Shown one piece after another: positions 1 to 64,000 of a stretch of 64,000 bases of DNA. The translations under genes were made by a program, and so were the position numbers. Origin of the DNA: a virus (lineage: Duplodnaviria > Caudoviricetes); the IMG/VR virus record IMGVR_UViG_3300036783_000180, positions 1-64,000 of that record; one strand, written 5' to 3'. Below the pieces are notes generated by a model that had not been told where the DNA came from, did no database searches, and was given only the letters and a program-made list of their open reading frames with translations. Numbering within the stretch: position 1 is the first letter of the stretch; every line of letters starts with the position of its first letter.

Positions 1-1529
1 TCTTCTGGCAACGGTCCTAACTGAGCTTGTAATTTTTGTTGTTCCATATGAAGTTTGTATTGATTCTGTATTTGCTCTAATTGTTCATTTAGAAGTAACT
101 TCTTAACGTTCTTAGCTTCTAAGCCGAATACTTTTTCATATAATACTTCATCAGGAATCTTACCTTGTGCATTCAACTGAATCATTAATTGTTTTTGTTG
201 AATGTCATCTTGCATTTTTAATTCAGTGAATTCGATGTAAGGTAACCTCTTATCGTCACCAATCGCTTCCCAATCGCCACGTAATTTAGCTAGCCCTTTA
301 ATTAAGAACTCATTGATGTAATCCAATAGTAAATGTCTATATGTCATAAAGTTGTTCTCTAGGATACGTAGAGACGTTGTAGAGCCACTATATGAAACAC
401 CGCCGAATACGAACTCTCTTGGAACACCCATAGCAGCTAAGATTGTGTTTTGTAACTGCTCAATTTCGGGCACTAAGAGTAATGTACGACCTTGACCACC
501 ATGTTGAATCTGTTGGATTGGAATCGGCGAGATAACTTGGTAGTTCGGGTCATTTAATTGTTTTTGTAATTCGAAAGCAAAGTCATCTGCAATTTGACCG
601 AAATTAAATTCAGGAGCAAAGTTCTTTGTTTCATTAAAGAAATAGATACGTCTAGGAACGATGTGTTCGTATGCTATCGCTTCTTGTGCTTGTCTTAATA
701 CATTTGTATATAAAATCAATTTTAAAGCGTGTAGCGTAGGCGGAGTAGCCCATAAACCAGAGTCTCCAGATTCAGAAGGCATAGATAAGTGATAAACGAA
801 CTTAGAATTAAGTTTCACTAATCCTTTCTTCTCTACAGCTCTCTTAAATACATCAGGAATTGCATCGTATTTCTCTTTAGGTGCTTTTCGTTTGATAATC
901 GATTTTAGTTCAGGCGGAACGTCATAGTAATAGTTTTTCTCTTTTGTCTTCGGATCTTTATCGATACGAACACGAGTTACATCTAATCGCTCTACACTTT
1001 TCCACACTAACTCTTTACGTTGTTCAATAACACCAGCTTCATTTCGGTACTCTACTGTTTTTACGCCAGGTTCAGCGAAGATAATACAGTTACCGTACAA
1101 GAAGTAGTCATAACCAATCTCGATTAAATGTTTGTACAATTTCAAGTCATCCAATTGTTGATCGTAGAACTCGAACAAATCGCTTCGTTGATCCATTTCC
1201 AGTTCTTCTGATTCTTCCGCCTCTTCCGAGTCGTTCATTACATAGTCAGTGATAGGGAATGTTGCCAGTGCCCTAACAGCAGGACCAACTAAAGAATCAA
1301 ATTTGAAGAAGTAACGACACCATTTAAAAATATCGCGATAATCATCAGGGATTTGGAAGTCACTTAACGTTAAGAATGACGAACGATAAGCACGATAAGA
1401 TGTGTTGCTCATTTCCGAACTCGGAGATGCTGTTTTTACCATGCCACCTTCTCGGCCTAGTACAGAATCAGTTAATTTATTCATTTCCTTCCTAAGTCGT
1501 TCTTTTGTAGCATCATCTAGATTCGTCAT
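1..1529 (-). CDS. Portal protein (3' end runs off window start)
   Basis: Absent from the ORF track because it is truncated. ATG at 1529 reads MTNLDDATKE...IFKWCRYFFKFDSLVGPAVRALATFPITDY..., and the same frame is open at the window edge (...QAQLGPLPE). The WCRYF..D.LV..AV..LA.FP N-terminus and position in the terminase/head module fit a portal. Confidence 0.75.
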   Translation of the reverse strand, partial: MTNLDDATKERLRKEMNKLTDSVLGREGGMVKTASPSSEMSNTSYRAYRSSFLTLSDFQIPDDYRDIFKWCRYFFKFDSLVGPAVRALATFPITDYVMNDSEEAEESEELEMDQRSDLFEFYDQQLDDLKLYKHLIEIGYDYFLYGNCIIFAEPGVKTVEYRNEAGVIEQRKELVWKSVERLDVTRVRIDKDPKTKEKNYYYDVPPELKSIIKRKAPKEKYDAIPDVFKRAVEKKGLVKLNSKFVYHLSMPSESGDSGLWATPPTLHALKLILYTNVLRQAQEAIAYEHIVPRRIYFFNETKNFAPEFNFGQIADDFAFELQKQLNDPNYQVISPIPIQQIQHGGQGRTLLLVPEIEQLQNTILAAMGVPREFVFGGVSYSGSTTSLRILENNFMTYRHLLLDYINEFLIKGLAKLRGDWEAIGDDKRLPYIEFTELKMQDDIQQKQLMIQLNAQGKIPDEVLYEKVFGLEAKNVKKLLLNEQLEQIQNQYKLHMEQQKLQAQLGPLPE

Positions 1530-1531
1530 TA

Positions 1532-3361
1532 TTATTCACCTGCCTTTTCATCCGCTTCTAGTTTTAACATAGTCGCTTCGAAATCATCACGTTTTAACTC
1601 TAGGTACATTGCACCAAAGAATTGACGTCGAACGGTTTCGCTAGCTACGTTTAATACGATTTCTCTTTTTGACTCAGGAGCCAAGTCGATAATATGTTGA
1701 TTGTTTAAGATCTTCTTAATGTTTCCAATGAAATCTCCACCGTCAGCGATATGTTCTGCGAAGTTACGTACAACCTTATCAGCGCAAGTAATGATAGATT
1801 CTGTGAATCGGTGATGCAAGTTAATAACATCTTCTTCTTCAATATTCTTAGAATCTAAGTCTTTCCATTTACGCATTAGGTAACCATTCACCGTTTTAAA
1901 GAACTCGCGCTCCCCCTCTTTTGTCTCATCATATAGTTGATCAGAAACAAAACGGATATCATCTTGATAAAGTTCTTCTGCAACATACTCCGCAATTGAA
2001 ACAGGGAAATCTAAGTACACATCATCATCTAGGTATGCTTGTGCGATTTCTAAACCAAACATAATTTCTTCGAAAGTAACATTACCTTGGAACTCTTCAA
2101 AATAAACTTCTTTGTTGCTCATAATTCGAACGAACTTTTCGAATAAAAATGATGTATCGAACACACTACTGTTTGTACTAGACATAGCATGCAACATAGC
2201 TATCTTTTGAAGAGAAATACTAGATAAACCTTTTTCTAATTTGAAATCAATTTCGATTTGCTTTACAAGCGCTTCTAATTCGTAGTCAACCCAATTCTTC
2301 CCGTACTTGTTAGAAAGCACTCTATCGTACACAAGTGGGTGCACGTTGCCATCCTCGAATAACTTGATATCACCCTTTTCAGGTAATTCCTCCGTTAATT
2401 CTTCTACAACTTCTTCTAAGGAAGCGGCAGTCTTTTCTGTTGGTTCTTTTTGTTCTTTTCTGTACAAAGCACCATTTAAATCTGACGTTTCTTTAGCCTT
2501 GTCGTTAAATACACCAAAGAAGTAATCTTTGTCTTTTGTTTGGAACGCTTCATATGAAGGTTCATCCATTTGCATAATAGACATTTGCTCTAGCAGTTGA
2601 CCTTTATATAAGAATACAACTCTATCAGGTAAGAATCCGATTTTAACATTCGCTTTCAAATCACCTAAATCTAATGAGTTAGCTTGATCACGTTTAAAAT
2701 AGTCAAAGATTCCTGCAACTTTTTCAATAGCGTCCATTTCAGTTGCGTATCTATCAAACGGACGAAGAGAATCAAAGTTAAGCGGGATTTCAAAATCACC
2801 AAAACCTGCTAACTTTTTATTCAAATCACTCGCTACCTTTTCGAATGACTCTTCTTCCACACCTAACAATTGTGATTGATGTGTTACGTAGCCAGCTTCT
2901 TTTAATTGAGTAGCACCATTAGCTTGTAAGAGGTTTTGAGAGAATACTTGTTCAGCCATTTGTAATTCCATGTTAATTTTATTCATTAACAATTGTTTAA
3001 AGTATTCACCATTCTTTTTAACGAAAGCTTCTCGCATTGTTGGAGACATTTCATTAACTTTAATGATTTCGAATACTTGTCCATTCACACTGAAAATTAC
3101 ATTGATTGGTGTGAAAACAATCTTCAGGTTGTTTAGTAAATCTTGAACTTGCTTGTATGATCCGTTCTCGATACTTGGCTTTGGCTCTGCATTTTCTTTT
3201 TCACTCTGATATTTTTTAGTAGCTATATAACTACCTGCAATTGCTCCTGTAACAGTGGCTGGGTCTACATTCACTTGGAACGCTACTTTCTCCGTCAGCT
3301 CTGCGAATACACGAGACGCTTCTTTAAATTCAAATTTATCAATTGTTATCAAACCGTTCAC
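1532..3361 (-). CDS. Head-module protein with internal duplicated domain and K-x-A motifs
   Basis: 609 aa, directly upstream of portal. Duplicated ~55-aa unit (NLKIVFTPINVIFSVNGQ... / NVKIGFLPDRVVFLYKGQ...). Motifs FKEAS, EKVAF, LKEAG, EKVAS, EKVAG, EKTAA. Confidence 0.6.
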   Translation of the reverse strand: MNGLITIDKFEFKEASRVFAELTEKVAFQVNVDPATVTGAIAGSYIATKKYQSEKENAEPKPSIENGSYKQVQDLLNNLKIVFTPINVIFSVNGQVFEIIKVNEMSPTMREAFVKKNGEYFKQLLMNKINMELQMAEQVFSQNLLQANGATQLKEAGYVTHQSQLLGVEEESFEKVASDLNKKLAGFGDFEIPLNFDSLRPFDRYATEMDAIEKVAGIFDYFKRDQANSLDLGDLKANVKIGFLPDRVVFLYKGQLLEQMSIMQMDEPSYEAFQTKDKDYFFGVFNDKAKETSDLNGALYRKEQKEPTEKTAASLEEVVEELTEELPEKGDIKLFEDGNVHPLVYDRVLSNKYGKNWVDYELEALVKQIEIDFKLEKGLSSISLQKIAMLHAMSSTNSSVFDTSFLFEKFVRIMSNKEVYFEEFQGNVTFEEIMFGLEIAQAYLDDDVYLDFPVSIAEYVAEELYQDDIRFVSDQLYDETKEGEREFFKTVNGYLMRKWKDLDSKNIEEEDVINLHHRFTESIITCADKVVRNFAEHIADGGDFIGNIKKILNNQHIIDLAPESKREIVLNVASETVRRQFFGAMYLELKRDDFEATMLKLEADEKAGE

Positions 3362-3407
3362 CCGCTTTATGTTATTTTTGTTCTGTCTTCATTTTAGCAG
3401 AAGAAAC

Positions 3408-3439
3408 AACAAAAAGGCACTCTATAGCGCCTTTTTGTT
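3408..3439 (-). terminator. Intrinsic terminator-like hairpin after WYL genes
   Basis: ACAAAAAGGCAC-TCTATA-GCGCCTTTTTGT inverted repeat, with a U-tract on the minus strand. Confidence 0.6.
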
Positions 3440-3770
3440 ATTCTAACGTAGCTGACTCGTAATCACCAAAACAATAATTACCAATCATATAATCATAGAT
3501 TGTTGATGCGGTTTTTTCTAAACTATCACTTATTTTGATAGGATACTTCGGCATAAACGTGTATTGAGTTTCTTTCACAGAACCCATTTTATTAATGTCA
3601 AAACGCCTTATCCCTTTTCGTTTTCTACAATAAGCGAATAGATGGTTACCACGTATTTCATATGGCTCTATGTTTCGTATACTGTCGTCGTCCTTTCGGT
3701 CAGTATACGAAACACGAAGCACCTTTTTATTTTCCGCTGCTTTTCGTATCGTTTTTAACTTGTCCTCCAT
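3438..3770 (-). CDS. Stand-alone WYL-domain protein 2
   Basis: Start moved to ATG 3770 (AAGGAG RBS). RNIEPYEIRGNHLFAYCRKRKGIRRFDINKM matches the WYL core pattern (R.vePy.l....YL.ayc..r...R.Frldri). Confidence 0.8.
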   Translation of the reverse strand: MEDKLKTIRKAAENKKVLRVSYTDRKDDDSIRNIEPYEIRGNHLFAYCRKRKGIRRFDINKMGSVKETQYTFMPKYPIKISDSLEKTASTIYDYMIGNYCFGDYESATLE

Positions 3771-4017
3771 GAAGTTGTACTCCTTCAATTGTAATTGGGA
3801 AACGAGGTTCGAAGTCCATATTTGTTTCCGTAACACTAGTAATACGATCTAAATTGAAAGCACGAATTGAATTTCGTGTACGGCAATAAGCAAATAACTT
3901 ACCATTTTTAATTTCATATGGTTCAACAGTTCTTATAGAAACTTGCTCTTTCGCATCTTTATAAGAGATACTAATTAATTTTTTGTTAGTCATGCCACTT
4001 TCGATTTGTTTAATCAT
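3727..4017 (-). CDS. Stand-alone WYL-domain protein 1
   Basis: RTVEPYEIKNGKLFAYCRTRNSIRAFNLDRI WYL core. Paralogue of the adjacent gene. Start 4017 chosen by RBS spacing (4029 also possible). Confidence 0.8.
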   Translation of the reverse strand: MIKQIESGMTNKKLISISYKDAKEQVSIRTVEPYEIKNGKLFAYCRTRNSIRAFNLDRITSVTETNMDFEPRFPITIEGVQLHGGQVKNDTKSSGK

Positions 4018-5344
4018 TTTTCTTATCATCCTTTTTTAATGAACTTAAAGCTCCACCCACTGCACCAACACCAGCTAAACCGCCAATCCCTTTCATACGA
4101 GCCGTGGCTACATCATCTTTAACGCCTTCTAACTTTGCTTGGTCTTTACGCTTTAGTAGATTTGCTTCACTATCAAGTAATTCTCGATGGAAAAAGTCTT
4201 TTCCTGCTTTGTATGGCATTGCCTTAGAACCTTCAACAACTAAGTTACCGTAACGATCTTTGACTACATCATTTAAGTTTTGTCCTTTTAATGTTTTTGC
4301 CGCTTCGTCTCGGTAGTTAACTGTTTGCCCACTAATACGTCTTTCCAATTCAGTAACTTCGCTACCGCGTCCTCCTACATTTTTAAGGAAGTTCGAAATG
4401 CTAGCAGTCTTTTGTAAGTCTTTATATTTCGGAAGCATACTCAAACTCGTATTACGTGTAGCATGTGAAGTGTTATCCTCTTGACCTTCTTGACCTAACT
4501 CAATAATAATACGAGAATTTTTAGGTTTCGGATCCTTATGTTCTTCTTTCTTTTGTTGCTTATCATTTAAGAATTTTGCAGTACCTAGAGATACACCAGT
4601 ATAACCGACACCTGTAGCAATCGCTTTTGGTGTATTACCTGCTGCACCCGCTAAACCATCGTAAATTTCACGAACACCAGCACTTTTCATCATACTGCCA
4701 GCTAAGTTAAAGCTTTTTTCTTTATTTTTGTTTTTCTCGTTGTTGTTTAGTTTTTTATCTAATGAGTGGAAAAGAGTCACACCAGCACCTAATCCAAGAC
4801 CTGTTGCGGTACCACCTAAGAAATTACCTTTCGCTTGTTCAAAAGGACCATCTTTCTTCTTTTGGTTACCGTAATTAGTCGTGGCTTTCTTTGTTCTAAT
4901 TTGTTCCATTTCAATATCTAACTGATCTTGAGTCGGACTTTCAATACCACGTGCTTTTAAATTACGATTCGCTTCGTTATAGATACGCTCTTTTAATTTA
5001 TCATTTTCAAGCGTAGCGTTATATTTCTTACTAAGCGTTTCTAATTTAACTTCTTCTAGTTTTTTTGCTTCGTTTTTTAAATTTCGTGCACTTTTTTTAC
5101 CAACACCGAACAAAAACTTTTGTCCAGTTGTTCCTTTTTTACCGATATAACGGTTCAGGCCACCACCTACTGCCTTGATAGCGTCCTTCCCACCGTTAAT
5201 GAAAGAAGTTGGTTTACCTTTGATAATCGTATCTGCTGCACCTGCTAATACAGCTGCACCTAATGCTAATTCCACCGACGTTCGTTTCCATGAATCAGAG
5301 AATGACATTTCATCTTCTCTAGAACGTTTTTGGTTGTCTTCCAT
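4010..5344 (-). CDS. Putative internal head/ejection protein with Gly-rich hydrophobic helices
   Basis: Start 5344 (GAGGTG RBS). Several glycine-zipper-like segments (GGTATGLGLGAGVTLF; GIGGLAGVGAVGGAL). Motifs MMKSAG, LQKTAS. Confidence 0.5.
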   Translation of the reverse strand: MEDNQKRSREDEMSFSDSWKRTSVELALGAAVLAGAADTIIKGKPTSFINGGKDAIKAVGGGLNRYIGKKGTTGQKFLFGVGKKSARNLKNEAKKLEEVKLETLSKKYNATLENDKLKERIYNEANRNLKARGIESPTQDQLDIEMEQIRTKKATTNYGNQKKKDGPFEQAKGNFLGGTATGLGLGAGVTLFHSLDKKLNNNEKNKNKEKSFNLAGSMMKSAGVREIYDGLAGAAGNTPKAIATGVGYTGVSLGTAKFLNDKQQKKEEHKDPKPKNSRIIIELGQEGQEDNTSHATRNTSLSMLPKYKDLQKTASISNFLKNVGGRGSEVTELERRISGQTVNYRDEAAKTLKGQNLNDVVKDRYGNLVVEGSKAMPYKAGKDFFHRELLDSEANLLKRKDQAKLEGVKDDVATARMKGIGGLAGVGAVGGALSSLKKDDKKND

Positions 5345-5354
5345 ACTAAACACC

Positions 5355-5558
5355 TCATCTTTCATTATATGGAGAATTTACCTTCAACTCTCCGCTCTTA
5401 ACAGGATTAACCTTTCCTTTATTAGTATAATTCATTTTCTTACTAAAAAGATTAGGTTGTGTAGATTGTTTTGGTTTTGGATAATCTTTTGTTTGAGTGC
5501 CACTAACTTGTATATCGAATTGCGCTTGCTTATATAAAGCCTTAATTACATTATACAT
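5355..5558 (-). CDS. Small hypothetical head-module protein
   Basis: 67 aa, AGGAG RBS upstream, LYKQA motif. Confidence 0.5.
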   Translation of the reverse strand: MYNVIKALYKQAQFDIQVSGTQTKDYPKPKQSTQPNLFSKKMNYTNKGKVNPVKSGELKVNSPYNER

Positions 5559-5576
5559 TCAAATCAACTCCTATAT

Positions 5577-5611
5577 AAAAAAGGTAAGCATCACAATGAT
5601 GCTTACCTTTT
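5577..5611 (-). terminator. Intrinsic terminator
   Basis: AAAAGGTAAGCATCA-CAA-TGATGCTTACCTTTT perfect stem with flanking A/T tracts, downstream of the 598-aa gene. Confidence 0.75.
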
Positions 5612-5630
5612 CGTTTTGTAATGCTTTTTA

Positions 5631-7427
5631 TTATTTAGTGTATTGAGCGATAACAGCTACAGCTTCATTCCAAGACTTTTCAGCAGCTTGTTTAACCATT
5701 ACAGCTTCTTCTACGATTTCAGAAGCAGTTTTATCTACATTGTATTTAGCGGGGTTGTTAACTACATTGTAACCACCTGTTTCACCAACTAAACCGCCGC
5801 CTACTTTACCAGGACCGTCAGTGTCGCCAACGTATTCACGTCCTGCACCTTCAGTTTCTTCTTTGTCTTTTTTGATTGTAGCTTCAACGTTAGCATGAGC
5901 ATCAGTTAATGCACCTGCAACACCTTTAGCTGCAACTCCACCTGCATCTGCAACTTTTTCAAGAACTTCAGCAGTAGACATTTCGTTGTAAGACATAATG
6001 CCAGCAAGTTTATTAAGAATCATTTCTGTATGTTGACCAGCAACGATTTCTTTTAATTGATCTTCAGAATAAATTTCTGTAGCAACTTTTTCGAATGCGT
6101 TTAACATATCAGTACGTCCCATTGACGCAATTGAATCGAAGCGATCAGAAGCTTCTTTCTGCATTTCGATACCAGCATTTTCGTCATTTGCAATTGCTAC
6201 TAGACCAGCAGCACCCGCAGTTTTTAAAAAGTCTTTCACTAATTGTTTTGTATTAGCCATTTTTTCCGAACCTCCAATAATTTGTTTTTGATTTCCTGAC
6301 TCTAGTGTATCATTAGCGTTTTCTTCATTCAACTCTTCTTTGTTTTTATAAGCATTATATAATGCTTTTCCACCTGCATAAGCGCCTGCACCCGCTAAAC
6401 CTACACCAGCGATAACGCCAGCTCGACCTTTTTGTTGCTTGCGCTCTAAAGCAGTTAATGTATCCATAGCAGCAGATTGTTCTGCGACTTTACCTTCGTA
6501 ACCACCAGGAACAAAGTTACTCATAACAGCGTTGTTTGCTTCGTTTTTAGCTACATCATATGCAGCTTGTGCTTTTTCGATTTCTTCGCCAATACCTTTC
6601 ATATTAGCAACAGAATCTACGAAGTTAGAAACAGACTTGATAACTTTACCTGAGAAACTTTCACCTTCATCGGCAGTTTTCTCAATAGGGTTAGCATCAA
6701 TGAACTCCGAAAGTTTCGTCAGAACAAATGAAATACCATCCGGAGAATGTAATTCAGATAATTGCTCATCAGTGCCAAATAATTCACTAGCTGACTTTTC
6801 AATTACTGCAACGTAAGAGTCAAAATCCGTCATCGCTGTAGTTAATCGGTCAGATGCTTCCTTTTGGATGTATTCTGGATAAAAACCAGAAGTCGCTAAT
6901 TCAGCTAACTTCGCAATTGCACCATACTCAGGTAATTGAGCCGCAATTTCCGGAGATAATTGTTCCGGAGCGATTGGATCGGCCACAATTGGAGTAGGTT
7001 CGAATTGCTCTAATACAGGAACAGGCGGCACTTCTCCCGGAACTGCCGGAGTCGATTCTTGAGCAACAATATTTTCAGCCGCCGCCATAATCTCCGCTTG
7101 TTGCTGTTGTTCTAACGCAACTTGTGCTTCCACTTGCTCTGCTTGAGCTTGAGCGGCTTGAGCCGCTTCCGCTTCTGCTTGAGCTTGAGCGTTCGCTTGC
7201 GCAACTTCCTCTTCTCCCGGCATTGCTTGAGCACCTACTTGTGCAGCTTCTGCTTCCGCTTGAGCTTGAGCTCCTTCTTGTTCAGCGATAGATTGTGCTT
7301 TAGCAGCATCTACCTCTTCTGGAGAAATAACAGCAGTCGGATCAGGATTCATTGGTTCATCAACCACTGCCGCTTGATCTCCAGCAAGTTTCAATAATTG
7401 CGCATGAAACGGGTTATTATTTAACAT
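5631..7427 (-). CDS. Putative scaffold/inner-head protein
   Basis: 598 aa, acidic, Ala/Gln/Pro-rich N-terminus, about a dozen K-x-A motifs, internal repeat (QKEASDR...EKSASELF / QKEASDR...EKVATEIY). Confidence 0.55.
   Translation of the reverse strand: MLNNNPFHAQLLKLAGDQAAVVDEPMNPDPTAVISPEEVDAAKAQSIAEQEGAQAQAEAEAAQVGAQAMPGEEEVAQANAQAQAEAEAAQAAQAQAEQVEAQVALEQQQQAEIMAAAENIVAQESTPAVPGEVPPVPVLEQFEPTPIVADPIAPEQLSPEIAAQLPEYGAIAKLAELATSGFYPEYIQKEASDRLTTAMTDFDSYVAVIEKSASELFGTDEQLSELHSPDGISFVLTKLSEFIDANPIEKTADEGESFSGKVIKSVSNFVDSVANMKGIGEEIEKAQAAYDVAKNEANNAVMSNFVPGGYEGKVAEQSAAMDTLTALERKQQKGRAGVIAGVGLAGAGAYAGGKALYNAYKNKEELNEENANDTLESGNQKQIIGGSEKMANTKQLVKDFLKTAGAAGLVAIANDENAGIEMQKEASDRFDSIASMGRTDMLNAFEKVATEIYSEDQLKEIVAGQHTEMILNKLAGIMSYNEMSTAEVLEKVADAGGVAAKGVAGALTDAHANVEATIKKDKEETEGAGREYVGDTDGPGKVGGGLVGETGGYNVVNNPAKYNVDKTASEIVEEAVMVKQAAEKSWNEAVAVIAQYTK
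6304..6332 (-). promoter_or_regulatory. Internal sigmaA-like promoter for a nested in-frame product starting at 6260
   Basis: Minus strand TTGAAT-N17-TACACT with TG extension, followed by GGAGGT (6275-6270) 9 nt before the in-frame ATG at 6260. Confidence 0.5.
7141..7272 (-). repeat. Low-complexity coding repeat (AQAQAEAEAAQ x2)
   Basis: Repeated gcttgagcttgagc DNA encoding Ala/Gln repeats. Confidence 0.6.
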
Positions 7428-7444
7428 GGATTTCCCTCTCTTTC

Positions 7445-8344
7445 CTATGCATTTAATTTCATAGATTGTTCTTGTTGTTGCTGAATACGTTTAGCAAGAC
7501 TGACTAATTGTTCGTAATCAGAAATGTTACCTGTAGGAGCAACTTTTGGTGTTTCTTTCTTGTTAGCTTTTGAATTTAAAAGACTTTGTTCTCCAAGAAC
7601 ATTACTAGCAATTTTTTGCATGCAATCCTCTTTCAAGGATACCACAAAACCATTTCTAACGCGCCCTGTTTCTGTCAATTGGACAGAAATGTCATAGCTT
7701 TTCTTTTCAATTAATTCTTGTACATCACCATCTAAATTTACATCAGATAATACAGTATTGTAAATTGTATTAGCAGTTTTATAAAGTTGTTCTGTGCGTA
7801 CTAAGCAATTTGCGAACTTGAAGATATCACTCTTCATACTAGTAGCTAAACGTTTTTGCTCTTTTTCATTCTGCATTTGTTCTGTGCGAGCACGTTTTTC
7901 CATCATACGTTGACGTCCTGCTTCGATGTTAGAGTAAGGGTTGTGAAGTGACTTCGCGCTCGCCTCTTTCTTAATCTCACCTTCTCCTGTGCCGCCTGTT
8001 ACAAAGTTAGGGTTGTCTACTTTTGGAGGTGCATCAGAACCCATAGATGATAATACATCTTCTAGGCTAGCGATTTCGTAACTTAAACGACGGTCCTTGT
8101 CTTTCTTTAATGTAGAATACTTTTTGTTGTAAGCTACCGTATTCCCCTCTTCAACTAAACGTTGAATTTGGATTTGTGTGAACTTCTCACGCTTAGAAAC
8201 ATCAGCAATTGCATCACTAAGTCGCTCACCTTTTAAAAATCGTCCAGCTACTTCGTCAGCTAATTTGAATAGTTTCTTTCTAAACTCTTGACCAGCTGAA
8301 ATTTCATTTGTGATATCTGTATTCTTTTCTCTTTTTGGAATCAC
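7445..8344 (-). CDS. Head-module protein with K-x-A motifs
   Basis: 299 aa, GGAGG RBS. Motifs FKLAD, KKEAS, EKRAR, FKFAN, YKTAN, QKIAS. Confidence 0.55.
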   Translation of the reverse strand: MIPKREKNTDITNEISAGQEFRKKLFKLADEVAGRFLKGERLSDAIADVSKREKFTQIQIQRLVEEGNTVAYNKKYSTLKKDKDRRLSYEIASLEDVLSSMGSDAPPKVDNPNFVTGGTGEGEIKKEASAKSLHNPYSNIEAGRQRMMEKRARTEQMQNEKEQKRLATSMKSDIFKFANCLVRTEQLYKTANTIYNTVLSDVNLDGDVQELIEKKSYDISVQLTETGRVRNGFVVSLKEDCMQKIASNVLGEQSLLNSKANKKETPKVAPTGNISDYEQLVSLAKRIQQQQEQSMKLNA

Positions 8345-8380
8345 ATTAAAAACCTCCTTTTTGTTTTCATTTTACCACGA

Positions 8381-9997
8381 TTATGCGCCATATGTTCCTC
8401 TGAATATTGAACCAGGGCGATTCGCATTATTACCAGTGAAATTAGAAGAATCGAATATCTTAGATGCAAACCACATATAAATACAAGCATGAACTGCATC
8501 ATCAGGAGAACTAGATGGATGTCCATAAAATAACTCTTCCGATAAACCATTCTTTGTAGCACGGTATTCAGAGTATATACCTAAGAAGTTACTTCTAATC
8601 CATTGTTCGTTCTCGTTACCGTTACCAGCAAATTCGAGTTTATGTTCGCTACAGAACTCAATGAATTCCGTCATCCAACGAGAGCGTGGAATTTTGTATT
8701 TGAATAAATCTTTCTCGTAAGAAATCATGTCTCGTTGTTTGCCGATATATTGACACTGAACAATACGACTTCCTAGCGCTTTACGTAAACGCATGTTTTC
8801 TTTTTGACCTGCACCATAGTCACATACAACTAAATTAACATTAAAAGCGTTGACCATAGACATAATGTAACTGATTTGGTAATCAGGATCTAACTCATCG
8901 CCACGTTCAAAACGTTTTGAATATAAAACCTGCATTTTTCCTTCTGTATTATAAGCCCCAATCATCAACACTGTATAACCTGTACCTTGTTGCCCTGACT
9001 TTTCACCTTCACCCCAGTCAACTCCCATGAACACAGGGACGTTAGCGAATTCAGATGCCATACCCGCTAGACTTGCATGTTGACTTTTAGTTCGGTTAGT
9101 CAATTGTTCCATTAAAGCTTCTGTAAACGGCTTATCAGCTTTCTCGTATGATCTACCAAGCACCTCATTATACAATCGGTTGATAGGATATGTTTGTATC
9201 TTGTCATAGATTGATCCAACGTCGATATCAGGAATCATCATTTGTGTAATACGGAAGCCTTTCATAGCTGCATTAGGATTACGGTGTTCCCATCTACCCA
9301 TAGCACGAACAATATCAGGTAGAACCCTTCTGCATTTTGGGTTACGACAAAGGAAAGCATTCTTAGCAACACTTTCAACACCTAAGATTTGATGCTTTCG
9401 GCAAGAAGGACATACGATAACCCAATCAGCTTGAGAAGAAATGTCCCATTGTTGTTGAATTGTATTACTAAACGTTTTAGGAGTCCCTGTTAAGAATAAA
9501 TGCTTGTTCTTAGAACGTGTTTGTGTCTCCATAATAACGGGTAGTGCTTCTACTAGAATATCCTGTACCTCATCTATGAAAATATCATCAATAGAAAGAC
9601 CACGAATGTTATCGGCTTCTTCGTAACAGTTACGTAAGTAAATCTCTGAACCATTTTTAAACTCTTTATGGAATACTTGGTTAGATAATTCAGCAGACAT
9701 ATAACGTTTACGAACTAAGTCTTTTTGACTATATCGGAATAACTTATCTAGACGACCACGACTAAATGTTTTTACCTGTTCATTCAGAGGGGCCACATAT
9801 AAAGAACGGGAGAAGTTACGTAACAATACGTTGTTCCCGATTTTAACAGATACGGTGGTAGATTTTTCTACCTGCCGTCCTGTCATTAATAACACTTTTT
9901 CTAACGAAGCGTTGTGTATTGGTTTTAGATAGTTTCGACCTTGCGTGAAGCGGAACGGACGACCTTCTAATTGATACATAGCTTCCAGAACACCCAA
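8381..9997 (-). CDS. terL: Terminase large subunit (5' end uncertain, see findings)
   Basis: Walker A-like TGRQVEKST, Walker B IFIDEVQD, coupling motif TGTP, Cys pairs CPSC/CRNPKC, nuclease motif MGVDWG and C-terminal DDAVHA. Confidence 0.9.
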   Translation of the reverse strand: MGVLEAMYQLEGRPFRFTQGRNYLKPIHNASLEKVLLMTGRQVEKSTTVSVKIGNNVLLRNFSRSLYVAPLNEQVKTFSRGRLDKLFRYSQKDLVRKRYMSAELSNQVFHKEFKNGSEIYLRNCYEEADNIRGLSIDDIFIDEVQDILVEALPVIMETQTRSKNKHLFLTGTPKTFSNTIQQQWDISSQADWVIVCPSCRKHQILGVESVAKNAFLCRNPKCRRVLPDIVRAMGRWEHRNPNAAMKGFRITQMMIPDIDVGSIYDKIQTYPINRLYNEVLGRSYEKADKPFTEALMEQLTNRTKSQHASLAGMASEFANVPVFMGVDWGEGEKSGQQGTGYTVLMIGAYNTEGKMQVLYSKRFERGDELDPDYQISYIMSMVNAFNVNLVVCDYGAGQKENMRLRKALGSRIVQCQYIGKQRDMISYEKDLFKYKIPRSRWMTEFIEFCSEHKLEFAGNGNENEQWIRSNFLGIYSEYRATKNGLSEELFYGHPSSSPDDAVHACIYMWFASKIFDSSNFTGNNANRPGSIFRGTYGA

Positions 9998-10041
9998 GGT
10001 GTTATGTTTAAATCATTTAAATTAGCCATGCACAATCACCT

Positions 10042-11205
10042 CTATTCATCCATACCAATAATTTCATTCTGATCCACATTTTCACCGATAACTTCTTTGT
10101 ATTCGCCTCTAGCTTCTCTTTCTTCCTCTTCAAGACGCTCAAGACTAGGCATAACAACTTCGAGCATTTCGTCCACAACGCTTTTCTTAGAAGTCTCACG
10201 AGAAACTTCATCAAGGCTAATGATACTTTTATTCGCTTTATCCATCATACCTACCAATTGGTTTAATGGCTGAATAACTGCATCTTCTGTCCGTTGATCC
10301 ATAAGTTGATAACGCCTATGTGTTCTAAGCATGACATCAGCGAACATTTCCCTCATTTGAGCGTATTCTAAAATACCTTCGTTGTAAGCTGCATTTGAAT
10401 AATGATTTGTTAGTCTTTTAATTTGTAAATCTAATTGTTGTATTTGCTTTTTAATCGTTGTGATGGTTTGTGTACGTTCGCCTAAAAACATTTCCGAATC
10501 TGGAGTGTTTCTTATCTGTTCTAAAGAAGCTTCCAAATGATGTTTTTCAGTCGATAATTCGTCAATTGTTCGCTCTAAGTCTCGTCTTTTCGTTTTGAAA
10601 AAAGCTTTAGCGTAATAGGCGATATGATGTGCTGGTAATTGGATATCATAAGCGATATCTAAATGCTCAGAAACACTTTTAGGAGATTTACCATCAACTA
10701 GCATACCATCAATAATATGTCTCTTCTCGTGAGTTAATAAGTCCGACCATTCCGGCATTTTCTCAGTTGTAACAATCTTTTCTCCTGTTTCATCATCCAT
10801 AGGAACATTAGTAACTGAACCATAAAAAGAAATAATTTCCTTAGAAAAGAAATAATCAATCTCCATATCTTTCATACAAGCACAGAATACTTGTCTGTCC
10901 ATTTCGTTTAAATCAAACGTTTTATCTATGCTTAGTTTTTCAACCGTTACACCTCGTAGATAAGGTTTGTAGTATTTGGCTAACTTGTATTGGACAATCA
11001 CTGGATATAATACGTGTTCAAAATATATTTTTAATTCATCTTTGGATATTGTAGATAAACCCAAATGGATTAATTCTGACGGAATTTCACTAAAAGGAAT
11101 ACGTCGCATTAATAAGTATCTCACGTAACCAATGTGAGCACGGTTATCTACAATACGAACTTGATCGCGCACACTTGATTCGATTTTGTTGTATTTAATA
11201 ATCAT
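10042..11205 (-). CDS. Hypothetical protein, candidate terminase small subunit
   Basis: 387 aa immediately upstream of terL. Two HTH-like segments followed by a long coiled coil. Assignment is mostly positional. Confidence 0.35.
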   Translation of the reverse strand: MIIKYNKIESSVRDQVRIVDNRAHIGYVRYLLMRRIPFSEIPSELIHLGLSTISKDELKIYFEHVLYPVIVQYKLAKYYKPYLRGVTVEKLSIDKTFDLNEMDRQVFCACMKDMEIDYFFSKEIISFYGSVTNVPMDDETGEKIVTTEKMPEWSDLLTHEKRHIIDGMLVDGKSPKSVSEHLDIAYDIQLPAHHIAYYAKAFFKTKRRDLERTIDELSTEKHHLEASLEQIRNTPDSEMFLGERTQTITTIKKQIQQLDLQIKRLTNHYSNAAYNEGILEYAQMREMFADVMLRTHRRYQLMDQRTEDAVIQPLNQLVGMMDKANKSIISLDEVSRETSKKSVVDEMLEVVMPSLERLEEEEREARGEYKEVIGENVDQNEIIGMDE

Positions 11206-11225
11206 TCGCGTATTTTGCTCCTTTC

Positions 11226-11260
11226 AAAAAATATAGACCTAGAGATAGTCTCTAGGTCTA
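11226..11260 (-). terminator. Intrinsic terminator
   Basis: TAGACCTAGAGA-TAG-TCTCTAGGTCTA with an A-tract on the left (U-tract on the minus strand). Confidence 0.7.
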
Positions 11261-11279
11261 GTATACATGAGAAATTAGA

Positions 11280-12569
11280 TTAACGGTTGAAATGAATGCG
11301 ATTCATTGGGTCATCATATTTCGCTACTTTTTCCATCGTTGGTACTAAAACTGCTTGAGCAGCTTCTTTATAAAGATCATTCATGATACCTTCGTTTTCA
11401 GAAGCTTGTTTTTCAGTTTGACTTTCGCTTTTATCTTTACTACCTGATAAAGCTTTGATTCCTGCACCAACTGCAACCGTACCTGCTGCACCTGCGCCAA
11501 CTGCTTTTAATTGATTTTGCGCTTGAGTTTTTGCAGTACGAGTCGTTTTACCAGATAAATCGTTAGCGAAATTTGTTGCAGAAGCTTGAACACCTTTAGC
11601 AGCATCTTTGATTCCTTTTGGTGATGGAATTTTTAGTCCTGCTGCAACTTTTTCTAGTCGTTCAACTAATTCGCTAGCTTCTTTTTCTGAATCTTTATCT
11701 TCTTTTTTGTCTTCTTTTTTGTCTTCTTTGCACTCTTCGTCGCAATCCTCTTTCTTCTTGTCGTCTTTCTTTTTGAAGAAAAATTCTTCTGCTGTTTTTT
11801 CAAGAGTGTTCATTAATTCGTTAGCGGTTTTATCTTCTCCTGCCGGAGCGTTAGATACGCTACGCGCGCCCTGTGTAGGTAGCTTTTCTTCTTCTGCGGT
11901 TTCCCCTGCCGCATTAATCATTCTCTCATCGTTCTTTTTATCAATGTAGTTCGCTGCACCTTGAAGGCCAGCACCAGCAAGAGCGCCACCAGCAGCACCA
12001 GCAAGAGCACCACCAGCAGTTCCAACAGCACGACCAACAGCACCTAAAGCGGGATTAGCTTTAGCTAGACCATTGCCTACAACACCACCACCAACAGCGC
12101 CTAATCCACCGTAAAGAGCAGGAGAAATTTTAGATGCTAAAGAGCGTTGATCATCTTTCAAAGCTTGATAATTTTCAGCGTTAAACTCACCTGTAGGGTT
12201 ACCAGCTTCATCTACGCCACCTTGTGCTTTTGTTTGATTAATCATCACTTCATCAACAGCAGGAGCGATAGCATTACCTGCCTTGCTCCCTAAGTAACTA
12301 CCTAATCCACTAGCAGCTGCGCCTACGCCAGCGCCAACTAAAGGATTAAATCCTAATGAATGACCACCAAAAGCGCCAATACCAGCACCAATCAAACTAT
12401 TACCTACTGCAACAGGAATAGTTTGTTGTTCTCGTGCTTGTTGCATTCCGTCGCGATACGCTTGTTCATCAAATACGCCATTCGCAACCTTTTCTAATTC
12501 GGAAATTAAATCTCCTTTTGCGTGGCTCTCATGAGCAACCTTTTCTAGATTTTCCATTAATGTTGTCAT
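11280..12569 (-). CDS. Putative internal head/ejection protein (glycine zippers, many LEKVA motifs)
   Basis: Start 12569 (AAGGAGG). Motifs LEKVA x3, LEKTA, EDKTA, EKEAS, EKQAS, YKEAA, MEKVA. Long Gly/Ala hydrophobic tracts and a KKED repeat. Confidence 0.55.
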   Translation of the reverse strand: MTTLMENLEKVAHESHAKGDLISELEKVANGVFDEQAYRDGMQQAREQQTIPVAVGNSLIGAGIGAFGGHSLGFNPLVGAGVGAAASGLGSYLGSKAGNAIAPAVDEVMINQTKAQGGVDEAGNPTGEFNAENYQALKDDQRSLASKISPALYGGLGAVGGGVVGNGLAKANPALGAVGRAVGTAGGALAGAAGGALAGAGLQGAANYIDKKNDERMINAAGETAEEEKLPTQGARSVSNAPAGEDKTANELMNTLEKTAEEFFFKKKDDKKKEDCDEECKEDKKEDKKEDKDSEKEASELVERLEKVAAGLKIPSPKGIKDAAKGVQASATNFANDLSGKTTRTAKTQAQNQLKAVGAGAAGTVAVGAGIKALSGSKDKSESQTEKQASENEGIMNDLYKEAAQAVLVPTMEKVAKYDDPMNRIHFNR

Positions 12570-12609
12570 ACTTTTTTCCTCCTTAAATTTCATATATTTA
12601 TAGCATACG

Positions 12610-13236
12610 TTATTTTTGACCACTTAAAAAGTCATTAATCACTTTTTTAATCTCTTCTTCACGATTTATACGTTCTTCCTCTTCCAATTGCGCTTGCCTA
12701 GCTTCCTCTTTGTTGTCATGTAACATTTTAGCTAACAATCCACCACCAAGAGCACCAGCCATAGCGGTTCGTCTTACTAATGGATTCTTAACGTGTTCAC
12801 CGAACTCACTAAACATTTGTTTATCCGGCAACATATTATTAGACAAAAAATTAGGGTTCTTAGCTAGACTCACAACAGGAGCAGGACCTTTCTCTCTTAA
12901 CCTAGATGCAACTTCAGCGGAGTCATTAAAGAACTCTTTGTTAGCTTCATATGTCTTTTGTAACATAGAACGCATAGAGTCTGGGACATCATCCCAACCG
13001 ATTTGCCCTTTATGGATTTTACTTAAAAGAGAAATAGCATTCGTTTCTTCTGTAAAATCTTTATAAGCTTGGATAGCTTCTTTTTCAGCTCTTACATTCT
13101 TTGCAACTTCTAATGGTTTTAAAGAAAGGAATCCAGCAGTTCCACCTGCTAGACCTCCCGCTGCCATGCCACCTAAAGCGGCATTTGTTCTGCTATCGTC
13201 ACCAGAGGTTGCAGACATCAATACCATATCAAGCAT
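12610..13236 (-). CDS. Hypothetical protein with Gly-rich hydrophobic helices
   Basis: 208 aa, GGAGGG RBS. Segments AALGGMAAGGLAGGTAGFL and AMAGALGGGLLA. Confidence 0.55.
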   Translation of the reverse strand: MLDMVLMSATSGDDSRTNAALGGMAAGGLAGGTAGFLSLKPLEVAKNVRAEKEAIQAYKDFTEETNAISLLSKIHKGQIGWDDVPDSMRSMLQKTYEANKEFFNDSAEVASRLREKGPAPVVSLAKNPNFLSNNMLPDKQMFSEFGEHVKNPLVRRTAMAGALGGGLLAKMLHDNKEEARQAQLEEEERINREEEIKKVINDFLSGQK

Positions 13237-13247
13237 AGGTCACCCTC

Positions 13248-14078
13248 CTATTTATTCTTTCCGATTAAATCTTTAAACTTATCAACTTTATTAGAAACAG
13301 TAGAAGAAGCTACACCATAACTTAAAGCGATAGATGTGTGCGGAACTTTATATTTAATCGATTGTTCTACCATTTCAAGATCTCTATCAGTAAAGTTCTT
13401 ATCCAGCGCTTTAACATGTTTTTTCATAGAATCAAACGCAACCTCGAAGCTTGTATCAGCATCGTAGTCACCAGAGTTATCTGCGAATTGATCTTTGAAT
13501 AGAACTTTCTTACCATCCTCGTTACCGAATTCAGCATCACCAACATGAGATTTAACATCTGTGCGTTTCAAGTTTTCGTAATCAGGGAGCAAGTGAGCTT
13601 CTAAATGTTTCTTAACTTGATCGTCCGTAGGGAACGGACCGAATTCCATCTTCGCTAGTTTAACTGCATTTTGGTATTTACGTAATCGGAATGCTTCTGT
13701 ACGGTCAACATAAGCACCTTCATGGAATTCTCCACCTAAGTTCTGTAAGTTACCCGAAATACTTCTTACTAAGTGAGTGTTCAATTGGGCAGGCTGACCA
13801 TTTTTACCCGTTACCGTTGGGTCATAATTTTTCACATACTTAGGAAGTTTGCTATATGCTTCTAGCCCTAGTACATCTCTAGGAACGTGCTTGTTTTTCA
13901 GTGCAGCTTTATTGATTTCGTTTTCCATCATCGGACGAAGAGACATCATTAACTTTTGGTAAGTTAATTTATCCCCTGTCTTTTGGAATTCTAAAGCCAA
14001 TTGCTTTTCCTCTTCTTTTGTTAATGATTGGCTATTGTCGAACGCCTCTTTTGGCATCATCGCACTTAATAAATTCAT
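13248..14078 (-). CDS. Divergent sigma70-family RNA polymerase sigma factor
   Basis: Start 14078 (AAGGAG). Region 1.2/2-like LTKEEEKQLA..FQKTGDK....L...LRPMM, YVKNYDP, LNTHL...I. Region 4-like HTH TSIALSYGVASSTVSN. Confidence 0.65.
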   Translation of the reverse strand: MNLLSAMMPKEAFDNSQSLTKEEEKQLALEFQKTGDKLTYQKLMMSLRPMMENEINKAALKNKHVPRDVLGLEAYSKLPKYVKNYDPTVTGKNGQPAQLNTHLVRSISGNLQNLGGEFHEGAYVDRTEAFRLRKYQNAVKLAKMEFGPFPTDDQVKKHLEAHLLPDYENLKRTDVKSHVGDAEFGNEDGKKVLFKDQFADNSGDYDADTSFEVAFDSMKKHVKALDKNFTDRDLEMVEQSIKYKVPHTSIALSYGVASSTVSNKVDKFKDLIGKNK

Positions 14079-14116
14079 GCAGATTCTCCTTTCATAGAAA
14101 ATCATGAAGAGTAGAA

Positions 14117-16810
14117 TTACTCTTCATGATCCTTACTTGCTTGACGAACACCAAGACTACCCATTGCAAGTCCAGTTAAACCAACTGTAGCAGCAGAAGT
14201 CTTTTTGTAATCTTGTTGTTCTAATTTACCTCTATTATCAAGCATAGCATTTAATTCCTCTTGTGCTGACTTCACTTTATCTCTAGCTTCATCAACTTTA
14301 ACTTGAGCAGCGGTTTGTTTTGTTTGGCTAGGCTTTGCAGAGTTACGGAAAGCTCTCATTTCAATATTAGCTTCATTGAAATGATTCATCAGTCTATTTA
14401 ATTCATCTTTCTTAGAATCAATAGTACCTGTAATTTCCTTCACTTGCTTTGCGTTGAATAATCCAGCTTGCTTATCAAGACCACCATTTAAACGTTCGTG
14501 CATTGAAGCGTAAGCGTATAAGCCTTCTAATTGATTAATAGCATTCTTAACTAATTTAGGGCTTACCATAGGCTGCGCGTGCTTAGTAAGTTGCGTTCTA
14601 TTAAAGTGAATCAATTGATTTGTAGCATCAGAGATATTCCCCTTTAAAGAAGCTACCTTCTCAAGAGTATCGCTTTCTAACTCAACATATGAACCAGAAG
14701 CAATCTCGTGAGCCATTTTATCCATTTGGTATTTTAAGTTTGTCATCATTGCTAATTCGAACCAATTCGCGCCAGATAAATCAGTAGCAACTTTTTCTAA
14801 GTCTCTAGCGGTTTCGAATGACGTTTTTAAGAAGTTATCCCACTGCATTAGTTTTTCAGGAACGCTAGGAGCAACACCCATAACAAGTCCAGATACTGCT
14901 TGAGCAACTGCATCTTCAAAGATAGGCATAAAGTTATTAGCATTCAGAGTGCTATTTGCGATACCTTTGAATTTAAGTTTCTTTTGTTGGTTAGCTACAT
15001 CTTCCGGTGTAACGTTTTGTGCTTTCTGTTTGCTAGGAAGGTTGAATGTAGCTGATCTACCGTTTCGTTTTGTAATTTCGAAGAACTGTTCTGTTCTACG
15101 CATATCGAAACCAAGTAGTTGTAACGTTTGTCTAACGCTATCTTCAGATAGATTAGTCATTTCTTTCTTCTCAATTTTGTACTGAGCTTTGCCACCAGGA
15201 GAATCCGCCATGTTAGTAAACGTCCACTTTAAGTCGTACTTTCTAGGCTTAGGATCTTTTTTTACGTAAAGTGTCACTTTATCAGCTTGTTCGTAAGCAG
15301 CTTCTTTTGCCATGTGATCGAAATAACTATTCGGCTTTTGGAATGAACCTTCGATTTGCTTTTTAAGTGGGAACACTTTTTGTGACTTAGATAACAACAC
15401 GTATTCATCAGCGTAGAAGTACTGAACAATCATGTTAGCTCTTTTAATATCAATGTTGTCCGTCCCTAAATCCATTATCATTTTTGAAAGATCTTCTTTA
15501 GTTACAACAGAAGGTCCTTTGAATGCATCGTTTTTCATAATCAAGAATAAAACTTCTTTATTCCCTTTTGATCCAACGTATTTAGCTGAAACAAGATTAT
15601 CAAAAATAGAGTTTTGGAAGTCTTGATTAGATGGCTTTGCACCACGAGCGACACGTTCAGGTACACTGATTACAACACCGTTATGAACAGCATCCTCTTT
15701 GTGAGTGTATCCAACTAAAAATGGGTGAACAAGAGTGTCTGTTTCTAATTCGAATGCATACATACCTTCAGTTATCATAGCTTTTGCTTCAATCGTTTGT
15801 GGCTCGAATAGTCTATCCGCTTCTTGCAACGTAGTCATGAATTCTTCATTGGATTTAAGTAAACGGTATTCTTTTTTCTTATCAATAACGACAGATGAAT
15901 AACCAGAGTTTACAGATTTTCCACTCGCATTCACTAACTTGTGATACACTCGACCAGATCTGTATTCGAACTGTCCATTGTTTAATAGAGGGAAGACAAT
16001 ATTATTACCGCTAAGTACACGCTTTGTATTTACTAATTTATCTTCATCTAGCTTTTTAAATTCTCGTTTTACTTCCGCTCGTTCTACAGTATCTTCTACA
16101 GGAGCAGCAGTTTTGATTCTTTCAACTGCTTGATCGTAAGCTTCTTTTTCAATTGTTGTTAAGAATTGGTCAATCGCTTTTTCAGGGTAAACAGTTGCAC
16201 TCGCTAATTTCACTGACACATCATTAAATACCTCTGACACATCAATATCGGCACTTGCACGTTTTACTAATCGTTCATCATCTAAGTGACCAAATGATAA
16301 TCCGTCCCAAAGTCCCATTCCAGCAGCATCAGTTGCTCTATGAGAATCACGGATATCCATGATAGTTCCTAAGAAACCATTGTGAGTTGGGATGTCTTTA
16401 TAATCAACAACCTCCGCAATTCCGTCTTCTCCACCTGCTGCATTCGATTCAACTTTTTGTTTTAAAGCGAATACTAATTTTTGAAGTTTGCCAATATCAT
16501 ATGGAACTTCTTGATCACCAAGACGAATCGCATCGAATGGAAGGAGTGTCTTTTCGTGGATAATAAATGGCAGGTACACTTTAGCGCCTTTTACATCTAA
16601 CTCTACGTTTCCGTATCCATTTGCTATATTACCCGATAAATCTCCATCTTCTGTGTCAACTCGAAGCATCGGCTTTACAGTAACAAAATCGGTAGCTTCA
16701 CCTAAATCACTACGCACTTTGTCTACTATAAATTTTTCAACAGCAGCAGGGCCCGTCTGTCTCAATGGTATTCCGACAATCGTATTACTAATTTTTTTCA
16801 AAATATCCAC
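14117..16810 (-). CDS. Large virion head-module protein with K-x-A motifs
   Basis: 897 aa, GAGG RBS. Motifs VKRAS, VKLAS, EKEAY, IKTAA, AKEAA, LEKVA x2, DKMAH, TKHAQ, DKQAG. Hydrophobic C-terminal segment. Confidence 0.55.
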   Translation of the reverse strand: MDILKKISNTIVGIPLRQTGPAAVEKFIVDKVRSDLGEATDFVTVKPMLRVDTEDGDLSGNIANGYGNVELDVKGAKVYLPFIIHEKTLLPFDAIRLGDQEVPYDIGKLQKLVFALKQKVESNAAGGEDGIAEVVDYKDIPTHNGFLGTIMDIRDSHRATDAAGMGLWDGLSFGHLDDERLVKRASADIDVSEVFNDVSVKLASATVYPEKAIDQFLTTIEKEAYDQAVERIKTAAPVEDTVERAEVKREFKKLDEDKLVNTKRVLSGNNIVFPLLNNGQFEYRSGRVYHKLVNASGKSVNSGYSSVVIDKKKEYRLLKSNEEFMTTLQEADRLFEPQTIEAKAMITEGMYAFELETDTLVHPFLVGYTHKEDAVHNGVVISVPERVARGAKPSNQDFQNSIFDNLVSAKYVGSKGNKEVLFLIMKNDAFKGPSVVTKEDLSKMIMDLGTDNIDIKRANMIVQYFYADEYVLLSKSQKVFPLKKQIEGSFQKPNSYFDHMAKEAAYEQADKVTLYVKKDPKPRKYDLKWTFTNMADSPGGKAQYKIEKKEMTNLSEDSVRQTLQLLGFDMRRTEQFFEITKRNGRSATFNLPSKQKAQNVTPEDVANQQKKLKFKGIANSTLNANNFMPIFEDAVAQAVSGLVMGVAPSVPEKLMQWDNFLKTSFETARDLEKVATDLSGANWFELAMMTNLKYQMDKMAHEIASGSYVELESDTLEKVASLKGNISDATNQLIHFNRTQLTKHAQPMVSPKLVKNAINQLEGLYAYASMHERLNGGLDKQAGLFNAKQVKEITGTIDSKKDELNRLMNHFNEANIEMRAFRNSAKPSQTKQTAAQVKVDEARDKVKSAQEELNAMLDNRGKLEQQDYKKTSAATVGLTGLAMGSLGVRQASKDHEE

Positions 16811-16858
16811 CTCGTTTATTCTCTTATTTTTACTGTCTTTAGTATATCACGACAACCT

Positions 16859-16883
16859 CAAAATTAGTTATAAGAAAAGTGAA
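16859..16883 (+). promoter_or_regulatory. Conserved 25-bp motif copy 1
   Basis: CAAAATTAGTTATAAGAAAAGTGAA at the divergence point between the minus and plus blocks. Confidence 0.7.
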
Positions 16884-16919
16884 GGAGTAAAAGCATAGCT
16901 TTACTTCCTTGTATTTTTT
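16882..16919 (+). terminator. Hairpin plus T-tract immediately after motif copy 1
   Basis: AAGGAGTAAAAGC-ATA-GCTTTACTTCCTT followed by GTATTTTTT. Confidence 0.45.
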
Positions 16920-16936
16920 AAAAGGAGTGGACAGAA

Positions 16937-17545
16937 ATGGATATGAAAATTACATCAGGACAAAAGGAATTATCTCGTTATGTAAATGAAAACTTGTTAG
17001 ATATCTCGTTACGCCCTATTCCAGATGTGGATTATATTGAGTTCGTCAGCAAAGGAAAAGTGCTTCGCCATATAACTAAGGTGTATCAAGAAATGATTAA
17101 TGCTGACGACAACTACAATCATAATTACACTGAACTGAAAGAAATGTTTATGTCTTACAGAGAGTTCTACCTATCTAGAGAACCTTTCGAAGCTTTTCAT
17201 TTTCTTCCTCATTATTTTAAAGGGGCATACTTTGCATTATTAGAAGATAGGGTTTCAGCAGAGGATACTTTAGAGTGGTGCATGAGATTATGTGATGGAA
17301 CTTGGCTTAGACCTTTAGTACGAGAATTGATTAAGTCTAAACGTTTTCCAGAACTCAAGGCGTTTTATGATTACGGAAAGGAATATGTAGACAGAACTGA
17401 GGATTGGGTTGCTAACGGAAGTCTATATGAATACACAAAATTAGGTGGAGCAGACGACTACTTGTGCCAAAGTAAATTCGAACATGCACAAAAGAAATAC
17501 AAAAATGCGTTAGAAATGTTATCCGATGAAGGAGGGAAACTTTAA
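16937..17545 (+). CDS. Hypothetical protein
   Basis: 202 aa, AAGGAG RBS. Confidence 0.7.
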   Translation: MDMKITSGQKELSRYVNENLLDISLRPIPDVDYIEFVSKGKVLRHITKVYQEMINADDNYNHNYTELKEMFMSYREFYLSREPFEAFHFLPHYFKGAYFALLEDRVSAEDTLEWCMRLCDGTWLRPLVRELIKSKRFPELKAFYDYGKEYVDRTEDWVANGSLYEYTKLGGADDYLCQSKFEHAQKKYKNALEMLSDEGGKL

Positions 17546-17895
17546 TGACTAGAGCATCATTGTTTGATTATATAGCTTTAGCAAGTGTAAGACCAATTAC
17601 GGAGAAGGATAGAAAACCGTTACAAAGGTTTTCTTTCGATCCGCAAGAGTTAAAGGAATTAAAAGAAATGAAAACAAATGAATTAAGAGGGCTTATGTGT
17701 TTTTGTGGAATACGAACGTTCGAGGAATTGCCTGTGATAGCGTGTGATGACGATGAATTAAGGATGGCTTATATCGTTTGGCGTTCTTATTATTCAAAAG
17801 AGAAACGATTAGTGCTTAACAAAAAGGTCAATCGTTTTGAGAAATATATGGATTTACTTTCGAACGAACTCGATGACTTTATGGATAGATACTAA
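17545..17895 (+). CDS. Hypothetical protein
   Basis: 116 aa, TAATG coupling, GGAGG RBS. Confidence 0.7.
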   Translation: MTRASLFDYIALASVRPITEKDRKPLQRFSFDPQELKELKEMKTNELRGLMCFCGIRTFEELPVIACDDDELRMAYIVWRSYYSKEKRLVLNKKVNRFEKYMDLLSNELDDFMDRY

Positions 17896-17907
17896 GGAGG
17901 GAATGAC

Positions 17908-18111
17908 ATGGATCAGATAAAAACATTAGAAAGCATTGGAGAAAAGATTTCGTTTTATAAAAAGAAAGAAGGTAACGATAAAATACGTTTAGTTCGTTGC
18001 CCGAATAGACGTTGCGAACAAAGTATCGTTGTATATATATCTCCAACGACAGAATATGTAGACTGCACAAACTGCGATTGCAGAATACGATTAAAAGAAA
18101 AAGGGGAGTAG
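17908..18111 (+). CDS. Small zinc-ribbon protein
   Basis: CPNRRC...CTNC, AAGGAGG RBS. Confidence 0.65.
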   Translation: MDQIKTLESIGEKISFYKKKEGNDKIRLVRCPNRRCEQSIVVYISPTTEYVDCTNCDCRIRLKEKGE

Positions 18112-18115
18112 AGTT

Positions 18116-18730
18116 ATGTCAAAAACATCCAACAACATATTACCTTTGAAATTATTATCAACCGAAGAAGCGGAAAGAACATTGAAAATCACGATGCCTA
18201 AAGCAAAGCAAATTTCAGACCAAGTGATTTCTTCTTTTACAGAACTTCCTGTCTATCTAAAAACAACAGAATCAAGTGATATAGAAACGAATAAGATTAT
18301 GAGAGAAGGGATTGCTAAAGCAGTTTTAACACCTCACCTGAGAGCGAATATTTTGCTCGTGTTCAACGATAAAGGAACTAGAATGTATTTACATGAAGTT
18401 CCTGAACAAGAGCTGACAGGGAACGAAATAAAGGCTATATTGTTATGTGCATACGAAAACCTAAAAGGAAATGATAATCGTAAGTTCATGATTCCTTACA
18501 GAGAGTTGAATCAAACACACATGGTACATGGTTCTAGTTTTTCTAAGTACCTCTTAAATAAAGATAATGATGTAGAAAATTCGGAAGTCGTGGTCATTAA
18601 TGTGCACCACGATTACATAAGAGGGTACGCTAGTTTAGTGGAAGAAGAATTAATTCTACAGGCTTGCTATGAACTCAACAACCATCTCCTTAATGGCATC
18701 GAAAAAGATGAAGCGTTAGAAGTAGAGTGA
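18116..18730 (+). CDS. Hypothetical protein
   Basis: 204 aa, GGGGAG RBS. Confidence 0.7.
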   Translation: MSKTSNNILPLKLLSTEEAERTLKITMPKAKQISDQVISSFTELPVYLKTTESSDIETNKIMREGIAKAVLTPHLRANILLVFNDKGTRMYLHEVPEQELTGNEIKAILLCAYENLKGNDNRKFMIPYRELNQTHMVHGSSFSKYLLNKDNDVENSEVVVINVHHDYIRGYASLVEEELILQACYELNNHLLNGIEKDEALEVE

Positions 18731-18939
18731 GTGGAGAGGTGTATATCTTTCCGCTACTTTTATTTGGATTGAGAGCTGATAGGGTTGAATTACGTAACAC
18801 CGAAGGAATGGTTGATGACAAATTGGAGAGCTTCTTTACCGACAGCAATCTACATAGGAACGGTTTCACTTGGCGTGTTCCTAAGAAACAGCTTTACGAA
18901 AGGAGACAGATGGGCAGTATTGATAAGCAACCATTGTAA
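18727..18939 (+). CDS. Hypothetical protein
   Basis: 70 aa, GTGA overlap with the previous stop. Weak RBS. Confidence 0.35.
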   Translation: MSGEVYIFPLLLFGLRADRVELRNTEGMVDDKLESFFTDSNLHRNGFTWRVPKKQLYERRQMGSIDKQPL

Positions 18940-19024
18940 TGCACCGATTGGAGTTAAGGTCGTTATGTGGTTGCCGCTTATTTACATTGTAAGACCAACT
19001 GTAATTACGTCGTTTATTACAGCC

Positions 19025-19049
19025 CAAAACTAGTTATAAGTAAAGTGAA
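19025..19049 (+). promoter_or_regulatory. Conserved 25-bp motif copy 2
   Basis: CAAAACTAGTTATAAGTAAAGTGAA. Confidence 0.75.
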
Positions 19050-19082
19050 GAAAGAAAACAATTTAAAGGAGAATGATTAACA

Positions 19083-19391
19083 ATGACAACAAATCAAAAA
19101 CAAAACACACCAGCACAAGGAACAACAGAAGTAACAGGACAAGCAGTAGCAACAAATGAGTACGATGTACAAAGACAACAATTGATTCTAGAATTAGAAA
19201 AATTGAAAATTGAATCAGCAGATCAAGTTGAAAAAATGAGAATTCAATCAAACGAGAAAGCAAACAGATTTAACAGAGTTTCAAGAATTGTAGAGAAAAC
19301 AATCTTAGGTGGATTAGCATCAGCGGTAGTAGTAAAAGCATTACAGTACAGCACAGAAGTAGAAAAAGCAAAAATAGAATTTGGTGAATAA
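19083..19391 (+). CDS. Small coiled-coil protein with one hydrophobic helix (motif-driven cassette)
   Basis: 102 aa, AAGGAG RBS, very A-rich codons. Hydrophobic segment TILGGLASAVVVKAL. Confidence 0.75.
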   Translation: MTTNQKQNTPAQGTTEVTGQAVATNEYDVQRQQLILELEKLKIESADQVEKMRIQSNEKANRFNRVSRIVEKTILGGLASAVVVKALQYSTEVEKAKIEFGE

Positions 19392-19400
19392 ATATGCCAA

Positions 19401-19442
19401 AATAGAATAGGACCTCAGGTCCTATTCTATTCGTTCTTTTTT
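19401..19442 (+). terminator. Intrinsic terminator
   Basis: AATAGAATAGGACC-TCA-GGTCCTATTCTATT then CGTTCTTTTTT. Confidence 0.75.
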
Positions 19443-19457
19443 GAAAGGAGAAACAAT

Positions 19458-20120
19458 ATGACGATTAATTTAATAGACATCAATATAGATGAAGATAATA
19501 TAGAGTTATTGCTCGAGAAAGAGGAAAAAGATAAAAAACAATTTAAGGTAGTATTTTCTTTTGAGTGGGAGCATTCTGACGAATTTTATTTGAAGGAATT
19601 TATCGGAATTGAAAAAGATAAATTAGAACAAGCTAACACAATTCTATCTGGAATTTCATTTTTCGATGGTTGGACAATGACAAATAATGAAGTACAAAAA
19701 GAAATGTTAGCTAGTTTCATCGCTCACATTCCTAACAGAGAGACATATAGGTTATTGGAATCTTGCTTAAATGCATGGCGAGAATTAAAGAATTGCCCAA
19801 TACACATCCAAGAGATATCGCATCCGAAATATCCGGTTATGTCTATCATGTACAATAAAACAGAGTTCCCTGAAATTAGAGAGTTAGTATCCACCATATT
19901 ACTAGCTATCGCGAATTCTGAAGTGACGGAAATCAAAGCGGAAAAAGAAGAAGAAAAGGATGTCGAAGAAGCGGATTTATTAAATGATGTATCAGCGGAA
20001 ATCATAGAACATGAAGTTAGCCCTGAAGTTGCAGCTCTCATGAAAAATCCAGACAAGGGAATGGAATCTTACAAAGAAGAAACCATTACATTCGAAGAAA
20101 ATCAGGGGGAAGAAGAATGA
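19458..20120 (+). CDS. Acidic hypothetical protein
   Basis: 220 aa, AAGGAG RBS, coupled to the SbcD gene by ATGA overlap. Confidence 0.7.
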   Translation: MTINLIDINIDEDNIELLLEKEEKDKKQFKVVFSFEWEHSDEFYLKEFIGIEKDKLEQANTILSGISFFDGWTMTNNEVQKEMLASFIAHIPNRETYRLLESCLNAWRELKNCPIHIQEISHPKYPVMSIMYNKTEFPEIRELVSTILLAIANSEVTEIKAEKEEEKDVEEADLLNDVSAEIIEHEVSPEVAALMKNPDKGMESYKEETITFEENQGEEE

Positions 20121-21115
20121 TTAGTTATTTGTATTTCACAGATCCACATGCAAAAGGAAAATCTCCATCAACACGAACAGATGATTTTCCAGAAACAATT
20201 TTAAAGAAAATCGAAAAAGGTTTTGAAATCGGTCACGAAAACAACGTCGATTTCTTTATGTGTGGTGGAGATTTCTTAGATAGTGCTTATGTATCACCTA
20301 AGTTTGTAAGGAGATTAGGAAGACTTATCAAACGATGCTTACGAGGCAAGTTGTTATTCTTTGTTTGGGGAAATCATGATATTATCGCATGGAATCCTAA
20401 AACGGCAGAAGATACAGCATTCGGTTTATTTGAAGAGTTCTTTGACGATATGATTGAATTAACTCCGGAACCAAAGAAATACACATTTAACGGAGAAGAT
20501 ATTTATTTATCGGGTGTTCATGCATACGCTAACTTAGATAGACATATCTTAGATGACGAAGGAAATATCATAGAACATCGTTCTCGTGATTACGTAATAG
20601 AAGGAGATTATGATGCTCCTGTCATTCATACAGTTCACGGTTATTTATCACCTAAACCAATTCTAGAAGATATTCCGCATACTGTAATTGAAGAAATGAA
20701 ACATACAAAAGCGACTATTACACAAACAGGCCATGAACATACTGGATTCGCTCCAATTCAATTACCGTATGGTACAGTGGTTAATCCTGGTGCATTAGGA
20801 CGTGTATTTGCATCTCATACAGAAATGAACCGTATGCCGCAATACACATTAAATAAAGTATACGGAATTGGTAATGCAGAGGTTACCCTTATCCAATGTC
20901 CAATCGCTCTTAAAGGTGATTTGGTTATGGATAGAACCGCATTAGACGAGAAGAAAGCAAGACAAGAAATCTTGTTACAAGCGAAAACGAATATGAATGA
21001 AGCGTTAAAAGACATTAATATTCAATCAGTGGACTTACATGTGATTATGCAAAGATTCAAAGGGAAGATTGAAGACGATGTATATTCGGAAGCAAAACGA
21101 AGACTAGGGATGTAA
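20117..21115 (+). CDS. sbcD: SbcD/Mre11-like metallophosphoesterase nuclease
   Basis: Motifs TDPH, GGDFLD, GNHD, GHEH, NPGALGR. Confidence 0.9.
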   Translation: MISYLYFTDPHAKGKSPSTRTDDFPETILKKIEKGFEIGHENNVDFFMCGGDFLDSAYVSPKFVRRLGRLIKRCLRGKLLFFVWGNHDIIAWNPKTAEDTAFGLFEEFFDDMIELTPEPKKYTFNGEDIYLSGVHAYANLDRHILDDEGNIIEHRSRDYVIEGDYDAPVIHTVHGYLSPKPILEDIPHTVIEEMKHTKATITQTGHEHTGFAPIQLPYGTVVNPGALGRVFASHTEMNRMPQYTLNKVYGIGNAEVTLIQCPIALKGDLVMDRTALDEKKARQEILLQAKTNMNEALKDINIQSVDLHVIMQRFKGKIEDDVYSEAKRRLGM

Positions 21116-21136
21116 CAATTCCTAGTCTTTTTATTT
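21100..21136 (+). terminator. Possible hairpin terminator
   Basis: AAGACTAGG...CCTAGTCTT followed by T-rich sequence. Confidence 0.4.
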
Positions 21137-21149
21137 AGGAGGAATCAGC

Positions 21150-22175
21150 ATGGATAAAGAGATTATAGATTTTTACAGAATATTAGGAGTCAGTAAATCA
21201 GCGGATGAAAAAGAAATTAAGAAAGCTTACAGGGATTTAGCAAGGAAGTATCATCCTGACGTAAGCAAAGAAGAAAACGCAAAAGAGAAGTTCCAAGAAA
21301 TACAAGAAGCATATGAGGTGCTCGGTGATGAAGAATTAAGAGCAGAGTATGACGTTGCCCTGCAAAATCATGAAGAAATGTTAGAGAGAAAAAGAACTAA
21401 GTTCTCTGATGTTTTTCACTCTTTCTACAAAAAGGAAGCAGATAGAAGGCATCCAATAGATGGGAAAAATGTACATGTCACACTTCCATTTACGATAGAA
21501 GATTCTTACAAGCAAACGAAAAAGAAGTTCGAATACAATCGTTTCAGAAATTGTAAAGATTGCAGAGGTTATGGTTTCATATCTAAAAACAAAGTGAAGT
21601 GCGAACATTGTGTAGGTAAAGGTTCTAAGAAGAAAGAGTTGATCACGCCGTTCGGAACAGTTACAGCTTCCGAAGGATGCATTAAGTGTAATGGAACAAC
21701 TTACAAAGACCACGAAACTTGCGAATCTTGTTTAGGTACAGGTAAAGAAAAGAATATGGAAACACTGCAAATCGAAATACCTGAAGATGTATATCGTGGC
21801 AAACAGATGATACTAAGTGGTTGGGGTGAGTTAGGCATTCGTGGCGGAGAAGCTGGCAACTTAATCATTACATTCGAACATGATCCAACGGATGGTTACA
21901 AAATCGAATATGACTATGATGTTGTTAGGAGATTTTCTATTCCACTAAAAACAGCACTTTTAGGAGGTGATGTGAGAATAGCGAAACCAGATGGAGGGGA
22001 AGAAGTAGTAAAAATAACAAAAGCTACTTCAAACGGTGCTCGACTTGTCATAGGTAATATGGGATTATTAAATAAGAAAAATAATCAGAGAGGGATTTAT
22101 TACGCTGAAATAAACGTAGAAATGCCTACTGACTTAACACAATCCAACCTAAACAAGATTGGTGATTTATTATAG
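21150..22175 (+). CDS. dnaJ: DnaJ-family chaperone
   Basis: J domain with HPD (ARKYHPDV), four CxxCxGxG-type repeats and a DnaJ C-terminal domain. Confidence 0.92.
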
Positions 22176-22188
22176 GAGGGAACAAACA

Positions 22189-23472
22189 TTGGCAACTAAC
22201 GTCTACCTGGAGGGTGTGGAACTTTATAACTTCCGCACCCACTCCAAAACAAAAATGAAATTCACAAAAGATATAAATGCTTTAGTTGGCTCTAGTAGTG
22301 CTGGTAAAAGTAATGTTATGCGAGGAATCATTTGGAACATTAGAAATGAGCCTGCTGGTAATGACTTTATTAAAACAGGAACAATGGAAGCTAGCGTCAC
22401 TACACATTGGTCAAATGGATATTCTATCGAAAGAACAAGAAATAAAAGCGGAACAAAAAACGTATACATCGTTTATAAAGATGGTGAAGTAATTAATGAG
22501 TATACAGGTTTCGGAACTGGCGTACCACCTGAAGTTATCGATATACATGGTATTCGACCTTTAGCTAACGGTGTGTATTTCAACTACGCAAATCAACTCG
22601 AATCTGCTTTCTTAGTATCTGAGTCACCTAGAACAAGAGCTGAAGTAATCGGTAATTTAGAAGAACTAGGACGCATCGACGAAGAACTTACAAAAATCAA
22701 CGCTGATGTCAAAGCGGATAAGAAGCTACATAAAATGGTGTCAGCAGAGGTTGATGAATACAGTAAATCTATAGAAGAACTTGAGAAGCAGATTGCATTA
22801 AGAGAAAAGAAAGTAGAGGCTTTGAAAGAGTTTTGCGATGGAGTGGAAAAGCAAGAATCTATCCATCGAACACTTTCTAAGCATACCGAGCGACTTGCAG
22901 AATTATCAGATGAAGTGAACCGCACATCACAAGAAGTTATGAGAGCGAATAAAATCATCGAAAATTGGGATGATAATTTAGATGATAAAATAAGAACATA
23001 CCATAAACTTAACGGTCATGCAGAGCGACTAGGTAGCATTAAGGATGAAATGAACACTATATCATTCTTAAATGACGAAGCGTTAAGTCAACTCACTTCG
23101 TTATGTGAAAGTATAGAAGAGTCCATGAAGGTTGCTCAAATGTTTACGAGTCATATGAAACGACTAGAAAACATAGGAAGCTCCATTGACCGTATCAAAG
23201 CGCAAACGCCTTCCGAAAGGGTTATGAATATTAATTTCGAAGAACTGGATAAGGATATCGAACATTTCCGTTATATTCAAAAACACTTATCTCGTCTGCA
23301 AGATATAGATTCAGAGGTAACGAAAAACAAACAGACAATTTCAAGCGCAACAGACGAAATTGTAAATCTCGTAGATCACTTAGTACAGCATCTACATGAC
23401 GAAAAAGTATGTCCAACATGTACACAAACAACAGAAAAAATCACAACAGACCAAATCAAACAATTGGTATAA
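22189..23472 (+). CDS. sbcC: SbcC/Rad50 N-terminal part (Walker A, coiled coil, zinc hook)
   Basis: TTG start at 22189 after GGAGG. LYNFRTH, Walker A GSSSAGKS, Q-loop ANQLES, and the CPTC hook at the C-terminus. Confidence 0.85.
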   Translation: MATNVYLEGVELYNFRTHSKTKMKFTKDINALVGSSSAGKSNVMRGIIWNIRNEPAGNDFIKTGTMEASVTTHWSNGYSIERTRNKSGTKNVYIVYKDGEVINEYTGFGTGVPPEVIDIHGIRPLANGVYFNYANQLESAFLVSESPRTRAEVIGNLEELGRIDEELTKINADVKADKKLHKMVSAEVDEYSKSIEELEKQIALREKKVEALKEFCDGVEKQESIHRTLSKHTERLAELSDEVNRTSQEVMRANKIIENWDDNLDDKIRTYHKLNGHAERLGSIKDEMNTISFLNDEALSQLTSLCESIEESMKVAQMFTSHMKRLENIGSSIDRIKAQTPSERVMNINFEELDKDIEHFRYIQKHLSRLQDIDSEVTKNKQTISSATDEIVNLVDHLVQHLHDEKVCPTCTQTTEKITTDQIKQLV

Positions 23473-23489
23473 ACTAGGAGGAACTAATA

Positions 23490-23741
23490 ATGGCTACAGA
23501 ATACTCAAGAATTAAACAAGCGGTAGATGCAGAGAAAGCAAAGAAAGTACGTGGAGAAGCTAACCTAGCATCATTACTATCTGAAGAAACTCGTATTTAT
23601 GAGGATATCGAACGTGAAACAGGAAAGAAAGTTAATTCAAAAGAAGAACTAGAAAGAATGAACGAAGAGGCTCAAAAAGAGATTTCTGATACAATCATGA
23701 AAATGAAAGACATCTTAGATGCAGAAGGAGTTGCATTCTAA
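23490..23741 (+). CDS. Small coiled-coil protein, probable middle piece of split SbcC
   Basis: 83 aa, helical and charged, lying between the two SbcC halves. Confidence 0.6.
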   Translation: MATEYSRIKQAVDAEKAKKVRGEANLASLLSEETRIYEDIERETGKKVNSKEELERMNEEAQKEISDTIMKMKDILDAEGVAF

Positions 23742-24394
23742 TGGATATCGATATTGCCTTTGCTTCACCGGTAGTTGTTCGTGCTGCTAAGAAAATGATT
23801 CAAGAGCACGAACAAGATATCCAAGAGTTAGACAGAATGAAAGCTGAATTAGCTAGGAAGATAAAACAAAGAGACGAAATCGAACCTAGAATCATTTTAT
23901 TAGAAAAGGTTCGTGTGTTTATGCAAACTCTAGCGGAAGAAACTCGCGACGAAATTATGTCAGGATTAGAACAGGTAGTTACCACTTGTCTTCAAATTGT
24001 ATTTGGGCCACACTTACGTTTTGAAATCGAAGTAGAAACAAAGCGTAATGCAACAGGTATTGAATTCTACATTGTAGATGAATCAGGTGAAAAACCAGTA
24101 CGTCTTAAACCAGAAGGTAACTTTGCTGGTGGAGAGTTAGATACTATCTCCATCGGTTTACGATTCGGATTGTTAAAAGTATTAAATCCTTCTCCAGAAG
24201 GACCTGTATTCCTTGATGAGCCAGCAAAAATGATTTCGGGCGATAGAGTATTCTCTATCGCTAACTTATTGAAAGAGTTAGCGAAAATGTTCGACAAACA
24301 GATTATCATGGTATCTCACCACGAAGCATTGATTGACGTAGTAGATAATTCGATTTACTTCAAGAAAGAAAATGGCGTAACACAATGTGTCTGA
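23741..24394 (+). CDS. sbcC: SbcC/Rad50 C-terminal ATPase part
   Basis: ABC signature variant FAGGE, Walker B VFLDEP, H-loop MVSHH. Confidence 0.88.
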   Translation: MDIDIAFASPVVVRAAKKMIQEHEQDIQELDRMKAELARKIKQRDEIEPRIILLEKVRVFMQTLAEETRDEIMSGLEQVVTTCLQIVFGPHLRFEIEVETKRNATGIEFYIVDESGEKPVRLKPEGNFAGGELDTISIGLRFGLLKVLNPSPEGPVFLDEPAKMISGDRVFSIANLLKELAKMFDKQIIMVSHHEALIDVVDNSIYFKKENGVTQCV

Positions 24395-24410
24395 TAAGGA
24401 AGTGTAGGAA

Positions 24411-24788
24411 ATGAAAATCAATGAAACAAAACAATTTTACGAAAAAGAAATAAATGAAGTAAGAACGATATTAGGTAGAATGATGAAAGGTCAAAAGATT
24501 ATTACCGAAGCAGGGAAGAGCGGTTCAGTTGCAACCGCCCTGCAAGGTATTGAACTATACAATCAACTGTCTCAAGAAGCTTTTGAGAAATTAGAGCTAT
24601 GTTTGTTTTATCATGAGTACTTAGCTATGGGGAAAACAATTGTTATTAAACGAACAGGAAAAGCAATTAATATGGATGACAAAGTTAGTCAAAAGGAGAT
24701 TGAAGTTTCACCATTCCATTTAAAATCGCTGCTCACATTGAAAGAAGTGCTTGGCGAAAACTTTATGGATATGGTTGAATTCCGTTAA
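24411..24788 (+). CDS. Hypothetical protein
   Basis: 125 aa, co-directional, followed by a terminator. Confidence 0.65.
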   Translation: MKINETKQFYEKEINEVRTILGRMMKGQKIITEAGKSGSVATALQGIELYNQLSQEAFEKLELCLFYHEYLAMGKTIVIKRTGKAINMDDKVSQKEIEVSPFHLKSLLTLKEVLGENFMDMVEFR

Positions 24789-24819
24789 AGAGTGATAGAT
24801 TATCACTCTTTTTTATTTT
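24787..24819 (+). terminator. Intrinsic terminator
   Basis: AAAGAGTGATA-GAT-TATCACTCTTT plus T-tract. Confidence 0.75.
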
Positions 24820-24832
24820 GTGATTTTATGTC

Positions 24833-24857
24833 GAAAACTAGTTATAAGTAAAGTGAA
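24833..24857 (+). promoter_or_regulatory. Conserved 25-bp motif copy 3
   Basis: GAAAACTAGTTATAAGTAAAGTGAA. Confidence 0.75.
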
Positions 24858-24891
24858 GGAAGAATACATAAACAAATTGGAGGAAATTAAA

Positions 24892-25368
24892 ATGACAAAC
24901 GAATTAATGGAAAGTACAGAAGTAGTAGAAAACGAAGTAGCAGCAACAATGGAAGGAAGCGAGTTTGAGGAAGTAATGGAACAATCAAATGACAACCAAG
25001 TATGGAAATTAGTAGGAACAGCAGCAGCATCATTAGCAACAGGATTAACAGCAGGATGGTTCGGAAGAGGCGCAGTAGAAGCACGTAGAAGAGAAAAGAT
25101 GTTTGACGAAATTCAAAAACACATATGCTTAATTGAGAAAGCATCACAAGGTGAAGAAGAAGTAGAATGGAACGGAAGAATCTATACAACAAAAGGAATC
25201 AACGTAAATACAATTGACGAGTTAAAAGCGTATATCATGGATAACGTATTAAACAACAAGAAAGTTAAAACAAGCGAAAGAGAGAATTGGCACAACTTAT
25301 TAAATACATTAGCAGTAGTACAACACAAACTATTCTTAAGAGAAAAGATAGTAGTAGACGAAAAGTAA
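24892..25368 (+). CDS. Small protein with one hydrophobic helix (motif-driven cassette)
   Basis: Start moved to 24892 (GGAGG). A-rich codons. Hydrophobic segment VWKLVGTAAASLATGLTAGWFG. Confidence 0.75.
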   Translation: MTNELMESTEVVENEVAATMEGSEFEEVMEQSNDNQVWKLVGTAAASLATGLTAGWFGRGAVEARRREKMFDEIQKHICLIEKASQGEEEVEWNGRIYTTKGINVNTIDELKAYIMDNVLNNKKVKTSERENWHNLLNTLAVVQHKLFLREKIVVDEK

Positions 25369-25372
25369 TAAA

Positions 25373-25408
25373 ATAGCAGATACAATATTGTATCTGCTAT
25401 CATTTTTT
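25373..25408 (+). terminator. Perfect 28-bp palindrome plus T-tract
   Basis: ATAGCAGATACAAT|ATTGTATCTGCTAT then CATTTTTT. Confidence 0.7.
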
Positions 25409-25447
25409 AGCAATTAAAATTCGGATTAGACAAAAGGAGAAGGAAAA

Positions 25448-26482
25448 ATGAAAAGAGTAGAAAGTTTATTATTTGATGTAGTTAAGGATAACATGGATGA
25501 TACATTACAAGGATTCTTTATTGATGGAGATAAAGGTGTAGCAATTGCAGGACATAGAAGGATTTACAATACTGGAGATTTACTTGTTCGTGCATTAGGC
25601 GATTTCGAAGTACCTGATAGAGTGAGACAAGAAACAGGTACAGCGTTTTATAGCTATCGTGAAAAGGTTATTTCTTTAGATGAAAAAGGAATACCAGGAC
25701 AACAAGTAGAAGGTGGAAGAATTATCGTAGATGCAGAAGAGGCAGATATCATCTTTGAAGAAGCGTACAAAGCAATCGGAGAAGGATTCATGGTTCTTTT
25801 AAACCCTAAAATAATTTGCAGTTTCATTGAGTCTTATACACAGTATCAAGGATTCCAAAATAAGAAAATCAATATGCAAGTATTTAATGGGATTTCTAAT
25901 GTAGGTCACTTCACTGGACAAATCCATACCCATCAAGAAACTGGCGAAATCGGTTTATTGGTTGGAGAACGGATTTTCTGTCATATCGATGCAAAGAACT
26001 CTTTATTGAATCCTCAAATTCTAAGAGAAGATGCATTCGTAGTTGCGGAAATATTAGGAGTAGTGGAAGGAAAAAGAATCGTTCGTATCCTTAGACCATT
26101 TGAAACAGGTGTTAGATTCGCAATCCAAGACTTTAGAAATGGATTAATGTTAGATGATGCTGCACCTTATTCAGTTCACGAAGAAAGAAATAACGGTATT
26201 ACTAAACAAGGTATCATGAACATGCCATTCCTAGAATATCAGTTTGATGCAGATGATCCAAATAGCCCGAACATGTTCTTAGATGCACCAATGTTACACT
26301 TTGACTTAGATTCTCTATATCGTGCATTAAAACCAATGGAAATGCATAGCGTTGTAGAAATGATTTTCAAAGATTCTATTTCGCCATCTATTATCAGAAC
26401 TGCAACGAAAGAAGATATTGAATTAGAAGCAGTGATTGGAACAACATCGCCTTACAGAAGAGGAAAGGTGTGGACTCCATGA
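25448..26482 (+). CDS. Divergent DNA sliding clamp (DnaN beta)-like protein A
   Basis: LQGFFIDGDKGVAIAGHRR resembles the beta-clamp L.Gv...vaTDGHRL motif. The C-terminus FDLDSLYRALKPM...VEMIFKDSISPSII...AVI resembles FN..YL.dal....V.l.f.....P. Ends RRGKVWTP. Confidence 0.5.
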   Translation: MKRVESLLFDVVKDNMDDTLQGFFIDGDKGVAIAGHRRIYNTGDLLVRALGDFEVPDRVRQETGTAFYSYREKVISLDEKGIPGQQVEGGRIIVDAEEADIIFEEAYKAIGEGFMVLLNPKIICSFIESYTQYQGFQNKKINMQVFNGISNVGHFTGQIHTHQETGEIGLLVGERIFCHIDAKNSLLNPQILREDAFVVAEILGVVEGKRIVRILRPFETGVRFAIQDFRNGLMLDDAAPYSVHEERNNGITKQGIMNMPFLEYQFDADDPNSPNMFLDAPMLHFDLDSLYRALKPMEMHSVVEMIFKDSISPSIIRTATKEDIELEAVIGTTSPYRRGKVWTP

Positions 26483-26835
26483 GTAATGAATTACAGGTTA
26501 ATATAAACGATATAAATCGCAAGCTCGGCGTAGACTTATCTAAAGTCTATGGCCGGGCTTGCATTTCTTATAATTCGTCTACCCGTAAATCTGCTGATTA
26601 CATACCTGATTTCGAAGTCCTGTATGAAGAATATTGTGATATGTACATCACAAAAATAACTGATGCAGGAGCAGTATTTGAAGAACTCAAACAATTGTCT
26701 ACCTCGAAAGGGGGTGATGATACGGAGGAAACAAGCGTAGGTAAAGCTGAGTTTCTGAATATTTTGTTTATGATGAACTACACTTTTTTCCTAGAAGGGC
26801 AATTGATGAACCCGATAATATTGGAGGTATGGTGA
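26479..26835 (+). CDS. VW-array paralogue 1
   Basis: ATGA overlap with clamp-like gene A. YIPDF; ends NPIILEVW*. Confidence 0.8.
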   Translation: MSNELQVNINDINRKLGVDLSKVYGRACISYNSSTRKSADYIPDFEVLYEEYCDMYITKITDAGAVFEELKQLSTSKGGDDTEETSVGKAEFLNILFMMNYTFFLEGQLMNPIILEVW

Positions 26836-26836
26836 C

Positions 26837-27205
26837 ATGCAGATTAACAGAGAATTATCAGCGCAAATAAGAGAAATAGTTCATGAGGAAAACTTGAAAC
26901 TGTTGATGGATATTTACAGATTTATGGCAATCAAAACGAAGATACATGTGCCGGACATTGCAGTTTTGCACAACATCTTTAAAGAGAAATGGATTGATAA
27001 GAATTACGAATTTCTAATTACAAATGCAGATGCTTACGAATTCGATTTGGAACAAATATCAAAACATAACCACATTGCTAAATTAGAAGAGGTTGGATTT
27101 ATTTTGTTAGAACTTGACGATGTAGAACGTATTTTTAATTCCTTAAATATATCATTCGTTAGAAATGGTGTCCTATGGAACTCGGCGGTGATTAGCGTAT
27201 GGTAA
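26837..27205 (+). CDS. VW-array paralogue 2
   Basis: HVPDI; ends NSAVISVW*. Confidence 0.8.
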   Translation: MQINRELSAQIREIVHEENLKLLMDIYRFMAIKTKIHVPDIAVLHNIFKEKWIDKNYEFLITNADAYEFDLEQISKHNHIAKLEEVGFILLELDDVERIFNSLNISFVRNGVLWNSAVISVW

Positions 27206-27597
27206 ATTATGACCTTAATATACAGAAAGAGGAAAGAAGCTCGAAGATTGAATTCGAGCTTCTTTCTGATATTTATAGAGAACTGAGTGGAATGTGCATA
27301 GTTCCAACATCAGATTTAATTTTTAATCATTATAATTTAGTTTTGGAATACCGGATAACCAAGTTACAGGAAGAGCTTTATCCTGATGATGTGTATGAAT
27401 CGGGATTATCGCTTGATAATAAACACGAATTACTTCCCGATTGTGTGAGGGCAGACTTACAAAGCTACATAAAGCTGGATTCTGTCACACTAGAAGAAAT
27501 AGAAGACGCTTTGAATTTTTACAACATATTCTTTATTAAAGAACACAGCGGGGAGAGGAAAACATTGGTCAATCAAATTGTACTAGAAGTTTGGTAA
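27199..27597 (+). CDS. VW-array paralogue 3
   Basis: IVPTS; ends NQIVLEVW*. Confidence 0.8.
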   Translation: MVNYDLNIQKEERSSKIEFELLSDIYRELSGMCIVPTSDLIFNHYNLVLEYRITKLQEELYPDDVYESGLSLDNKHELLPDCVRADLQSYIKLDSVTLEEIEDALNFYNIFFIKEHSGERKTLVNQIVLEVW

Positions 27598-27613
27598 AGG
27601 GGAGATAGGATTA

Positions 27614-28018
27614 ATGCTAGCGAACACAATTGTTGTTGAACACTCGGAGTTTTTATTTAAGGATATTCATATTTACATTTTTGAAGAATACGAGCGAATT
27701 TGGGATGAATATATCATGAATCAAATCCCTAGCGTTCCGTCCATCTACGAAATCGTGCATCGAGTTTCAGAAGTGATTCATAATAGAATTAGTGAATTAT
27801 TAAGCTCAAGATATGTATTAGGAAATGACCTTTTTAACGAAGATGATTTTCAACAATTGGTAGCACTATATTCTTCTTGGTTCGATCAGCAAGCAGATAG
27901 AAAAGCTTATTTAGATGAGGTCTTGTTACGAGAAGTCACTAAGTTCTTTTGCTTACACCAACTGTTCCACGAAAGAGACGGTGTATTAGTTAATCAACCT
28001 GTATTGGGGGTGTGGTGA
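27614..28018 (+). CDS. VW-array paralogue 4
   Basis: SVPSIYEI; ends NQPVLGVW*. Confidence 0.8.
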   Translation: MLANTIVVEHSEFLFKDIHIYIFEEYERIWDEYIMNQIPSVPSIYEIVHRVSEVIHNRISELLSSRYVLGNDLFNEDDFQQLVALYSSWFDQQADRKAYLDEVLLREVTKFFCLHQLFHERDGVLVNQPVLGVW

Positions 28019-28383
28019 TGTATGAAGTAACAAATCCATTAGATGTAATTAATGATTTAGCATACGCTTCTTTGTACGAAGCTTATTCGTTTATCTTTAC
28101 AGAGAACTGTTATAACCCAACCGTGATACCTTCACTCGAAATGATCCACAATCACTTTGTGGATCATTTTATTCAAGGGTTATTCTTAGATACTGTACAA
28201 AGGGATAACTACGAATCACTAGGAGCGGAAGACTTCTATGATTTTGAAAAAAAGATTAAAGGCAGAAAGTATCATCCTTTCATACCGGATATCGCTCAAC
28301 TTAGAATTATGTTAAATACAAGGAATATCACCTATATGATAGGCGACGTAGTTCACAATCCAGTCGTAAAGGGAGTGTGGTAA
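28018..28383 (+). CDS. VW-array paralogue 5
   Basis: TGATG coupling. MYEV, VIPSLEMI; ends NPVVKGVW*. Confidence 0.8.
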   Translation: MYEVTNPLDVINDLAYASLYEAYSFIFTENCYNPTVIPSLEMIHNHFVDHFIQGLFLDTVQRDNYESLGAEDFYDFEKKIKGRKYHPFIPDIAQLRIMLNTRNITYMIGDVVHNPVVKGVW

Positions 28384-28812
28384 ATGGATGAATTAATTAG
28401 AAGTAATTTAGAACAAAAATCAGCATTAGAAGAAACGGTAGAATTATTCTTATATGAAGCATACGAGTCTCTATCATCGTCGATATGTAGCGACTTTTAT
28501 AGTGGTTGGTATCCTTACATTTATATAGGGGATTTAGTGCAGCGTGTATATAGCGAAACGTATACAGAAGTGAAGATTGGATTAATCGATGAAGCTATTT
28601 TAAGAGGCGACCATGAATTAGCAGGTTTAGGAAGGGATGATTATACCTTACAAGCTTATCAAGGAACCTTATCGGATACAGCGCATTTAGAACCTAACTT
28701 CGGAAGAAAAGAGATAGAGGACATTATTTTAAAAGTATTAACACAAAAGAATATCGCGTACTTAGATTACGACGAGAAGATGCAAAACCCGATTATAAAG
28801 GAAGTGTGGTAA
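28384..28812 (+). CDS. VW-array paralogue 6
   Basis: Ends NPIIKEVW*. Confidence 0.8.
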   Translation: MDELIRSNLEQKSALEETVELFLYEAYESLSSSICSDFYSGWYPYIYIGDLVQRVYSETYTEVKIGLIDEAILRGDHELAGLGRDDYTLQAYQGTLSDTAHLEPNFGRKEIEDIILKVLTQKNIAYLDYDEKMQNPIIKEVW

Positions 28813-29276
28813 TGACCGGAGCAAACGAAATGATGGTATTAAAACCAGAAGACGTAGTGAACACAGTAGATTCAATGCTGTTAATTACAAAAGAGACATT
28901 TGATAAATTCATTGTGCTTTTAGCACATTGGTATAAAGAAGAATCGTTGCAGGAAAATAATATTCCTAACATCTTCTATATATTCCAAATGCGCGACCCA
29001 ATCATTGATGATTTATCTAGTATTTTTATAGAAAGTTTAGGGTGGAGAGAATTAGGAGAATTACAAATGTCTTACAATTTCGAACGGAATCCAGAAGACG
29101 AAGGTGTAATGAGGAATAAGTTTATACATGGATACGATAAGCTTTTCTTGAATCAAATGATACAGGATGTAGAAACAGCGTTTGAAGCAATGAGGTTTGT
29201 GTACAGATGGGATTCTACAGAATTCGGAGGTACAGACCAAATTATAAAAGGAAGCGTGGTATTAGGCGTATGGTAA
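28812..29276 (+). CDS. VW-array paralogue 7
   Basis: TAATG coupling. NIPNIFYI; ends GSVVLGVW*. Confidence 0.8.
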   Translation: MTGANEMMVLKPEDVVNTVDSMLLITKETFDKFIVLLAHWYKEESLQENNIPNIFYIFQMRDPIIDDLSSIFIESLGWRELGELQMSYNFERNPEDEGVMRNKFIHGYDKLFLNQMIQDVETAFEAMRFVYRWDSTEFGGTDQIIKGSVVLGVW

Positions 29277-29701
29277 ATGCATATGAATTATCGCAAGTAG
29301 AGGAAATAAATTATGATTTCATTAAACCGGGATTAGAAGATAGATTTGAGGTAGCGGTCATGCAGTGGTATTGCGATTTCTCAAGGTTTGTACCACATTT
29401 CATACCAACTATAACAGACGTTTTTGACGACACAATCCCTATTACTAGCATAGCTTCAGATATGGTCAGTATATTAAGTGAATGTGCAGCTATAGAATTT
29501 TGCGGAATTGATAAATTTCCAGAATCAATGAGTGATTGGACAAGCGACCATATTCTACGGTTTGAGGATGAGATTGATTTATATCAATATGAGCATGATT
29601 TTTATGCAGATGTAGAAAAGTTTTTAGTGGCTAAAAACATGACATATTGCAGAAGCGATGAATATAAACCGGAGGTAACATATGTGGTAGGAGTGTGGTG
29701 A
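29270..29701 (+). CDS. VW-array paralogue 8
   Basis: Start moved to MVNAYEL (29270). FIPTITDV; ends VTYVVGVW*. Confidence 0.8.
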   Translation: MVNAYELSQVEEINYDFIKPGLEDRFEVAVMQWYCDFSRFVPHFIPTITDVFDDTIPITSIASDMVSILSECAAIEFCGIDKFPESMSDWTSDHILRFEDEIDLYQYEHDFYADVEKFLVAKNMTYCRSDEYKPEVTYVVGVW

Positions 29702-29702
29702 T

Positions 29703-30146
29703 ATGTACGAAGTTGCGGTCAAAGATTACACATTGATGCCATTTAGAATTGTAGAAAAGACACCTGGTATCGTAGAGGAATTTTTGAGATTAGTATCTGA
29801 TTTGTATCACGATTTTTGTTTGTGCAGAGAAGGAATACCAACGTTAGAGGACTTGATGTATTTAGAGGAAGAATATTATCCACCAACAAATGAAACTGTT
29901 AACGGATTTCTAGATGGAATGATTTTAGAATTAATGCACAGACCGAATACATTTTTAGAAGATTTCCTAGTGGATCTACCTGAAGATGTAACAACGGATT
30001 CTGTAGCTGACTTTTTACATGGTTGTTGGGATGATATGAAGCCTTACTATGTAAACGAAATAAGAATAGCGTTAGATTTAATGCGATTTTCTTATAGAGA
30101 CGAGTGGGGCGAAGTAAGAAATTCACATGTAATAGAGGTGTGGTGA
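29703..30146 (+). CDS. VW-array paralogue 9
   Basis: MYEV, GIPTLEDL; ends NSHVIEVW*. Confidence 0.8.
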   Translation: MYEVAVKDYTLMPFRIVEKTPGIVEEFLRLVSDLYHDFCLCREGIPTLEDLMYLEEEYYPPTNETVNGFLDGMILELMHRPNTFLEDFLVDLPEDVTTDSVADFLHGCWDDMKPYYVNEIRIALDLMRFSYRDEWGEVRNSHVIEVW

Positions 30147-30147
30147 A

Positions 30148-30522
30148 ATGTACGAATTAGAAAGAAGAGAAGTTGAATTTAAATTTGTGCCGGAGGAATT
30201 TTATAGCACATTTAAAGCATCGGTAAAGAGTTGGTATGATGGCTTCTGTTATAGTTTCCCGAACAGAATACCAGAAGCTCGATTAGTAAGTTTGGAACAT
30301 CCAATTGGTTTTGAGTTTGAAAGTAGTTTAATTTGGTTTGCAGGAGCGATAATAGAAACACTAGATCCGAATGGAGATTTAGAATACGCTACAGCTTATG
30401 AACTTAGCGTAATGGAAAGAATTTTGTTTGAAGAAGATATACGAACACTATTAGATGCAGAAAACATGGTTTATCTGCTTGATGGAAAAGTACAGAATGC
30501 GATTATTTTGGAGGTATGGTGA
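30148..30522 (+). CDS. VW-array paralogue 10
   Basis: MYEL, RIPE; ends NAIILEVW*. Confidence 0.8.
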   Translation: MYELERREVEFKFVPEEFYSTFKASVKSWYDGFCYSFPNRIPEARLVSLEHPIGFEFESSLIWFAGAIIETLDPNGDLEYATAYELSVMERILFEEDIRTLLDAENMVYLLDGKVQNAIILEVW

Positions 30523-30524
30523 CG

Positions 30525-31067
30525 ATGACTACAGGACAATTAACTACAGAAAGCGTAAAACATGACTTTAAATTCTTTTGTGCAGAGTTATATACAGCGC
30601 AAGAATTAACAGAAGAATTCAGAACGATTTATACATCTATTGTATTAGAAACGGGTCATGTACCTAATCTATTTGATATCAGAATGCATGCTTCTAATTT
30701 AATGCAGCGAGCATTCATCGAAAGAATCGCTTTAGGAAAAGAAGATTTATTAGATGACTATGCATATGGAGAAGGCATAGTCGCACATATACAAGACATT
30801 GTAAGAGAGTACAGACCAGAAGAGTTCTCTCATGGTATCTTCAGATGCATACAAGAGTACCCGACGTTATATCCGAATGACGATTGGGCAGAGCCATTCT
30901 TAGAGGATGCATTGTACATCTTCAATATAAATCAATGGAGATACCATAATATAGAGTGTTATCCAGCTTACAACTTCATGTTGTTATCAGACGAACGCGC
31001 TGACATCTTAGGCAGTCAAGGTAAAAAGGAATTCGATATTAACAATCCTGTCTTGGAGGTATGGTGA
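30525..31067 (+). CDS. VW-array paralogue 11
   Basis: Start 30525 by SD spacing (30516 also possible). HVPNLFDI; ends NNPVLEVW*. Confidence 0.8.
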   Translation: MTTGQLTTESVKHDFKFFCAELYTAQELTEEFRTIYTSIVLETGHVPNLFDIRMHASNLMQRAFIERIALGKEDLLDDYAYGEGIVAHIQDIVREYRPEEFSHGIFRCIQEYPTLYPNDDWAEPFLEDALYIFNINQWRYHNIECYPAYNFMLLSDERADILGSQGKKEFDINNPVLEVW

Positions 31068-31068
31068 T

Positions 31069-31560
31069 ATGAATGCATACGAACTTCAAACGAGTGAATA
31101 TTTTGATGGTCCATATGATTTCTTTCACCACACATTGCAAACCCCACAAGAAATGAAGGATATTTTGTTTGAAAATTATAGATTCTCATGCGAAACAGGT
31201 TGGGTAGAAGGGGTTGCATCGAATGAAATGCCAACGTTATTTGATATTGGAAGTCGTTTTGCCGAAATGTTCGTAAGAGAAAAAACATTACAAGCTTACG
31301 AAACCAACGGTGTCGTCGGAGAAATAGATGTCAGAGAGAATATTGATAAACACGACGGTGATTTAATCGAAGAGGTAGAAACAGATATTCTTTCGGAATT
31401 CGATAATCTTATGAGTTTCGGAGTGTACACAGCGTATTCAGGAGAATTAGGACTTTTCATCGGAGACATAGAGCGTATGTTAAATGCATACAATCTAACT
31501 TACATAAAAGAAACATTAGAAGGAACAACAGCGAATACGTATGTAGTAGGAGTGTGGTAA
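31069..31560 (+). CDS. VW-array paralogue 12
   Basis: MNAYEL, EMPTLFDI; ends NTYVVGVW*. Confidence 0.8.
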   Translation: MNAYELQTSEYFDGPYDFFHHTLQTPQEMKDILFENYRFSCETGWVEGVASNEMPTLFDIGSRFAEMFVREKTLQAYETNGVVGEIDVRENIDKHDGDLIEEVETDILSEFDNLMSFGVYTAYSGELGLFIGDIERMLNAYNLTYIKETLEGTTANTYVVGVW

Positions 31561-31562
31561 GC

Positions 31563-32024
31563 ATGTATCAACTGGAACAATCAAAAGAGGAAATAGGACT
31601 GAAATTCATACCAAAAGAAAGGCAAAAAGATTTTATAAAAGAGGTATTAGACACTTACAAATGCACGTATCATATTGTAGATAAATTAGGAGGGGATAAA
31701 AACTTTCACTACGTAGACCCTTGGGCTGACATAGGCGTGTTCTTAGGAGAACTTTTCCTAATCGGATGTTGTTATAGGGATTTCGGACACAACTTAGCTT
31801 ACGAAGATAGAGTGCAAGAATTAGCAAGTGAAGGTTTAGATCCGATGCAAGAGTTAAGGGAATGGTACGAAAGTGTCGATAGCGATTATCATGATAAATT
31901 CGTTGAAGACATTATGATAGTTCTGAATCATCATCAATATTCATACTTCGACCCAACAGATAACCCTTACAATGACACAGGCGTTGTAGTCATTCACAAT
32001 AATTATTGCGTTGAAGTTTGGTAA
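31563..32024 (+). CDS. VW-array paralogue 13
   Basis: MYQL; ends NNYCVEVW*. Confidence 0.8.
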   Translation: MYQLEQSKEEIGLKFIPKERQKDFIKEVLDTYKCTYHIVDKLGGDKNFHYVDPWADIGVFLGELFLIGCCYRDFGHNLAYEDRVQELASEGLDPMQELREWYESVDSDYHDKFVEDIMIVLNHHQYSYFDPTDNPYNDTGVVVIHNNYCVEVW

Positions 32025-32041
32025 ATAAAGGAGAATGTAAA

Positions 32042-32518
32042 ATGGAAATGGAAGCAACAGGCTTATACGGATTACAATTAGAAACGGAAGCGCCATACAG
32101 ATTATTATATGTAATGGGCGACGAAGAATTAAAACAAGTAATGAGAGATGTGTACTTAGCAACTTGCACTGCAATAAAGCCACCTTTATTTAAAAGGATT
32201 TTATCTGAAGTTATGATGAATGGAGTTCTTGTTTATGTATTCGCAGAACACGCAAAACGCTCCCCCGAACGTTTTGGACTAGAACAACGAACTGCTGATA
32301 TGTTTCATGCAGATGTAATGAGTTTCGGTATGGGCGAAAACAGTGAGTTCTTAGAATTTGCACTTTCTCATGTATCCGATTACTTCTTAGGAGAGTTCGA
32401 AAGCGACATAGAAATATTTATGAACATACAGAACTACAGCTACTTAGTAGAAGATAGAGTTAATATTCATTCATCTGAGGAAACTATCAGAAATCCACCT
32501 GTTATCGGGGTTTGGTAA
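32042..32518 (+). CDS. VW-array paralogue 14
   Basis: Start 32042 (AAGGAG). IKPPLF; ends NPPVIGVW*. Confidence 0.8.
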   Translation: MEMEATGLYGLQLETEAPYRLLYVMGDEELKQVMRDVYLATCTAIKPPLFKRILSEVMMNGVLVYVFAEHAKRSPERFGLEQRTADMFHADVMSFGMGENSEFLEFALSHVSDYFLGEFESDIEIFMNIQNYSYLVEDRVNIHSSEETIRNPPVIGVW

Positions 32519-32557
32519 TAGGTGGATTCTTTACATATAGAAGGGGAGTAAGGTGTA

Positions 32558-33358
32558 ATGGTGTTGGCGTTAAGTTCATTGAAGACACAGCAGTTAGTAA
32601 AACGATTTGACGTAGCCAAGCTCTTAGAAAGTTCTTTGGACATGTCATATTGGAAGGGGGATGATTGCACAAAAGGAGTGTTTTTTACAGATGAATATGG
32701 TTACTCACTCAACAAGGTAGTTGCTATTAGAGTAAATCATCATGAAGCTGCACCAGAAGTTTTTTATTCTTTTAATGAAAGTGAGGAAGAGGAAGGTGGT
32801 ACCGTGATAACAACGTATCCTTATAAAGATTTAGCACTACTTCCAAGAAAGCATCATTTGTTATTTAACGAGGAAAGGATTGAGAAGAACAATTTGGACA
32901 AAGTGTTCGAAAGAAAGGAGATATTAAAATCAATTAGTATAAAACCAAATGAGGTTGCCGAGACGATTGAAAAACAATTTCCAAACAAACGTCAGAGAGA
33001 TCGGACTCAATTGGTTATGAGTGTTAAGGATGATGAATTGTTACTTGAAGCAACCAAGAAAAAGAAAGTTACTTTTTCGGAAATCGTGAAGTATGATACA
33101 ATTACATCGCAAGACATTATTGAACTACAACAACCTACTTACGATTTGAGTCATTGGAAAACAGATAAAAAATCCAATGAAATAAAAGGAGCGATTAATG
33201 CTCATACTTTATGTTACTTGCTTCATGTGTTTCGAAGTTTCAATTCTGTTATCTTTCATTTTGAAGAGGATAGAATTTTTATGGTAAGCAACCCTACAGA
33301 CACAAAAACAGAAGTTGCACCTACTATCGAAGTTGTTGTAAGTTTAATGAAGAGTTAA
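32558..33358 (+). CDS. Divergent sliding clamp-like protein B
   Basis: TKGVFFTDEYGYSLNKVVAIRV and the C-terminal AINAHTLCYLLHVF....VIFHF...IFM...IEVVVSLM resemble beta-clamp domains II/III. Lies directly upstream of the primase-helicase. Confidence 0.4.
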   Translation: MVLALSSLKTQQLVKRFDVAKLLESSLDMSYWKGDDCTKGVFFTDEYGYSLNKVVAIRVNHHEAAPEVFYSFNESEEEEGGTVITTYPYKDLALLPRKHHLLFNEERIEKNNLDKVFERKEILKSISIKPNEVAETIEKQFPNKRQRDRTQLVMSVKDDELLLEATKKKKVTFSEIVKYDTITSQDIIELQQPTYDLSHWKTDKKSNEIKGAINAHTLCYLLHVFRSFNSVIFHFEEDRIFMVSNPTDTKTEVAPTIEVVVSLMKS

Positions 33359-33384
33359 CGTGTGTTTAGAGGGAGGAAATAAGA

Positions 33385-36300
33385 TTGAGTTGGTATAAGA
33401 AGGTTAACAAATACATCGATGAAAATTTGCTAGATTTCATCAAGGAGTTTTACGGGGATAACGGTTGTGATACACAAAAAATTTCAAGAGCAATTCGTGT
33501 TAATCCTTGTCCTAGTTGCGGTCATAAGGATTGTTTCTCTTTCGCAACTGAAATGAATGCCTTCAACTGTTTCTCTTGTGAAGTCAGCGGCAACAGGATT
33601 AATTCATTATCAATTATTTTAAATTTATCGGATGAAGAAATAAGAAAGAGGATTTTTGACTGGTCTGGAATTGATTATGTACCTAACCAAGTTCATGACC
33701 AACAGGTTCAAAAAGAGCGCGAACACAATAGTAGGATTAAACTAATCCATGATACAGCATTACAATTGTTCTCGTATATGTTGAAGAACAACCAAGAATC
33801 AAAAGCACTTTATCATCAAACAGGAATAAGAAAGCATCAGGTTGAATACTTAGAAAAATACCATGTAGGTTATTCCGTTGATAATCGCATCTTAAGGAAT
33901 GGATTAGAAAAGTCACCGCATAATTTCACAGAAGAAGAAATTAAAGAAGGCTTGAAATTAGTAGGTGTACCAGAAGGATACTTTGTATATCCTTACTTCG
34001 ATAAGACGGGTAATCTAATTCGTGTTAATACAAAATTACATGAACGAATTTGTATGGGCAACCAACGTAATGATGGTAGTTTCGAATTCAATTGTGGATA
34101 CAGAACAACTGATTTATCTGCAAAAGCAATAGAAGATCATAAGGCTAGACCGTCAAATAAAAATCACGTACTGAGTTCGGATGGTTTTTCTCGTGGTGAA
34201 AAGACAGAAGCTTTCTACTATGCAAAAGGAAAATTGAAACGACAAAAGTTCGCTATACTTCTTGAAGGTGAGAACGATGTTATTTCGGTGGACGAAGCAC
34301 TAGGATGTTTACCTAAGCAATATCAACGCGACTTCATACCAATAGGTCTAGGTGGTCGAATGGATGAAGCTAGTTTCGATGGTTTATTCCTAAGACAATT
34401 CGATGCTATTTACGAATGTTTTGACCATGATGAAGCAGGCGACAAATACAGAGAATTGTTAGACGAAAAATTACCTGACATTCCTGTATACTCCATTAAA
34501 TTCGATGAAGATTACAACGACATCGATGCGTACTTAAAGTCCGGTGTAGTAGCGGATGGATTAAAAGATGCAATCGACAACGCTGAGTACAGAGAAACAC
34601 ATCACTTCATTATCAATCGTGATACAAAATCTCACAAATGGAGTTTGGTGAACAGAAAGTACGAAATTGTTTTCGATATAAATAGATACAATCACAAGAA
34701 AGGATTCCCTGAAGGAACGATTTCTGTAAATAAAGGTGGGCAACCAGTTTTCGAAAAAGATGGAGACTTAGCTTCAGCTAGATTGGATAACTATCTGAAT
34801 ACACCTAAGCTTCTATTCGTTCGAAAACTGAAAGAGTATTACCAAAGTGTAGAAATGACATCCAATGGACCACAAAGAAGTTTCGAAGAATTGATAGATA
34901 TCTATCCGTACACTGCAAAGAAAAACACAGTAGTTAAACATTTGTCTATTTACTTAGCAAATAAAGACGAAAAAGATTTCGAGATAGCAGTTAAACGTTT
35001 AGCAAAACTAGGCAGCAAAGTACGAAGCCAAGTTCTGCAAGAAGTCAATTCTTCAAGGTCTGACGACATAAAGAATCCTAATCAGATTCCTGAAGTTACG
35101 TTGTCTCAATTCTTCAGTGTCCAAAATGATGATGCTTTCTTTTACTTCACAAAGTTCTTAAAAGACGATGAGGAAGACACGAACGAAACAAAGAAGCTTC
35201 CATTTCTTCTTACAAATAAGAAAGAAGAAATCAGATTGGATTTAATCAAACGGAAAACACCACAAAGTGTATTACTCGTGAAAAAGAAATACCAATTACC
35301 TAGTGAGGTACCGACAGCCATCATGGACCCGGATGGAGCTTCTTTACAACAGGAATGGGCTGAAAAGTGGAGGCTAGGGCAATTAGATCCTGAAGAGTAC
35401 GCACCATCAAAGTTGATACAAGAAATAGAAGAGTTCGTTAACCGATGTTACTACCTAGAACCAGATACAGTAAAAGTTCTGTCTCTATGGATTTATGCAA
35501 CGTACTTCTATACGATATTCAAAGCAGGATTCCCTTACTTATTAATCACAGGTGAAAAGGGAACAGGTAAAACGACTGCCGATATGTTGATTTACCTACT
35601 ATCATTAAACGCAAAATTAGCATTACAAATGTCAGAGTCAGCGTTATTCCGTGCTATTAGTCAACAGGGCGGAACATTTATCCTGGATGAAATTGAGAAT
35701 TTAAATGATAAGAAAAACGTTGATAATAATGCAATGGCAACAATTCTAAAGGGTGGTTATTCCGATACAGGTAAAATCTATAGAACAAATATGGATCAAG
35801 GTTCTGGTGGTAATGTAGAAGGATTCTCTGCTTTTGGACCGAAGGTTATTTCAAACATCAATGGTTTGGATGAGGTTATTGGTGACCGTTGTATTTTCAT
35901 TAAAACGATTCGTGCACCTGAAAGTAAGATTCAAGATTTAGAAGATGTTCAGTTTTATAGAGATGGAACAGGTCTTGAGGAAGTAAAAGCCATCACTTCT
36001 AAATGTGTGATATCAGCATTAACTTACTTCAAAGAGGTGTACGATCTTTACTATAATCCGCGTTCTAAGATTTCGACAGGTAACGCACGTTTATCGCAAA
36101 TCGTTAAACCGTTAATGACTATGGCGCAATTTGTAGGTGAAGAGTACGAAGAGGCTTTAATGCGATTCTATAAAAATGAAATTTCTCCAGTCAAAGAAGA
36201 ATTATCCGTTTCTTCTCTAGAGGGTATGGTTAAACATTTAATCAAAACAGTTGCATTGGAATTATCTGGTGTAACTACAACTAAGTGGGCAACACAACAT

Positions 36301-36648
36301 CACGAAAGTATGTATCCCACACCTATCGACTACGACGAGAAAAGTGGAATATTCAGCATGGATATTATGCACTTCTTCACTTTAGCTGAAGCTTCTAATA
36401 ACGATACACCAGTTGAACTGAATGCACTACGCAAAACGATTAAACAAACGTTTAAGAATCAAGCTGAGTACATGGCTAGGACAACGAAGAGAAGCGTAGG
36501 TATTGTGGACGAAGGCTTGCAAAGACGTTTAAATGGAAAGAAGCGTATGTTAGTAGACGTAATTTCATTCAACGTAAATGATTACTTAACTGATGCAGAA
36601 AAAGAAACGATGAATCCAAACAGAGTTCCAGAAAAATCACTATTCTAA
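33385..36648 (+). CDS. Primase-helicase fusion (Zn finger + TOPRIM + P-loop ATPase)
   Basis: CPSCGH..CF...CFSC zinc finger. TOPRIM LLEGEND...CFDHDEAG. Walker A GEKGTGKT, Walker B FILDEIE. Confidence 0.85.
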   Translation: MSWYKKVNKYIDENLLDFIKEFYGDNGCDTQKISRAIRVNPCPSCGHKDCFSFATEMNAFNCFSCEVSGNRINSLSIILNLSDEEIRKRIFDWSGIDYVPNQVHDQQVQKEREHNSRIKLIHDTALQLFSYMLKNNQESKALYHQTGIRKHQVEYLEKYHVGYSVDNRILRNGLEKSPHNFTEEEIKEGLKLVGVPEGYFVYPYFDKTGNLIRVNTKLHERICMGNQRNDGSFEFNCGYRTTDLSAKAIEDHKARPSNKNHVLSSDGFSRGEKTEAFYYAKGKLKRQKFAILLEGENDVISVDEALGCLPKQYQRDFIPIGLGGRMDEASFDGLFLRQFDAIYECFDHDEAGDKYRELLDEKLPDIPVYSIKFDEDYNDIDAYLKSGVVADGLKDAIDNAEYRETHHFIINRDTKSHKWSLVNRKYEIVFDINRYNHKKGFPEGTISVNKGGQPVFEKDGDLASARLDNYLNTPKLLFVRKLKEYYQSVEMTSNGPQRSFEELIDIYPYTAKKNTVVKHLSIYLANKDEKDFEIAVKRLAKLGSKVRSQVLQEVNSSRSDDIKNPNQIPEVTLSQFFSVQNDDAFFYFTKFLKDDEEDTNETKKLPFLLTNKKEEIRLDLIKRKTPQSVLLVKKKYQLPSEVPTAIMDPDGASLQQEWAEKWRLGQLDPEEYAPSKLIQEIEEFVNRCYYLEPDTVKVLSLWIYATYFYTIFKAGFPYLLITGEKGTGKTTADMLIYLLSLNAKLALQMSESALFRAISQQGGTFILDEIENLNDKKNVDNNAMATILKGGYSDTGKIYRTNMDQGSGGNVEGFSAFGPKVISNINGLDEVIGDRCIFIKTIRAPESKIQDLEDVQFYRDGTGLEEVKAITSKCVISALTYFKEVYDLYYNPRSKISTGNARLSQIVKPLMTMAQFVGEEYEEALMRFYKNEISPVKEELSVSSLEGMVKHLIKTVALELSGVTTTKWATQHHESMYPTPIDYDEKSGIFSMDIMHFFTLAEASNNDTPVELNALRKTIKQTFKNQAEYMARTTKRSVGIVDEGLQRRLNGKKRMLVDVISFNVNDYLTDAEKETMNPNRVPEKSLF

Positions 36649-36652
36649 TGTT

Positions 36653-36682
36653 AGACCGCTAAGTATACTTGGCGGTCTTTTC
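36653..36682 (+). terminator. Intrinsic terminator
   Basis: AGACCGCTAAG-TATA-CTTGGCGGTCT followed by TTT. Confidence 0.65.
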
Positions 36683-36697
36683 ATATTCGGAAGGAGA

Positions 36698-36967
36698 ATG
36701 AATTTGAAAAGAAGAACACGCTTAGTATACGATGACAAAAATTATGTCGAAGCGGGCTATTTAGATGGCACTTGTCCAAACTGTAAGAGTTGGGAAGCAC
36801 CTACGACAACAACAGAATTAAAAAGGATAAGGAATCCAGAAGTGTACATAGGAAGTGGCCCTATCTTAAAAGATAAGAATGTCGGATACGATAAACTTGT
36901 TTGGAAAGAGTACTTTGAGTGCCCTGTTTGCCGCACAAGGTTCTCTGTACGGTTCAATGACCTTTAG
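36698..36967 (+). CDS. Small zinc-binding protein
   Basis: CPNC...CPVC, AAGGAG RBS. Confidence 0.65.
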   Translation: MNLKRRTRLVYDDKNYVEAGYLDGTCPNCKSWEAPTTTTELKRIRNPEVYIGSGPILKDKNVGYDKLVWKEYFECPVCRTRFSVRFNDL

Positions 36968-36981
36968 TGTCATTTAGTGCC

Positions 36982-37006
36982 CAAAACTTGTTATAAGTAA
37001 AGTGAG
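36982..37006 (+). promoter_or_regulatory. Conserved 25-bp motif copy 4
   Basis: CAAAACTTGTTATAAGTAAAGTGAG. Confidence 0.75.
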
Positions 37007-37057
37007 AAAAGGGAAGACAAATAAAATAAAATAACATATAAAAAGGAGAAATGAAAA

Positions 37058-37258
37058 ATGAACGGAATCGCAAAAGTAGGTTTACAGGTATTAAAAGGAG
37101 CAGGAAGATTAATGAAGATGGGGGCAATCTACACATTATCAAACGAATTACAAAGCATCAACAAAAATGAATCAAAGCAATTCAATAGGGAAGTAAGAAC
37201 AGGAGCAGAAGACACAGTAAGAAAGTTCAAACTAATCAAAAGTGATGACCAAATGTAG
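37058..37258 (+). CDS. Small protein (motif-driven cassette)
   Basis: 66 aa, AAGGAG RBS, A-rich codons, amphipathic N-terminus. Confidence 0.7.
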   Translation: MNGIAKVGLQVLKGAGRLMKMGAIYTLSNELQSINKNESKQFNREVRTGAEDTVRKFKLIKSDDQM

Positions 37259-37283
37259 TAGCATTATGCTACTACATTTTTTT
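37251..37283 (+). terminator. Intrinsic terminator (near-perfect palindrome)
   Basis: AAATGTAGTAGCAT-T-ATGCTACTACATTT then TTTT. Confidence 0.75.
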
Positions 37284-37308
37284 CGCCAAACTAAGGAGGA
37301 TATAAACC

Positions 37309-38097
37309 ATGATGAAAAACTTTGCAATTATGACACCTTTCAAATTGAACTGGAAGTATGTAGTTCCTTATGACTTTGAAAGACTGCAATACTTTGTTAC
37401 GCCACGAGTATCTATTTTATTTGATAGAATCACAAACGGAAAACGAAACTTCTTTTTAGGTTCATTTTTAGCCGGAGGAAATAGAGACAAATTCGCAAAT
37501 GAATTTATGCCACAGTTATCTAAAGAGCGTATTGATATGGCTTTTGAAACAGATACCATTTCAGCGTTCTTAACACAAGAGGATGCAGAAAGTTGCCAAG
37601 CTCTTTTTGATGAAGAACAATTCTTTTGCTTCCGCGTTACTTTGCTTTTAGATGGAGCGGAAACGGATCTAAGAGCATTGCCGGAAGAAGATTATTATAA
37701 AGCGTTAGAAATTCTATCAACAGAATTAAAAGTGGTAACGATTATGGATTTAGAAGCACAAGAAGAAACTCTTGCCGATATGTATAGAGAGACAAGAGAA
37801 GAAGTTGAAAAAGGAATGCTGAATGAAGCAAGAAAGAAAGAAGAAACAATTACAGACGGTGAACAATCTGGAAAGATAGCAATACTAAAAGGTGCTTTAG
37901 GTGCATTAGCTACCACTGCAAGTGTATATTGTGCGGCAACTACCAAAAGGATGATTAGACGAGGCGGTAAGGCAGGTATAGCAATCGGAAGTATTTGCAG
38001 TGTACTTAGTTTCGGATTCTCACTAGTAGGTCGGAGTTTAATGAAAACATCAATTAACCATTTCAAAAAAGGGAAGGTAGGATTCATCAATGTCTAA
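37309..38097 (+). CDS. Membrane-anchored hypothetical protein
   Basis: 262 aa, two C-terminal hydrophobic segments. Confidence 0.65.
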   Translation: MMKNFAIMTPFKLNWKYVVPYDFERLQYFVTPRVSILFDRITNGKRNFFLGSFLAGGNRDKFANEFMPQLSKERIDMAFETDTISAFLTQEDAESCQALFDEEQFFCFRVTLLLDGAETDLRALPEEDYYKALEILSTELKVVTIMDLEAQEETLADMYRETREEVEKGMLNEARKKEETITDGEQSGKIAILKGALGALATTASVYCAATTKRMIRRGGKAGIAIGSICSVLSFGFSLVGRSLMKTSINHFKKGKVGFINV

Positions 38098-39076
38098 CAT
38101 CGTAGTATCACAACCGCAAGATGATTTTAATCACAGATTTTTTAAGGATGGTAGTGGCTTAGCGAATCCTCGTTCCAAAGAAGTTGCTTACAAATCAAAC
38201 GAAGAATTAGATGCTGAATACAAAGTAAACTTCGATAGCAAAATGAATAACTTCTTCGGCATTGAAGGTGGAATAGCAGAACTAACAAAGATGAGTATTC
38301 CGTCCATTAATTTAGCTCAAGAAGAAGTAAAGCATAAGCAATTAAAGGTAGAGAACTTAGAAGTAACGAAAGACAAATACAACGAAGATCGTTATGCTAT
38401 GGAAACCTTAACGTTCGATAAGGAATATGTTAAGCGTAAGCAAGAAGAAGAAAAAGAGAAAATTAGAAACGGCGAATCTATTTCTCGTTCTACAGATTAT
38501 GTAGTAGAAGATAAACCAGCTTATGCCGATGGTTCCCCTTGGAACAAAGATGAACCAGAATCAAGAGGTCGTGGTTACTTCGGTCAGAAAGAGAAAGGAG
38601 TAAACAAAGAAACAGTTTACTTCTCAGATAGAAACTCTTCTAATCGCGATACAAAACGTGGTGGCTATAACACGACAGATGATAAAGGAACACCTAGACG
38701 CGAAAGGAAAGTTGATTCAGTGTATGACCATATGGGGCGCATCGCACAAAGCACACAAGATACAGCAATGAAAACAAAACCTTGGAAGCATTACGCAAAA
38801 GAGGAATCTAATAAATCTGGTTGGAATTCTAGAAATGAAAAGAGATCGTTATTAGGTCGAGTTAAAGCATTTATGAGAAAGCCAAAATTCCGTATCACAG
38901 CAAAAGTCGGTATGCTGATGTCATTACAATTAGGAATGGCTATGGTCGGAAAGAAATATGAGTTCGAAGGAATGGGCCAAGCAGCAATGTTCCTTGCAAT
39001 GATGATGGGTGTATTCTACCTGACTAAAGAACTTCAGAATGAAGACTTCGACATCCGAGGTTTAGGTATTTTATAG
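38090..39076 (+). CDS. Membrane-anchored hypothetical protein
   Basis: 328 aa, hydrophilic body, two C-terminal hydrophobic segments. Confidence 0.65.
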   Translation: MSNIVVSQPQDDFNHRFFKDGSGLANPRSKEVAYKSNEELDAEYKVNFDSKMNNFFGIEGGIAELTKMSIPSINLAQEEVKHKQLKVENLEVTKDKYNEDRYAMETLTFDKEYVKRKQEEEKEKIRNGESISRSTDYVVEDKPAYADGSPWNKDEPESRGRGYFGQKEKGVNKETVYFSDRNSSNRDTKRGGYNTTDDKGTPRRERKVDSVYDHMGRIAQSTQDTAMKTKPWKHYAKEESNKSGWNSRNEKRSLLGRVKAFMRKPKFRITAKVGMLMSLQLGMAMVGKKYEFEGMGQAAMFLAMMMGVFYLTKELQNEDFDIRGLGIL

Positions 39077-39077
39077 G

Positions 39078-39107
39078 TTGCACTTCCTTGTCTTTCTATA
39101 GTATAAT
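39078..39107 (+). promoter_or_regulatory. SigmaA-like promoter
   Basis: TTGCAC-N18-TATAAT. Confidence 0.6.
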
Positions 39108-39136
39108 AGCCCCATAAGGCAAGGAGGTCATTGAAC

Positions 39137-39280
39137 ATGAAGGAACAATTTAAACAGGCAGCTAAAGAAATAGGAATCCAAATTGTAGTGTTAGCATGTA
39201 GCAAGGTGATTGAAATCATCAGTAGCGCACCTGTTAACGCACCGACAAAAGAATTACCAAGCGCTACACAAAGCAAGTAA
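39137..39280 (+). CDS. Unannotated 47-aa small protein
   Basis: AAGGAGGT RBS. Translation MKEQFKQAAKEIGIQIVVLACSKVIEIISSAPVNAPTKELPSATQSK*. Below the ORF-track size cutoff. Confidence 0.65.
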   Translation: MKEQFKQAAKEIGIQIVVLACSKVIEIISSAPVNAPTKELPSATQSK

Positions 39281-39312
39281 TATTAATTATATAAACAATA
39301 TTTCATTTACAT

Positions 39313-39356
39313 AGAAGATTGTGGGTTCCCTTAGGGGAGCTCGCAATCTTCATTTT
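39313..39356 (+). terminator. Stem-loop plus T-tract
   Basis: GAAGATTGTGGGTTCCC-TTAG-GGGAGCTCGCAATCTTC then ATTTT. Confidence 0.55.
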
Positions 39357-39374
39357 ATATCGAGGTGATAACAC

Positions 39375-41372
39375 ATGAAGTTGGATATAAGAAGTAATGA
39401 ACTTGTCTTTACTTATATAGAGAGCAACAAAGTACCTCTAGTACTAGCTGCTTTAGAACGAGACAAGTCTATACGCTATCGTAATGTAAAAGGAACTATA
39501 CATGTACCACTTAGATATTTCGATAAAGCGCGTAGTGTACTGCGTGAATTTAGAAATGATATCAGCTATACGTTACGGTATGAAAAGTTTGCTCATTTGT
39601 TCGTAACGAACAACAATACAATCACAATAGATTGGTATCCTTGTGAATCGTATATAACAGGGAAAATTCCGTTCGATTTAATCATTCCAAACACATCTTA
39701 CTTTAACAAAGGCGCACACAATAACGAGTCGTACAAAAAGGGGCGTTGGGACGGACTTGTACATCTATTTGATACAATGACAGGTAAGTTTCCTTCGGGA
39801 CTCATAGAGCGGATTGTGAAGGGTTTAAATGAACGTGGTTTACAATACAGAGTGAATCGCATGTTTGATTACCCTACTCCTGACTTAGATATGAATCCTA
39901 AGTTTACATTCACACCGATGGAAGACCAAGTGAAAGCGGTAGACTCGCTAGACAAAAGCAACACAGGAATCGCAAAGTGTCCTACAGGATTCGGGAAAAC
40001 ATCTTACGTAGCGGCTGAATTAATTAGTCGAAAAGGAGTACGTTCTTTATTCTTAGCGAACCAACGCATCCTTATTAACGATGCTAAGAAAGACTTTTTA
40101 GCAGTCTTCTCTGATTCAAATGTGAAAATCGGAGTGATCGGCGACGGCGAATTTAATCCAGGAGATATTACAGTAGCTTCTATTCAAGGTATAGTAGCCG
40201 CACTAACTCCACCTTCACCTTTAGAGCGAACAAAAATTGAAACAGAATTGAAGTACGCTGAAGCGAAAGGCGATCCGAAAGAAATCAAAAAGTTCAAAAC
40301 GAAATTAACTAGATATGACAATCGAGTAGAACGTCATAAGTTAATCGTGCCATTCTTAAAAACCGTTAAATTATTTATAGTGGATGAAGGACAGGTATTA
40401 GGAACCGATATGTGGAACAAGTTTTTAACAGCTTGTCCAGCTCCATATCGTTATACTTTATCAGCTACACCTATTCGTACCGACGGTGGCGAAATATCCA
40501 TTATAGGCGCAACCGGAGAACGAAGATTCGAGTCATCAGCAGATGAACAAATACAAAAAGGTAGGCTATCGGAGTTCAGAAGTTACTTTCGTAAATTTGA
40601 CCACAAGGTATCGAAAGATATACAGAAAACATTAACGATGGATTACCACCAAGCGTACAATATGTTCATCGTTGAAAATAGGCCTAGAAACGAACACCTT
40701 TGCAACGTTGTAATTGATTTAATAAAAGAAGGTTATAGTGTATTAGCACTTGTGACAAGAAAAGCACACGCTGCCATCATACAAGAAATGCTGATAGAAA
40801 AAGGAATATCCGAAGATAAATTCTTCTACGTGGACGGAGACACCGCTAAGAAGAAACGAGAAACAAAGATAGATGAATTTCGAGCAAGTAAGTTCCCTGT
40901 ATTAATTGGAACATCCGTTTTCGATGTAGGTTTTAATGCTAAGAACGCTTCTAAAATTGTTCGCTTTAATGGTGGAGGTTCAGAGGTTAGAGAGCCACAA
41001 CGTGCAGGTCGTACCGTTCGTAAACGTGATGACAATAGTATCGGAGAAAGTTACGACTTACTTGATATTAACGTTCCTTTCTTCGAGAACCAAGCGCATA
41101 AACGAATCAAAATTCTAAAAGAAGAATTCGGTCATCATCGTGTACAAGTTTTACCGGATATGCCGATTGAAGGTGAATTCGATGTTGTTCGTCTCCAAGA
41201 GTTTGCGATGCGAGTTCAAGAGACAGACGAAGCTAGAGGCAAGGAAATCCTAGAGCAGTTAACGTTTGTGGGCACAGACATAGAAGCGCCAACCGAATTC
41301 GAAAACTTAAAAGACGAGTTCAAAGATAGAAATTTAGAAAGTTTATTTGCAGAATTAGAATTTAAAGAATAG
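39375..41372 (+). CDS. Superfamily 2 helicase (UvsW/XPB-like)
   Basis: Motif I CPTGFGKT, motif II IVDEGQ, motif III SATP, motif V GTSVFDVGFNA, motif VI QRAGRTVR. Confidence 0.88.
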   Translation: MKLDIRSNELVFTYIESNKVPLVLAALERDKSIRYRNVKGTIHVPLRYFDKARSVLREFRNDISYTLRYEKFAHLFVTNNNTITIDWYPCESYITGKIPFDLIIPNTSYFNKGAHNNESYKKGRWDGLVHLFDTMTGKFPSGLIERIVKGLNERGLQYRVNRMFDYPTPDLDMNPKFTFTPMEDQVKAVDSLDKSNTGIAKCPTGFGKTSYVAAELISRKGVRSLFLANQRILINDAKKDFLAVFSDSNVKIGVIGDGEFNPGDITVASIQGIVAALTPPSPLERTKIETELKYAEAKGDPKEIKKFKTKLTRYDNRVERHKLIVPFLKTVKLFIVDEGQVLGTDMWNKFLTACPAPYRYTLSATPIRTDGGEISIIGATGERRFESSADEQIQKGRLSEFRSYFRKFDHKVSKDIQKTLTMDYHQAYNMFIVENRPRNEHLCNVVIDLIKEGYSVLALVTRKAHAAIIQEMLIEKGISEDKFFYVDGDTAKKKRETKIDEFRASKFPVLIGTSVFDVGFNAKNASKIVRFNGGGSEVREPQRAGRTVRKRDDNSIGESYDLLDINVPFFENQAHKRIKILKEEFGHHRVQVLPDMPIEGEFDVVRLQEFAMRVQETDEARGKEILEQLTFVGTDIEAPTEFENLKDEFKDRNLESLFAELEFKE

Positions 41373-41383
41373 GAGAAAATATC

Positions 41384-41836
41384 ATGAAGAATACAAAAAT
41401 CATATCAGGGTTCCCCGGAGTGGGGAAAAGCTTCGCCACTAATAATACAAGTGGCGAACTAATCATTTTAGATTCAGACAGCAGCAACTTTTCTTGGATT
41501 GCACCTGGAGAAAGACATCCGTTATTCCCTCAAAATTACATGCAACACATTGAAGAAAACTTAGGGAAAGTGGATTACATCTTTGTTTCTTCTCACGATA
41601 ATGTGCGAGAAGCTTTAGCTGATAGAGGAATAGAGTATACATTGGTATATCCAGCAGCAGGTTTAAAAGAGGAATACATTGAACGATACCGCAAAAGAGG
41701 GAACCCACCTGCATTTATTAATTTTATTGACGGAAAGTGGGATGATTTTATCGCTAACATCGAACAAGAGACATTCCCTAAATTAGTTGAATTAACAAAT
41801 GGAGAATACCTCGCTGACGTTTTAGATAAGATATAA
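41384..41836 (+). CDS. P-loop nucleotide kinase-like protein
   Basis: IISGFPGVGKS, LDSD, and the lid-like RYRKRG. Confidence 0.7.
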   Translation: MKNTKIISGFPGVGKSFATNNTSGELIILDSDSSNFSWIAPGERHPLFPQNYMQHIEENLGKVDYIFVSSHDNVREALADRGIEYTLVYPAAGLKEEYIERYRKRGNPPAFINFIDGKWDDFIANIEQETFPKLVELTNGEYLADVLDKI

Positions 41837-41862
41837 AAAAGAGTGCCATATGGCACTCTTTT
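41837..41862. terminator. Bidirectional terminator at convergence of early and tail blocks
   Basis: Perfect palindrome AAAAGAGTGCCAT|ATGGCACTCTTTT. Confidence 0.8.
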
Positions 41863-42130
41863 ACTTTTTGCTTGTAGTTTGCTTAATGACTTGATGACCA
41901 AGTACAGAAGCTCCTGAAACTAATACACCCTGAATGATAGCTTGTACACTGAATCCCATTAAACCAATAGAACCAGCGATACCTAAACCAATTAAGATCC
42001 AAGGGATTACCCAATCAGCAACTTTATTAGATTGCTTCAAGAAATACCCAATGATCCATAATACAGGAATTAAAACTAAAGCATCTTCTAAAATAAATGA
42101 TGATGCTAATTCCATCATATTTGTATCCAT
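41861..42130 (-). CDS. Holin
   Basis: 89 aa, three hydrophobic segments (VLIPVLWIIGYFLK; WVIPWILIGLGI; AIIQGVLVSGASV), basic C-terminus, at the end of the tail block. Confidence 0.8.
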   Translation of the reverse strand: MDTNMMELASSFILEDALVLIPVLWIIGYFLKQSNKVADWVIPWILIGLGIAGSIGLMGFSVQAIIQGVLVSGASVLGHQVIKQTTSKK

Positions 42131-42188
42131 AAGAAAACCTCCTTTTCATGATTATATTTTCATTCTATCATAAAAAGGAGGTTGTGAA

Positions 42189-43070
42189 TTATTCTTTTTC
42201 TGTATGGATACCCGCTTGATCATTTACAGAAATATCAAACATCGTTCCGTCATTAGCTTGCATTTTAAACGATTCTTTTCCTGCTTCAGAAGTTCGCTCT
42301 GTTGTAATCGCCCCTTCGTCACTAACACCAAGATAATAGTTACCAACAGGAGAAGCAAGAACTCTTCTTCTCATATCTATACCCGAAGTATCTTCGATTT
42401 GACTTGTGACAATCTCACCTTTGTTATTGATTTCTACCAAGTAAGAAATGTCACTCGGTGATACAGCACCCCATGATTTCTGACTTACTACAGTTGACCA
42501 AAGAGCTCCATCTTCATCTACTGTAACTTCAAATGATAGAGTTTCATCACCAGCAGCTTTTAACACCCAAGGTCCGGTTTCAGATTGATATGTTTGGTCA
42601 GTCCAAATCCGTCCGTCATCATCAACTGATAACCCAAAGCGTTTTTGCTTCGGCGTCTTTAAAATGACAGTAAATGTAGAAGGTTCGAAACTAGTTGCAG
42701 AAGTACTTAAAACGCCGTTTTGGTCTATAAAAATTTCATAATTAATACCACTTGGAGAGCGTAAAATAAGTTTATCTTCGTAACTTTGTACAGCTCCGAT
42801 ATCTTCAGTTGTGACTTGTCCTCGGTCTGTAACACTTAACTCAAAGATTGTTCCGTTTTGAGAAATCAGAACAGGTTTACCATTTTGCATTCCACTCGGA
42901 TCTCGGAATTTACCATCAATATAAATTCGAGTTTGTGTTGTAGCAGGAGAATACCAGAACACTCCATCAGATACACCTTCGATTGGTTCGGTATTTGTTT
43001 TTATGATACGAACTCGACTGTTACTACCCAAGCCATGACTTCGTAGGATATCTTCAATACTAAAAGACAT
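42189..43070 (-). CDS. Tail-associated protein with seven ~33-aa beta repeats
   Basis: Repeat L.SP.G..(Y/F).L.V...G.l.T occurs seven times. Confidence 0.6.
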   Translation of the reverse strand: MSFSIEDILRSHGLGSNSRVRIIKTNTEPIEGVSDGVFWYSPATTQTRIYIDGKFRDPSGMQNGKPVLISQNGTIFELSVTDRGQVTTEDIGAVQSYEDKLILRSPSGINYEIFIDQNGVLSTSATSFEPSTFTVILKTPKQKRFGLSVDDDGRIWTDQTYQSETGPWVLKAAGDETLSFEVTVDEDGALWSTVVSQKSWGAVSPSDISYLVEINNKGEIVTSQIEDTSGIDMRRRVLASPVGNYYLGVSDEGAITTERTSEAGKESFKMQANDGTMFDISVNDQAGIHTEKE

Positions 43071-43072
43071 TT

Positions 43073-43786
43073 TTATTCAACTCCTTCCTGTTTGATACCT
43101 GCCGCTTTTTCTAATGCATCTACTTTTTCTTGTAATGTATTTACGATGTCCACTAAACTTTTCACCGTTTGTTTATCGGTAGCTGTCATAAAACCTGCTT
43201 TAGTAACAGTCGCGAATGCAGATCGGTGAACAGAACCACTCATTCTTATGTCACCCGCAAAATTTATGGTACCGTCAACTTCCAAGTTTCCACCAATACG
43301 TGTGTCACCAAGAACGCGTAATTCTTTCAGTCCATGTTGTTTAGGCTCCAGATGTTCGTCTAATAACATTCGGTTATTAGGAGGCACAACCACATATCCT
43401 AGTAAAGTGTGAGTTTCTTTTGGTTTCTCTACAGGTAATTCTTCTCTTTCAGCATTACCTGTTATAGAGATATAATCCACTACATCCGTACCGTGTATAT
43501 GAACTGCATATATCGCATCAATTCTATTATTGGTTGCATGATCATTAGGGTAGATATAGATAACCTCTTTCTTATCTTCATCTTCTATCGACACTCCTGT
43601 ATGCGTTATTAACAGGTTTTTTTCGTCTGTACCTTTTAGTAAACTGACATAACCACTCTTGTCAGTAAGTCCAAAACGATAACCTTTCATAATAGAACCA
43701 CCAAAGAAATCAGCAAAACGTTCGTTAAAATCTCGCGCTCGTAAGTCAGCTTTATAAGGGAAACTTACTTTTGCGGTTTGCATCAT
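43073..43786 (-). CDS. Baseplate/tail fibre-associated protein
   Basis: Paralogue of the next gene (N-terminal SI..G.R, NRIDAIY/DRVDAIY, TLLGYV/LLLGHV). Contains a KAGFMTATDK tail-fibre-type motif. Confidence 0.55.
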   Translation of the reverse strand: MMQTAKVSFPYKADLRARDFNERFADFFGGSIMKGYRFGLTDKSGYVSLLKGTDEKNLLITHTGVSIEDEDKKEVIYIYPNDHATNNRIDAIYAVHIHGTDVVDYISITGNAEREELPVEKPKETHTLLGYVVVPPNNRMLLDEHLEPKQHGLKELRVLGDTRIGGNLEVDGTINFAGDIRMSGSVHRSAFATVTKAGFMTATDKQTVKSLVDIVNTLQEKVDALEKAAGIKQEGVE

Positions 43787-44619
43787 ACCTCATCACCATC
43801 TTCTAAGTTGGAAAGCATTTTAGAGAAGACATTTCCGAACTCATCATATAGAAGTTGCCATTTGATATGCGTTTTAACTCGTTTACCTGTCGGATCATAA
43901 TACTTCGCTGATACGAATTGGTAACGTTTTTCTCCACCTACTGTATATTCAGGATTCAATAAACTTGTTTCGATATAAATAATGTTATCCGGAGTTGTGT
44001 ATGTGACATTTGTATAGACACCGATATCTTTATCGTAATCAGAACCGATGATATTTAATTTACCATCCATTGTACCACCCTGGAATGAAACCATTTCATT
44101 GAATACAACCGGGCCGTTAAATGTAGCAGAACCGTTAAACTGAGCATGACCAGCAACATTTAATTTACTGAATCCATAAGGAGTTGATTTTATATCTTCT
44201 TCTAAAATATAATCGGCTCTAGGGCGGATTTTAACATGACCTAAAAGTAAATGCGTATTAGGATTAGGGTTAGGTGGCGCTACATGTGTACCTGTGACAA
44301 CCACATATCTCGCTTCAGAACGTTCCCCGAAAATGTATTCCATGTAAATTGCATCTACACGATCTTTCGTGTTCCCTTTATTTGACGTAAGGAATAAAAC
44401 ATCAATCAAATCCCCTGTCTCTGTAACTTTAGCCCCAGAAGGAGTCACAGCGGAACTCGTATTAAACTTATCTCGCACCAAGTGTAGCGATAGTTTTTGT
44501 GAGCCTTTCTTCACTCTAAACCCTCGAATAATAGAAGGTCCAGTTATATCTAAGTAACGTTGGTTAATAACGTCAGATTCAGCTTTCGCCCTATACCGGA
44601 TGTCAATGATTTGTGTCAT
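43783..44619 (-). CDS. Baseplate/tail fibre-associated protein
   Basis: 278 aa. Beta-helix-like repeat AQFNGSATFNGPVVFN. Confidence 0.55.
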   Translation of the reverse strand: MTQIIDIRYRAKAESDVINQRYLDITGPSIIRGFRVKKGSQKLSLHLVRDKFNTSSAVTPSGAKVTETGDLIDVLFLTSNKGNTKDRVDAIYMEYIFGERSEARYVVVTGTHVAPPNPNPNTHLLLGHVKIRPRADYILEEDIKSTPYGFSKLNVAGHAQFNGSATFNGPVVFNEMVSFQGGTMDGKLNIIGSDYDKDIGVYTNVTYTTPDNIIYIETSLLNPEYTVGGEKRYQFVSAKYYDPTGKRVKTHIKWQLLYDEFGNVFSKMLSNLEDGDEV

Positions 44620-44636
44620 TATCCTTCACCTCTCCC

Positions 44637-45251
44637 TTACATAACTTCTTTAACAGGGAATGGTTCCTCTGTCGCTTGATTAAAGTTGAAGCGCCAAATA
44701 ATTTCAATTCCAGTACCTTTATCAACAGTCAAACGAACTGTTGGGAATGTAATGCGCGCAAACATGATTTTCTTTTTAGTTTCATCTTCTTCGAACATCA
44801 TAGCTGCTTCATTTACATCATCATTGATTTCGTCACAAATTAATGTTTCGCGGTACTCTAGTTCAGTTCTAGATAACTTTTTAGGTACTGATAATACCTT
44901 GTCTTTTAGGAAGATACCGATATCAATATCATTATCTTGTACAGGAATCGCATCTAGTGGATCACCCTTAGGAAACTTTAATGCGCCACCTTGTCCGTAA
45001 CGGATATATTTCAAATGCATTTTTTTTGCGCCGCTTAAAATATCTAACAACCCTTCTCGTCCTTGCATAACGATTAAGTTATTCTTTTTGAAGTCATCGA
45101 TGTATTGCTTCTCTCCATCCACCATTTTAAATTGACGGATACATACCGAACCTACTGCTCGGAAGCTTTCTTTTTTAGCCACTAGGGAACCTGCTCTCGC
45201 TCCGTCACCCATACCTAAAACTTCATTTTTATTAAATTCCATTTTTTGCAC
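44637..45251 (-). CDS. Baseplate/tail-fibre attachment protein
   Basis: NNLIVMQGRE...NEAAM...MFARITFP...IEIIWRFNF pattern typical of myovirus baseplate-fibre connectors. Confidence 0.55.
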   Translation of the reverse strand: MQKMEFNKNEVLGMGDGARAGSLVAKKESFRAVGSVCIRQFKMVDGEKQYIDDFKKNNLIVMQGREGLLDILSGAKKMHLKYIRYGQGGALKFPKGDPLDAIPVQDNDIDIGIFLKDKVLSVPKKLSRTELEYRETLICDEINDDVNEAAMMFEEDETKKKIMFARITFPTVRLTVDKGTGIEIIWRFNFNQATEEPFPVKEVM

Positions 45252-45286
45252 GCCCTTTCAATTTGTTATCTATTATCATGATACAC

Positions 45287-45323
45287 TTTTATCGGTGTCT
45301 TTGCATTATAGACACCGATAAAA
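45287..45323 (-). terminator. Hairpin terminator
   Basis: TTTTATCGGTGTCT...AGACACCGATAAAA. Confidence 0.6.
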
Positions 45324-45329
45324 GTTAAA

Positions 45330-46907
45330 TCAGAATAACATTTCTAATGTTTTCATACTATTAAAGGAACCATTAACTGTAGCTCGTAGTCTAACACCTA
45401 TTATATCATTAGGTATATCTTTTACGACTCCTTCAGAGCGTTCTTTTACTGAAATGTTTTGTATTTTACCGAGTAATACTTCTTCCTTTGTTTCAGTCCT
45501 AATGCCATACACTTCAATTTCTGTTGTACCGTCATTGTTAGAATCGAACGATATTTTGTAGTCGTTACCTGTTGCACGTTGTGCAGTAGCTTTTCTAGGG
45601 ATACGAGGAAATGCATGTTCAGTCACTTGTACAACTTCAGCAGGTTTGTCGATTTCTTGGTCAAATGTATAACCAGAGTCCATTTTGAAACCACCATCTG
45701 TATGAACAAATCGATTTCTATCATAGAAGAAGTTACGAGTGTAGTATCCATCTGTATCGTATTTATCTAAAAGAGAACTACCCATCCATAAATGTTCCGC
45801 CCGTCCAATAGTCACCTTACTGATTTTTGCGGTATCTAGATTACGAACTGTCTCCACTACAGGTATCACTTGTCTACCTTTCACACTAGTGCCGATTAAT
45901 AAAGGTTCACGAAGTGCCTTAATGAACGTAACTTTCCTCTTATCTTGGAATTTACCTCTTTCCAATACAGGGAGATGAATTATTTTTCCAGCTTTAAACA
46001 CTACAGGTATTGGATCATTCCGAACAATATCGAAGAATACATTATAATCTGTACCCGCTTGCTTTGCTTCGTCTAGTAAGAATAGCAACATATTTAATCG
46101 CATCTTATCTTTAATTAAATTTTCCGGAAGTGTAGCGATAAACTTAGAAGGAGATAGCCATAAATTATCGTAGTACTTTCTCTTAGCTGGAGACAACGAC
46201 TTAGAATACATATCTTGAATAGCGAAAGTTTCCCAACCGATTGCCTTACTAATACCTTCCGATATTTCTCTAATTGTTAGATTACTATTCAACGCATAAT
46301 CTAAGCCTTCCAAATAATCTCTATACTTATGTTTAGGGACTAAGGCACCTACTTGTACATCGTATTCAGTTCCCCAATTCTTCTCTAGCAAACGCTCGTC
46401 TATTTTAATATGCATAGCATGCAAATGAGTCCGAACTCGTTCATGCTGCATCATAAACTCAGGCATTAAGTATAGTCTATTATCTCGAATGAAATAATGT
46501 TCATATAACTTAAGTGGTTCTTTCGCTGTAAAAGTCGGTTTCAATACCATAGAAACGATTGTTGCGTTACGTAAATTCGGGTCATTGAACTCGAATGTTG
46601 TAAATCTACCTTGCCGATCTAACGTATTTACCACTTCTTCAAATTCTAACTCACGAAGCAAGAAAGCCTCGTGAGTTGAATAAACACAATCAGTAATTTC
46701 GATTTTTGCATATGGAAGAGTGTACAAAGTATGCGCAGTCGGCAAGTTAGTATTAGCCATCGTGTAGCGATATTCGTATTCTACATACTCTAGAATCTTC
46801 TTATAAATCCCTAACATTTCAGCCAATCTAGGATTCTCAGGCATGTATGTTTTATAGAAGGAAGACATTTGCCATAACGTATCGTCTACGTCGTATGGTT
46901 TCTTCAT
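45330..46907 (-). CDS. Baseplate wedge protein
   Basis: Follows baseplate J. Start 46907 (GAGGTG). KQAGTDY resembles the KPAH/T motif of wedge proteins. Confidence 0.5.
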   Translation of the reverse strand: MKKPYDVDDTLWQMSSFYKTYMPENPRLAEMLGIYKKILEYVEYEYRYTMANTNLPTAHTLYTLPYAKIEITDCVYSTHEAFLLRELEFEEVVNTLDRQGRFTTFEFNDPNLRNATIVSMVLKPTFTAKEPLKLYEHYFIRDNRLYLMPEFMMQHERVRTHLHAMHIKIDERLLEKNWGTEYDVQVGALVPKHKYRDYLEGLDYALNSNLTIREISEGISKAIGWETFAIQDMYSKSLSPAKRKYYDNLWLSPSKFIATLPENLIKDKMRLNMLLFLLDEAKQAGTDYNVFFDIVRNDPIPVVFKAGKIIHLPVLERGKFQDKRKVTFIKALREPLLIGTSVKGRQVIPVVETVRNLDTAKISKVTIGRAEHLWMGSSLLDKYDTDGYYTRNFFYDRNRFVHTDGGFKMDSGYTFDQEIDKPAEVVQVTEHAFPRIPRKATAQRATGNDYKISFDSNNDGTTEIEVYGIRTETKEEVLLGKIQNISVKERSEGVVKDIPNDIIGVRLRATVNGSFNSMKTLEMLF

Positions 46908-46922
46908 ACTACTCACCTCTTG

Positions 46923-49004
46923 TTATAGTTTTAAATCAATTTCTTTGTTGTTGTTTGTATACTTACGTAAGAAATCGATTAAGAAATTCATCGAAATGTC
47001 TTCCGTTTTTAATGCCGAAACAAATGTAACGACAGCTGCAAACACAGAGAAATCAATCCACTTTTTGCCTTTATAATCAAGGTCTATATTTGTGATGATT
47101 TCTCCATTTTCATCACGATCAGCTGGGCCATTTACAATGTTTTGTCCTGTCCATAACATCTGTTGCACTTCATCTTTGCTATATTGCTTATACTCGTATA
47201 CATTTAAATTGGAAAGTTCGAAGAACTCATTTTCTTGTACAGTTGTTACCGTAGGAGAAAGCATTTTAGCAACTAAGGCATTCGCAATATAACCTCTAGC
47301 CTTACGGATATGATTAACTGGAATACTCTCATCCGTAACTTCTTTTGCGGCTTCCTTTTCAAGAATAGCGAATATATCTTCTACGTTTTGTTGATAAGTG
47401 AAAGCATGCATAATATCGAAAAAGTCATACGTTGTCACGCGGTCTTTATAACGATCAATGATCGCTTTCAAAGGTTTACTTAGCGAACATACAGATTGAA
47501 TAACAAATCGTCTTTTCTCATCCAATGAATGATACAAGTATCTATTGTCGTTTTCTAACAATAGAAATTGCGGCGGTAAATCGATATAATCTACAAGTTG
47601 CTCTGATTCATCGACACCTATATTAACCGTATCTACAAACGGAGCTAATACATCACTGTACTGTAATTCATCACCCATACGAATTGAATTTACCGCATCG
47701 TAACCTTGTCTAAACATTGTATTTCTTTCTTTATCTCGAATACCAGAGCCAGCTTTCAATCGAACTGTCATTGAGAAATGTAAAAACTTTTTATTCGCTT
47801 CCTTGATTTTAACATCTTCAGCTGGTGGTCTTTCATCGTATTGATTCATGTGATCATCAATAATTTTAATCAATGCATTCTTTCTATATCTAATTTGCAC
47901 GAGTGAACCATTTTGTAATTCATCATGCTCCATTATGACAACAGATTTTTCTTGCAATGTACCCATTGTTTCAAAGCTTTCGTCTTTTTCTAAATGGAAG
48001 TCGCGGATGAATAATTTACTTTGATTCACATCAGGGTCATCATTTGAACCGAACGGATCATACAATTTCACACTGATAATATCCCAAACAGGTTTCTCGG
48101 TTAATGTAGCTTCATAGTGATTTCGTTTTGGGTTGAACTTTACTTCTACATTTTCCTCGTATTCTTCGAGTTGTTTACCGCGAATATACAAGTCAACTTT
48201 CTGTCCCCAATGTACGTCACGTATCGTTTGAATGAATGGACCATCAGGTTTATACTGACCGATAATATCTCGTTTCATAAGAGGATGGCCGTAACCTACA
48301 ACACGAACTTCTTCTACATTCTCGAAGCTTTTTAGGTAACGTTCGTACCCACGAGTGTTACCTAAGTTCGGCGCTGCAACACTTTCTTTTACGCGGATAG
48401 CTAATTCTTCGTTCGTTTCCTTATCTTTTCCTCCAGCAAATCTCGCTTCGTTCTTTACTTCATCTAAGAACGGAAGGTCTGTACCTGTAGTGTTGATGTC
48501 ACCTTCTTCTGCATTGTATTCTTTACCAGGTGCTTCAGCTATTGCAAGTACAACGATTTTATAACGGAATGTATCAGGTTCATACATATCAACCAATTGG
48601 TCTTCAGTGTACATTCTCGTTACATCAGTTACGTATGTTAAACCTTGTTTAGAACGAACTTCCGTTCTTTCAGGAATTGTTACAACGCCACTCTTAGGAA
48701 TGTCATTGAAATAAAACGCAACGAAGCCTTTAGCTTTTTCACCAAGATTTCGATACACAGTTTTTCTAGCAGCGAGTTCATCCATTTCTTCTTCTGTCAT
48801 GACATCAGCGTTATCCAAACTTTGTGTCAACTTCACTCTGTCTGCATAGTCGATAAGTGGTACCATCATCTTTACATGTGGCATACCTATCATTTCCATA
48901 AACGGACCATTATCTCTTGTGTCTACATTAGGAAATGCGGCTTTCGTAAGTTCTTTTACATAATTTATCAGCATTTCTTCTTTGTCAGATAAACGGTTTA
49001 CCAT
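46923..49004 (-). CDS. Baseplate J-like protein
   Basis: A...PG..YN...G.I, GGKDKETNEELAIR, GY..Y and VDLYI motifs. Confidence 0.85.
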   Translation of the reverse strand: MVNRLSDKEEMLINYVKELTKAAFPNVDTRDNGPFMEMIGMPHVKMMVPLIDYADRVKLTQSLDNADVMTEEEMDELAARKTVYRNLGEKAKGFVAFYFNDIPKSGVVTIPERTEVRSKQGLTYVTDVTRMYTEDQLVDMYEPDTFRYKIVVLAIAEAPGKEYNAEEGDINTTGTDLPFLDEVKNEARFAGGKDKETNEELAIRVKESVAAPNLGNTRGYERYLKSFENVEEVRVVGYGHPLMKRDIIGQYKPDGPFIQTIRDVHWGQKVDLYIRGKQLEEYEENVEVKFNPKRNHYEATLTEKPVWDIISVKLYDPFGSNDDPDVNQSKLFIRDFHLEKDESFETMGTLQEKSVVIMEHDELQNGSLVQIRYRKNALIKIIDDHMNQYDERPPAEDVKIKEANKKFLHFSMTVRLKAGSGIRDKERNTMFRQGYDAVNSIRMGDELQYSDVLAPFVDTVNIGVDESEQLVDYIDLPPQFLLLENDNRYLYHSLDEKRRFVIQSVCSLSKPLKAIIDRYKDRVTTYDFFDIMHAFTYQQNVEDIFAILEKEAAKEVTDESIPVNHIRKARGYIANALVAKMLSPTVTTVQENEFFELSNLNVYEYKQYSKDEVQQMLWTGQNIVNGPADRDENGEIITNIDLDYKGKKWIDFSVFAAVVTFVSALKTEDISMNFLIDFLRKYTNNNKEIDLKL

Positions 49005-49017
49005 ATTATCCCTCCTT

Positions 49018-49887
49018 CTAGAATCCTAATCTAAAGTTACCTGTTGTAGCTTGTGTTGTAATTAATAACTCAATTACAATCATACGAGGATTAGCTTGTG
49101 GTTTGTATACATTTTTCACTCGTAATGAAACGAAAGTTTCATCTTCGGAAAGTGTATCCCTGTAGTCCAATTGTTCTTCTAAATACTTATCTTCTACCTC
49201 TGAAACAATCAGTCGAATGTTATCAAATAAATCATCATCCGTTTTAGATTGATGCATAATCGTAGCATGAAGTGTAGTTCCGTATTCATTATCCAATTGG
49301 CTAGTACCTAACTTAGTTAATAAGTCTTTTACGACTTTTTGAAGCACTAAGTGTACACCTTCAGCTTGACTAAAATCTCCGTTTTCATCTAGCAAATCAA
49401 TAAACCAATTTCTACCTCCACAACGTGGACACATATCTGATTTGTAGTATTCTTTGTTATTACTAGTATAAAACACTTTCATTTTAACATAGTACTTTTT
49501 AGGAGGTTTTACATTCCATTTTATACGGTTATGTAAAAATCTCTCATAAAACTTAGAAGGAAGTGGCGCCGATCTATCTTTCCCTTCCGTAAAGTACTTA
49601 CGGAAATCGACTAAGAATTCATCGTCACCATCATAAAATCCATCCGTTGGGTCAGGGTCATCATATGTTTGTCTTTCAGAAGTCATATCGTATTCGAAAT
49701 CTTCGTAGTCATCTATCGTATCGAAATCGATAGCTCTGACCTCCAGAATCTCTAGCACCTTCGCCTTCTCTATCAAAATATCCCTTTGCGTACCATTATT
49801 AGTAATGATAACTTCCTTCAAAAATCCCTCTCTATCGTCATTCAACATTAAATGACTACAAAAATGAAGATGCTTTGGCACTTTCAA
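49018..49887 (-). CDS. Baseplate wedge/sheath initiator (gp25-like C-terminal domain)
   Basis: LQKVVKDLLTKLGT....YGTTL gp25-like motif, CPRC, upstream of baseplate J. Confidence 0.65.
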   Translation of the reverse strand: MKVPKHLHFCSHLMLNDDREGFLKEVIITNNGTQRDILIEKAKVLEILEVRAIDFDTIDDYEDFEYDMTSERQTYDDPDPTDGFYDGDDEFLVDFRKYFTEGKDRSAPLPSKFYERFLHNRIKWNVKPPKKYYVKMKVFYTSNNKEYYKSDMCPRCGGRNWFIDLLDENGDFSQAEGVHLVLQKVVKDLLTKLGTSQLDNEYGTTLHATIMHQSKTDDDLFDNIRLIVSEVEDKYLEEQLDYRDTLSEDETFVSLRVKNVYKPQANPRMIVIELLITTQATTGNFRLGF

Positions 49888-50439
49888 TTATTCCACCGCC
49901 TGTCTCACGAATTTACCGTACACACTATCTAATTGGTCTTGGGATAACGTTTCTAAATTTATTTTATTTCCTTTGATAAACTTATACACATTCTCACAAA
50001 CATCAAGACCACGTAGTTCACTATCTATTTTATCAATTTCCCGAATAACGGACATTAAAATTTTAGCCGAACGAGTCTGTCTTAATTTGTTCTCGTTGAT
50101 AGATTTTCTAAGCATATCTATTCTTTGGTTGCATTCCGTTATTCTTCCAATTGTAAGTTTCTTAGATTGCGTGTAAATACTGCTCTTTTGTTGTTCGATT
50201 AATCGTTTCTGCAATTTAGGTATTTCCAAACCATTAATATCACCAATTTGGTTTTCATACCTCTTGTTAGCGGTTTGAACGTTAGCGTATACATTTTCCA
50301 GTTCCATTCTGTACTTCTTTTGCTCTATTTCTAACTCTTTCCTTTGTTCCTTCATCATATCTCTACTCGACATTAAATCTTCAAATGTGTACCTTTGAAG
50401 GACAATGATGGCTTCTGTAAATAAGGCTCTCGTTATCAT
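49888..50439 (-). CDS. Coiled-coil hypothetical protein
   Basis: 183 aa within the baseplate operon. Confidence 0.6.
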   Translation of the reverse strand: MITRALFTEAIIVLQRYTFEDLMSSRDMMKEQRKELEIEQKKYRMELENVYANVQTANKRYENQIGDINGLEIPKLQKRLIEQQKSSIYTQSKKLTIGRITECNQRIDMLRKSINENKLRQTRSAKILMSVIREIDKIDSELRGLDVCENVYKFIKGNKINLETLSQDQLDSVYGKFVRQAVE

Positions 50440-51443
50440 TTGCTATCACCCTTTTTCAAAGTATCAACTTCGTTTTTTAATGCTTCGATTTGTCCAATCA
50501 GTTGAGAGAAAGACGTTTTCTTATCTCCGATTTTAATAACTACATCTTCACTACCAATCATAAATGACGTTTCGCCAACCTCGTATTTTAACGCACCCTG
50601 CTTTGACACAGTTAGTCTTGTTTGATTTCCTTTGTGTTTGAACTCTGATTTTAACAACAACTCGCTACCGTCGTCAGAAGACTTTTCTTTGTTATCTTTG
50701 TCATCAAATACATTCAAAGCTTGTATAGTTAGTTCGTCCGAACCTTCCTCTATCGAAATACCAGTGTGATTATTAGTTAAAATAGCTTGAGCCAAGTCTC
50801 TATCATCTAAGGTTGTTACAACTTGAGGGATAGAAGTCTTAGCCTCCAATCGGTAATTTTGTTCATTCGTTTTTGTTCCATCTTTCTTTATATACTCACC
50901 TAACTTACTTTTTAAACCGCCAACCTCTAAAGTTGTTTTATCAACCTGAATGTTAAATGATCCGTCCGATTCACTAAGTGTTAATCGATGTAACTTTTGT
51001 GTAGCTATTTCGATTTCACCCATGTTCTTAACAAATACGTACGCTCCACCTAGGGAGCGTAGCATAATTTCTCCTAATTGGATGTTGGATATATCGAACA
51101 TGCTATCAAACTTAGAAGGGGAAGCATTTTGTTTCATTGCACCATCTTTAACTTCAACATCAGGTAACATGTATTGAGCAGGTAAAACATAAGGTATTCT
51201 ATCCGCTCCCCAAAAAGCTAAAGCCGTAGTGTTCGGTGGCGGTGGACTTATGATTCCAGAATTTAAAAACAAAGCAGGGAAGAGTACTATTACATCTTCC
51301 CTTTTTTGCTTCGAATTGAGGAATTGCACAGTCCCAACCATTCTACTCATATCAAATTCTAAAATCTTACATGGCTCGAAAATAGAATCTTTATTTCCAT
51401 TTACGATGCTCATCAATCTTTCGTAGTACTCATTGTTTTCCAT
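50436..51443 (-). CDS. Central spike/baseplate assembly protein (gpV/gp5 OB-fold-like)
   Basis: N-terminal OB-like segment (..GIISPPPPNT), GEIMLRSLGGA, beta-rich C-terminus, directly after the hub genes. Confidence 0.55.
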   Translation of the reverse strand: MENNEYYERLMSIVNGNKDSIFEPCKILEFDMSRMVGTVQFLNSKQKREDVIVLFPALFLNSGIISPPPPNTTALAFWGADRIPYVLPAQYMLPDVEVKDGAMKQNASPSKFDSMFDISNIQLGEIMLRSLGGAYVFVKNMGEIEIATQKLHRLTLSESDGSFNIQVDKTTLEVGGLKSKLGEYIKKDGTKTNEQNYRLEAKTSIPQVVTTLDDRDLAQAILTNNHTGISIEEGSDELTIQALNVFDDKDNKEKSSDDGSELLLKSEFKHKGNQTRLTVSKQGALKYEVGETSFMIGSEDVVIKIGDKKTSFSQLIGQIEALKNEVDTLKKGDSK

Positions 51444-51459
51444 GCACTTCTCTCCTTTC

Positions 51460-54400
51460 TCAATCTCTTTGCATCAGCAAGAATCTAGCGTAATCTTCTA
51501 ACGATGCATCTAATGCTTTTTCTAATTCTTTTACTCGTTCGGCTACAGAAGAAGTACCACTCTTTACATGGTTGTTGATGATCTTCTCTATCTCGTCTTT
51601 CGTTAAATCCTTATTCCATACAGTACTTATGTCTTCTTTTGGCGCTTTATCATTCTTATACAAATCACGTAACTCTTTAGAATCAGAAGCAATCATGACA
51701 ACGTTATTATGATTATCATGCATCTGTTTTAACTTCTCACGCAACTTATTCATATCTCCTTTTTGAACTACTTCACCAAAATCAGAAGCTTTCGCGGTCG
51801 TTTCTCCTAACATTACGGAATCCTCTATATCATTATAACTTTCTGGAGAGCGTAAGTAACCACCTGAAACGTTTGTTTTTACACCTTTCTGGAATTCGCC
51901 TTCATGCGTTACTCCTGTTACATAAAACACTATGTTCTCTCTCGTAGGCTCAAGCCATGCATTGAAGCCCGGTCTAATTGCAGGGTTCAGTGTAGTAAGC
52001 CCTACGTTAATCGTATGGGCGTTCGCTCTACTTAGATGCATAATGTACTTAGCGTACCTCTCCATCATCGTATCAACAGTATTTACACCGTCATTGACAT
52101 TCTTTAAATCATTACGTATCAGCAATTGTTCCGCGATGCGTAAGTTCATTTTGTACTTTCTTTCTTCTTCACTTAATGTAGGCTCGTAATTCGACTTAAA
52201 CTCAGGTAACTCAGTAGGATAGCTTTGCACTAAATGACCACCATCTGTAGGTGACATTCCACCACCGCCTCCACTATCTCCACCGGGATAAGCTGCGTCG
52301 CCTGTCACATGACCATCTATAGGTTTTACATCTTTACCTTGGCTTCGCACTCCACTGCCACGCTGAATCATTCTCATCCTAACAGTACGTTTTCCCCATC
52401 CATAAGCAGTATCATGATCTTTGGATAAAAGGTCAATATGCTTTACCTTAATCGCTCCACCTGTATCTAAGGCTACAGCAAGAAATTTAGCAGGGGCAGC
52501 AGGGTGAACATCACCAACCTGTTCGATTTCGACAATAGAATATAAAGGAATATATTTAGGGTCTACAGCTATAATTCGATACCCTTTATACAAAATAGTT
52601 CCTCTAATTGAAAAACCTACAGCAGTACTAAAACCACCTTGCAGTGGATCATCAGCGGCGTAGTAAGATGTACATAAAATGTTATCTGCCCATCCACCAC
52701 TATCCATAGCAGCTTTTAAAGAACCGCCGTCATTGACTTGCGCTTTTGTCGGTGGCCCGAAAGCTCGCGGTGAAGCAGCTATTCTAGGTTGTATCGATGG
52801 AGATAGCGCAGCTATTTTAGGTTGCATAGGCGCTTGCAATCCTTTTAATTGCGGTATTTGTATTACATCTTGCGTTGTTTTTAATGGTTTAGGTCCGAAC
52901 CTTTCCATAAGTGAACCAGAAGGAACAGTTGAGTTCCCGACCTTCCCTATGCAAGCATTGTATTCAGCAACTACATCTTTTAATAACATAGCGTAACTTT
53001 TACCGATTTTACCTAAAGCATCACCTGGATCTACACGTCGAGCAGGATCTAAGATTTGGTGAGAAGTTATAGAAGTGGCAGGGTTCAATTTAAAATGATA
53101 ACAAAGATAAGCAAGAACCCACACATATCGTTTGTACGCTTCTTCATTATTACCTGTCCCTTTTAATGAATAACAGAACTCTACACCTATTGCATTACTG
53201 TTCGGCTGCACTCCATATAGTTGTATAGCTTTCTGACTATCCCTAACGTGGTTAGCAGTTTCTGGTGTCCCTGTTATAGCAGGGACGCATTCTAATATGT
53301 TTTGCCAATCTACAAACATATGAGCCGAAGCGAAATCTTGATTACGACTATTCTCATAGTAATTAATGTTTTGCGGAGCAAATGATTCAGGAGAACCAAC
53401 ATCATGCGCTACGATGAATTTAACTTGCCCTAGTTTAGTCCCCGGCCTACGTTTACTAGGAGCAGTTAAATACTTGGTAGATATTGGATACTTCATATTG
53501 AAGTTAACACCAGAAGGAGGTGTCCAATTTCCGTTATCTATTGAACCAGCTTCTCCACCACCACCGTCAGCAGAACCACTTCCACCTACCATTTGCTTAC
53601 CATATATTTTCGCTTCGATAAATTGAGAAACATACTTACCTTTCTCCGGTGTACCAATGTAAAGTCCCATAGGAACAGAAGCGACCACTTGAGTCCCTAC
53701 GTCTGCTCCTGCTCTTAGGGAACTAGCCATAGCTTCACTCGTTCCGCCTTGCACAAGAACACGCGTGGGTTCTTCTTCCCAATTGTTATAATATGACGAA
53801 CTACTTACAATTGATTCATCTAATACATGCGTTTTTAAAATATCATCCTTCCAGGAAGGAGGTTTGATTTTAAACGTTCCGTCTCTATCTTGATAAAATT
53901 CAAAAGCTATTTGCGACAACAACTCGTTCAAGTACGTATAGAATGTATCTATTTTCGTAGCTTGAGAGAACGTAACGCCATCTAGCATACCTGCTGCTCT
54001 AAATACTTTATCTATATCACCCATTACTTTGAATCTGTTTTTTAAGCCTGTAAAATCGAATGTGGTATCACCTTTACCTATATCGTAATAAGACTTATGG
54101 ATTATATCGAATAAAGCTGCAATAAATTCTTGCACGCTCTTATCCTTCAATAATGTATCTTTTTGCAAATTAAACATTTCGTATGCTTGTTGCGAATTAA
54201 TATTTTGCGCTTCATATTGGAATCTCGTAGCGTTAACATACGAATCTTCTTTCGATATGTTCAAAGGAACAGCTATATCTAACCAATGATAAAAACCTTT
54301 TATATTAAAGGTAACGAGTCCTAAATACCCTCTACTTTCATTCCAAGACTTGTTTATAATCTCCCCTTCAAATAACATGCAAAACTTACCGCTGAATGGA

Positions 54401-54591
54401 TTTTTCCCAAACACCCTCACCTGATATAAATACAACTTTAACTTATCAAGAGCAGGAGTTTTGAGCATCGTCACAGTTCCTGTTGCACCGTCGGCAAACA
54501 ATCCTAGACTCGTTTTCCAATTGATAACGTAAGGGTCAACCCTTACGTTATCAAAATAGATAAGATAATCCGATTGTTCGATTAACATCAT
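51460..54591 (-). CDS. Baseplate hub / tail lysin with amidase_2 and 3D domains
   Basis: Amidase IVAHDVG...ASAHMFVD...IGVEFC...SHQ...DPG. 3D domain IIAVDPKYIPLYS...ALDTGGAIK..HIDL. Confidence 0.85.
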   Translation of the reverse strand: MMLIEQSDYLIYFDNVRVDPYVINWKTSLGLFADGATGTVTMLKTPALDKLKLYLYQVRVFGKNPFSGKFCMLFEGEIINKSWNESRGYLGLVTFNIKGFYHWLDIAVPLNISKEDSYVNATRFQYEAQNINSQQAYEMFNLQKDTLLKDKSVQEFIAALFDIIHKSYYDIGKGDTTFDFTGLKNRFKVMGDIDKVFRAAGMLDGVTFSQATKIDTFYTYLNELLSQIAFEFYQDRDGTFKIKPPSWKDDILKTHVLDESIVSSSSYYNNWEEEPTRVLVQGGTSEAMASSLRAGADVGTQVVASVPMGLYIGTPEKGKYVSQFIEAKIYGKQMVGGSGSADGGGGEAGSIDNGNWTPPSGVNFNMKYPISTKYLTAPSKRRPGTKLGQVKFIVAHDVGSPESFAPQNINYYENSRNQDFASAHMFVDWQNILECVPAITGTPETANHVRDSQKAIQLYGVQPNSNAIGVEFCYSLKGTGNNEEAYKRYVWVLAYLCYHFKLNPATSITSHQILDPARRVDPGDALGKIGKSYAMLLKDVVAEYNACIGKVGNSTVPSGSLMERFGPKPLKTTQDVIQIPQLKGLQAPMQPKIAALSPSIQPRIAASPRAFGPPTKAQVNDGGSLKAAMDSGGWADNILCTSYYAADDPLQGGFSTAVGFSIRGTILYKGYRIIAVDPKYIPLYSIVEIEQVGDVHPAAPAKFLAVALDTGGAIKVKHIDLLSKDHDTAYGWGKRTVRMRMIQRGSGVRSQGKDVKPIDGHVTGDAAYPGGDSGGGGGMSPTDGGHLVQSYPTELPEFKSNYEPTLSEEERKYKMNLRIAEQLLIRNDLKNVNDGVNTVDTMMERYAKYIMHLSRANAHTINVGLTTLNPAIRPGFNAWLEPTRENIVFYVTGVTHEGEFQKGVKTNVSGGYLRSPESYNDIEDSVMLGETTAKASDFGEVVQKGDMNKLREKLKQMHDNHNNVVMIASDSKELRDLYKNDKAPKEDISTVWNKDLTKDEIEKIINNHVKSGTSSVAERVKELEKALDASLEDYARFLLMQRD

Positions 54592-54604
54592 AGACTATCA
54601 CCTC

Positions 54605-57600
54605 TTAAAATTTCTGCATCAACAAGTGCTTCACAAAGAATTCCTCGGAATCAGAGATAGCTTTTTCGATTTCTTTCGCTCTCTCTTTAATTAATTTAGG
54701 AGCTTTGCTATACACATTTTGTATTTGCTTGTTTAATTCATCGTCTGTAAATTCCTTATTCCAAATCGTCGCATAATTACCTACTTTGTCCTCAGGTATT
54801 GTATACAATTCTCTCAACAAATCAATCTCACTAGCATCAGCAACAACACTTTCATTGTTAGCATGTAGTGTTTTTAACCTATTTCGCAGGTCATCCATTT
54901 TGTCTTTTTCAACAACAGCACCAAAATCTTTAGCTGTAGTATTAGCCAATCCAACAAATACAGAAGCATCTATCTCATCATATTTACCCGGTTCTCTAAT
55001 ATAACCACCACTCACAGAACTTGCACAACCATTACCATAAGAACCATGATGCGAGATTCCCGTAATATAAAATACAATATCCTGTCTAGTCGGCTCAAGC
55101 CATGCATTATAACCCGGACGTAAATTGGGAAGACATGCATTTAATGTAACTTGTATATTGTGCGATTGCGCCCTAGAAATATACATAATGTACTTAGCAT
55201 AATCCTCAAGAACTTTATCTAAGCTTTTCGCTTCCACACCATTTAAGTCATTCTTAATCAACTGTTGTTCTACAATCTTTAAATTCATTTTATATTTCTT
55301 TTCTTCATCACTCAACATCGCTCTATAATTAGATTCAAAGTCAGGTAGCGATGTATTTGTAGCAGAACCCGGGAACATAATACTTTCGTTTTGGTTCGGA
55401 TTCATTGGATCGAAGTTTTTATTCGGGTCACCTTCGACATAATTACCGTCAAATAACGCAGTATACTCTTTAATTACACTATCAACGAATTTTAGTTCTG
55501 TCTTCCCTGCATCGCTTCCTTCTAATGATTTACGAGCATTTTTGAAGTTTAATCCACCCTCCGTTTTGGTTGCTAATTCTTGAACTGTACCCATTTCCCC
55601 ACGGTAGTAAGCTAATAAAGAAAATGTAACTTTACCTTTAAAACGTTCCATACATTTCGAGAAGAATTCAGAACCCTTATCAATCGATGTAAAACCGAAC
55701 TTTTTATCGTCTTCTTTCATCATATCTTTACCAAAATGCTCTTTATTGACACCCATCAAACCTATATGTGTCTTATTATCAAACGACATATTCCAGTTTG
55801 ATTGATACGAAATAATACAACAAAGTAAGTTACCTTCAACACCATGAGGATTTTGACTTAAAGCCATCCCATAGAATACACCCTTTTGCGGTACTTTGTA
55901 TTTTAATTCTCGTTTCGGATCATACTTAACAGGTTTAGGTTCAACCTTCTTTTGCATCTCATTAAGTTGATCTAACACGCTTGGTATTTTAATAGGATTA
56001 TTAAGGTCTGGTACAAAGTTAATAGCAGGAGTTGCCACTCTAGGTGAAAGCGACATCGCTTTTTTTACACCTAATTTATCCATAGGATTAATAACCATAC
56101 TATTATTGTTATTGCCACCCTTCAAGCCGAACGGATCATCTTTCTTAGAATTGTCAGCTTGTGTTTTTACAGGACTTCCACCACTTCCACCACTTCCACC
56201 ACTTGACTTTTGTTGTCCTGCACCACTATCTTTCATCTTCTTTAAAAATTCAACAGGATTTAAATCTTTACCGCCATTATGTCTATCGCCTTCCCAAATT
56301 TCAAAGTGAAGGTGAGGTCCTGTAGATTCGCCCGTATTACCAGATATCCCTAACTCTTGACCAGGAGATACATTATCCCCTACTTTCACAGAGAACTTAC
56401 TCATATGCATATACACAAACTGATGCATTTTACCATTGAGATCTTGCTCTACAATTATCCAGTTACCAGCTGTAACTGAACCCTTATTCGCTAACGTAAC
56501 TTTTCCATGCGTTCCGATGCTAAGTATCGGTTGGTATCTAAAGCCGTAGTCGGTACCTTTATGACTTGGATTTTTACTTTGTGCAGTTCTATGTTTTTGT
56601 GTAATAGGATATTGATCTAAGTTATCAAACCACCCACCAGCTACTCCGCCTACAAAATTACTACCATCATTCACTCCACTAGGAGGTGCCATTCCATAAT
56701 CTTTCATAAAACGTTGTATACGTTGTGAGAAGAATTCGCCTTTCTCCGGTGTACCAATGTAGAGTCCCATCGGAACATCACCAAGAAATTGAGAAGCACC
56801 TGGACTACCCGGTACAGTAGTCGCTTGTAGTAATTCACTCGTGCCGCCTTTCGCCAAAACACGAGTTGGTTCAGATTCCCAATTACTCATTCCAGAAACA
56901 TTCTGCACTAAGAATTCATCAAGTACATGGTTTTTTAAAATGTTTTCCGACCAACTAGGTGGTTTGATTTTAAATGTACCATCCCTATCTTGAAAGAACT
57001 CAAACATCATTTGAGATAGCATTTCGTTTAAATACACATAAAACGAATCAATTTGTGTAGCCGTTACGAATGTTACGGTATCTAAAAAACCCGCTTGTCT
57101 AAACGTTTCATTCATTTCACCTAGCACTTTGAATCGATTCTTCAAATCTACAAAATCAAAGGCAGTTTCATTTTTACCTAAATCAAAATAACCAGTGTGT
57201 ATTTGTTCCAATAGTAAATCGATAATTTGTTGAATTGTCTTTTCTTTAAACAACATATCCTTTTGCGTAATGAAATTTTTCAATATATTTTCCGTATTGA
57301 TATTTTGCGCTTCATATAGAAAACGTTTCGCGTTAACGAATTCGTCATAAGTGTTAATCATTAACGGAACAGAAATGTTAAGCCAGTGATAATAACCACG
57401 AACCGCATAAGTTACAGTGCCTACATTAGCTCTACTGCTACTATGACTACGATTTATAATTTCCCCATCGAACACCATTGCAAATTTCTTTGTAAAAATG
57501 TTTCTAGCAAAAATTTTAACTTGTGCCAAATACGGTTTTATCTTGTCTAACGCAGGAGAACGATATAGCGTAATTGCCGCATTAGCATCAGAAGCAAATA

Positions 57601-57691
57601 AGCCCAATCTACTATTCCAGTCGATAATGTATGGATCAACACGAACATTATCTATATAAATTCTATAATCACTTGTTTGTATCAGATTCAT
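54605..57691 (-). CDS. Baseplate hub / tail lysin with M23 peptidase and SLT-like domains
   Basis: M23 motifs HKGTD, YMHM, GNTGESTGPHLHFE. Transglycosylase-like IISYQSNWN..IGLMGV...LLAYYRG. Hub shell is paralogous to 51460-54591. Confidence 0.85.
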   Translation of the reverse strand: MNLIQTSDYRIYIDNVRVDPYIIDWNSRLGLFASDANAAITLYRSPALDKIKPYLAQVKIFARNIFTKKFAMVFDGEIINRSHSSSRANVGTVTYAVRGYYHWLNISVPLMINTYDEFVNAKRFLYEAQNINTENILKNFITQKDMLFKEKTIQQIIDLLLEQIHTGYFDLGKNETAFDFVDLKNRFKVLGEMNETFRQAGFLDTVTFVTATQIDSFYVYLNEMLSQMMFEFFQDRDGTFKIKPPSWSENILKNHVLDEFLVQNVSGMSNWESEPTRVLAKGGTSELLQATTVPGSPGASQFLGDVPMGLYIGTPEKGEFFSQRIQRFMKDYGMAPPSGVNDGSNFVGGVAGGWFDNLDQYPITQKHRTAQSKNPSHKGTDYGFRYQPILSIGTHGKVTLANKGSVTAGNWIIVEQDLNGKMHQFVYMHMSKFSVKVGDNVSPGQELGISGNTGESTGPHLHFEIWEGDRHNGGKDLNPVEFLKKMKDSGAGQQKSSGGSGGSGGSPVKTQADNSKKDDPFGLKGGNNNNSMVINPMDKLGVKKAMSLSPRVATPAINFVPDLNNPIKIPSVLDQLNEMQKKVEPKPVKYDPKRELKYKVPQKGVFYGMALSQNPHGVEGNLLCCIISYQSNWNMSFDNKTHIGLMGVNKEHFGKDMMKEDDKKFGFTSIDKGSEFFSKCMERFKGKVTFSLLAYYRGEMGTVQELATKTEGGLNFKNARKSLEGSDAGKTELKFVDSVIKEYTALFDGNYVEGDPNKNFDPMNPNQNESIMFPGSATNTSLPDFESNYRAMLSDEEKKYKMNLKIVEQQLIKNDLNGVEAKSLDKVLEDYAKYIMYISRAQSHNIQVTLNACLPNLRPGYNAWLEPTRQDIVFYITGISHHGSYGNGCASSVSGGYIREPGKYDEIDASVFVGLANTTAKDFGAVVEKDKMDDLRNRLKTLHANNESVVADASEIDLLRELYTIPEDKVGNYATIWNKEFTDDELNKQIQNVYSKAPKLIKERAKEIEKAISDSEEFFVKHLLMQKF

Positions 57692-57718
57692 AAAATCACT
57701 CCTTATAATGACAAAACC

Positions 57719-59002
57719 CTATCCGCCGATAGGGTTTTTAATCACGTTCTTAATATCACTTAGCCAATCAGTTTCCTTTTGACCATCCCTACCGTGGATA
57801 ACAGGAATACTATTGACTTCTGAAGGACTTAATCCTTTCTCACTAAGCACCATAAATTGCAATTGGAACTTACGATGCAAGGATTCTTCTTGTCTATCCG
57901 AATAACTAAAACTAGCTATCAGACCTTTGTATAATCTCTCTTTATAGAACAACTCACAGATAGCCATTGTGTAATGATTGCCACTTTTACTAGGCTCGAT
58001 AAACTTCTTATAGTGTTCTAAAAACTTATCAAACTCTCTATTGGTCTTCGTGTCCAACCAATAACCAGCTATATTTAATACTGATAAATTAGCTCCGGCT
58101 AAATTAAAGAACCAACCGCCATTTGATTTTTGAGATTGAATAGCATTACTGTAACTACCGTTAACAGACATAACACGCATTTCCATATGGAGTGTAGTGC
58201 CGTTACTCTTAACTCGTAATATCGGACGTCTATAATTGGGTTGTTCAAATGCAGGCAACCTAGTAGGGACACTAGCCGAACTATACGCAACAGATGCAGC
58301 GACTGGAGGTACAGGTAGCTGTATTCCGTAACTAGACATTTCAGTAGCACTCACGCTGTTTTGGACTTCTCCAGCAGCAACTGCTACAGGACTAATATTA
58401 TTAGGAACATCACCACTAGCAACCGCTATACTTTGAGCAGAGAATCGAGTGGCAACTTTTAGAGCTGGAGCTTCTTCAATAACACCGCCAGTGATCTCCA
58501 GTAATTTTTCAGGTAATGGAATAAATAAAACTGTTTCTTCATCAGATTCTACCCATTCGTTCGGGCCTATTAGCCACTTCTTACCTTTCAAATCAGAGAA
58601 GCCAAACACATACCTTACTTCTCCTTCTTGCATATCTCTGACCCTCATTATATCCGTTCCGTTTCGTACAGTTCTATACAACGGAACTTTTTCTAGTACT
58701 TCTAACGTTCCTATTTGACCAATACGAACGAGTCTATTTTTATACTTAGTTTCTGCAATCAAATCACTACGATGGTATAAGTCGATAGATTTATCTAAAC
58801 TATCAGCACTTTGTTCAGCGGCAACTTCAGACTGTTCCTGAGAATACTCAGAAACAGTCCTAACCTTAACTTTCGTCCTTTCTGGAACAAAGTAAGGGCT
58901 CTTTATCTCAGGGTTGTCTCTCCAAAGGATAGAAACCTTAGAATTAAATCGATATGCCACGCTATATAAATTTTCGCCACGTTGTGTAGTATATGTTATC
59001 AT
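57719..59002 (-). CDS. LysM-containing tail tube initiator-like protein
   Basis: N-terminal LysM-like YTTQRGENLYSVAYRF...NPEI. C-terminal YKGLIASFSYSD...FQLQFMV tube-like fold. Confidence 0.65.
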   Translation of the reverse strand: MITYTTQRGENLYSVAYRFNSKVSILWRDNPEIKSPYFVPERTKVKVRTVSEYSQEQSEVAAEQSADSLDKSIDLYHRSDLIAETKYKNRLVRIGQIGTLEVLEKVPLYRTVRNGTDIMRVRDMQEGEVRYVFGFSDLKGKKWLIGPNEWVESDEETVLFIPLPEKLLEITGGVIEEAPALKVATRFSAQSIAVASGDVPNNISPVAVAAGEVQNSVSATEMSSYGIQLPVPPVAASVAYSSASVPTRLPAFEQPNYRRPILRVKSNGTTLHMEMRVMSVNGSYSNAIQSQKSNGGWFFNLAGANLSVLNIAGYWLDTKTNREFDKFLEHYKKFIEPSKSGNHYTMAICELFYKERLYKGLIASFSYSDRQEESLHRKFQLQFMVLSEKGLSPSEVNSIPVIHGRDGQKETDWLSDIKNVIKNPIGG

Positions 59003-59292
59003 TTTGCGTCACGATCCTTTCTAAAGAGTGGACCAGAAGAAAATAAGGCGTACACATCATCCACTTGAGTTTGTAATGAATACATAGAAATAGCTTCTGC
59101 TGCATCATTATCAATTTCATTTAGGATACGTGCTTCTTCATGTTGTGGCAATCGTCCTGTATTCACAGATAGGAAATCATTCATTTGTGCATTTCGGACA
59201 ATCAACTCATCGCCATTTGTTCGTAACATACGGTCAATGTCATGCGAATTGAATTCTTGAAGCCTTAGATTTCTATACGCTCTTCTGTTCAA
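58999..59292 (-). CDS. Hypothetical protein
   Basis: 97 aa between the tape measure and LysM genes. Confidence 0.55.
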   Translation of the reverse strand: MNRRAYRNLRLQEFNSHDIDRMLRTNGDELIVRNAQMNDFLSVNTGRLPQHEEARILNEIDNDAAEAISMYSLQTQVDDVYALFSSGPLFRKDRDAK

Positions 59293-59304
59293 TTATAGCA
59301 CCAC

Positions 59305-62300
59305 CTATCCTGTAAATGTGTTCTTAGTTCGATAAGAACCGTTTTTAATGCTCTTTGTAGCTTCATCTAATTTTTTCGCTTCGCCCACCATCGCATTAAC
59401 GAAGTTATCCATAGCTTTCTCATGCTTGTCAGCCGCCTTCTTAGAATCCTTGCCACCATCTTTATTTTCCTTGCCATTGACGATACTATCATCATCATCT
59501 TTATCCTTGTGACCTTGACGAATAATATCATTACTCAAGCTATTAAATACTTTTTGAGCATCAACAGTTTGACCGTTATCATCCAGTAAGTCTTGGTACT
59601 TAATTTGCCCTTGCGTTTTAGCTTCCATCGCTTTAGCGATTTTTGTTAACTTTTCAGGGCTCATATTTTCGAATATTTCTTTACCTTGTTTGTACATAGC
59701 TTCGGATTGATCTATAGAATCGTTGACGGATATCTTACCATCCTTCAATTGTTCTTTATAAGTATCGCCGTATTTTTCATACGACTTGAACAATGCATTC
59801 AATTCATCTTCATCCATAGCGCCAGATATACCTACGAAACTTTTTAAATCTCCTGCAAGTCTAGCGTAACCTTCAGATTGCCTTCCAAGGTCTTTCATGC
59901 TCTTTGTAGCGTCTTTTTGTTCATCTTTCTTCTTAGTAAATGACTCGTATTTCTCTGCTAATTTAATGATATCATCGCTTTTGGTCATTTCTTTAACTTT
60001 ATCTATTTCACCAGATTTAATTAAGCTCTCTAGTTTTGCGTAGTCCTTTTTATCCACATCGTTCATTTTAGATCCACTAAAAACTTTCTTAAACTCTTTG
60101 CTTAATTTTTCGCCTTCTTTATCCAACTCTTTCGTACTTGCTTCTATACCTTTCAACGCTTCATTGTAATTGGTATTTCCATTTACTTTAAAGTTACCTT
60201 TTTCTAAATCTTTTCCACTACCGAACCAAGGTGTTTCAGGAGTAAAGGCGATAGACGTTCTATCGTAAGCTTGCTTTAATGTACCTGTGACTCCATCGTA
60301 TTCACCCGTAGCCTTATTCAAAGCGTAATCCGCACGTTGTTTATCGATGCCTTTGAGTTGCCCATCATTAATTTGGTCTTTCAATTTACGCAAGCTAGAA
60401 CCGGTAATTGTATCGTCATCAATACTATCTATAATTCCGCTAAAGGAGTCTTTGGATATACGTGCTCTTTCGTCCTTCTTGAAATCATTCAGATTAATTT
60501 TACCTTTTTCCATTTGTTGCAATCGTAGGTTTTCATCGTAGTCTCTTTCTAAGATATCTTTCGATTGTAAACGTTGCGCATCTCTTTCGAGAACCTTGTT
60601 AATTTTATCAACCCGTTCTTTCGTACCTTTACCTAAATCTTCTTCACCGAACTCATTCAACAGTGTACCACCGATAATACTTCTATCTCCTATACCTGTC
60701 TGCCACTTTTGGAAACTTGTAGAGAAATCAGCGATTTCGTCACCAACGTATTGTCCAAAGTCACCTAAATGAGAAGATACATTTCGTCTCCACCAATACT
60801 TAGCTGATTTAACCATTCCGGTTGTGTTGGATTGCGCTTGAGCATCCATTTCTTCTCGAATGGATTTAGCGTTAAGGGCGTTATACACATCCCCTTGACT
60901 CAAACTTTGTGATTGTGCATCGAACAATTTCGCTTGTTCAGCGCTTAAATTAGGTAATAGAGTCTTGATAGCAGTTTCCCTGTTCTCAAACTTACCTCCA
61001 GCCATAGCAGCATCAACCATCGAGTTCATTGCTTGCGATATTTGTTGCCCTGTCTTGTCTGTTAATAAGTTTTCTGAAATAGTTGTTCTTATCGTAAATT
61101 GATCTTCAGGACTAAGTTGGCTTAATTGACTGCTTGTTTTTCTAGCTAATTCATTAACATCCATACTTCCCGATGCTAACCCATCACTAATTTCTTTCAT
61201 CTTTTTGTTGTCTATCTTAAATCCATCTTCAGTCTTCTCGACCGCTTGACCATACAAACCAACAAGAAGTTCCTTACCTTTGTCACCTTCAATGAATTGA
61301 CGTGTTAAATTATCAAATCCGATAGCAACTTGATCCGACCCACCACTATTTTTAATTAAGTGATACATTGAATCGTTGCCCTCTTTTTTATACTTCTCTT
61401 CCAGTTTTGTCATGGAATAGGCAGAAGCAGTCAAATCACCAATGACTTTATTTGGATCAATGGCAGTACCTTGTACAATTTGGTCAGTTGCCCCTAAGAA
61501 CTTTTGAGCCGCTTTATCAGCATCGATACCTAAGAAAGAGCCTGTTACTTTCATCTTCGCAGAAACAGTAGACATATTCTCTACGCCTACCCCACGACGT
61601 TCCATCTCACCCATAAATGCAGTAGCTTCTTCGATAGATTGATTCATTGTTAACGTAATTTGTTTCACTTGATCTACAATGTTATCAAACTTTTTCTTAA
61701 AGCTTTCGATATCCGTAGCACTTTTTAATAACTTGTTATCTAAAGCACCATTTAATATTTTTTGCATCTCTTGGTCTTCTAATAACTTTTCGGGTGCCAA
61801 ATGTCTGATGTGTTTCGCTAGGTCCTGTCGGTCATTTAAGTTGATCCCAGCACCACCAAATTCATTCGTGGACTCCATCGCATTTAAAGCTTTGTGCCCT
61901 TTTTTACGTAGGATTTCTTGTATTGCAGAAGAAGAATCAGCGCCATCTGTAATTGCACCAATCGTACCGCCTACGAGTGCCCCTCCTGCCGCTCCGACTG
62001 CCAACGAAGGCAATAAGCCCGGAACAAAGAAAGAACCTGCAAACGCAGCACCTTGCGCTAATGCAGAACCACCACCGATTACCTTATCTTGAATTGATTT
62101 CGTTTGTTCAGCAAACATATCAGAAGTGCTTTCTTTTGAATTCCTACTTGCATCGTATTCAAAGAAGTTCCCTACCGTTTGCGCTACAAAACCGTCCTTC
62201 GCATCGTAGTTCTTTTTGCCACTACCATAAACAGCTGGAGAAGAAGCCATTAAAGGTTCATATGTAGCGTACCCATTATAAGGACGCATAGCAGGAGTAG

Positions 62301-62460
62301 GTGTATTCGCCATCGATTGTGCTTGCGCTAAAGCCGAAGTCATTGCAGTCTTTTCTGCATCAGGTTGCGCCTTTTGTAACTGTTGTGTCCCTTGCATACT
62401 TTGCAACAACATATTTTGCGTGTTTATGACCTGCATTAACGCACTGTTATCCATTTCCAT
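59305..62460 (-). CDS. Tape measure protein
   Basis: Start 62460 (GAGGGG). More than 1000 aa, helical, with a Gly/Ala hydrophobic segment, following the frameshifted chaperone pair. Confidence 0.75.
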   Translation of the reverse strand: MEMDNSALMQVINTQNMLLQSMQGTQQLQKAQPDAEKTAMTSALAQAQSMANTPTPAMRPYNGYATYEPLMASSPAVYGSGKKNYDAKDGFVAQTVGNFFEYDASRNSKESTSDMFAEQTKSIQDKVIGGGSALAQGAAFAGSFFVPGLLPSLAVGAAGGALVGGTIGAITDGADSSSAIQEILRKKGHKALNAMESTNEFGGAGINLNDRQDLAKHIRHLAPEKLLEDQEMQKILNGALDNKLLKSATDIESFKKKFDNIVDQVKQITLTMNQSIEEATAFMGEMERRGVGVENMSTVSAKMKVTGSFLGIDADKAAQKFLGATDQIVQGTAIDPNKVIGDLTASAYSMTKLEEKYKKEGNDSMYHLIKNSGGSDQVAIGFDNLTRQFIEGDKGKELLVGLYGQAVEKTEDGFKIDNKKMKEISDGLASGSMDVNELARKTSSQLSQLSPEDQFTIRTTISENLLTDKTGQQISQAMNSMVDAAMAGGKFENRETAIKTLLPNLSAEQAKLFDAQSQSLSQGDVYNALNAKSIREEMDAQAQSNTTGMVKSAKYWWRRNVSSHLGDFGQYVGDEIADFSTSFQKWQTGIGDRSIIGGTLLNEFGEEDLGKGTKERVDKINKVLERDAQRLQSKDILERDYDENLRLQQMEKGKINLNDFKKDERARISKDSFSGIIDSIDDDTITGSSLRKLKDQINDGQLKGIDKQRADYALNKATGEYDGVTGTLKQAYDRTSIAFTPETPWFGSGKDLEKGNFKVNGNTNYNEALKGIEASTKELDKEGEKLSKEFKKVFSGSKMNDVDKKDYAKLESLIKSGEIDKVKEMTKSDDIIKLAEKYESFTKKKDEQKDATKSMKDLGRQSEGYARLAGDLKSFVGISGAMDEDELNALFKSYEKYGDTYKEQLKDGKISVNDSIDQSEAMYKQGKEIFENMSPEKLTKIAKAMEAKTQGQIKYQDLLDDNGQTVDAQKVFNSLSNDIIRQGHKDKDDDDSIVNGKENKDGGKDSKKAADKHEKAMDNFVNAMVGEAKKLDEATKSIKNGSYRTKNTFTG

Positions 62461-62465
62461 ATTTA

Positions 62466-63011
62466 TCACCCCTCTTCGATTGGTGTTGGTGTGAATCCAG
62501 TTGTGCTTTGTGGATCCCAACCACTAATCGGTTCGTCAATAGTTTCCGTTCTCGCATTCTCTCTCAAGTGACTGAATCGATTACTCTTCGACTCCCATTT
62601 GCCAAACGTTTCTTCCATCTCGGTATCTACTGGAGGTAATTTATCAATAGGGTTAACTTCTGGTATATCTGAAACTTCGTATGTCTCAGGAATGAATGCC
62701 ATAAGATCATTCCACATATCCGGGAATTCTTCCGTTTTAACTTCAGCTTGCAGAACTTTAAGTTGTTTCTGTTCTTCCACTAGTTTGTATGCTTCTGGAT
62801 TTACAAACATTAATAAAGTATCGAAATGTATATCCATTTTCTTCGTCCAGAAATTATTAAGAACTTTGATTAATTCTAATTTATCATCGTTCTTTTGTTG
62901 CCTATCTTGAATCACCTGTTCGTACAGTATCCTCAGTTGAAGAAAGTCCATATCAAGAAAACGCTTCTCAAAGGCGTGTCCACCATAGTGAGAAGCGACT
63001 ATATTCCTCAT
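62466..63011 (-). CDS. Tail assembly chaperone, frameshift-extension (gpT-like) part
   Basis: No RBS of its own. Open in the -1 frame back to the slippery site at 63041-63035. Confidence 0.7.
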   Translation of the reverse strand: MRNIVASHYGGHAFEKRFLDMDFLQLRILYEQVIQDRQQKNDDKLELIKVLNNFWTKKMDIHFDTLLMFVNPEAYKLVEEQKQLKVLQAEVKTEEFPDMWNDLMAFIPETYEVSDIPEVNPIDKLPPVDTEMEETFGKWESKSNRFSHLRENARTETIDEPISGWDPQSTTGFTPTPIEEG

Positions 63012-63031
63012 TTTCCAAACGGGGTCGTTTA

Positions 63032-63466
63032 TTACTTTTTTGCAGTTTCGTCTAGATCTTCAAATAACGCATCGCGTTTCTTAACAAGCTTGTTATATGA
63101 ATCGACGATTTGATCATAGATTGTAACTTCTAGACTAGCTAATTCATCACGAAACTCCATTCGTTGTTTGAACTGTTCCTCTACAGGTAACGTTTCATCA
63201 ACAGGAGATTGTCCATTCACCTTTTTAATAGCGAATGTCATTTGAGATAAAGAACGTTGTTTTACGATTCCGTCTCCCATGATTTGGAATCGTTCGTCAG
63301 CACCATACTTTTCTTTTAAACTTTTAAAATCTACTAACGCATCAGCTAAAAAGATTTCTTCCGTACTAAGTAATTCCATTTCAAACTTTGTCCCGTGAAT
63401 TGTGAACTCGTGGTCAATTTTCCCCTTGATTACTAGACCTTCTAATGCAGCTTTAACTAAACTCAT
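63032..63466 (-). CDS. Tail assembly chaperone (gpG-like)
   Basis: 144 aa, AGGAGG RBS, ends GCA AAA AAG TAA. Confidence 0.75.
   Translation of the reverse strand: MSLVKAALEGLVIKGKIDHEFTIHGTKFEMELLSTEEIFLADALVDFKSLKEKYGADERFQIMGDGIVKQRSLSQMTFAIKKVNGQSPVDETLPVEEQFKQRMEFRDELASLEVTIYDQIVDSYNKLVKKRDALFEDLDETAKK
63035..63041 (-). other. Programmed -1 ribosomal frameshift site A AAA AAG
   Basis: The -1 frame continues AAA GTA ATA AAC GAC CCC GTT TGG AAA ATG AGG into the 62466-63011 ORF. Confidence 0.85.
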
Positions 63467-63515
63467 AATTTATTTCCTCCTAAACTTTAATAATTCCATT
63501 ATACACAACAAACAA

Positions 63516-63546
63516 AAAGAAGTGCACTAAGCAAGCGCACTTCTTT
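63516..63546 (-). terminator. Terminator after tail tube gene
   Basis: AAAGAAGTGC...GCACTTCTTT with a U-tract on the minus strand. Confidence 0.65.
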
Positions 63547-63550
63547 AAGA

Positions 63551-64000
63551 TTATTGCAAGTTGAATGTAACTTTAGGGATTGTAGTATACATGATGTTCA
63601 ATTGTTCGAACACTACAACTCCACCTGCCGAGATAGATTCAGAACGAGATTGAATCTGACAACCACGGAACAGGATAGTTGATACAGCTTTCGTAGCTTG
63701 CGTTGCATCCTCTAATACAGGGTACTTCGCCATCATTAAGTCGAACGGATGGTTGACGTCACGAATACTACGTAAAATCTGATCGTTTGTTAAGTTTGTT
63801 TTATCTACACCATGATAGATAGCATTCAGTAAATCCACACCGTTTAATAATACACGTTGGATATTTAACTGACCTTGCGTTAAACCAGGAATGATAATCG
63901 GAGCGTCAGAACCTAACTCGAAAATCATTTGTAATTGCTTTTGCTCACTATGAGACATACCTTGAATCAGACCGATAGCCTTCATACTAACTTGGCTATT
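63551..64000 (-). CDS. Tail tube protein (probably 5'-truncated by window end)
   Basis: AIGLIQGMSHSEQKQLQMIFELGS...GCQIQSRSESISAG tube-like pattern. The frame is open to the window edge with no RBS before ATG 63985. Confidence 0.7.
   Translation of the reverse strand, partial: NSQVSMKAIGLIQGMSHSEQKQLQMIFELGSDAPIIIPGLTQGQLNIQRVLLNGVDLLNAIYHGVDKTNLTNDQILRSIRDVNHPFDLMMAKYPVLEDATQATKAVSTILFRGCQIQSRSESISAGGVVVFEQLNIMYTTIPKVTFNLQ

Follow-up and report, generated by a model that had tools for sequence, protein, structure and literature searches.

Organization of the locus

The window, that is the whole 64,000-nucleotide stretch analysed here, stems from an uncultured 175-kb phage (genome 175,348 bp). 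Inside the replication operon it carries 14 consecutive plus-strand genes (26479-32518) that encode diverged paralogues, every one ending in Val-Trp directly before the stop codon. Such a run of ORFs had been reported in an earlier note on this DNA; it is real, and the endings are exactly the eight-residue strings given there. Six gene starts were corrected where the raw ORF calls ran upstream into the previous gene, and the likely starts are used here. The corrected proteins have 118-183 aa, a pI of 4.1-5.3 and an F+Y+W content of 10.6-16.1%.

The start of member 1 (26479..26835, 118 aa, NPIILEVW) overlaps the end of a 344-aa gene. Member 2 (26837..27205, 122 aa, NSAVISVW) and member 3 (27199..27597, 132 aa, NQIVLEVW, encoded GAA GTT TGG TAA at its end) follow. 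Member 4 (27614..28018, 134 aa, NQPVLGVW) has a separate Shine-Dalgarno sequence, 16 nt downstream of member 3, and the ATG of member 5 (28018..28383, 121 aa, NPVVKGVW) overlaps the preceding TGA. Next come member 6 (28384..28812, 142 aa, NPIIKEVW) and member 7 (28812..29276, 154 aa, GSVVLGVW), whose final GT-ATG-GTAA contains the ATG at which member 8 (29270..29701, 143 aa, VTYVVGVW) starts. Member 9 (29703..30146, 147 aa, NSHVIEVW) precedes member 10 (30148..30522, 124 aa, NAIILEVW), which is the one modelled below. Member 11 (30516..31067, or starting at 30525; 183 aa, NNPVLEVW) is the most divergent and has an insertion before the tail. The array closes with member 12 (31069..31560, 163 aa, NTYVVGVW), member 13 (31563..32024, 153 aa, NNYCVEVW, again GAA GTT TGG TAA) and member 14 (32042..32518, 158 aa, NPPVIGVW). 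The Shine-Dalgarno sequence of member 14 is separate from the ending of member 13, and its own stop has no coupled gene, the next start lying 39 nt downstream. Stop codons are TAA or TGA, and the Val codon is GTA, GTG or GTT, a variation to which the earlier note had already pointed. Among the 596 ORFs of 50 aa or more in the genome, Val-Trp endings occur in only 15, and 14 of these form the array; the remaining one (106911-107234, minus strand) encodes a basic protein that is not related to the family.

A terminator-like hairpin at 25373..25400 (plus strand, 12 bp stem and T run, from the consensus scan only) is likely the 5' boundary of the transcription unit holding the array; the sole such hairpin within the array, at 27231-27267, is weak-tailed. 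The 344-aa upstream gene (25448..26482, plus strand, product pI 5.0) gave no known family in family searches. Five homologues were found, and a homologue of 334-389 aa (26-88% identity) directly precedes the array in every relative with that end visible. The protein has weak language-model (Atlas) similarity to clamp families (score 0.78-0.79), and hhalign found no profile similarity between it and the downstream neighbour.

This neighbour (32558..33358, plus strand, 266 aa) has a predicted two-domain sliding-clamp fold, and all relatives examined have a homologue of it, 235-267 aa long, after the array. The mean pLDDT of its AF2 model is 54, with 75-87 in the C-terminal half and about 30 in the N-terminal half. 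The best 41 VIA rows obtained with the predicted model are all clamps (Z 7.8-12.6) before Z drops to 4, and the 249 Foldseek matches at E<=1e-3 are all clamps among the matches listed. The clamp-like character that the earlier note saw in the downstream flanking protein is thus borne out by the predicted model. A primase-helicase-like gene (33385..36648, plus strand, 1087 aa; CHC2 zinc finger, Toprim, P-loop GEKGTGKT) is always next after the clamp-fold gene in the relatives, and the clamp-fold gene is probably co-transcribed with it and the array. The module of a protein of about 340 aa, array, clamp-fold protein and primase is kept in every lineage with visible ends. Clamp loaders, AAA+ proteins and DNA polymerases of families A, B and C were searched for in the genome, and none was detected. 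It is possible that the clamp-fold protein is not a replicative clamp of the conventional kind. The phage encodes its own SSB, ending DDDLPF.

The array genes are diverged copies of one protein

HMMs built from 13 members each found the omitted member in 13 of 14 cases with E values from 4e-5 to 6e-13 (member 1, 4e-5; member 2, 7e-7; member 10, 6e-13; member 12, 1e-12) and matched no ORF of the genome outside the array. Member 11 is borderline (E 0.09) with an end-to-end alignment, and the family profile detects its orthologues in relatives. A profile search of 1.84 billion proteins yielded 73 relatives. The shared skeleton described in the earlier note holds across an alignment of 79 sequences: a helix-1 Tyr, an I/V-P motif, a D-I-x3-L helix, a hairpin Tyr and the tail, with Y30, P42 and V123 at least 90% conserved and W124 invariant. 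Searches of Pfam, PHROGs, NCBIfam and the PDB gave no match, in line with the earlier statement that no named family could be recognised. Sequence comparison thus identifies the fourteen genes as diverged copies of one small, undescribed protein.

In the AF2 model of member 10 (pLDDT 88, pTM 0.80), three helices are followed by a C-terminal beta-hairpin and, joined to the hairpin without a flexible linker, a tail of 8 residues. Tail and N-terminal segment are placed confidently even though they lack secondary structure. As a monomer without partner, the model has a pLDDT of 93 for residues 111-120 and 78 for 121-124. Since the tail has no linker and is confidently placed in the monomer, it may pack onto its own domain. 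All fold searches with this model stayed in the chance range (TM <=0.43, Z <=4.9, Foldseek E >1). The weak rows include the winged-helix-like MukE, JetB and BrxA and a few small anti-CRISPR and Aca proteins (Z 2.5-3.7, chance range). The order of elements (helix, short strand, helix, helix, beta-hairpin) resembles that of winged-helix domains; however, the helices of the array proteins are much longer, the proteins are acidic and the matches are at chance level.

The array is old and ordered

Fourteen copies occur in five genomes and 11 in another, so copy number varies, as the earlier note had proposed to check; the order is conserved. Reciprocal best hits between arrays are collinear (11 and 9, monotonic). 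Members 1 and 2 have theirs at the same positions in two relatives (L009 and L027), member 7 pairs with L009 member 8 (82 bits), and member 11 with L009 member 12 and L027 member 10. There is turnover within the 14-copy arrays: L009 member 4 lacks an orthologue in the present array, no orthologue in L009 corresponds to member 12 of the present array, and member 13 is matched by both member 12 and member 13 of L027. Middle regions are 22-33% identical between orthologues compared to 9-15% between paralogues, and by deciles paralogue identity rises from 9-10% in the middle to 35% in the last decile. This position-by-position orthology extends to phages with flanking proteins of no more than 38-45% identity, and the array evolves at a rate similar to its neighbouring genes. 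By these comparisons the array is an old one that has kept its order, and it is not hypervariable. What the earlier note proposed therefore holds in part: one family with a constant C-terminal peptide is supported by the leave-one-out HMMs, a single predicted fold and the family-wide tail, and so is protein-level selection (see below), whereas the hypervariable surface and the library of interchangeable proteins have to be given up in favour of middle regions conserved between orthologues and an ordered set.

The C-terminal tail is conserved at the protein level

Each of the 121 distinct sequences of the family terminates in Trp, none extends past it, and the tail reads N-x-P-[VI]-x-x-[VI]-W. 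Position -2 is Val (93%) or Ile (7%), position -5 is V/I/L in 95% and position -8 is Asn in 87% of the 121 sequences. In each of the 65 gene junctions for which DNA is available, 22 uncoupled ones included, the stop codon comes immediately after the Trp codon. At 43 of the 65, stop and start overlap or lie at most 4 nt apart, and 12 start the next gene at the ATG inside GT-ATG-GTAA.

These junctions bear on a nucleotide-level reading of the ending, in which GAGGTNTGGTRA would be kept to supply the next gene's Shine-Dalgarno sequence, stop and sometimes ATG. Coupled junctions have GAG, GGA, GGG, AAG or AGG as codon -3, which yields a GGAGGT-like Shine-Dalgarno sequence 7-10 nt ahead of the next ATG. 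This accounts for E/G (or K/R/G) at residue -3: judging from the codons, the identity of that residue (E/G here) depends mainly on the Shine-Dalgarno sequence that the next gene has embedded there, and not on the protein. However, [VI]-W-stop survives in 22 of 22 uncoupled junctions, where codon -3 is changed to GAA, AAT, TCG, TCC or CCC and the Shine-Dalgarno sequence comes after the stop. In the L024 lineage it follows the stop, and residue -3 is S/N/D. The ending is thus not imposed by the junction architecture, and because [VI]-W is kept where the Shine-Dalgarno sequence follows the stop, it is under selection at the protein level, as the earlier note had argued. Furthermore, the ending is also present in the final gene of every array, which has no gene coupled to it, one lineage has Ile (ATT/ATA) instead of Val, which destroys the Shine-Dalgarno-like GGT, and conservation reaches position -8, past any ribosome-binding need. 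For Val-Trp, a mere by-product of the junction is largely refuted by the uncoupled junctions, and we regard it as highly improbable.

The terminal position of Trp itself appears to be constrained. On one metagenomic contig an ABC-F ATPase, encoded directly upstream of a family member, carries the C-terminal module and ends NFPVLPIW; this weak match (8 bits) hints that the module is portable.

Possible functions of the array proteins

The shared C-terminal peptide probably plugs the array proteins into a common partner, which is possibly the clamp-fold neighbour. A tail common to paralogues and a middle common only to orthologues are as expected for a common plug on specific bodies. Our leading, still tentative, explanation is that the proteins are adaptors and that this free C-terminal peptide docks each of them onto one shared hub, for which the neighbouring clamp is a possible candidate; the adaptor role, the hub and the docking in trans are what we infer. 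Short hydrophobic peptides, often C-terminal ones, are known to use clamps as hubs. To our knowledge, fourteen separate adaptors for one hub have no precedent.

Conservation in the tail falls on positions 1, 4, 7 and 8, the same spacing as in the PIP-box Qxx[I/L]xxFF; the bacterial beta-clamp-binding motif is QL(S/D)LF (PMC9690074). Such motifs are often C-terminal and bring many different proteins to one pocket, and the tail likewise has a polar amide at position 1, an aliphatic residue at 4 and a hydrophobic followed by an aromatic residue at 7-8. Against docking on a clamp, position 1 is Asn and not Gln (Gln in 2/121), and positions 7-8 are Val-Trp and not two aromatics; the strictly free C-terminus and the common Pro at position 3 are further differences. 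The 344-aa protein is also equally adjacent to the array, which argues against the clamp as hub.

In T4, gp43, gp55 and the small gp33 (112 aa) share interchangeable C-terminal clamp-binding epitopes (PMC2988020). Here, as in T4 and RB69, several phage proteins, unrelated or diverged, share a short hydrophobic peptide at the extreme C-terminus; the T4 peptide docks on the phage's own clamp, and the array adjoins a predicted clamp-fold gene. However, T4 uses three different proteins, whereas here 14 paralogues share one predicted fold; the sequence N-x-P-[VI]-x-x-[VI]-W is not similar to that of the T4 epitope, and this phage lacks a detectable clamp loader or DNA polymerase of its own. The SSB tip DDD-[IL]-P-F-COOH also ends in an aromatic residue whose free carboxylate may be part of recognition, and one peptide serves many replication and repair interactions. 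The array tail has neither the acidic run nor the long disordered linker, and the logic is reversed: the SSB tip sits on a single protein to which many partners bind. Because the phage SSB has its own DDDLPF end, the array tail would be a separate signal.

Two other explanations seem to us less probable, each rather unlikely. The proteins might form an ordered hetero-oligomer, a ring or filament in which each tail inserts into a groove of the neighbour, head to tail or by strand exchange. It would work with clamp and primase. The recurrent number of 14, the conserved gene order, the sequence conserved at each array position and the tight junctions that would favour fixed stoichiometry fit this model, as does the confident AF2 placement of tail and N-terminal segment. 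However, copy number is not fixed, members turn over even in 14-copy arrays, and conserved order with translational coupling is usual in phage operons and not specific to complexes.

The other, at about the same doubtful level, is an intramolecular cap. Trp would pack into its own core near the helix-1 Tyr and the I/V-P motif, and the paralogues would be independent effectors (host-takeover, anti-defence or DNA mimics) sharing only the scaffold. The confident monomer tail is consistent with this, near-invariant Y30 and P42 could form the Trp pocket, and small acidic proteins are common among phage inhibitors, with anti-CRISPR and Aca proteins appearing at chance level in the fold searches. However, if the role of the C-terminal residue were purely structural, some homologues would normally be expected to carry short extensions, and none of the 121 sequences does. 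Positional orthology and the neighbour-like evolutionary rate are unlike an arms-race family, the array lies within the replication operon and not in an early or accessory region, and there is no match to anti-restriction or anti-defence families in Pfam, PHROGs, NCBIfam or PDB sequences.

Proteases and chaperones classically recognise hydrophobic C-terminal residues that have a free carboxylate. We consider it improbable that the tail is recognised by the phage DnaJ or by host Clp/Lon, which would time turnover of the proteins or degrade bound targets. The DnaJ gene, 4 kb upstream in the same operon and conserved there in relatives, encodes a full-length protein (J domain, zinc finger, C-terminal domain); however, this gene lies several genes off with terminator-like hairpins between, no specific likeness to a known degron was found, and degrons seldom need eight conserved positions.

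In the adaptor model, the 14 genes would be an old, ordered set of paralogous adaptors on one small scaffold, each with its own middle surface conserved between orthologues. The Trp and free carboxylate of the common tail would enter one receptor pocket on the hub. A leading candidate for this hub is the sliding-clamp-fold product of the gene that immediately follows the array; alternatively, the hub could be the conserved protein of 344 aa encoded upstream or the beta clamp of the host. Each paralogue-specific body would hold a different partner, and thus many factors could be brought onto one platform.

Results

The plus strand of the window holds 14 consecutive ORFs between positions 26470 and 32518 (ORF listing), and their translations end in precisely the eight residues that the earlier note had read for each of them. 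All 14 coding sequences close with GT[A/G/T] TGG T[A/G]A, that is with Val-Trp-stop (VW), and the valine codon varies as had been claimed. Several of the listed ORFs begin too far upstream, within the previous gene; the likely starts, taken from the junctions, are 26479, 26837, 27199, 27614, 28018, 28384 and 28812 for members 1-7 and 29270, 29703, 30148, 30516, 31069, 31563 and 32042 for members 8-14, all on the plus strand. With these starts the VW proteins are 118-183 aa long. Their description as acidic and rich in aromatic residues applies to all 14, with a pI of 4.1-5.3 and an aromatic content of 10.6-16.1%. The source record of the window, 175,348 bp in length, is rated complete by CheckV, and of the 596 ORFs that encode 50 aa or more in this whole genome only 15 end in VW, 14 of them being the array. 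The fifteenth (106911-107234, minus strand) was rejected as a family member; its product is basic and unmatched by the family HMMs. Pairwise BLAST among the members gave weak, mainly C-terminal similarity. Leave-one-out HMMs recovered 13 of the 14 omitted members (E 4e-5 to 6e-13) and matched nothing else in the genome. Member 11 is borderline (leave-one-out E 0.09, with an end-to-end alignment), and its orthologues are found by the family profile. An inverted repeat of 14-15 bp with a 7-nt loop (27231-27267, both strands) lies inside the 5' part of the third VW gene. It was flagged as terminator-like by a scan, has a poor T tail, and might serve inside the array for RNA processing or attenuation.

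The earlier note recognized no named family for these proteins, and the curated libraries agree. For none of the 14 proteins did Pfam, PHROGs or NCBIfam give a match better than chance, and the family profile (79 sequences) had no match above chance among the PDB sequences. Atlas features of member 12 led only to unnamed clusters (0.80-0.82). Among 50,697 records of cultured phages there was no match to the array by Megablast or to the primase gene behind it by tblastn. When 1.84 billion representative proteins were searched with the profile, there were 73 matches (E<=1e-3), all of which reach the end of the profile together with their own last residue, and all of which end in [VI]-W. These were pooled with the fetched arrays to give 121 distinct sequences, whose last eight residues follow the pattern N-x-P-[VI]-x-x-[VI]-W. 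Position -1 is Trp in 100% (121/121), position -2 is Val in 93% (112) or Ile in 7% (9), position -5 is V/I/L in 95% (115/121), position -6 is Pro in 59%, position -8 is Asn in 87% (105/121; Gln in 2/121) and position -10 is I/L/V in 71% (86/121). None of the 121 sequences extends beyond the Trp.

Longer, fused relatives (322-2000 aa) were sought with the family alignment and none was found, which is weak evidence. One fusion came to light only from inspecting a neighbor gene. An ABC-F type ATPase (ABC_tran_Xtn and ABC_tran domains) is encoded on the plus strand of a 1.6-kb metagenomic contig (ENA ERZ25021423; L028:3-1058) and also on a second contig, L029. Its last ~70 residues align weakly to the VW C-terminal module and end in NFPVLPIW, and the next gene, a genuine VW family member, has a start that overlaps the stop of the ATPase gene. 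This ATPase hints that the C-terminal module may be portable.

Most junctions in the window read GGAGGT-N-TGG-TRA, followed by an ATG within 0-2 nt. Since GGAGGT spans the E/G-V codons, these codons are the Shine-Dalgarno sequence of the next gene. At some junctions the next ATG lies inside GT-ATG-GTAA. We tabulated 65 junctions from seven loci. At 43 of them the genes are coupled (next start overlapping or <=4 nt away) and codon -3 is GAG (20), GGA (6), GGG (3), AAG or AGG. At the 22 uncoupled junctions, where the Shine-Dalgarno sequence of the next gene follows the stop or no gene is coupled, codon -3 is GAA, AAT, TCG, TCC, CCC or others. In the lineage of L024, the most distant relative, the Shine-Dalgarno sequence comes after the stop, residue -3 is S, N or D, and the Val is often Ile (ATT/ATA). 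The ending [VI]-W-stop is kept in 65/65 junctions. Because codon -3 differs between coupled and uncoupled junctions, residue -3 is largely set by translation signals. Protein-level constraint maintains the Val-Trp end and also N-x-P-[VI] upstream of it. Thus the earlier claim of selection on the protein ending stands for Val-Trp, at coupled and uncoupled junctions alike, and is corrected in part, for residue -3. The stop stays directly after Trp even where the junction gives no reason for it, which suggests a role for the terminal position itself and probably for the free carboxylate. The junctions offer a clean natural example of a coding-embedded Shine-Dalgarno sequence that dictates the amino acid at -3 while the adjoining residues are held by protein function.

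Each family member that was looked up sits in a tandem array. A comparison of copy number and order, as proposed in the earlier note, showed that complete or nearly complete arrays have 14 copies in five cases, namely this window, the SRR11835592 contig (with nearly identical gene sizes), IMG/VR 3300036802_000112 and the loci L009 and L027 of two relatives, and 11 copies in L024. Reciprocal best hits with this array are collinear throughout, with 11 pairs against L009 and 9 pairs against L027; the chance of such collinearity is ~1/11! and ~1/9!, respectively. Some turnover is seen as well, as member 4 of L009 has no partner here, member 12 of the window has none in L009, and members 12 and 13 of L027 both match member 13 of the window. 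Where the flanking proteins share 38-45% identity, orthologues share 20-39%, spread over their full length (0.22-0.39 per decile). Identity between paralogues is 0.09-0.10 in mid-protein and reaches 0.35 in the last decile only. These decile profiles speak for a position-specific conserved body joined to a tail common to all. Judged by these comparisons of sequence, the array is an old, ordered set and not a variable library. The hypervariable surface and interchangeable library imagined earlier do not agree with an order kept over 11 and 9 collinear pairs and with bodies conserved between orthologues.

Member 10 was modeled with AF2 from a 79-sequence alignment (mean pLDDT 88, pTM 0.80). The model predicts helices at residues 16-36, 55-72 and 88-104 and a hairpin (109-111 and 114-116), after which the eight-residue tail runs without regular secondary structure. 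Confidence in the tail is fairly high, at pLDDT 93 (residues 111-120) and 78 (residues 121-124). Fold searches with this model gave a best E of 1.1 in the PDB and 1.2 in BFVD with Foldseek, a TM of at most 0.43 in the ESM Atlas, and a best Z of 4.9 with VIA-align over 48,161 chains (3.4 in a second look). The order of the elements fits the topology of winged-helix domains, but superpositions on winged-helix-like proteins are all in the chance range (MukE, Z 3.4; JetB, Z 4.6; BrxA, TM 0.41). Neither the VW protein family nor its fold, for which no library holds a convincing match, has been described.

The array is flanked by genes for a 344-aa protein (25448-26482, plus strand) and, downstream, a 266-aa protein (32558-33358, plus strand). 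Sliding clamps have two or three domains, each built from two beta-alpha-beta-beta-beta units, and form a closed ring that is put on by a clamp loader. In the AF2 model of the 266-aa protein the N-terminal half has a pLDDT of about 30 and the C-terminal half 75-87, and residues 122-262 form two beta-alpha-beta-beta-beta units (DSSP), as in a clamp domain. With VIA-align (48,161 chains) clamps fill the top 41 rows (Z 7.8-12.6), after which the scores fall to Z 4. The clamp rows align 110-192 residues, most of them spanning both domains from model residues 4-21 to 262-266, and include bacterial beta, PCNA, 9-1-1, herpesvirus processivity factors and T4 gp45. Foldseek gave 249 matches (E<=1e-3), with only clamps among the matches listed. 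Since the best rows of both searches are clamps, the modeled 266-aa protein has a sliding-clamp fold, with a low-confidence N-terminal half. The suspicion that a neighbor of the array is clamp-like is therefore borne out for the downstream gene (Z up to 12.6). A search for related loci with the alignment of this protein found one relative in IMG/VR, whereas the JGI metagenome contigs yielded none. A complex prediction of the 266-aa protein with member 10 scored 0.00 in both of two runs without controls and speaks neither for nor against binding. Atlas features link the 344-aa protein only weakly to clamp families (0.78-0.79). Comparison with the alignment of the 266-aa clamp showed no profile similarity (hhalign probability 1%). 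PDB profile searches with both flanking proteins returned chance matches only. The order ~340-aa protein, array, clamp and primase is kept in all relatives with visible ends.

The operon of the array, on the plus strand, also encodes an Mre11-like phosphoesterase (20117-21115), a full-length type I DnaJ with J domain, CXXCXGXG zinc finger and C-terminal domain (21150-22175) that is kept in relatives, and a split SbcC/Rad50-like ATPase (N-terminal half 22159-23472, C-terminal half 23741-24394). An 83-aa ORF (23490-23741) separates the two halves, and relatives carry this split too. Small genes without known function follow up to the 344-aa gene, upstream of which lies a terminator-like hairpin (25373-25400). 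Behind the 266-aa gene come a primase-helicase-like protein of 1087 aa (33385-36648, plus strand) and a UvsW-like helicase (39375-41372, plus strand), the latter ~28% identical to its counterparts in Bacillus and Staphylococcus Herelleviridae. Neither of the two genes between them (37309-39076, plus strand; 262 and 328 aa) matches a family, and both products end in hydrophobic, glycine-rich segments that resemble membrane anchors, which is unexpected for a replication operon. Outside the window, on the minus strand of the whole record (G000, contig C1), are genes for a bacterial-type SSB (PF00436, E 4e-41; G000:C1:74190-74735), an RtcB RNA ligase (PF01139, E 1e-66; G000:C1:110302-111489) and a fused beta-beta' multisubunit RNA polymerase. 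The latter is a single ORF of 2244 aa (G000:C1:167927-174661; L019:3930-10661), with beta domains (Rpb2_3, _45, _6, _7) followed by beta' domains (Rpb1_1 to _5). The SSB has a long Gly/Asn/Gln-rich linker with NQG repeats and the canonical tip DDDLPF, which suggests that it works with SSB-interacting proteins of the host and that this host is one of the Bacillota. Taken with the identity of the UvsW-like helicase and the GGAGG ribosome-binding sites, this tip points to a probable Bacillota host. Six-frame Pfam searches found no DNA polymerase of family A, B or C in the genome, and no clamp-loader delta-prime-like domain (PF13177) or AAA domain (PF00004). The genome does carry a clamp-fold protein, a primase-helicase, an SSB, SbcCD and two helicases. 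The DNA polymerase either has diverged beyond detection or is supplied by the host.

Discussion

The principle that many proteins share one C-terminal hub peptide is known. PIP-box peptides bind the hydrophobic pocket of the sliding clamp under the interdomain connecting loop. Clamp-binding motifs include Qxx[I/L]xxFF (PIP-box) and QL(S/D)LF for the bacterial beta clamp (PMC9690074). The conserved positions 1, 4, 7 and 8 of the VW tail match the spacing of these motifs, and the aliphatic residue at position 4 is present (V/I/L at -5, 115/121). However, position 1 is Asn (105/121) rather than Gln (2/121), and positions 7-8 are Val/Ile-Trp, with one aromatic residue instead of two. Because of these replacements we place the VW tail outside those motif classes. 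A mimic of the SSB tip was likewise rejected, since the phage's own SSB ends in DDDLPF while the VW tail has no acidic run. In phage T4 several proteins carry, at their very C-terminus, a short motif of hydrophobic and acidic character that binds the phage's own clamp (PMC2988020). The likeness lies in a hydrophobic tail at the exact C-terminus of 14 proteins. The acidic residue of the VW tail (E at -3) occurs only in some lineages and depends on the Shine-Dalgarno sequence. The clamp-fold protein encoded directly downstream of the array would be a candidate docking partner, and a clamp loader was not found in the genome. T4 is the closest working precedent for a common C-terminal plug.

We tentatively favor, at somewhat short of even chances, a common plug on specific bodies. 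The tail would be the plug, the bodies of the paralogues would be position-specific, and the proteins would act as adaptors docking on a common hub, for which the clamp is one of several candidates. This reading fits best because a free C-terminal peptide is invariant on otherwise diverged paralogues, because the position-specific bodies are conserved between orthologues, and because the linkage to the clamp-fold gene is fixed, within a replication operon. The paralogues might instead form an ordered hetero-oligomer, for which the recurring copy number and the translational coupling speak; we regard this as rather unlikely. Doubtful, too, is a tail that caps its own protein, with the paralogues as independent effectors, even though the tail is placed confidently in the predicted monomer. 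That the tail is a tag for a chaperone or protease seems improbable, the point in its favor being the DnaJ conserved within the operon of the array. An ending that is purely a nucleotide-level artefact is very improbable, being largely refuted by the 65-junction table.

A phage with its own clamp-fold protein, primase-helicase, SSB and fused beta-beta' RNA polymerase, and with no recognizable DNA polymerase or clamp loader, invites a further speculation that we hold with little confidence. About 14 dedicated adaptors, each plugged in by Val-Trp-COOH and each holding a different host or phage factor, would rewire other machines onto a phage-encoded sliding platform; alternatively, tail-to-body contacts would join the 14 proteins in an ordered hetero-oligomer with a new fold. 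If the proteins are indeed adaptors, they would represent a genetically encoded modular tool-belt of unprecedented size. Should the tail prove to be a docking peptide, no larger set of proteins with a single C-terminal hub-binding signal would be known from one genome, and there would be a new peptide-pocket pair for a phage clamp or another hub. Since there is no annotation anywhere and the fold has no match, one VW structure or pull-down would define a new protein family. Docking of this kind could reveal how a large phage with no recognizable DNA polymerase organizes its replication, and perhaps its transcription, around its own clamp-like protein.
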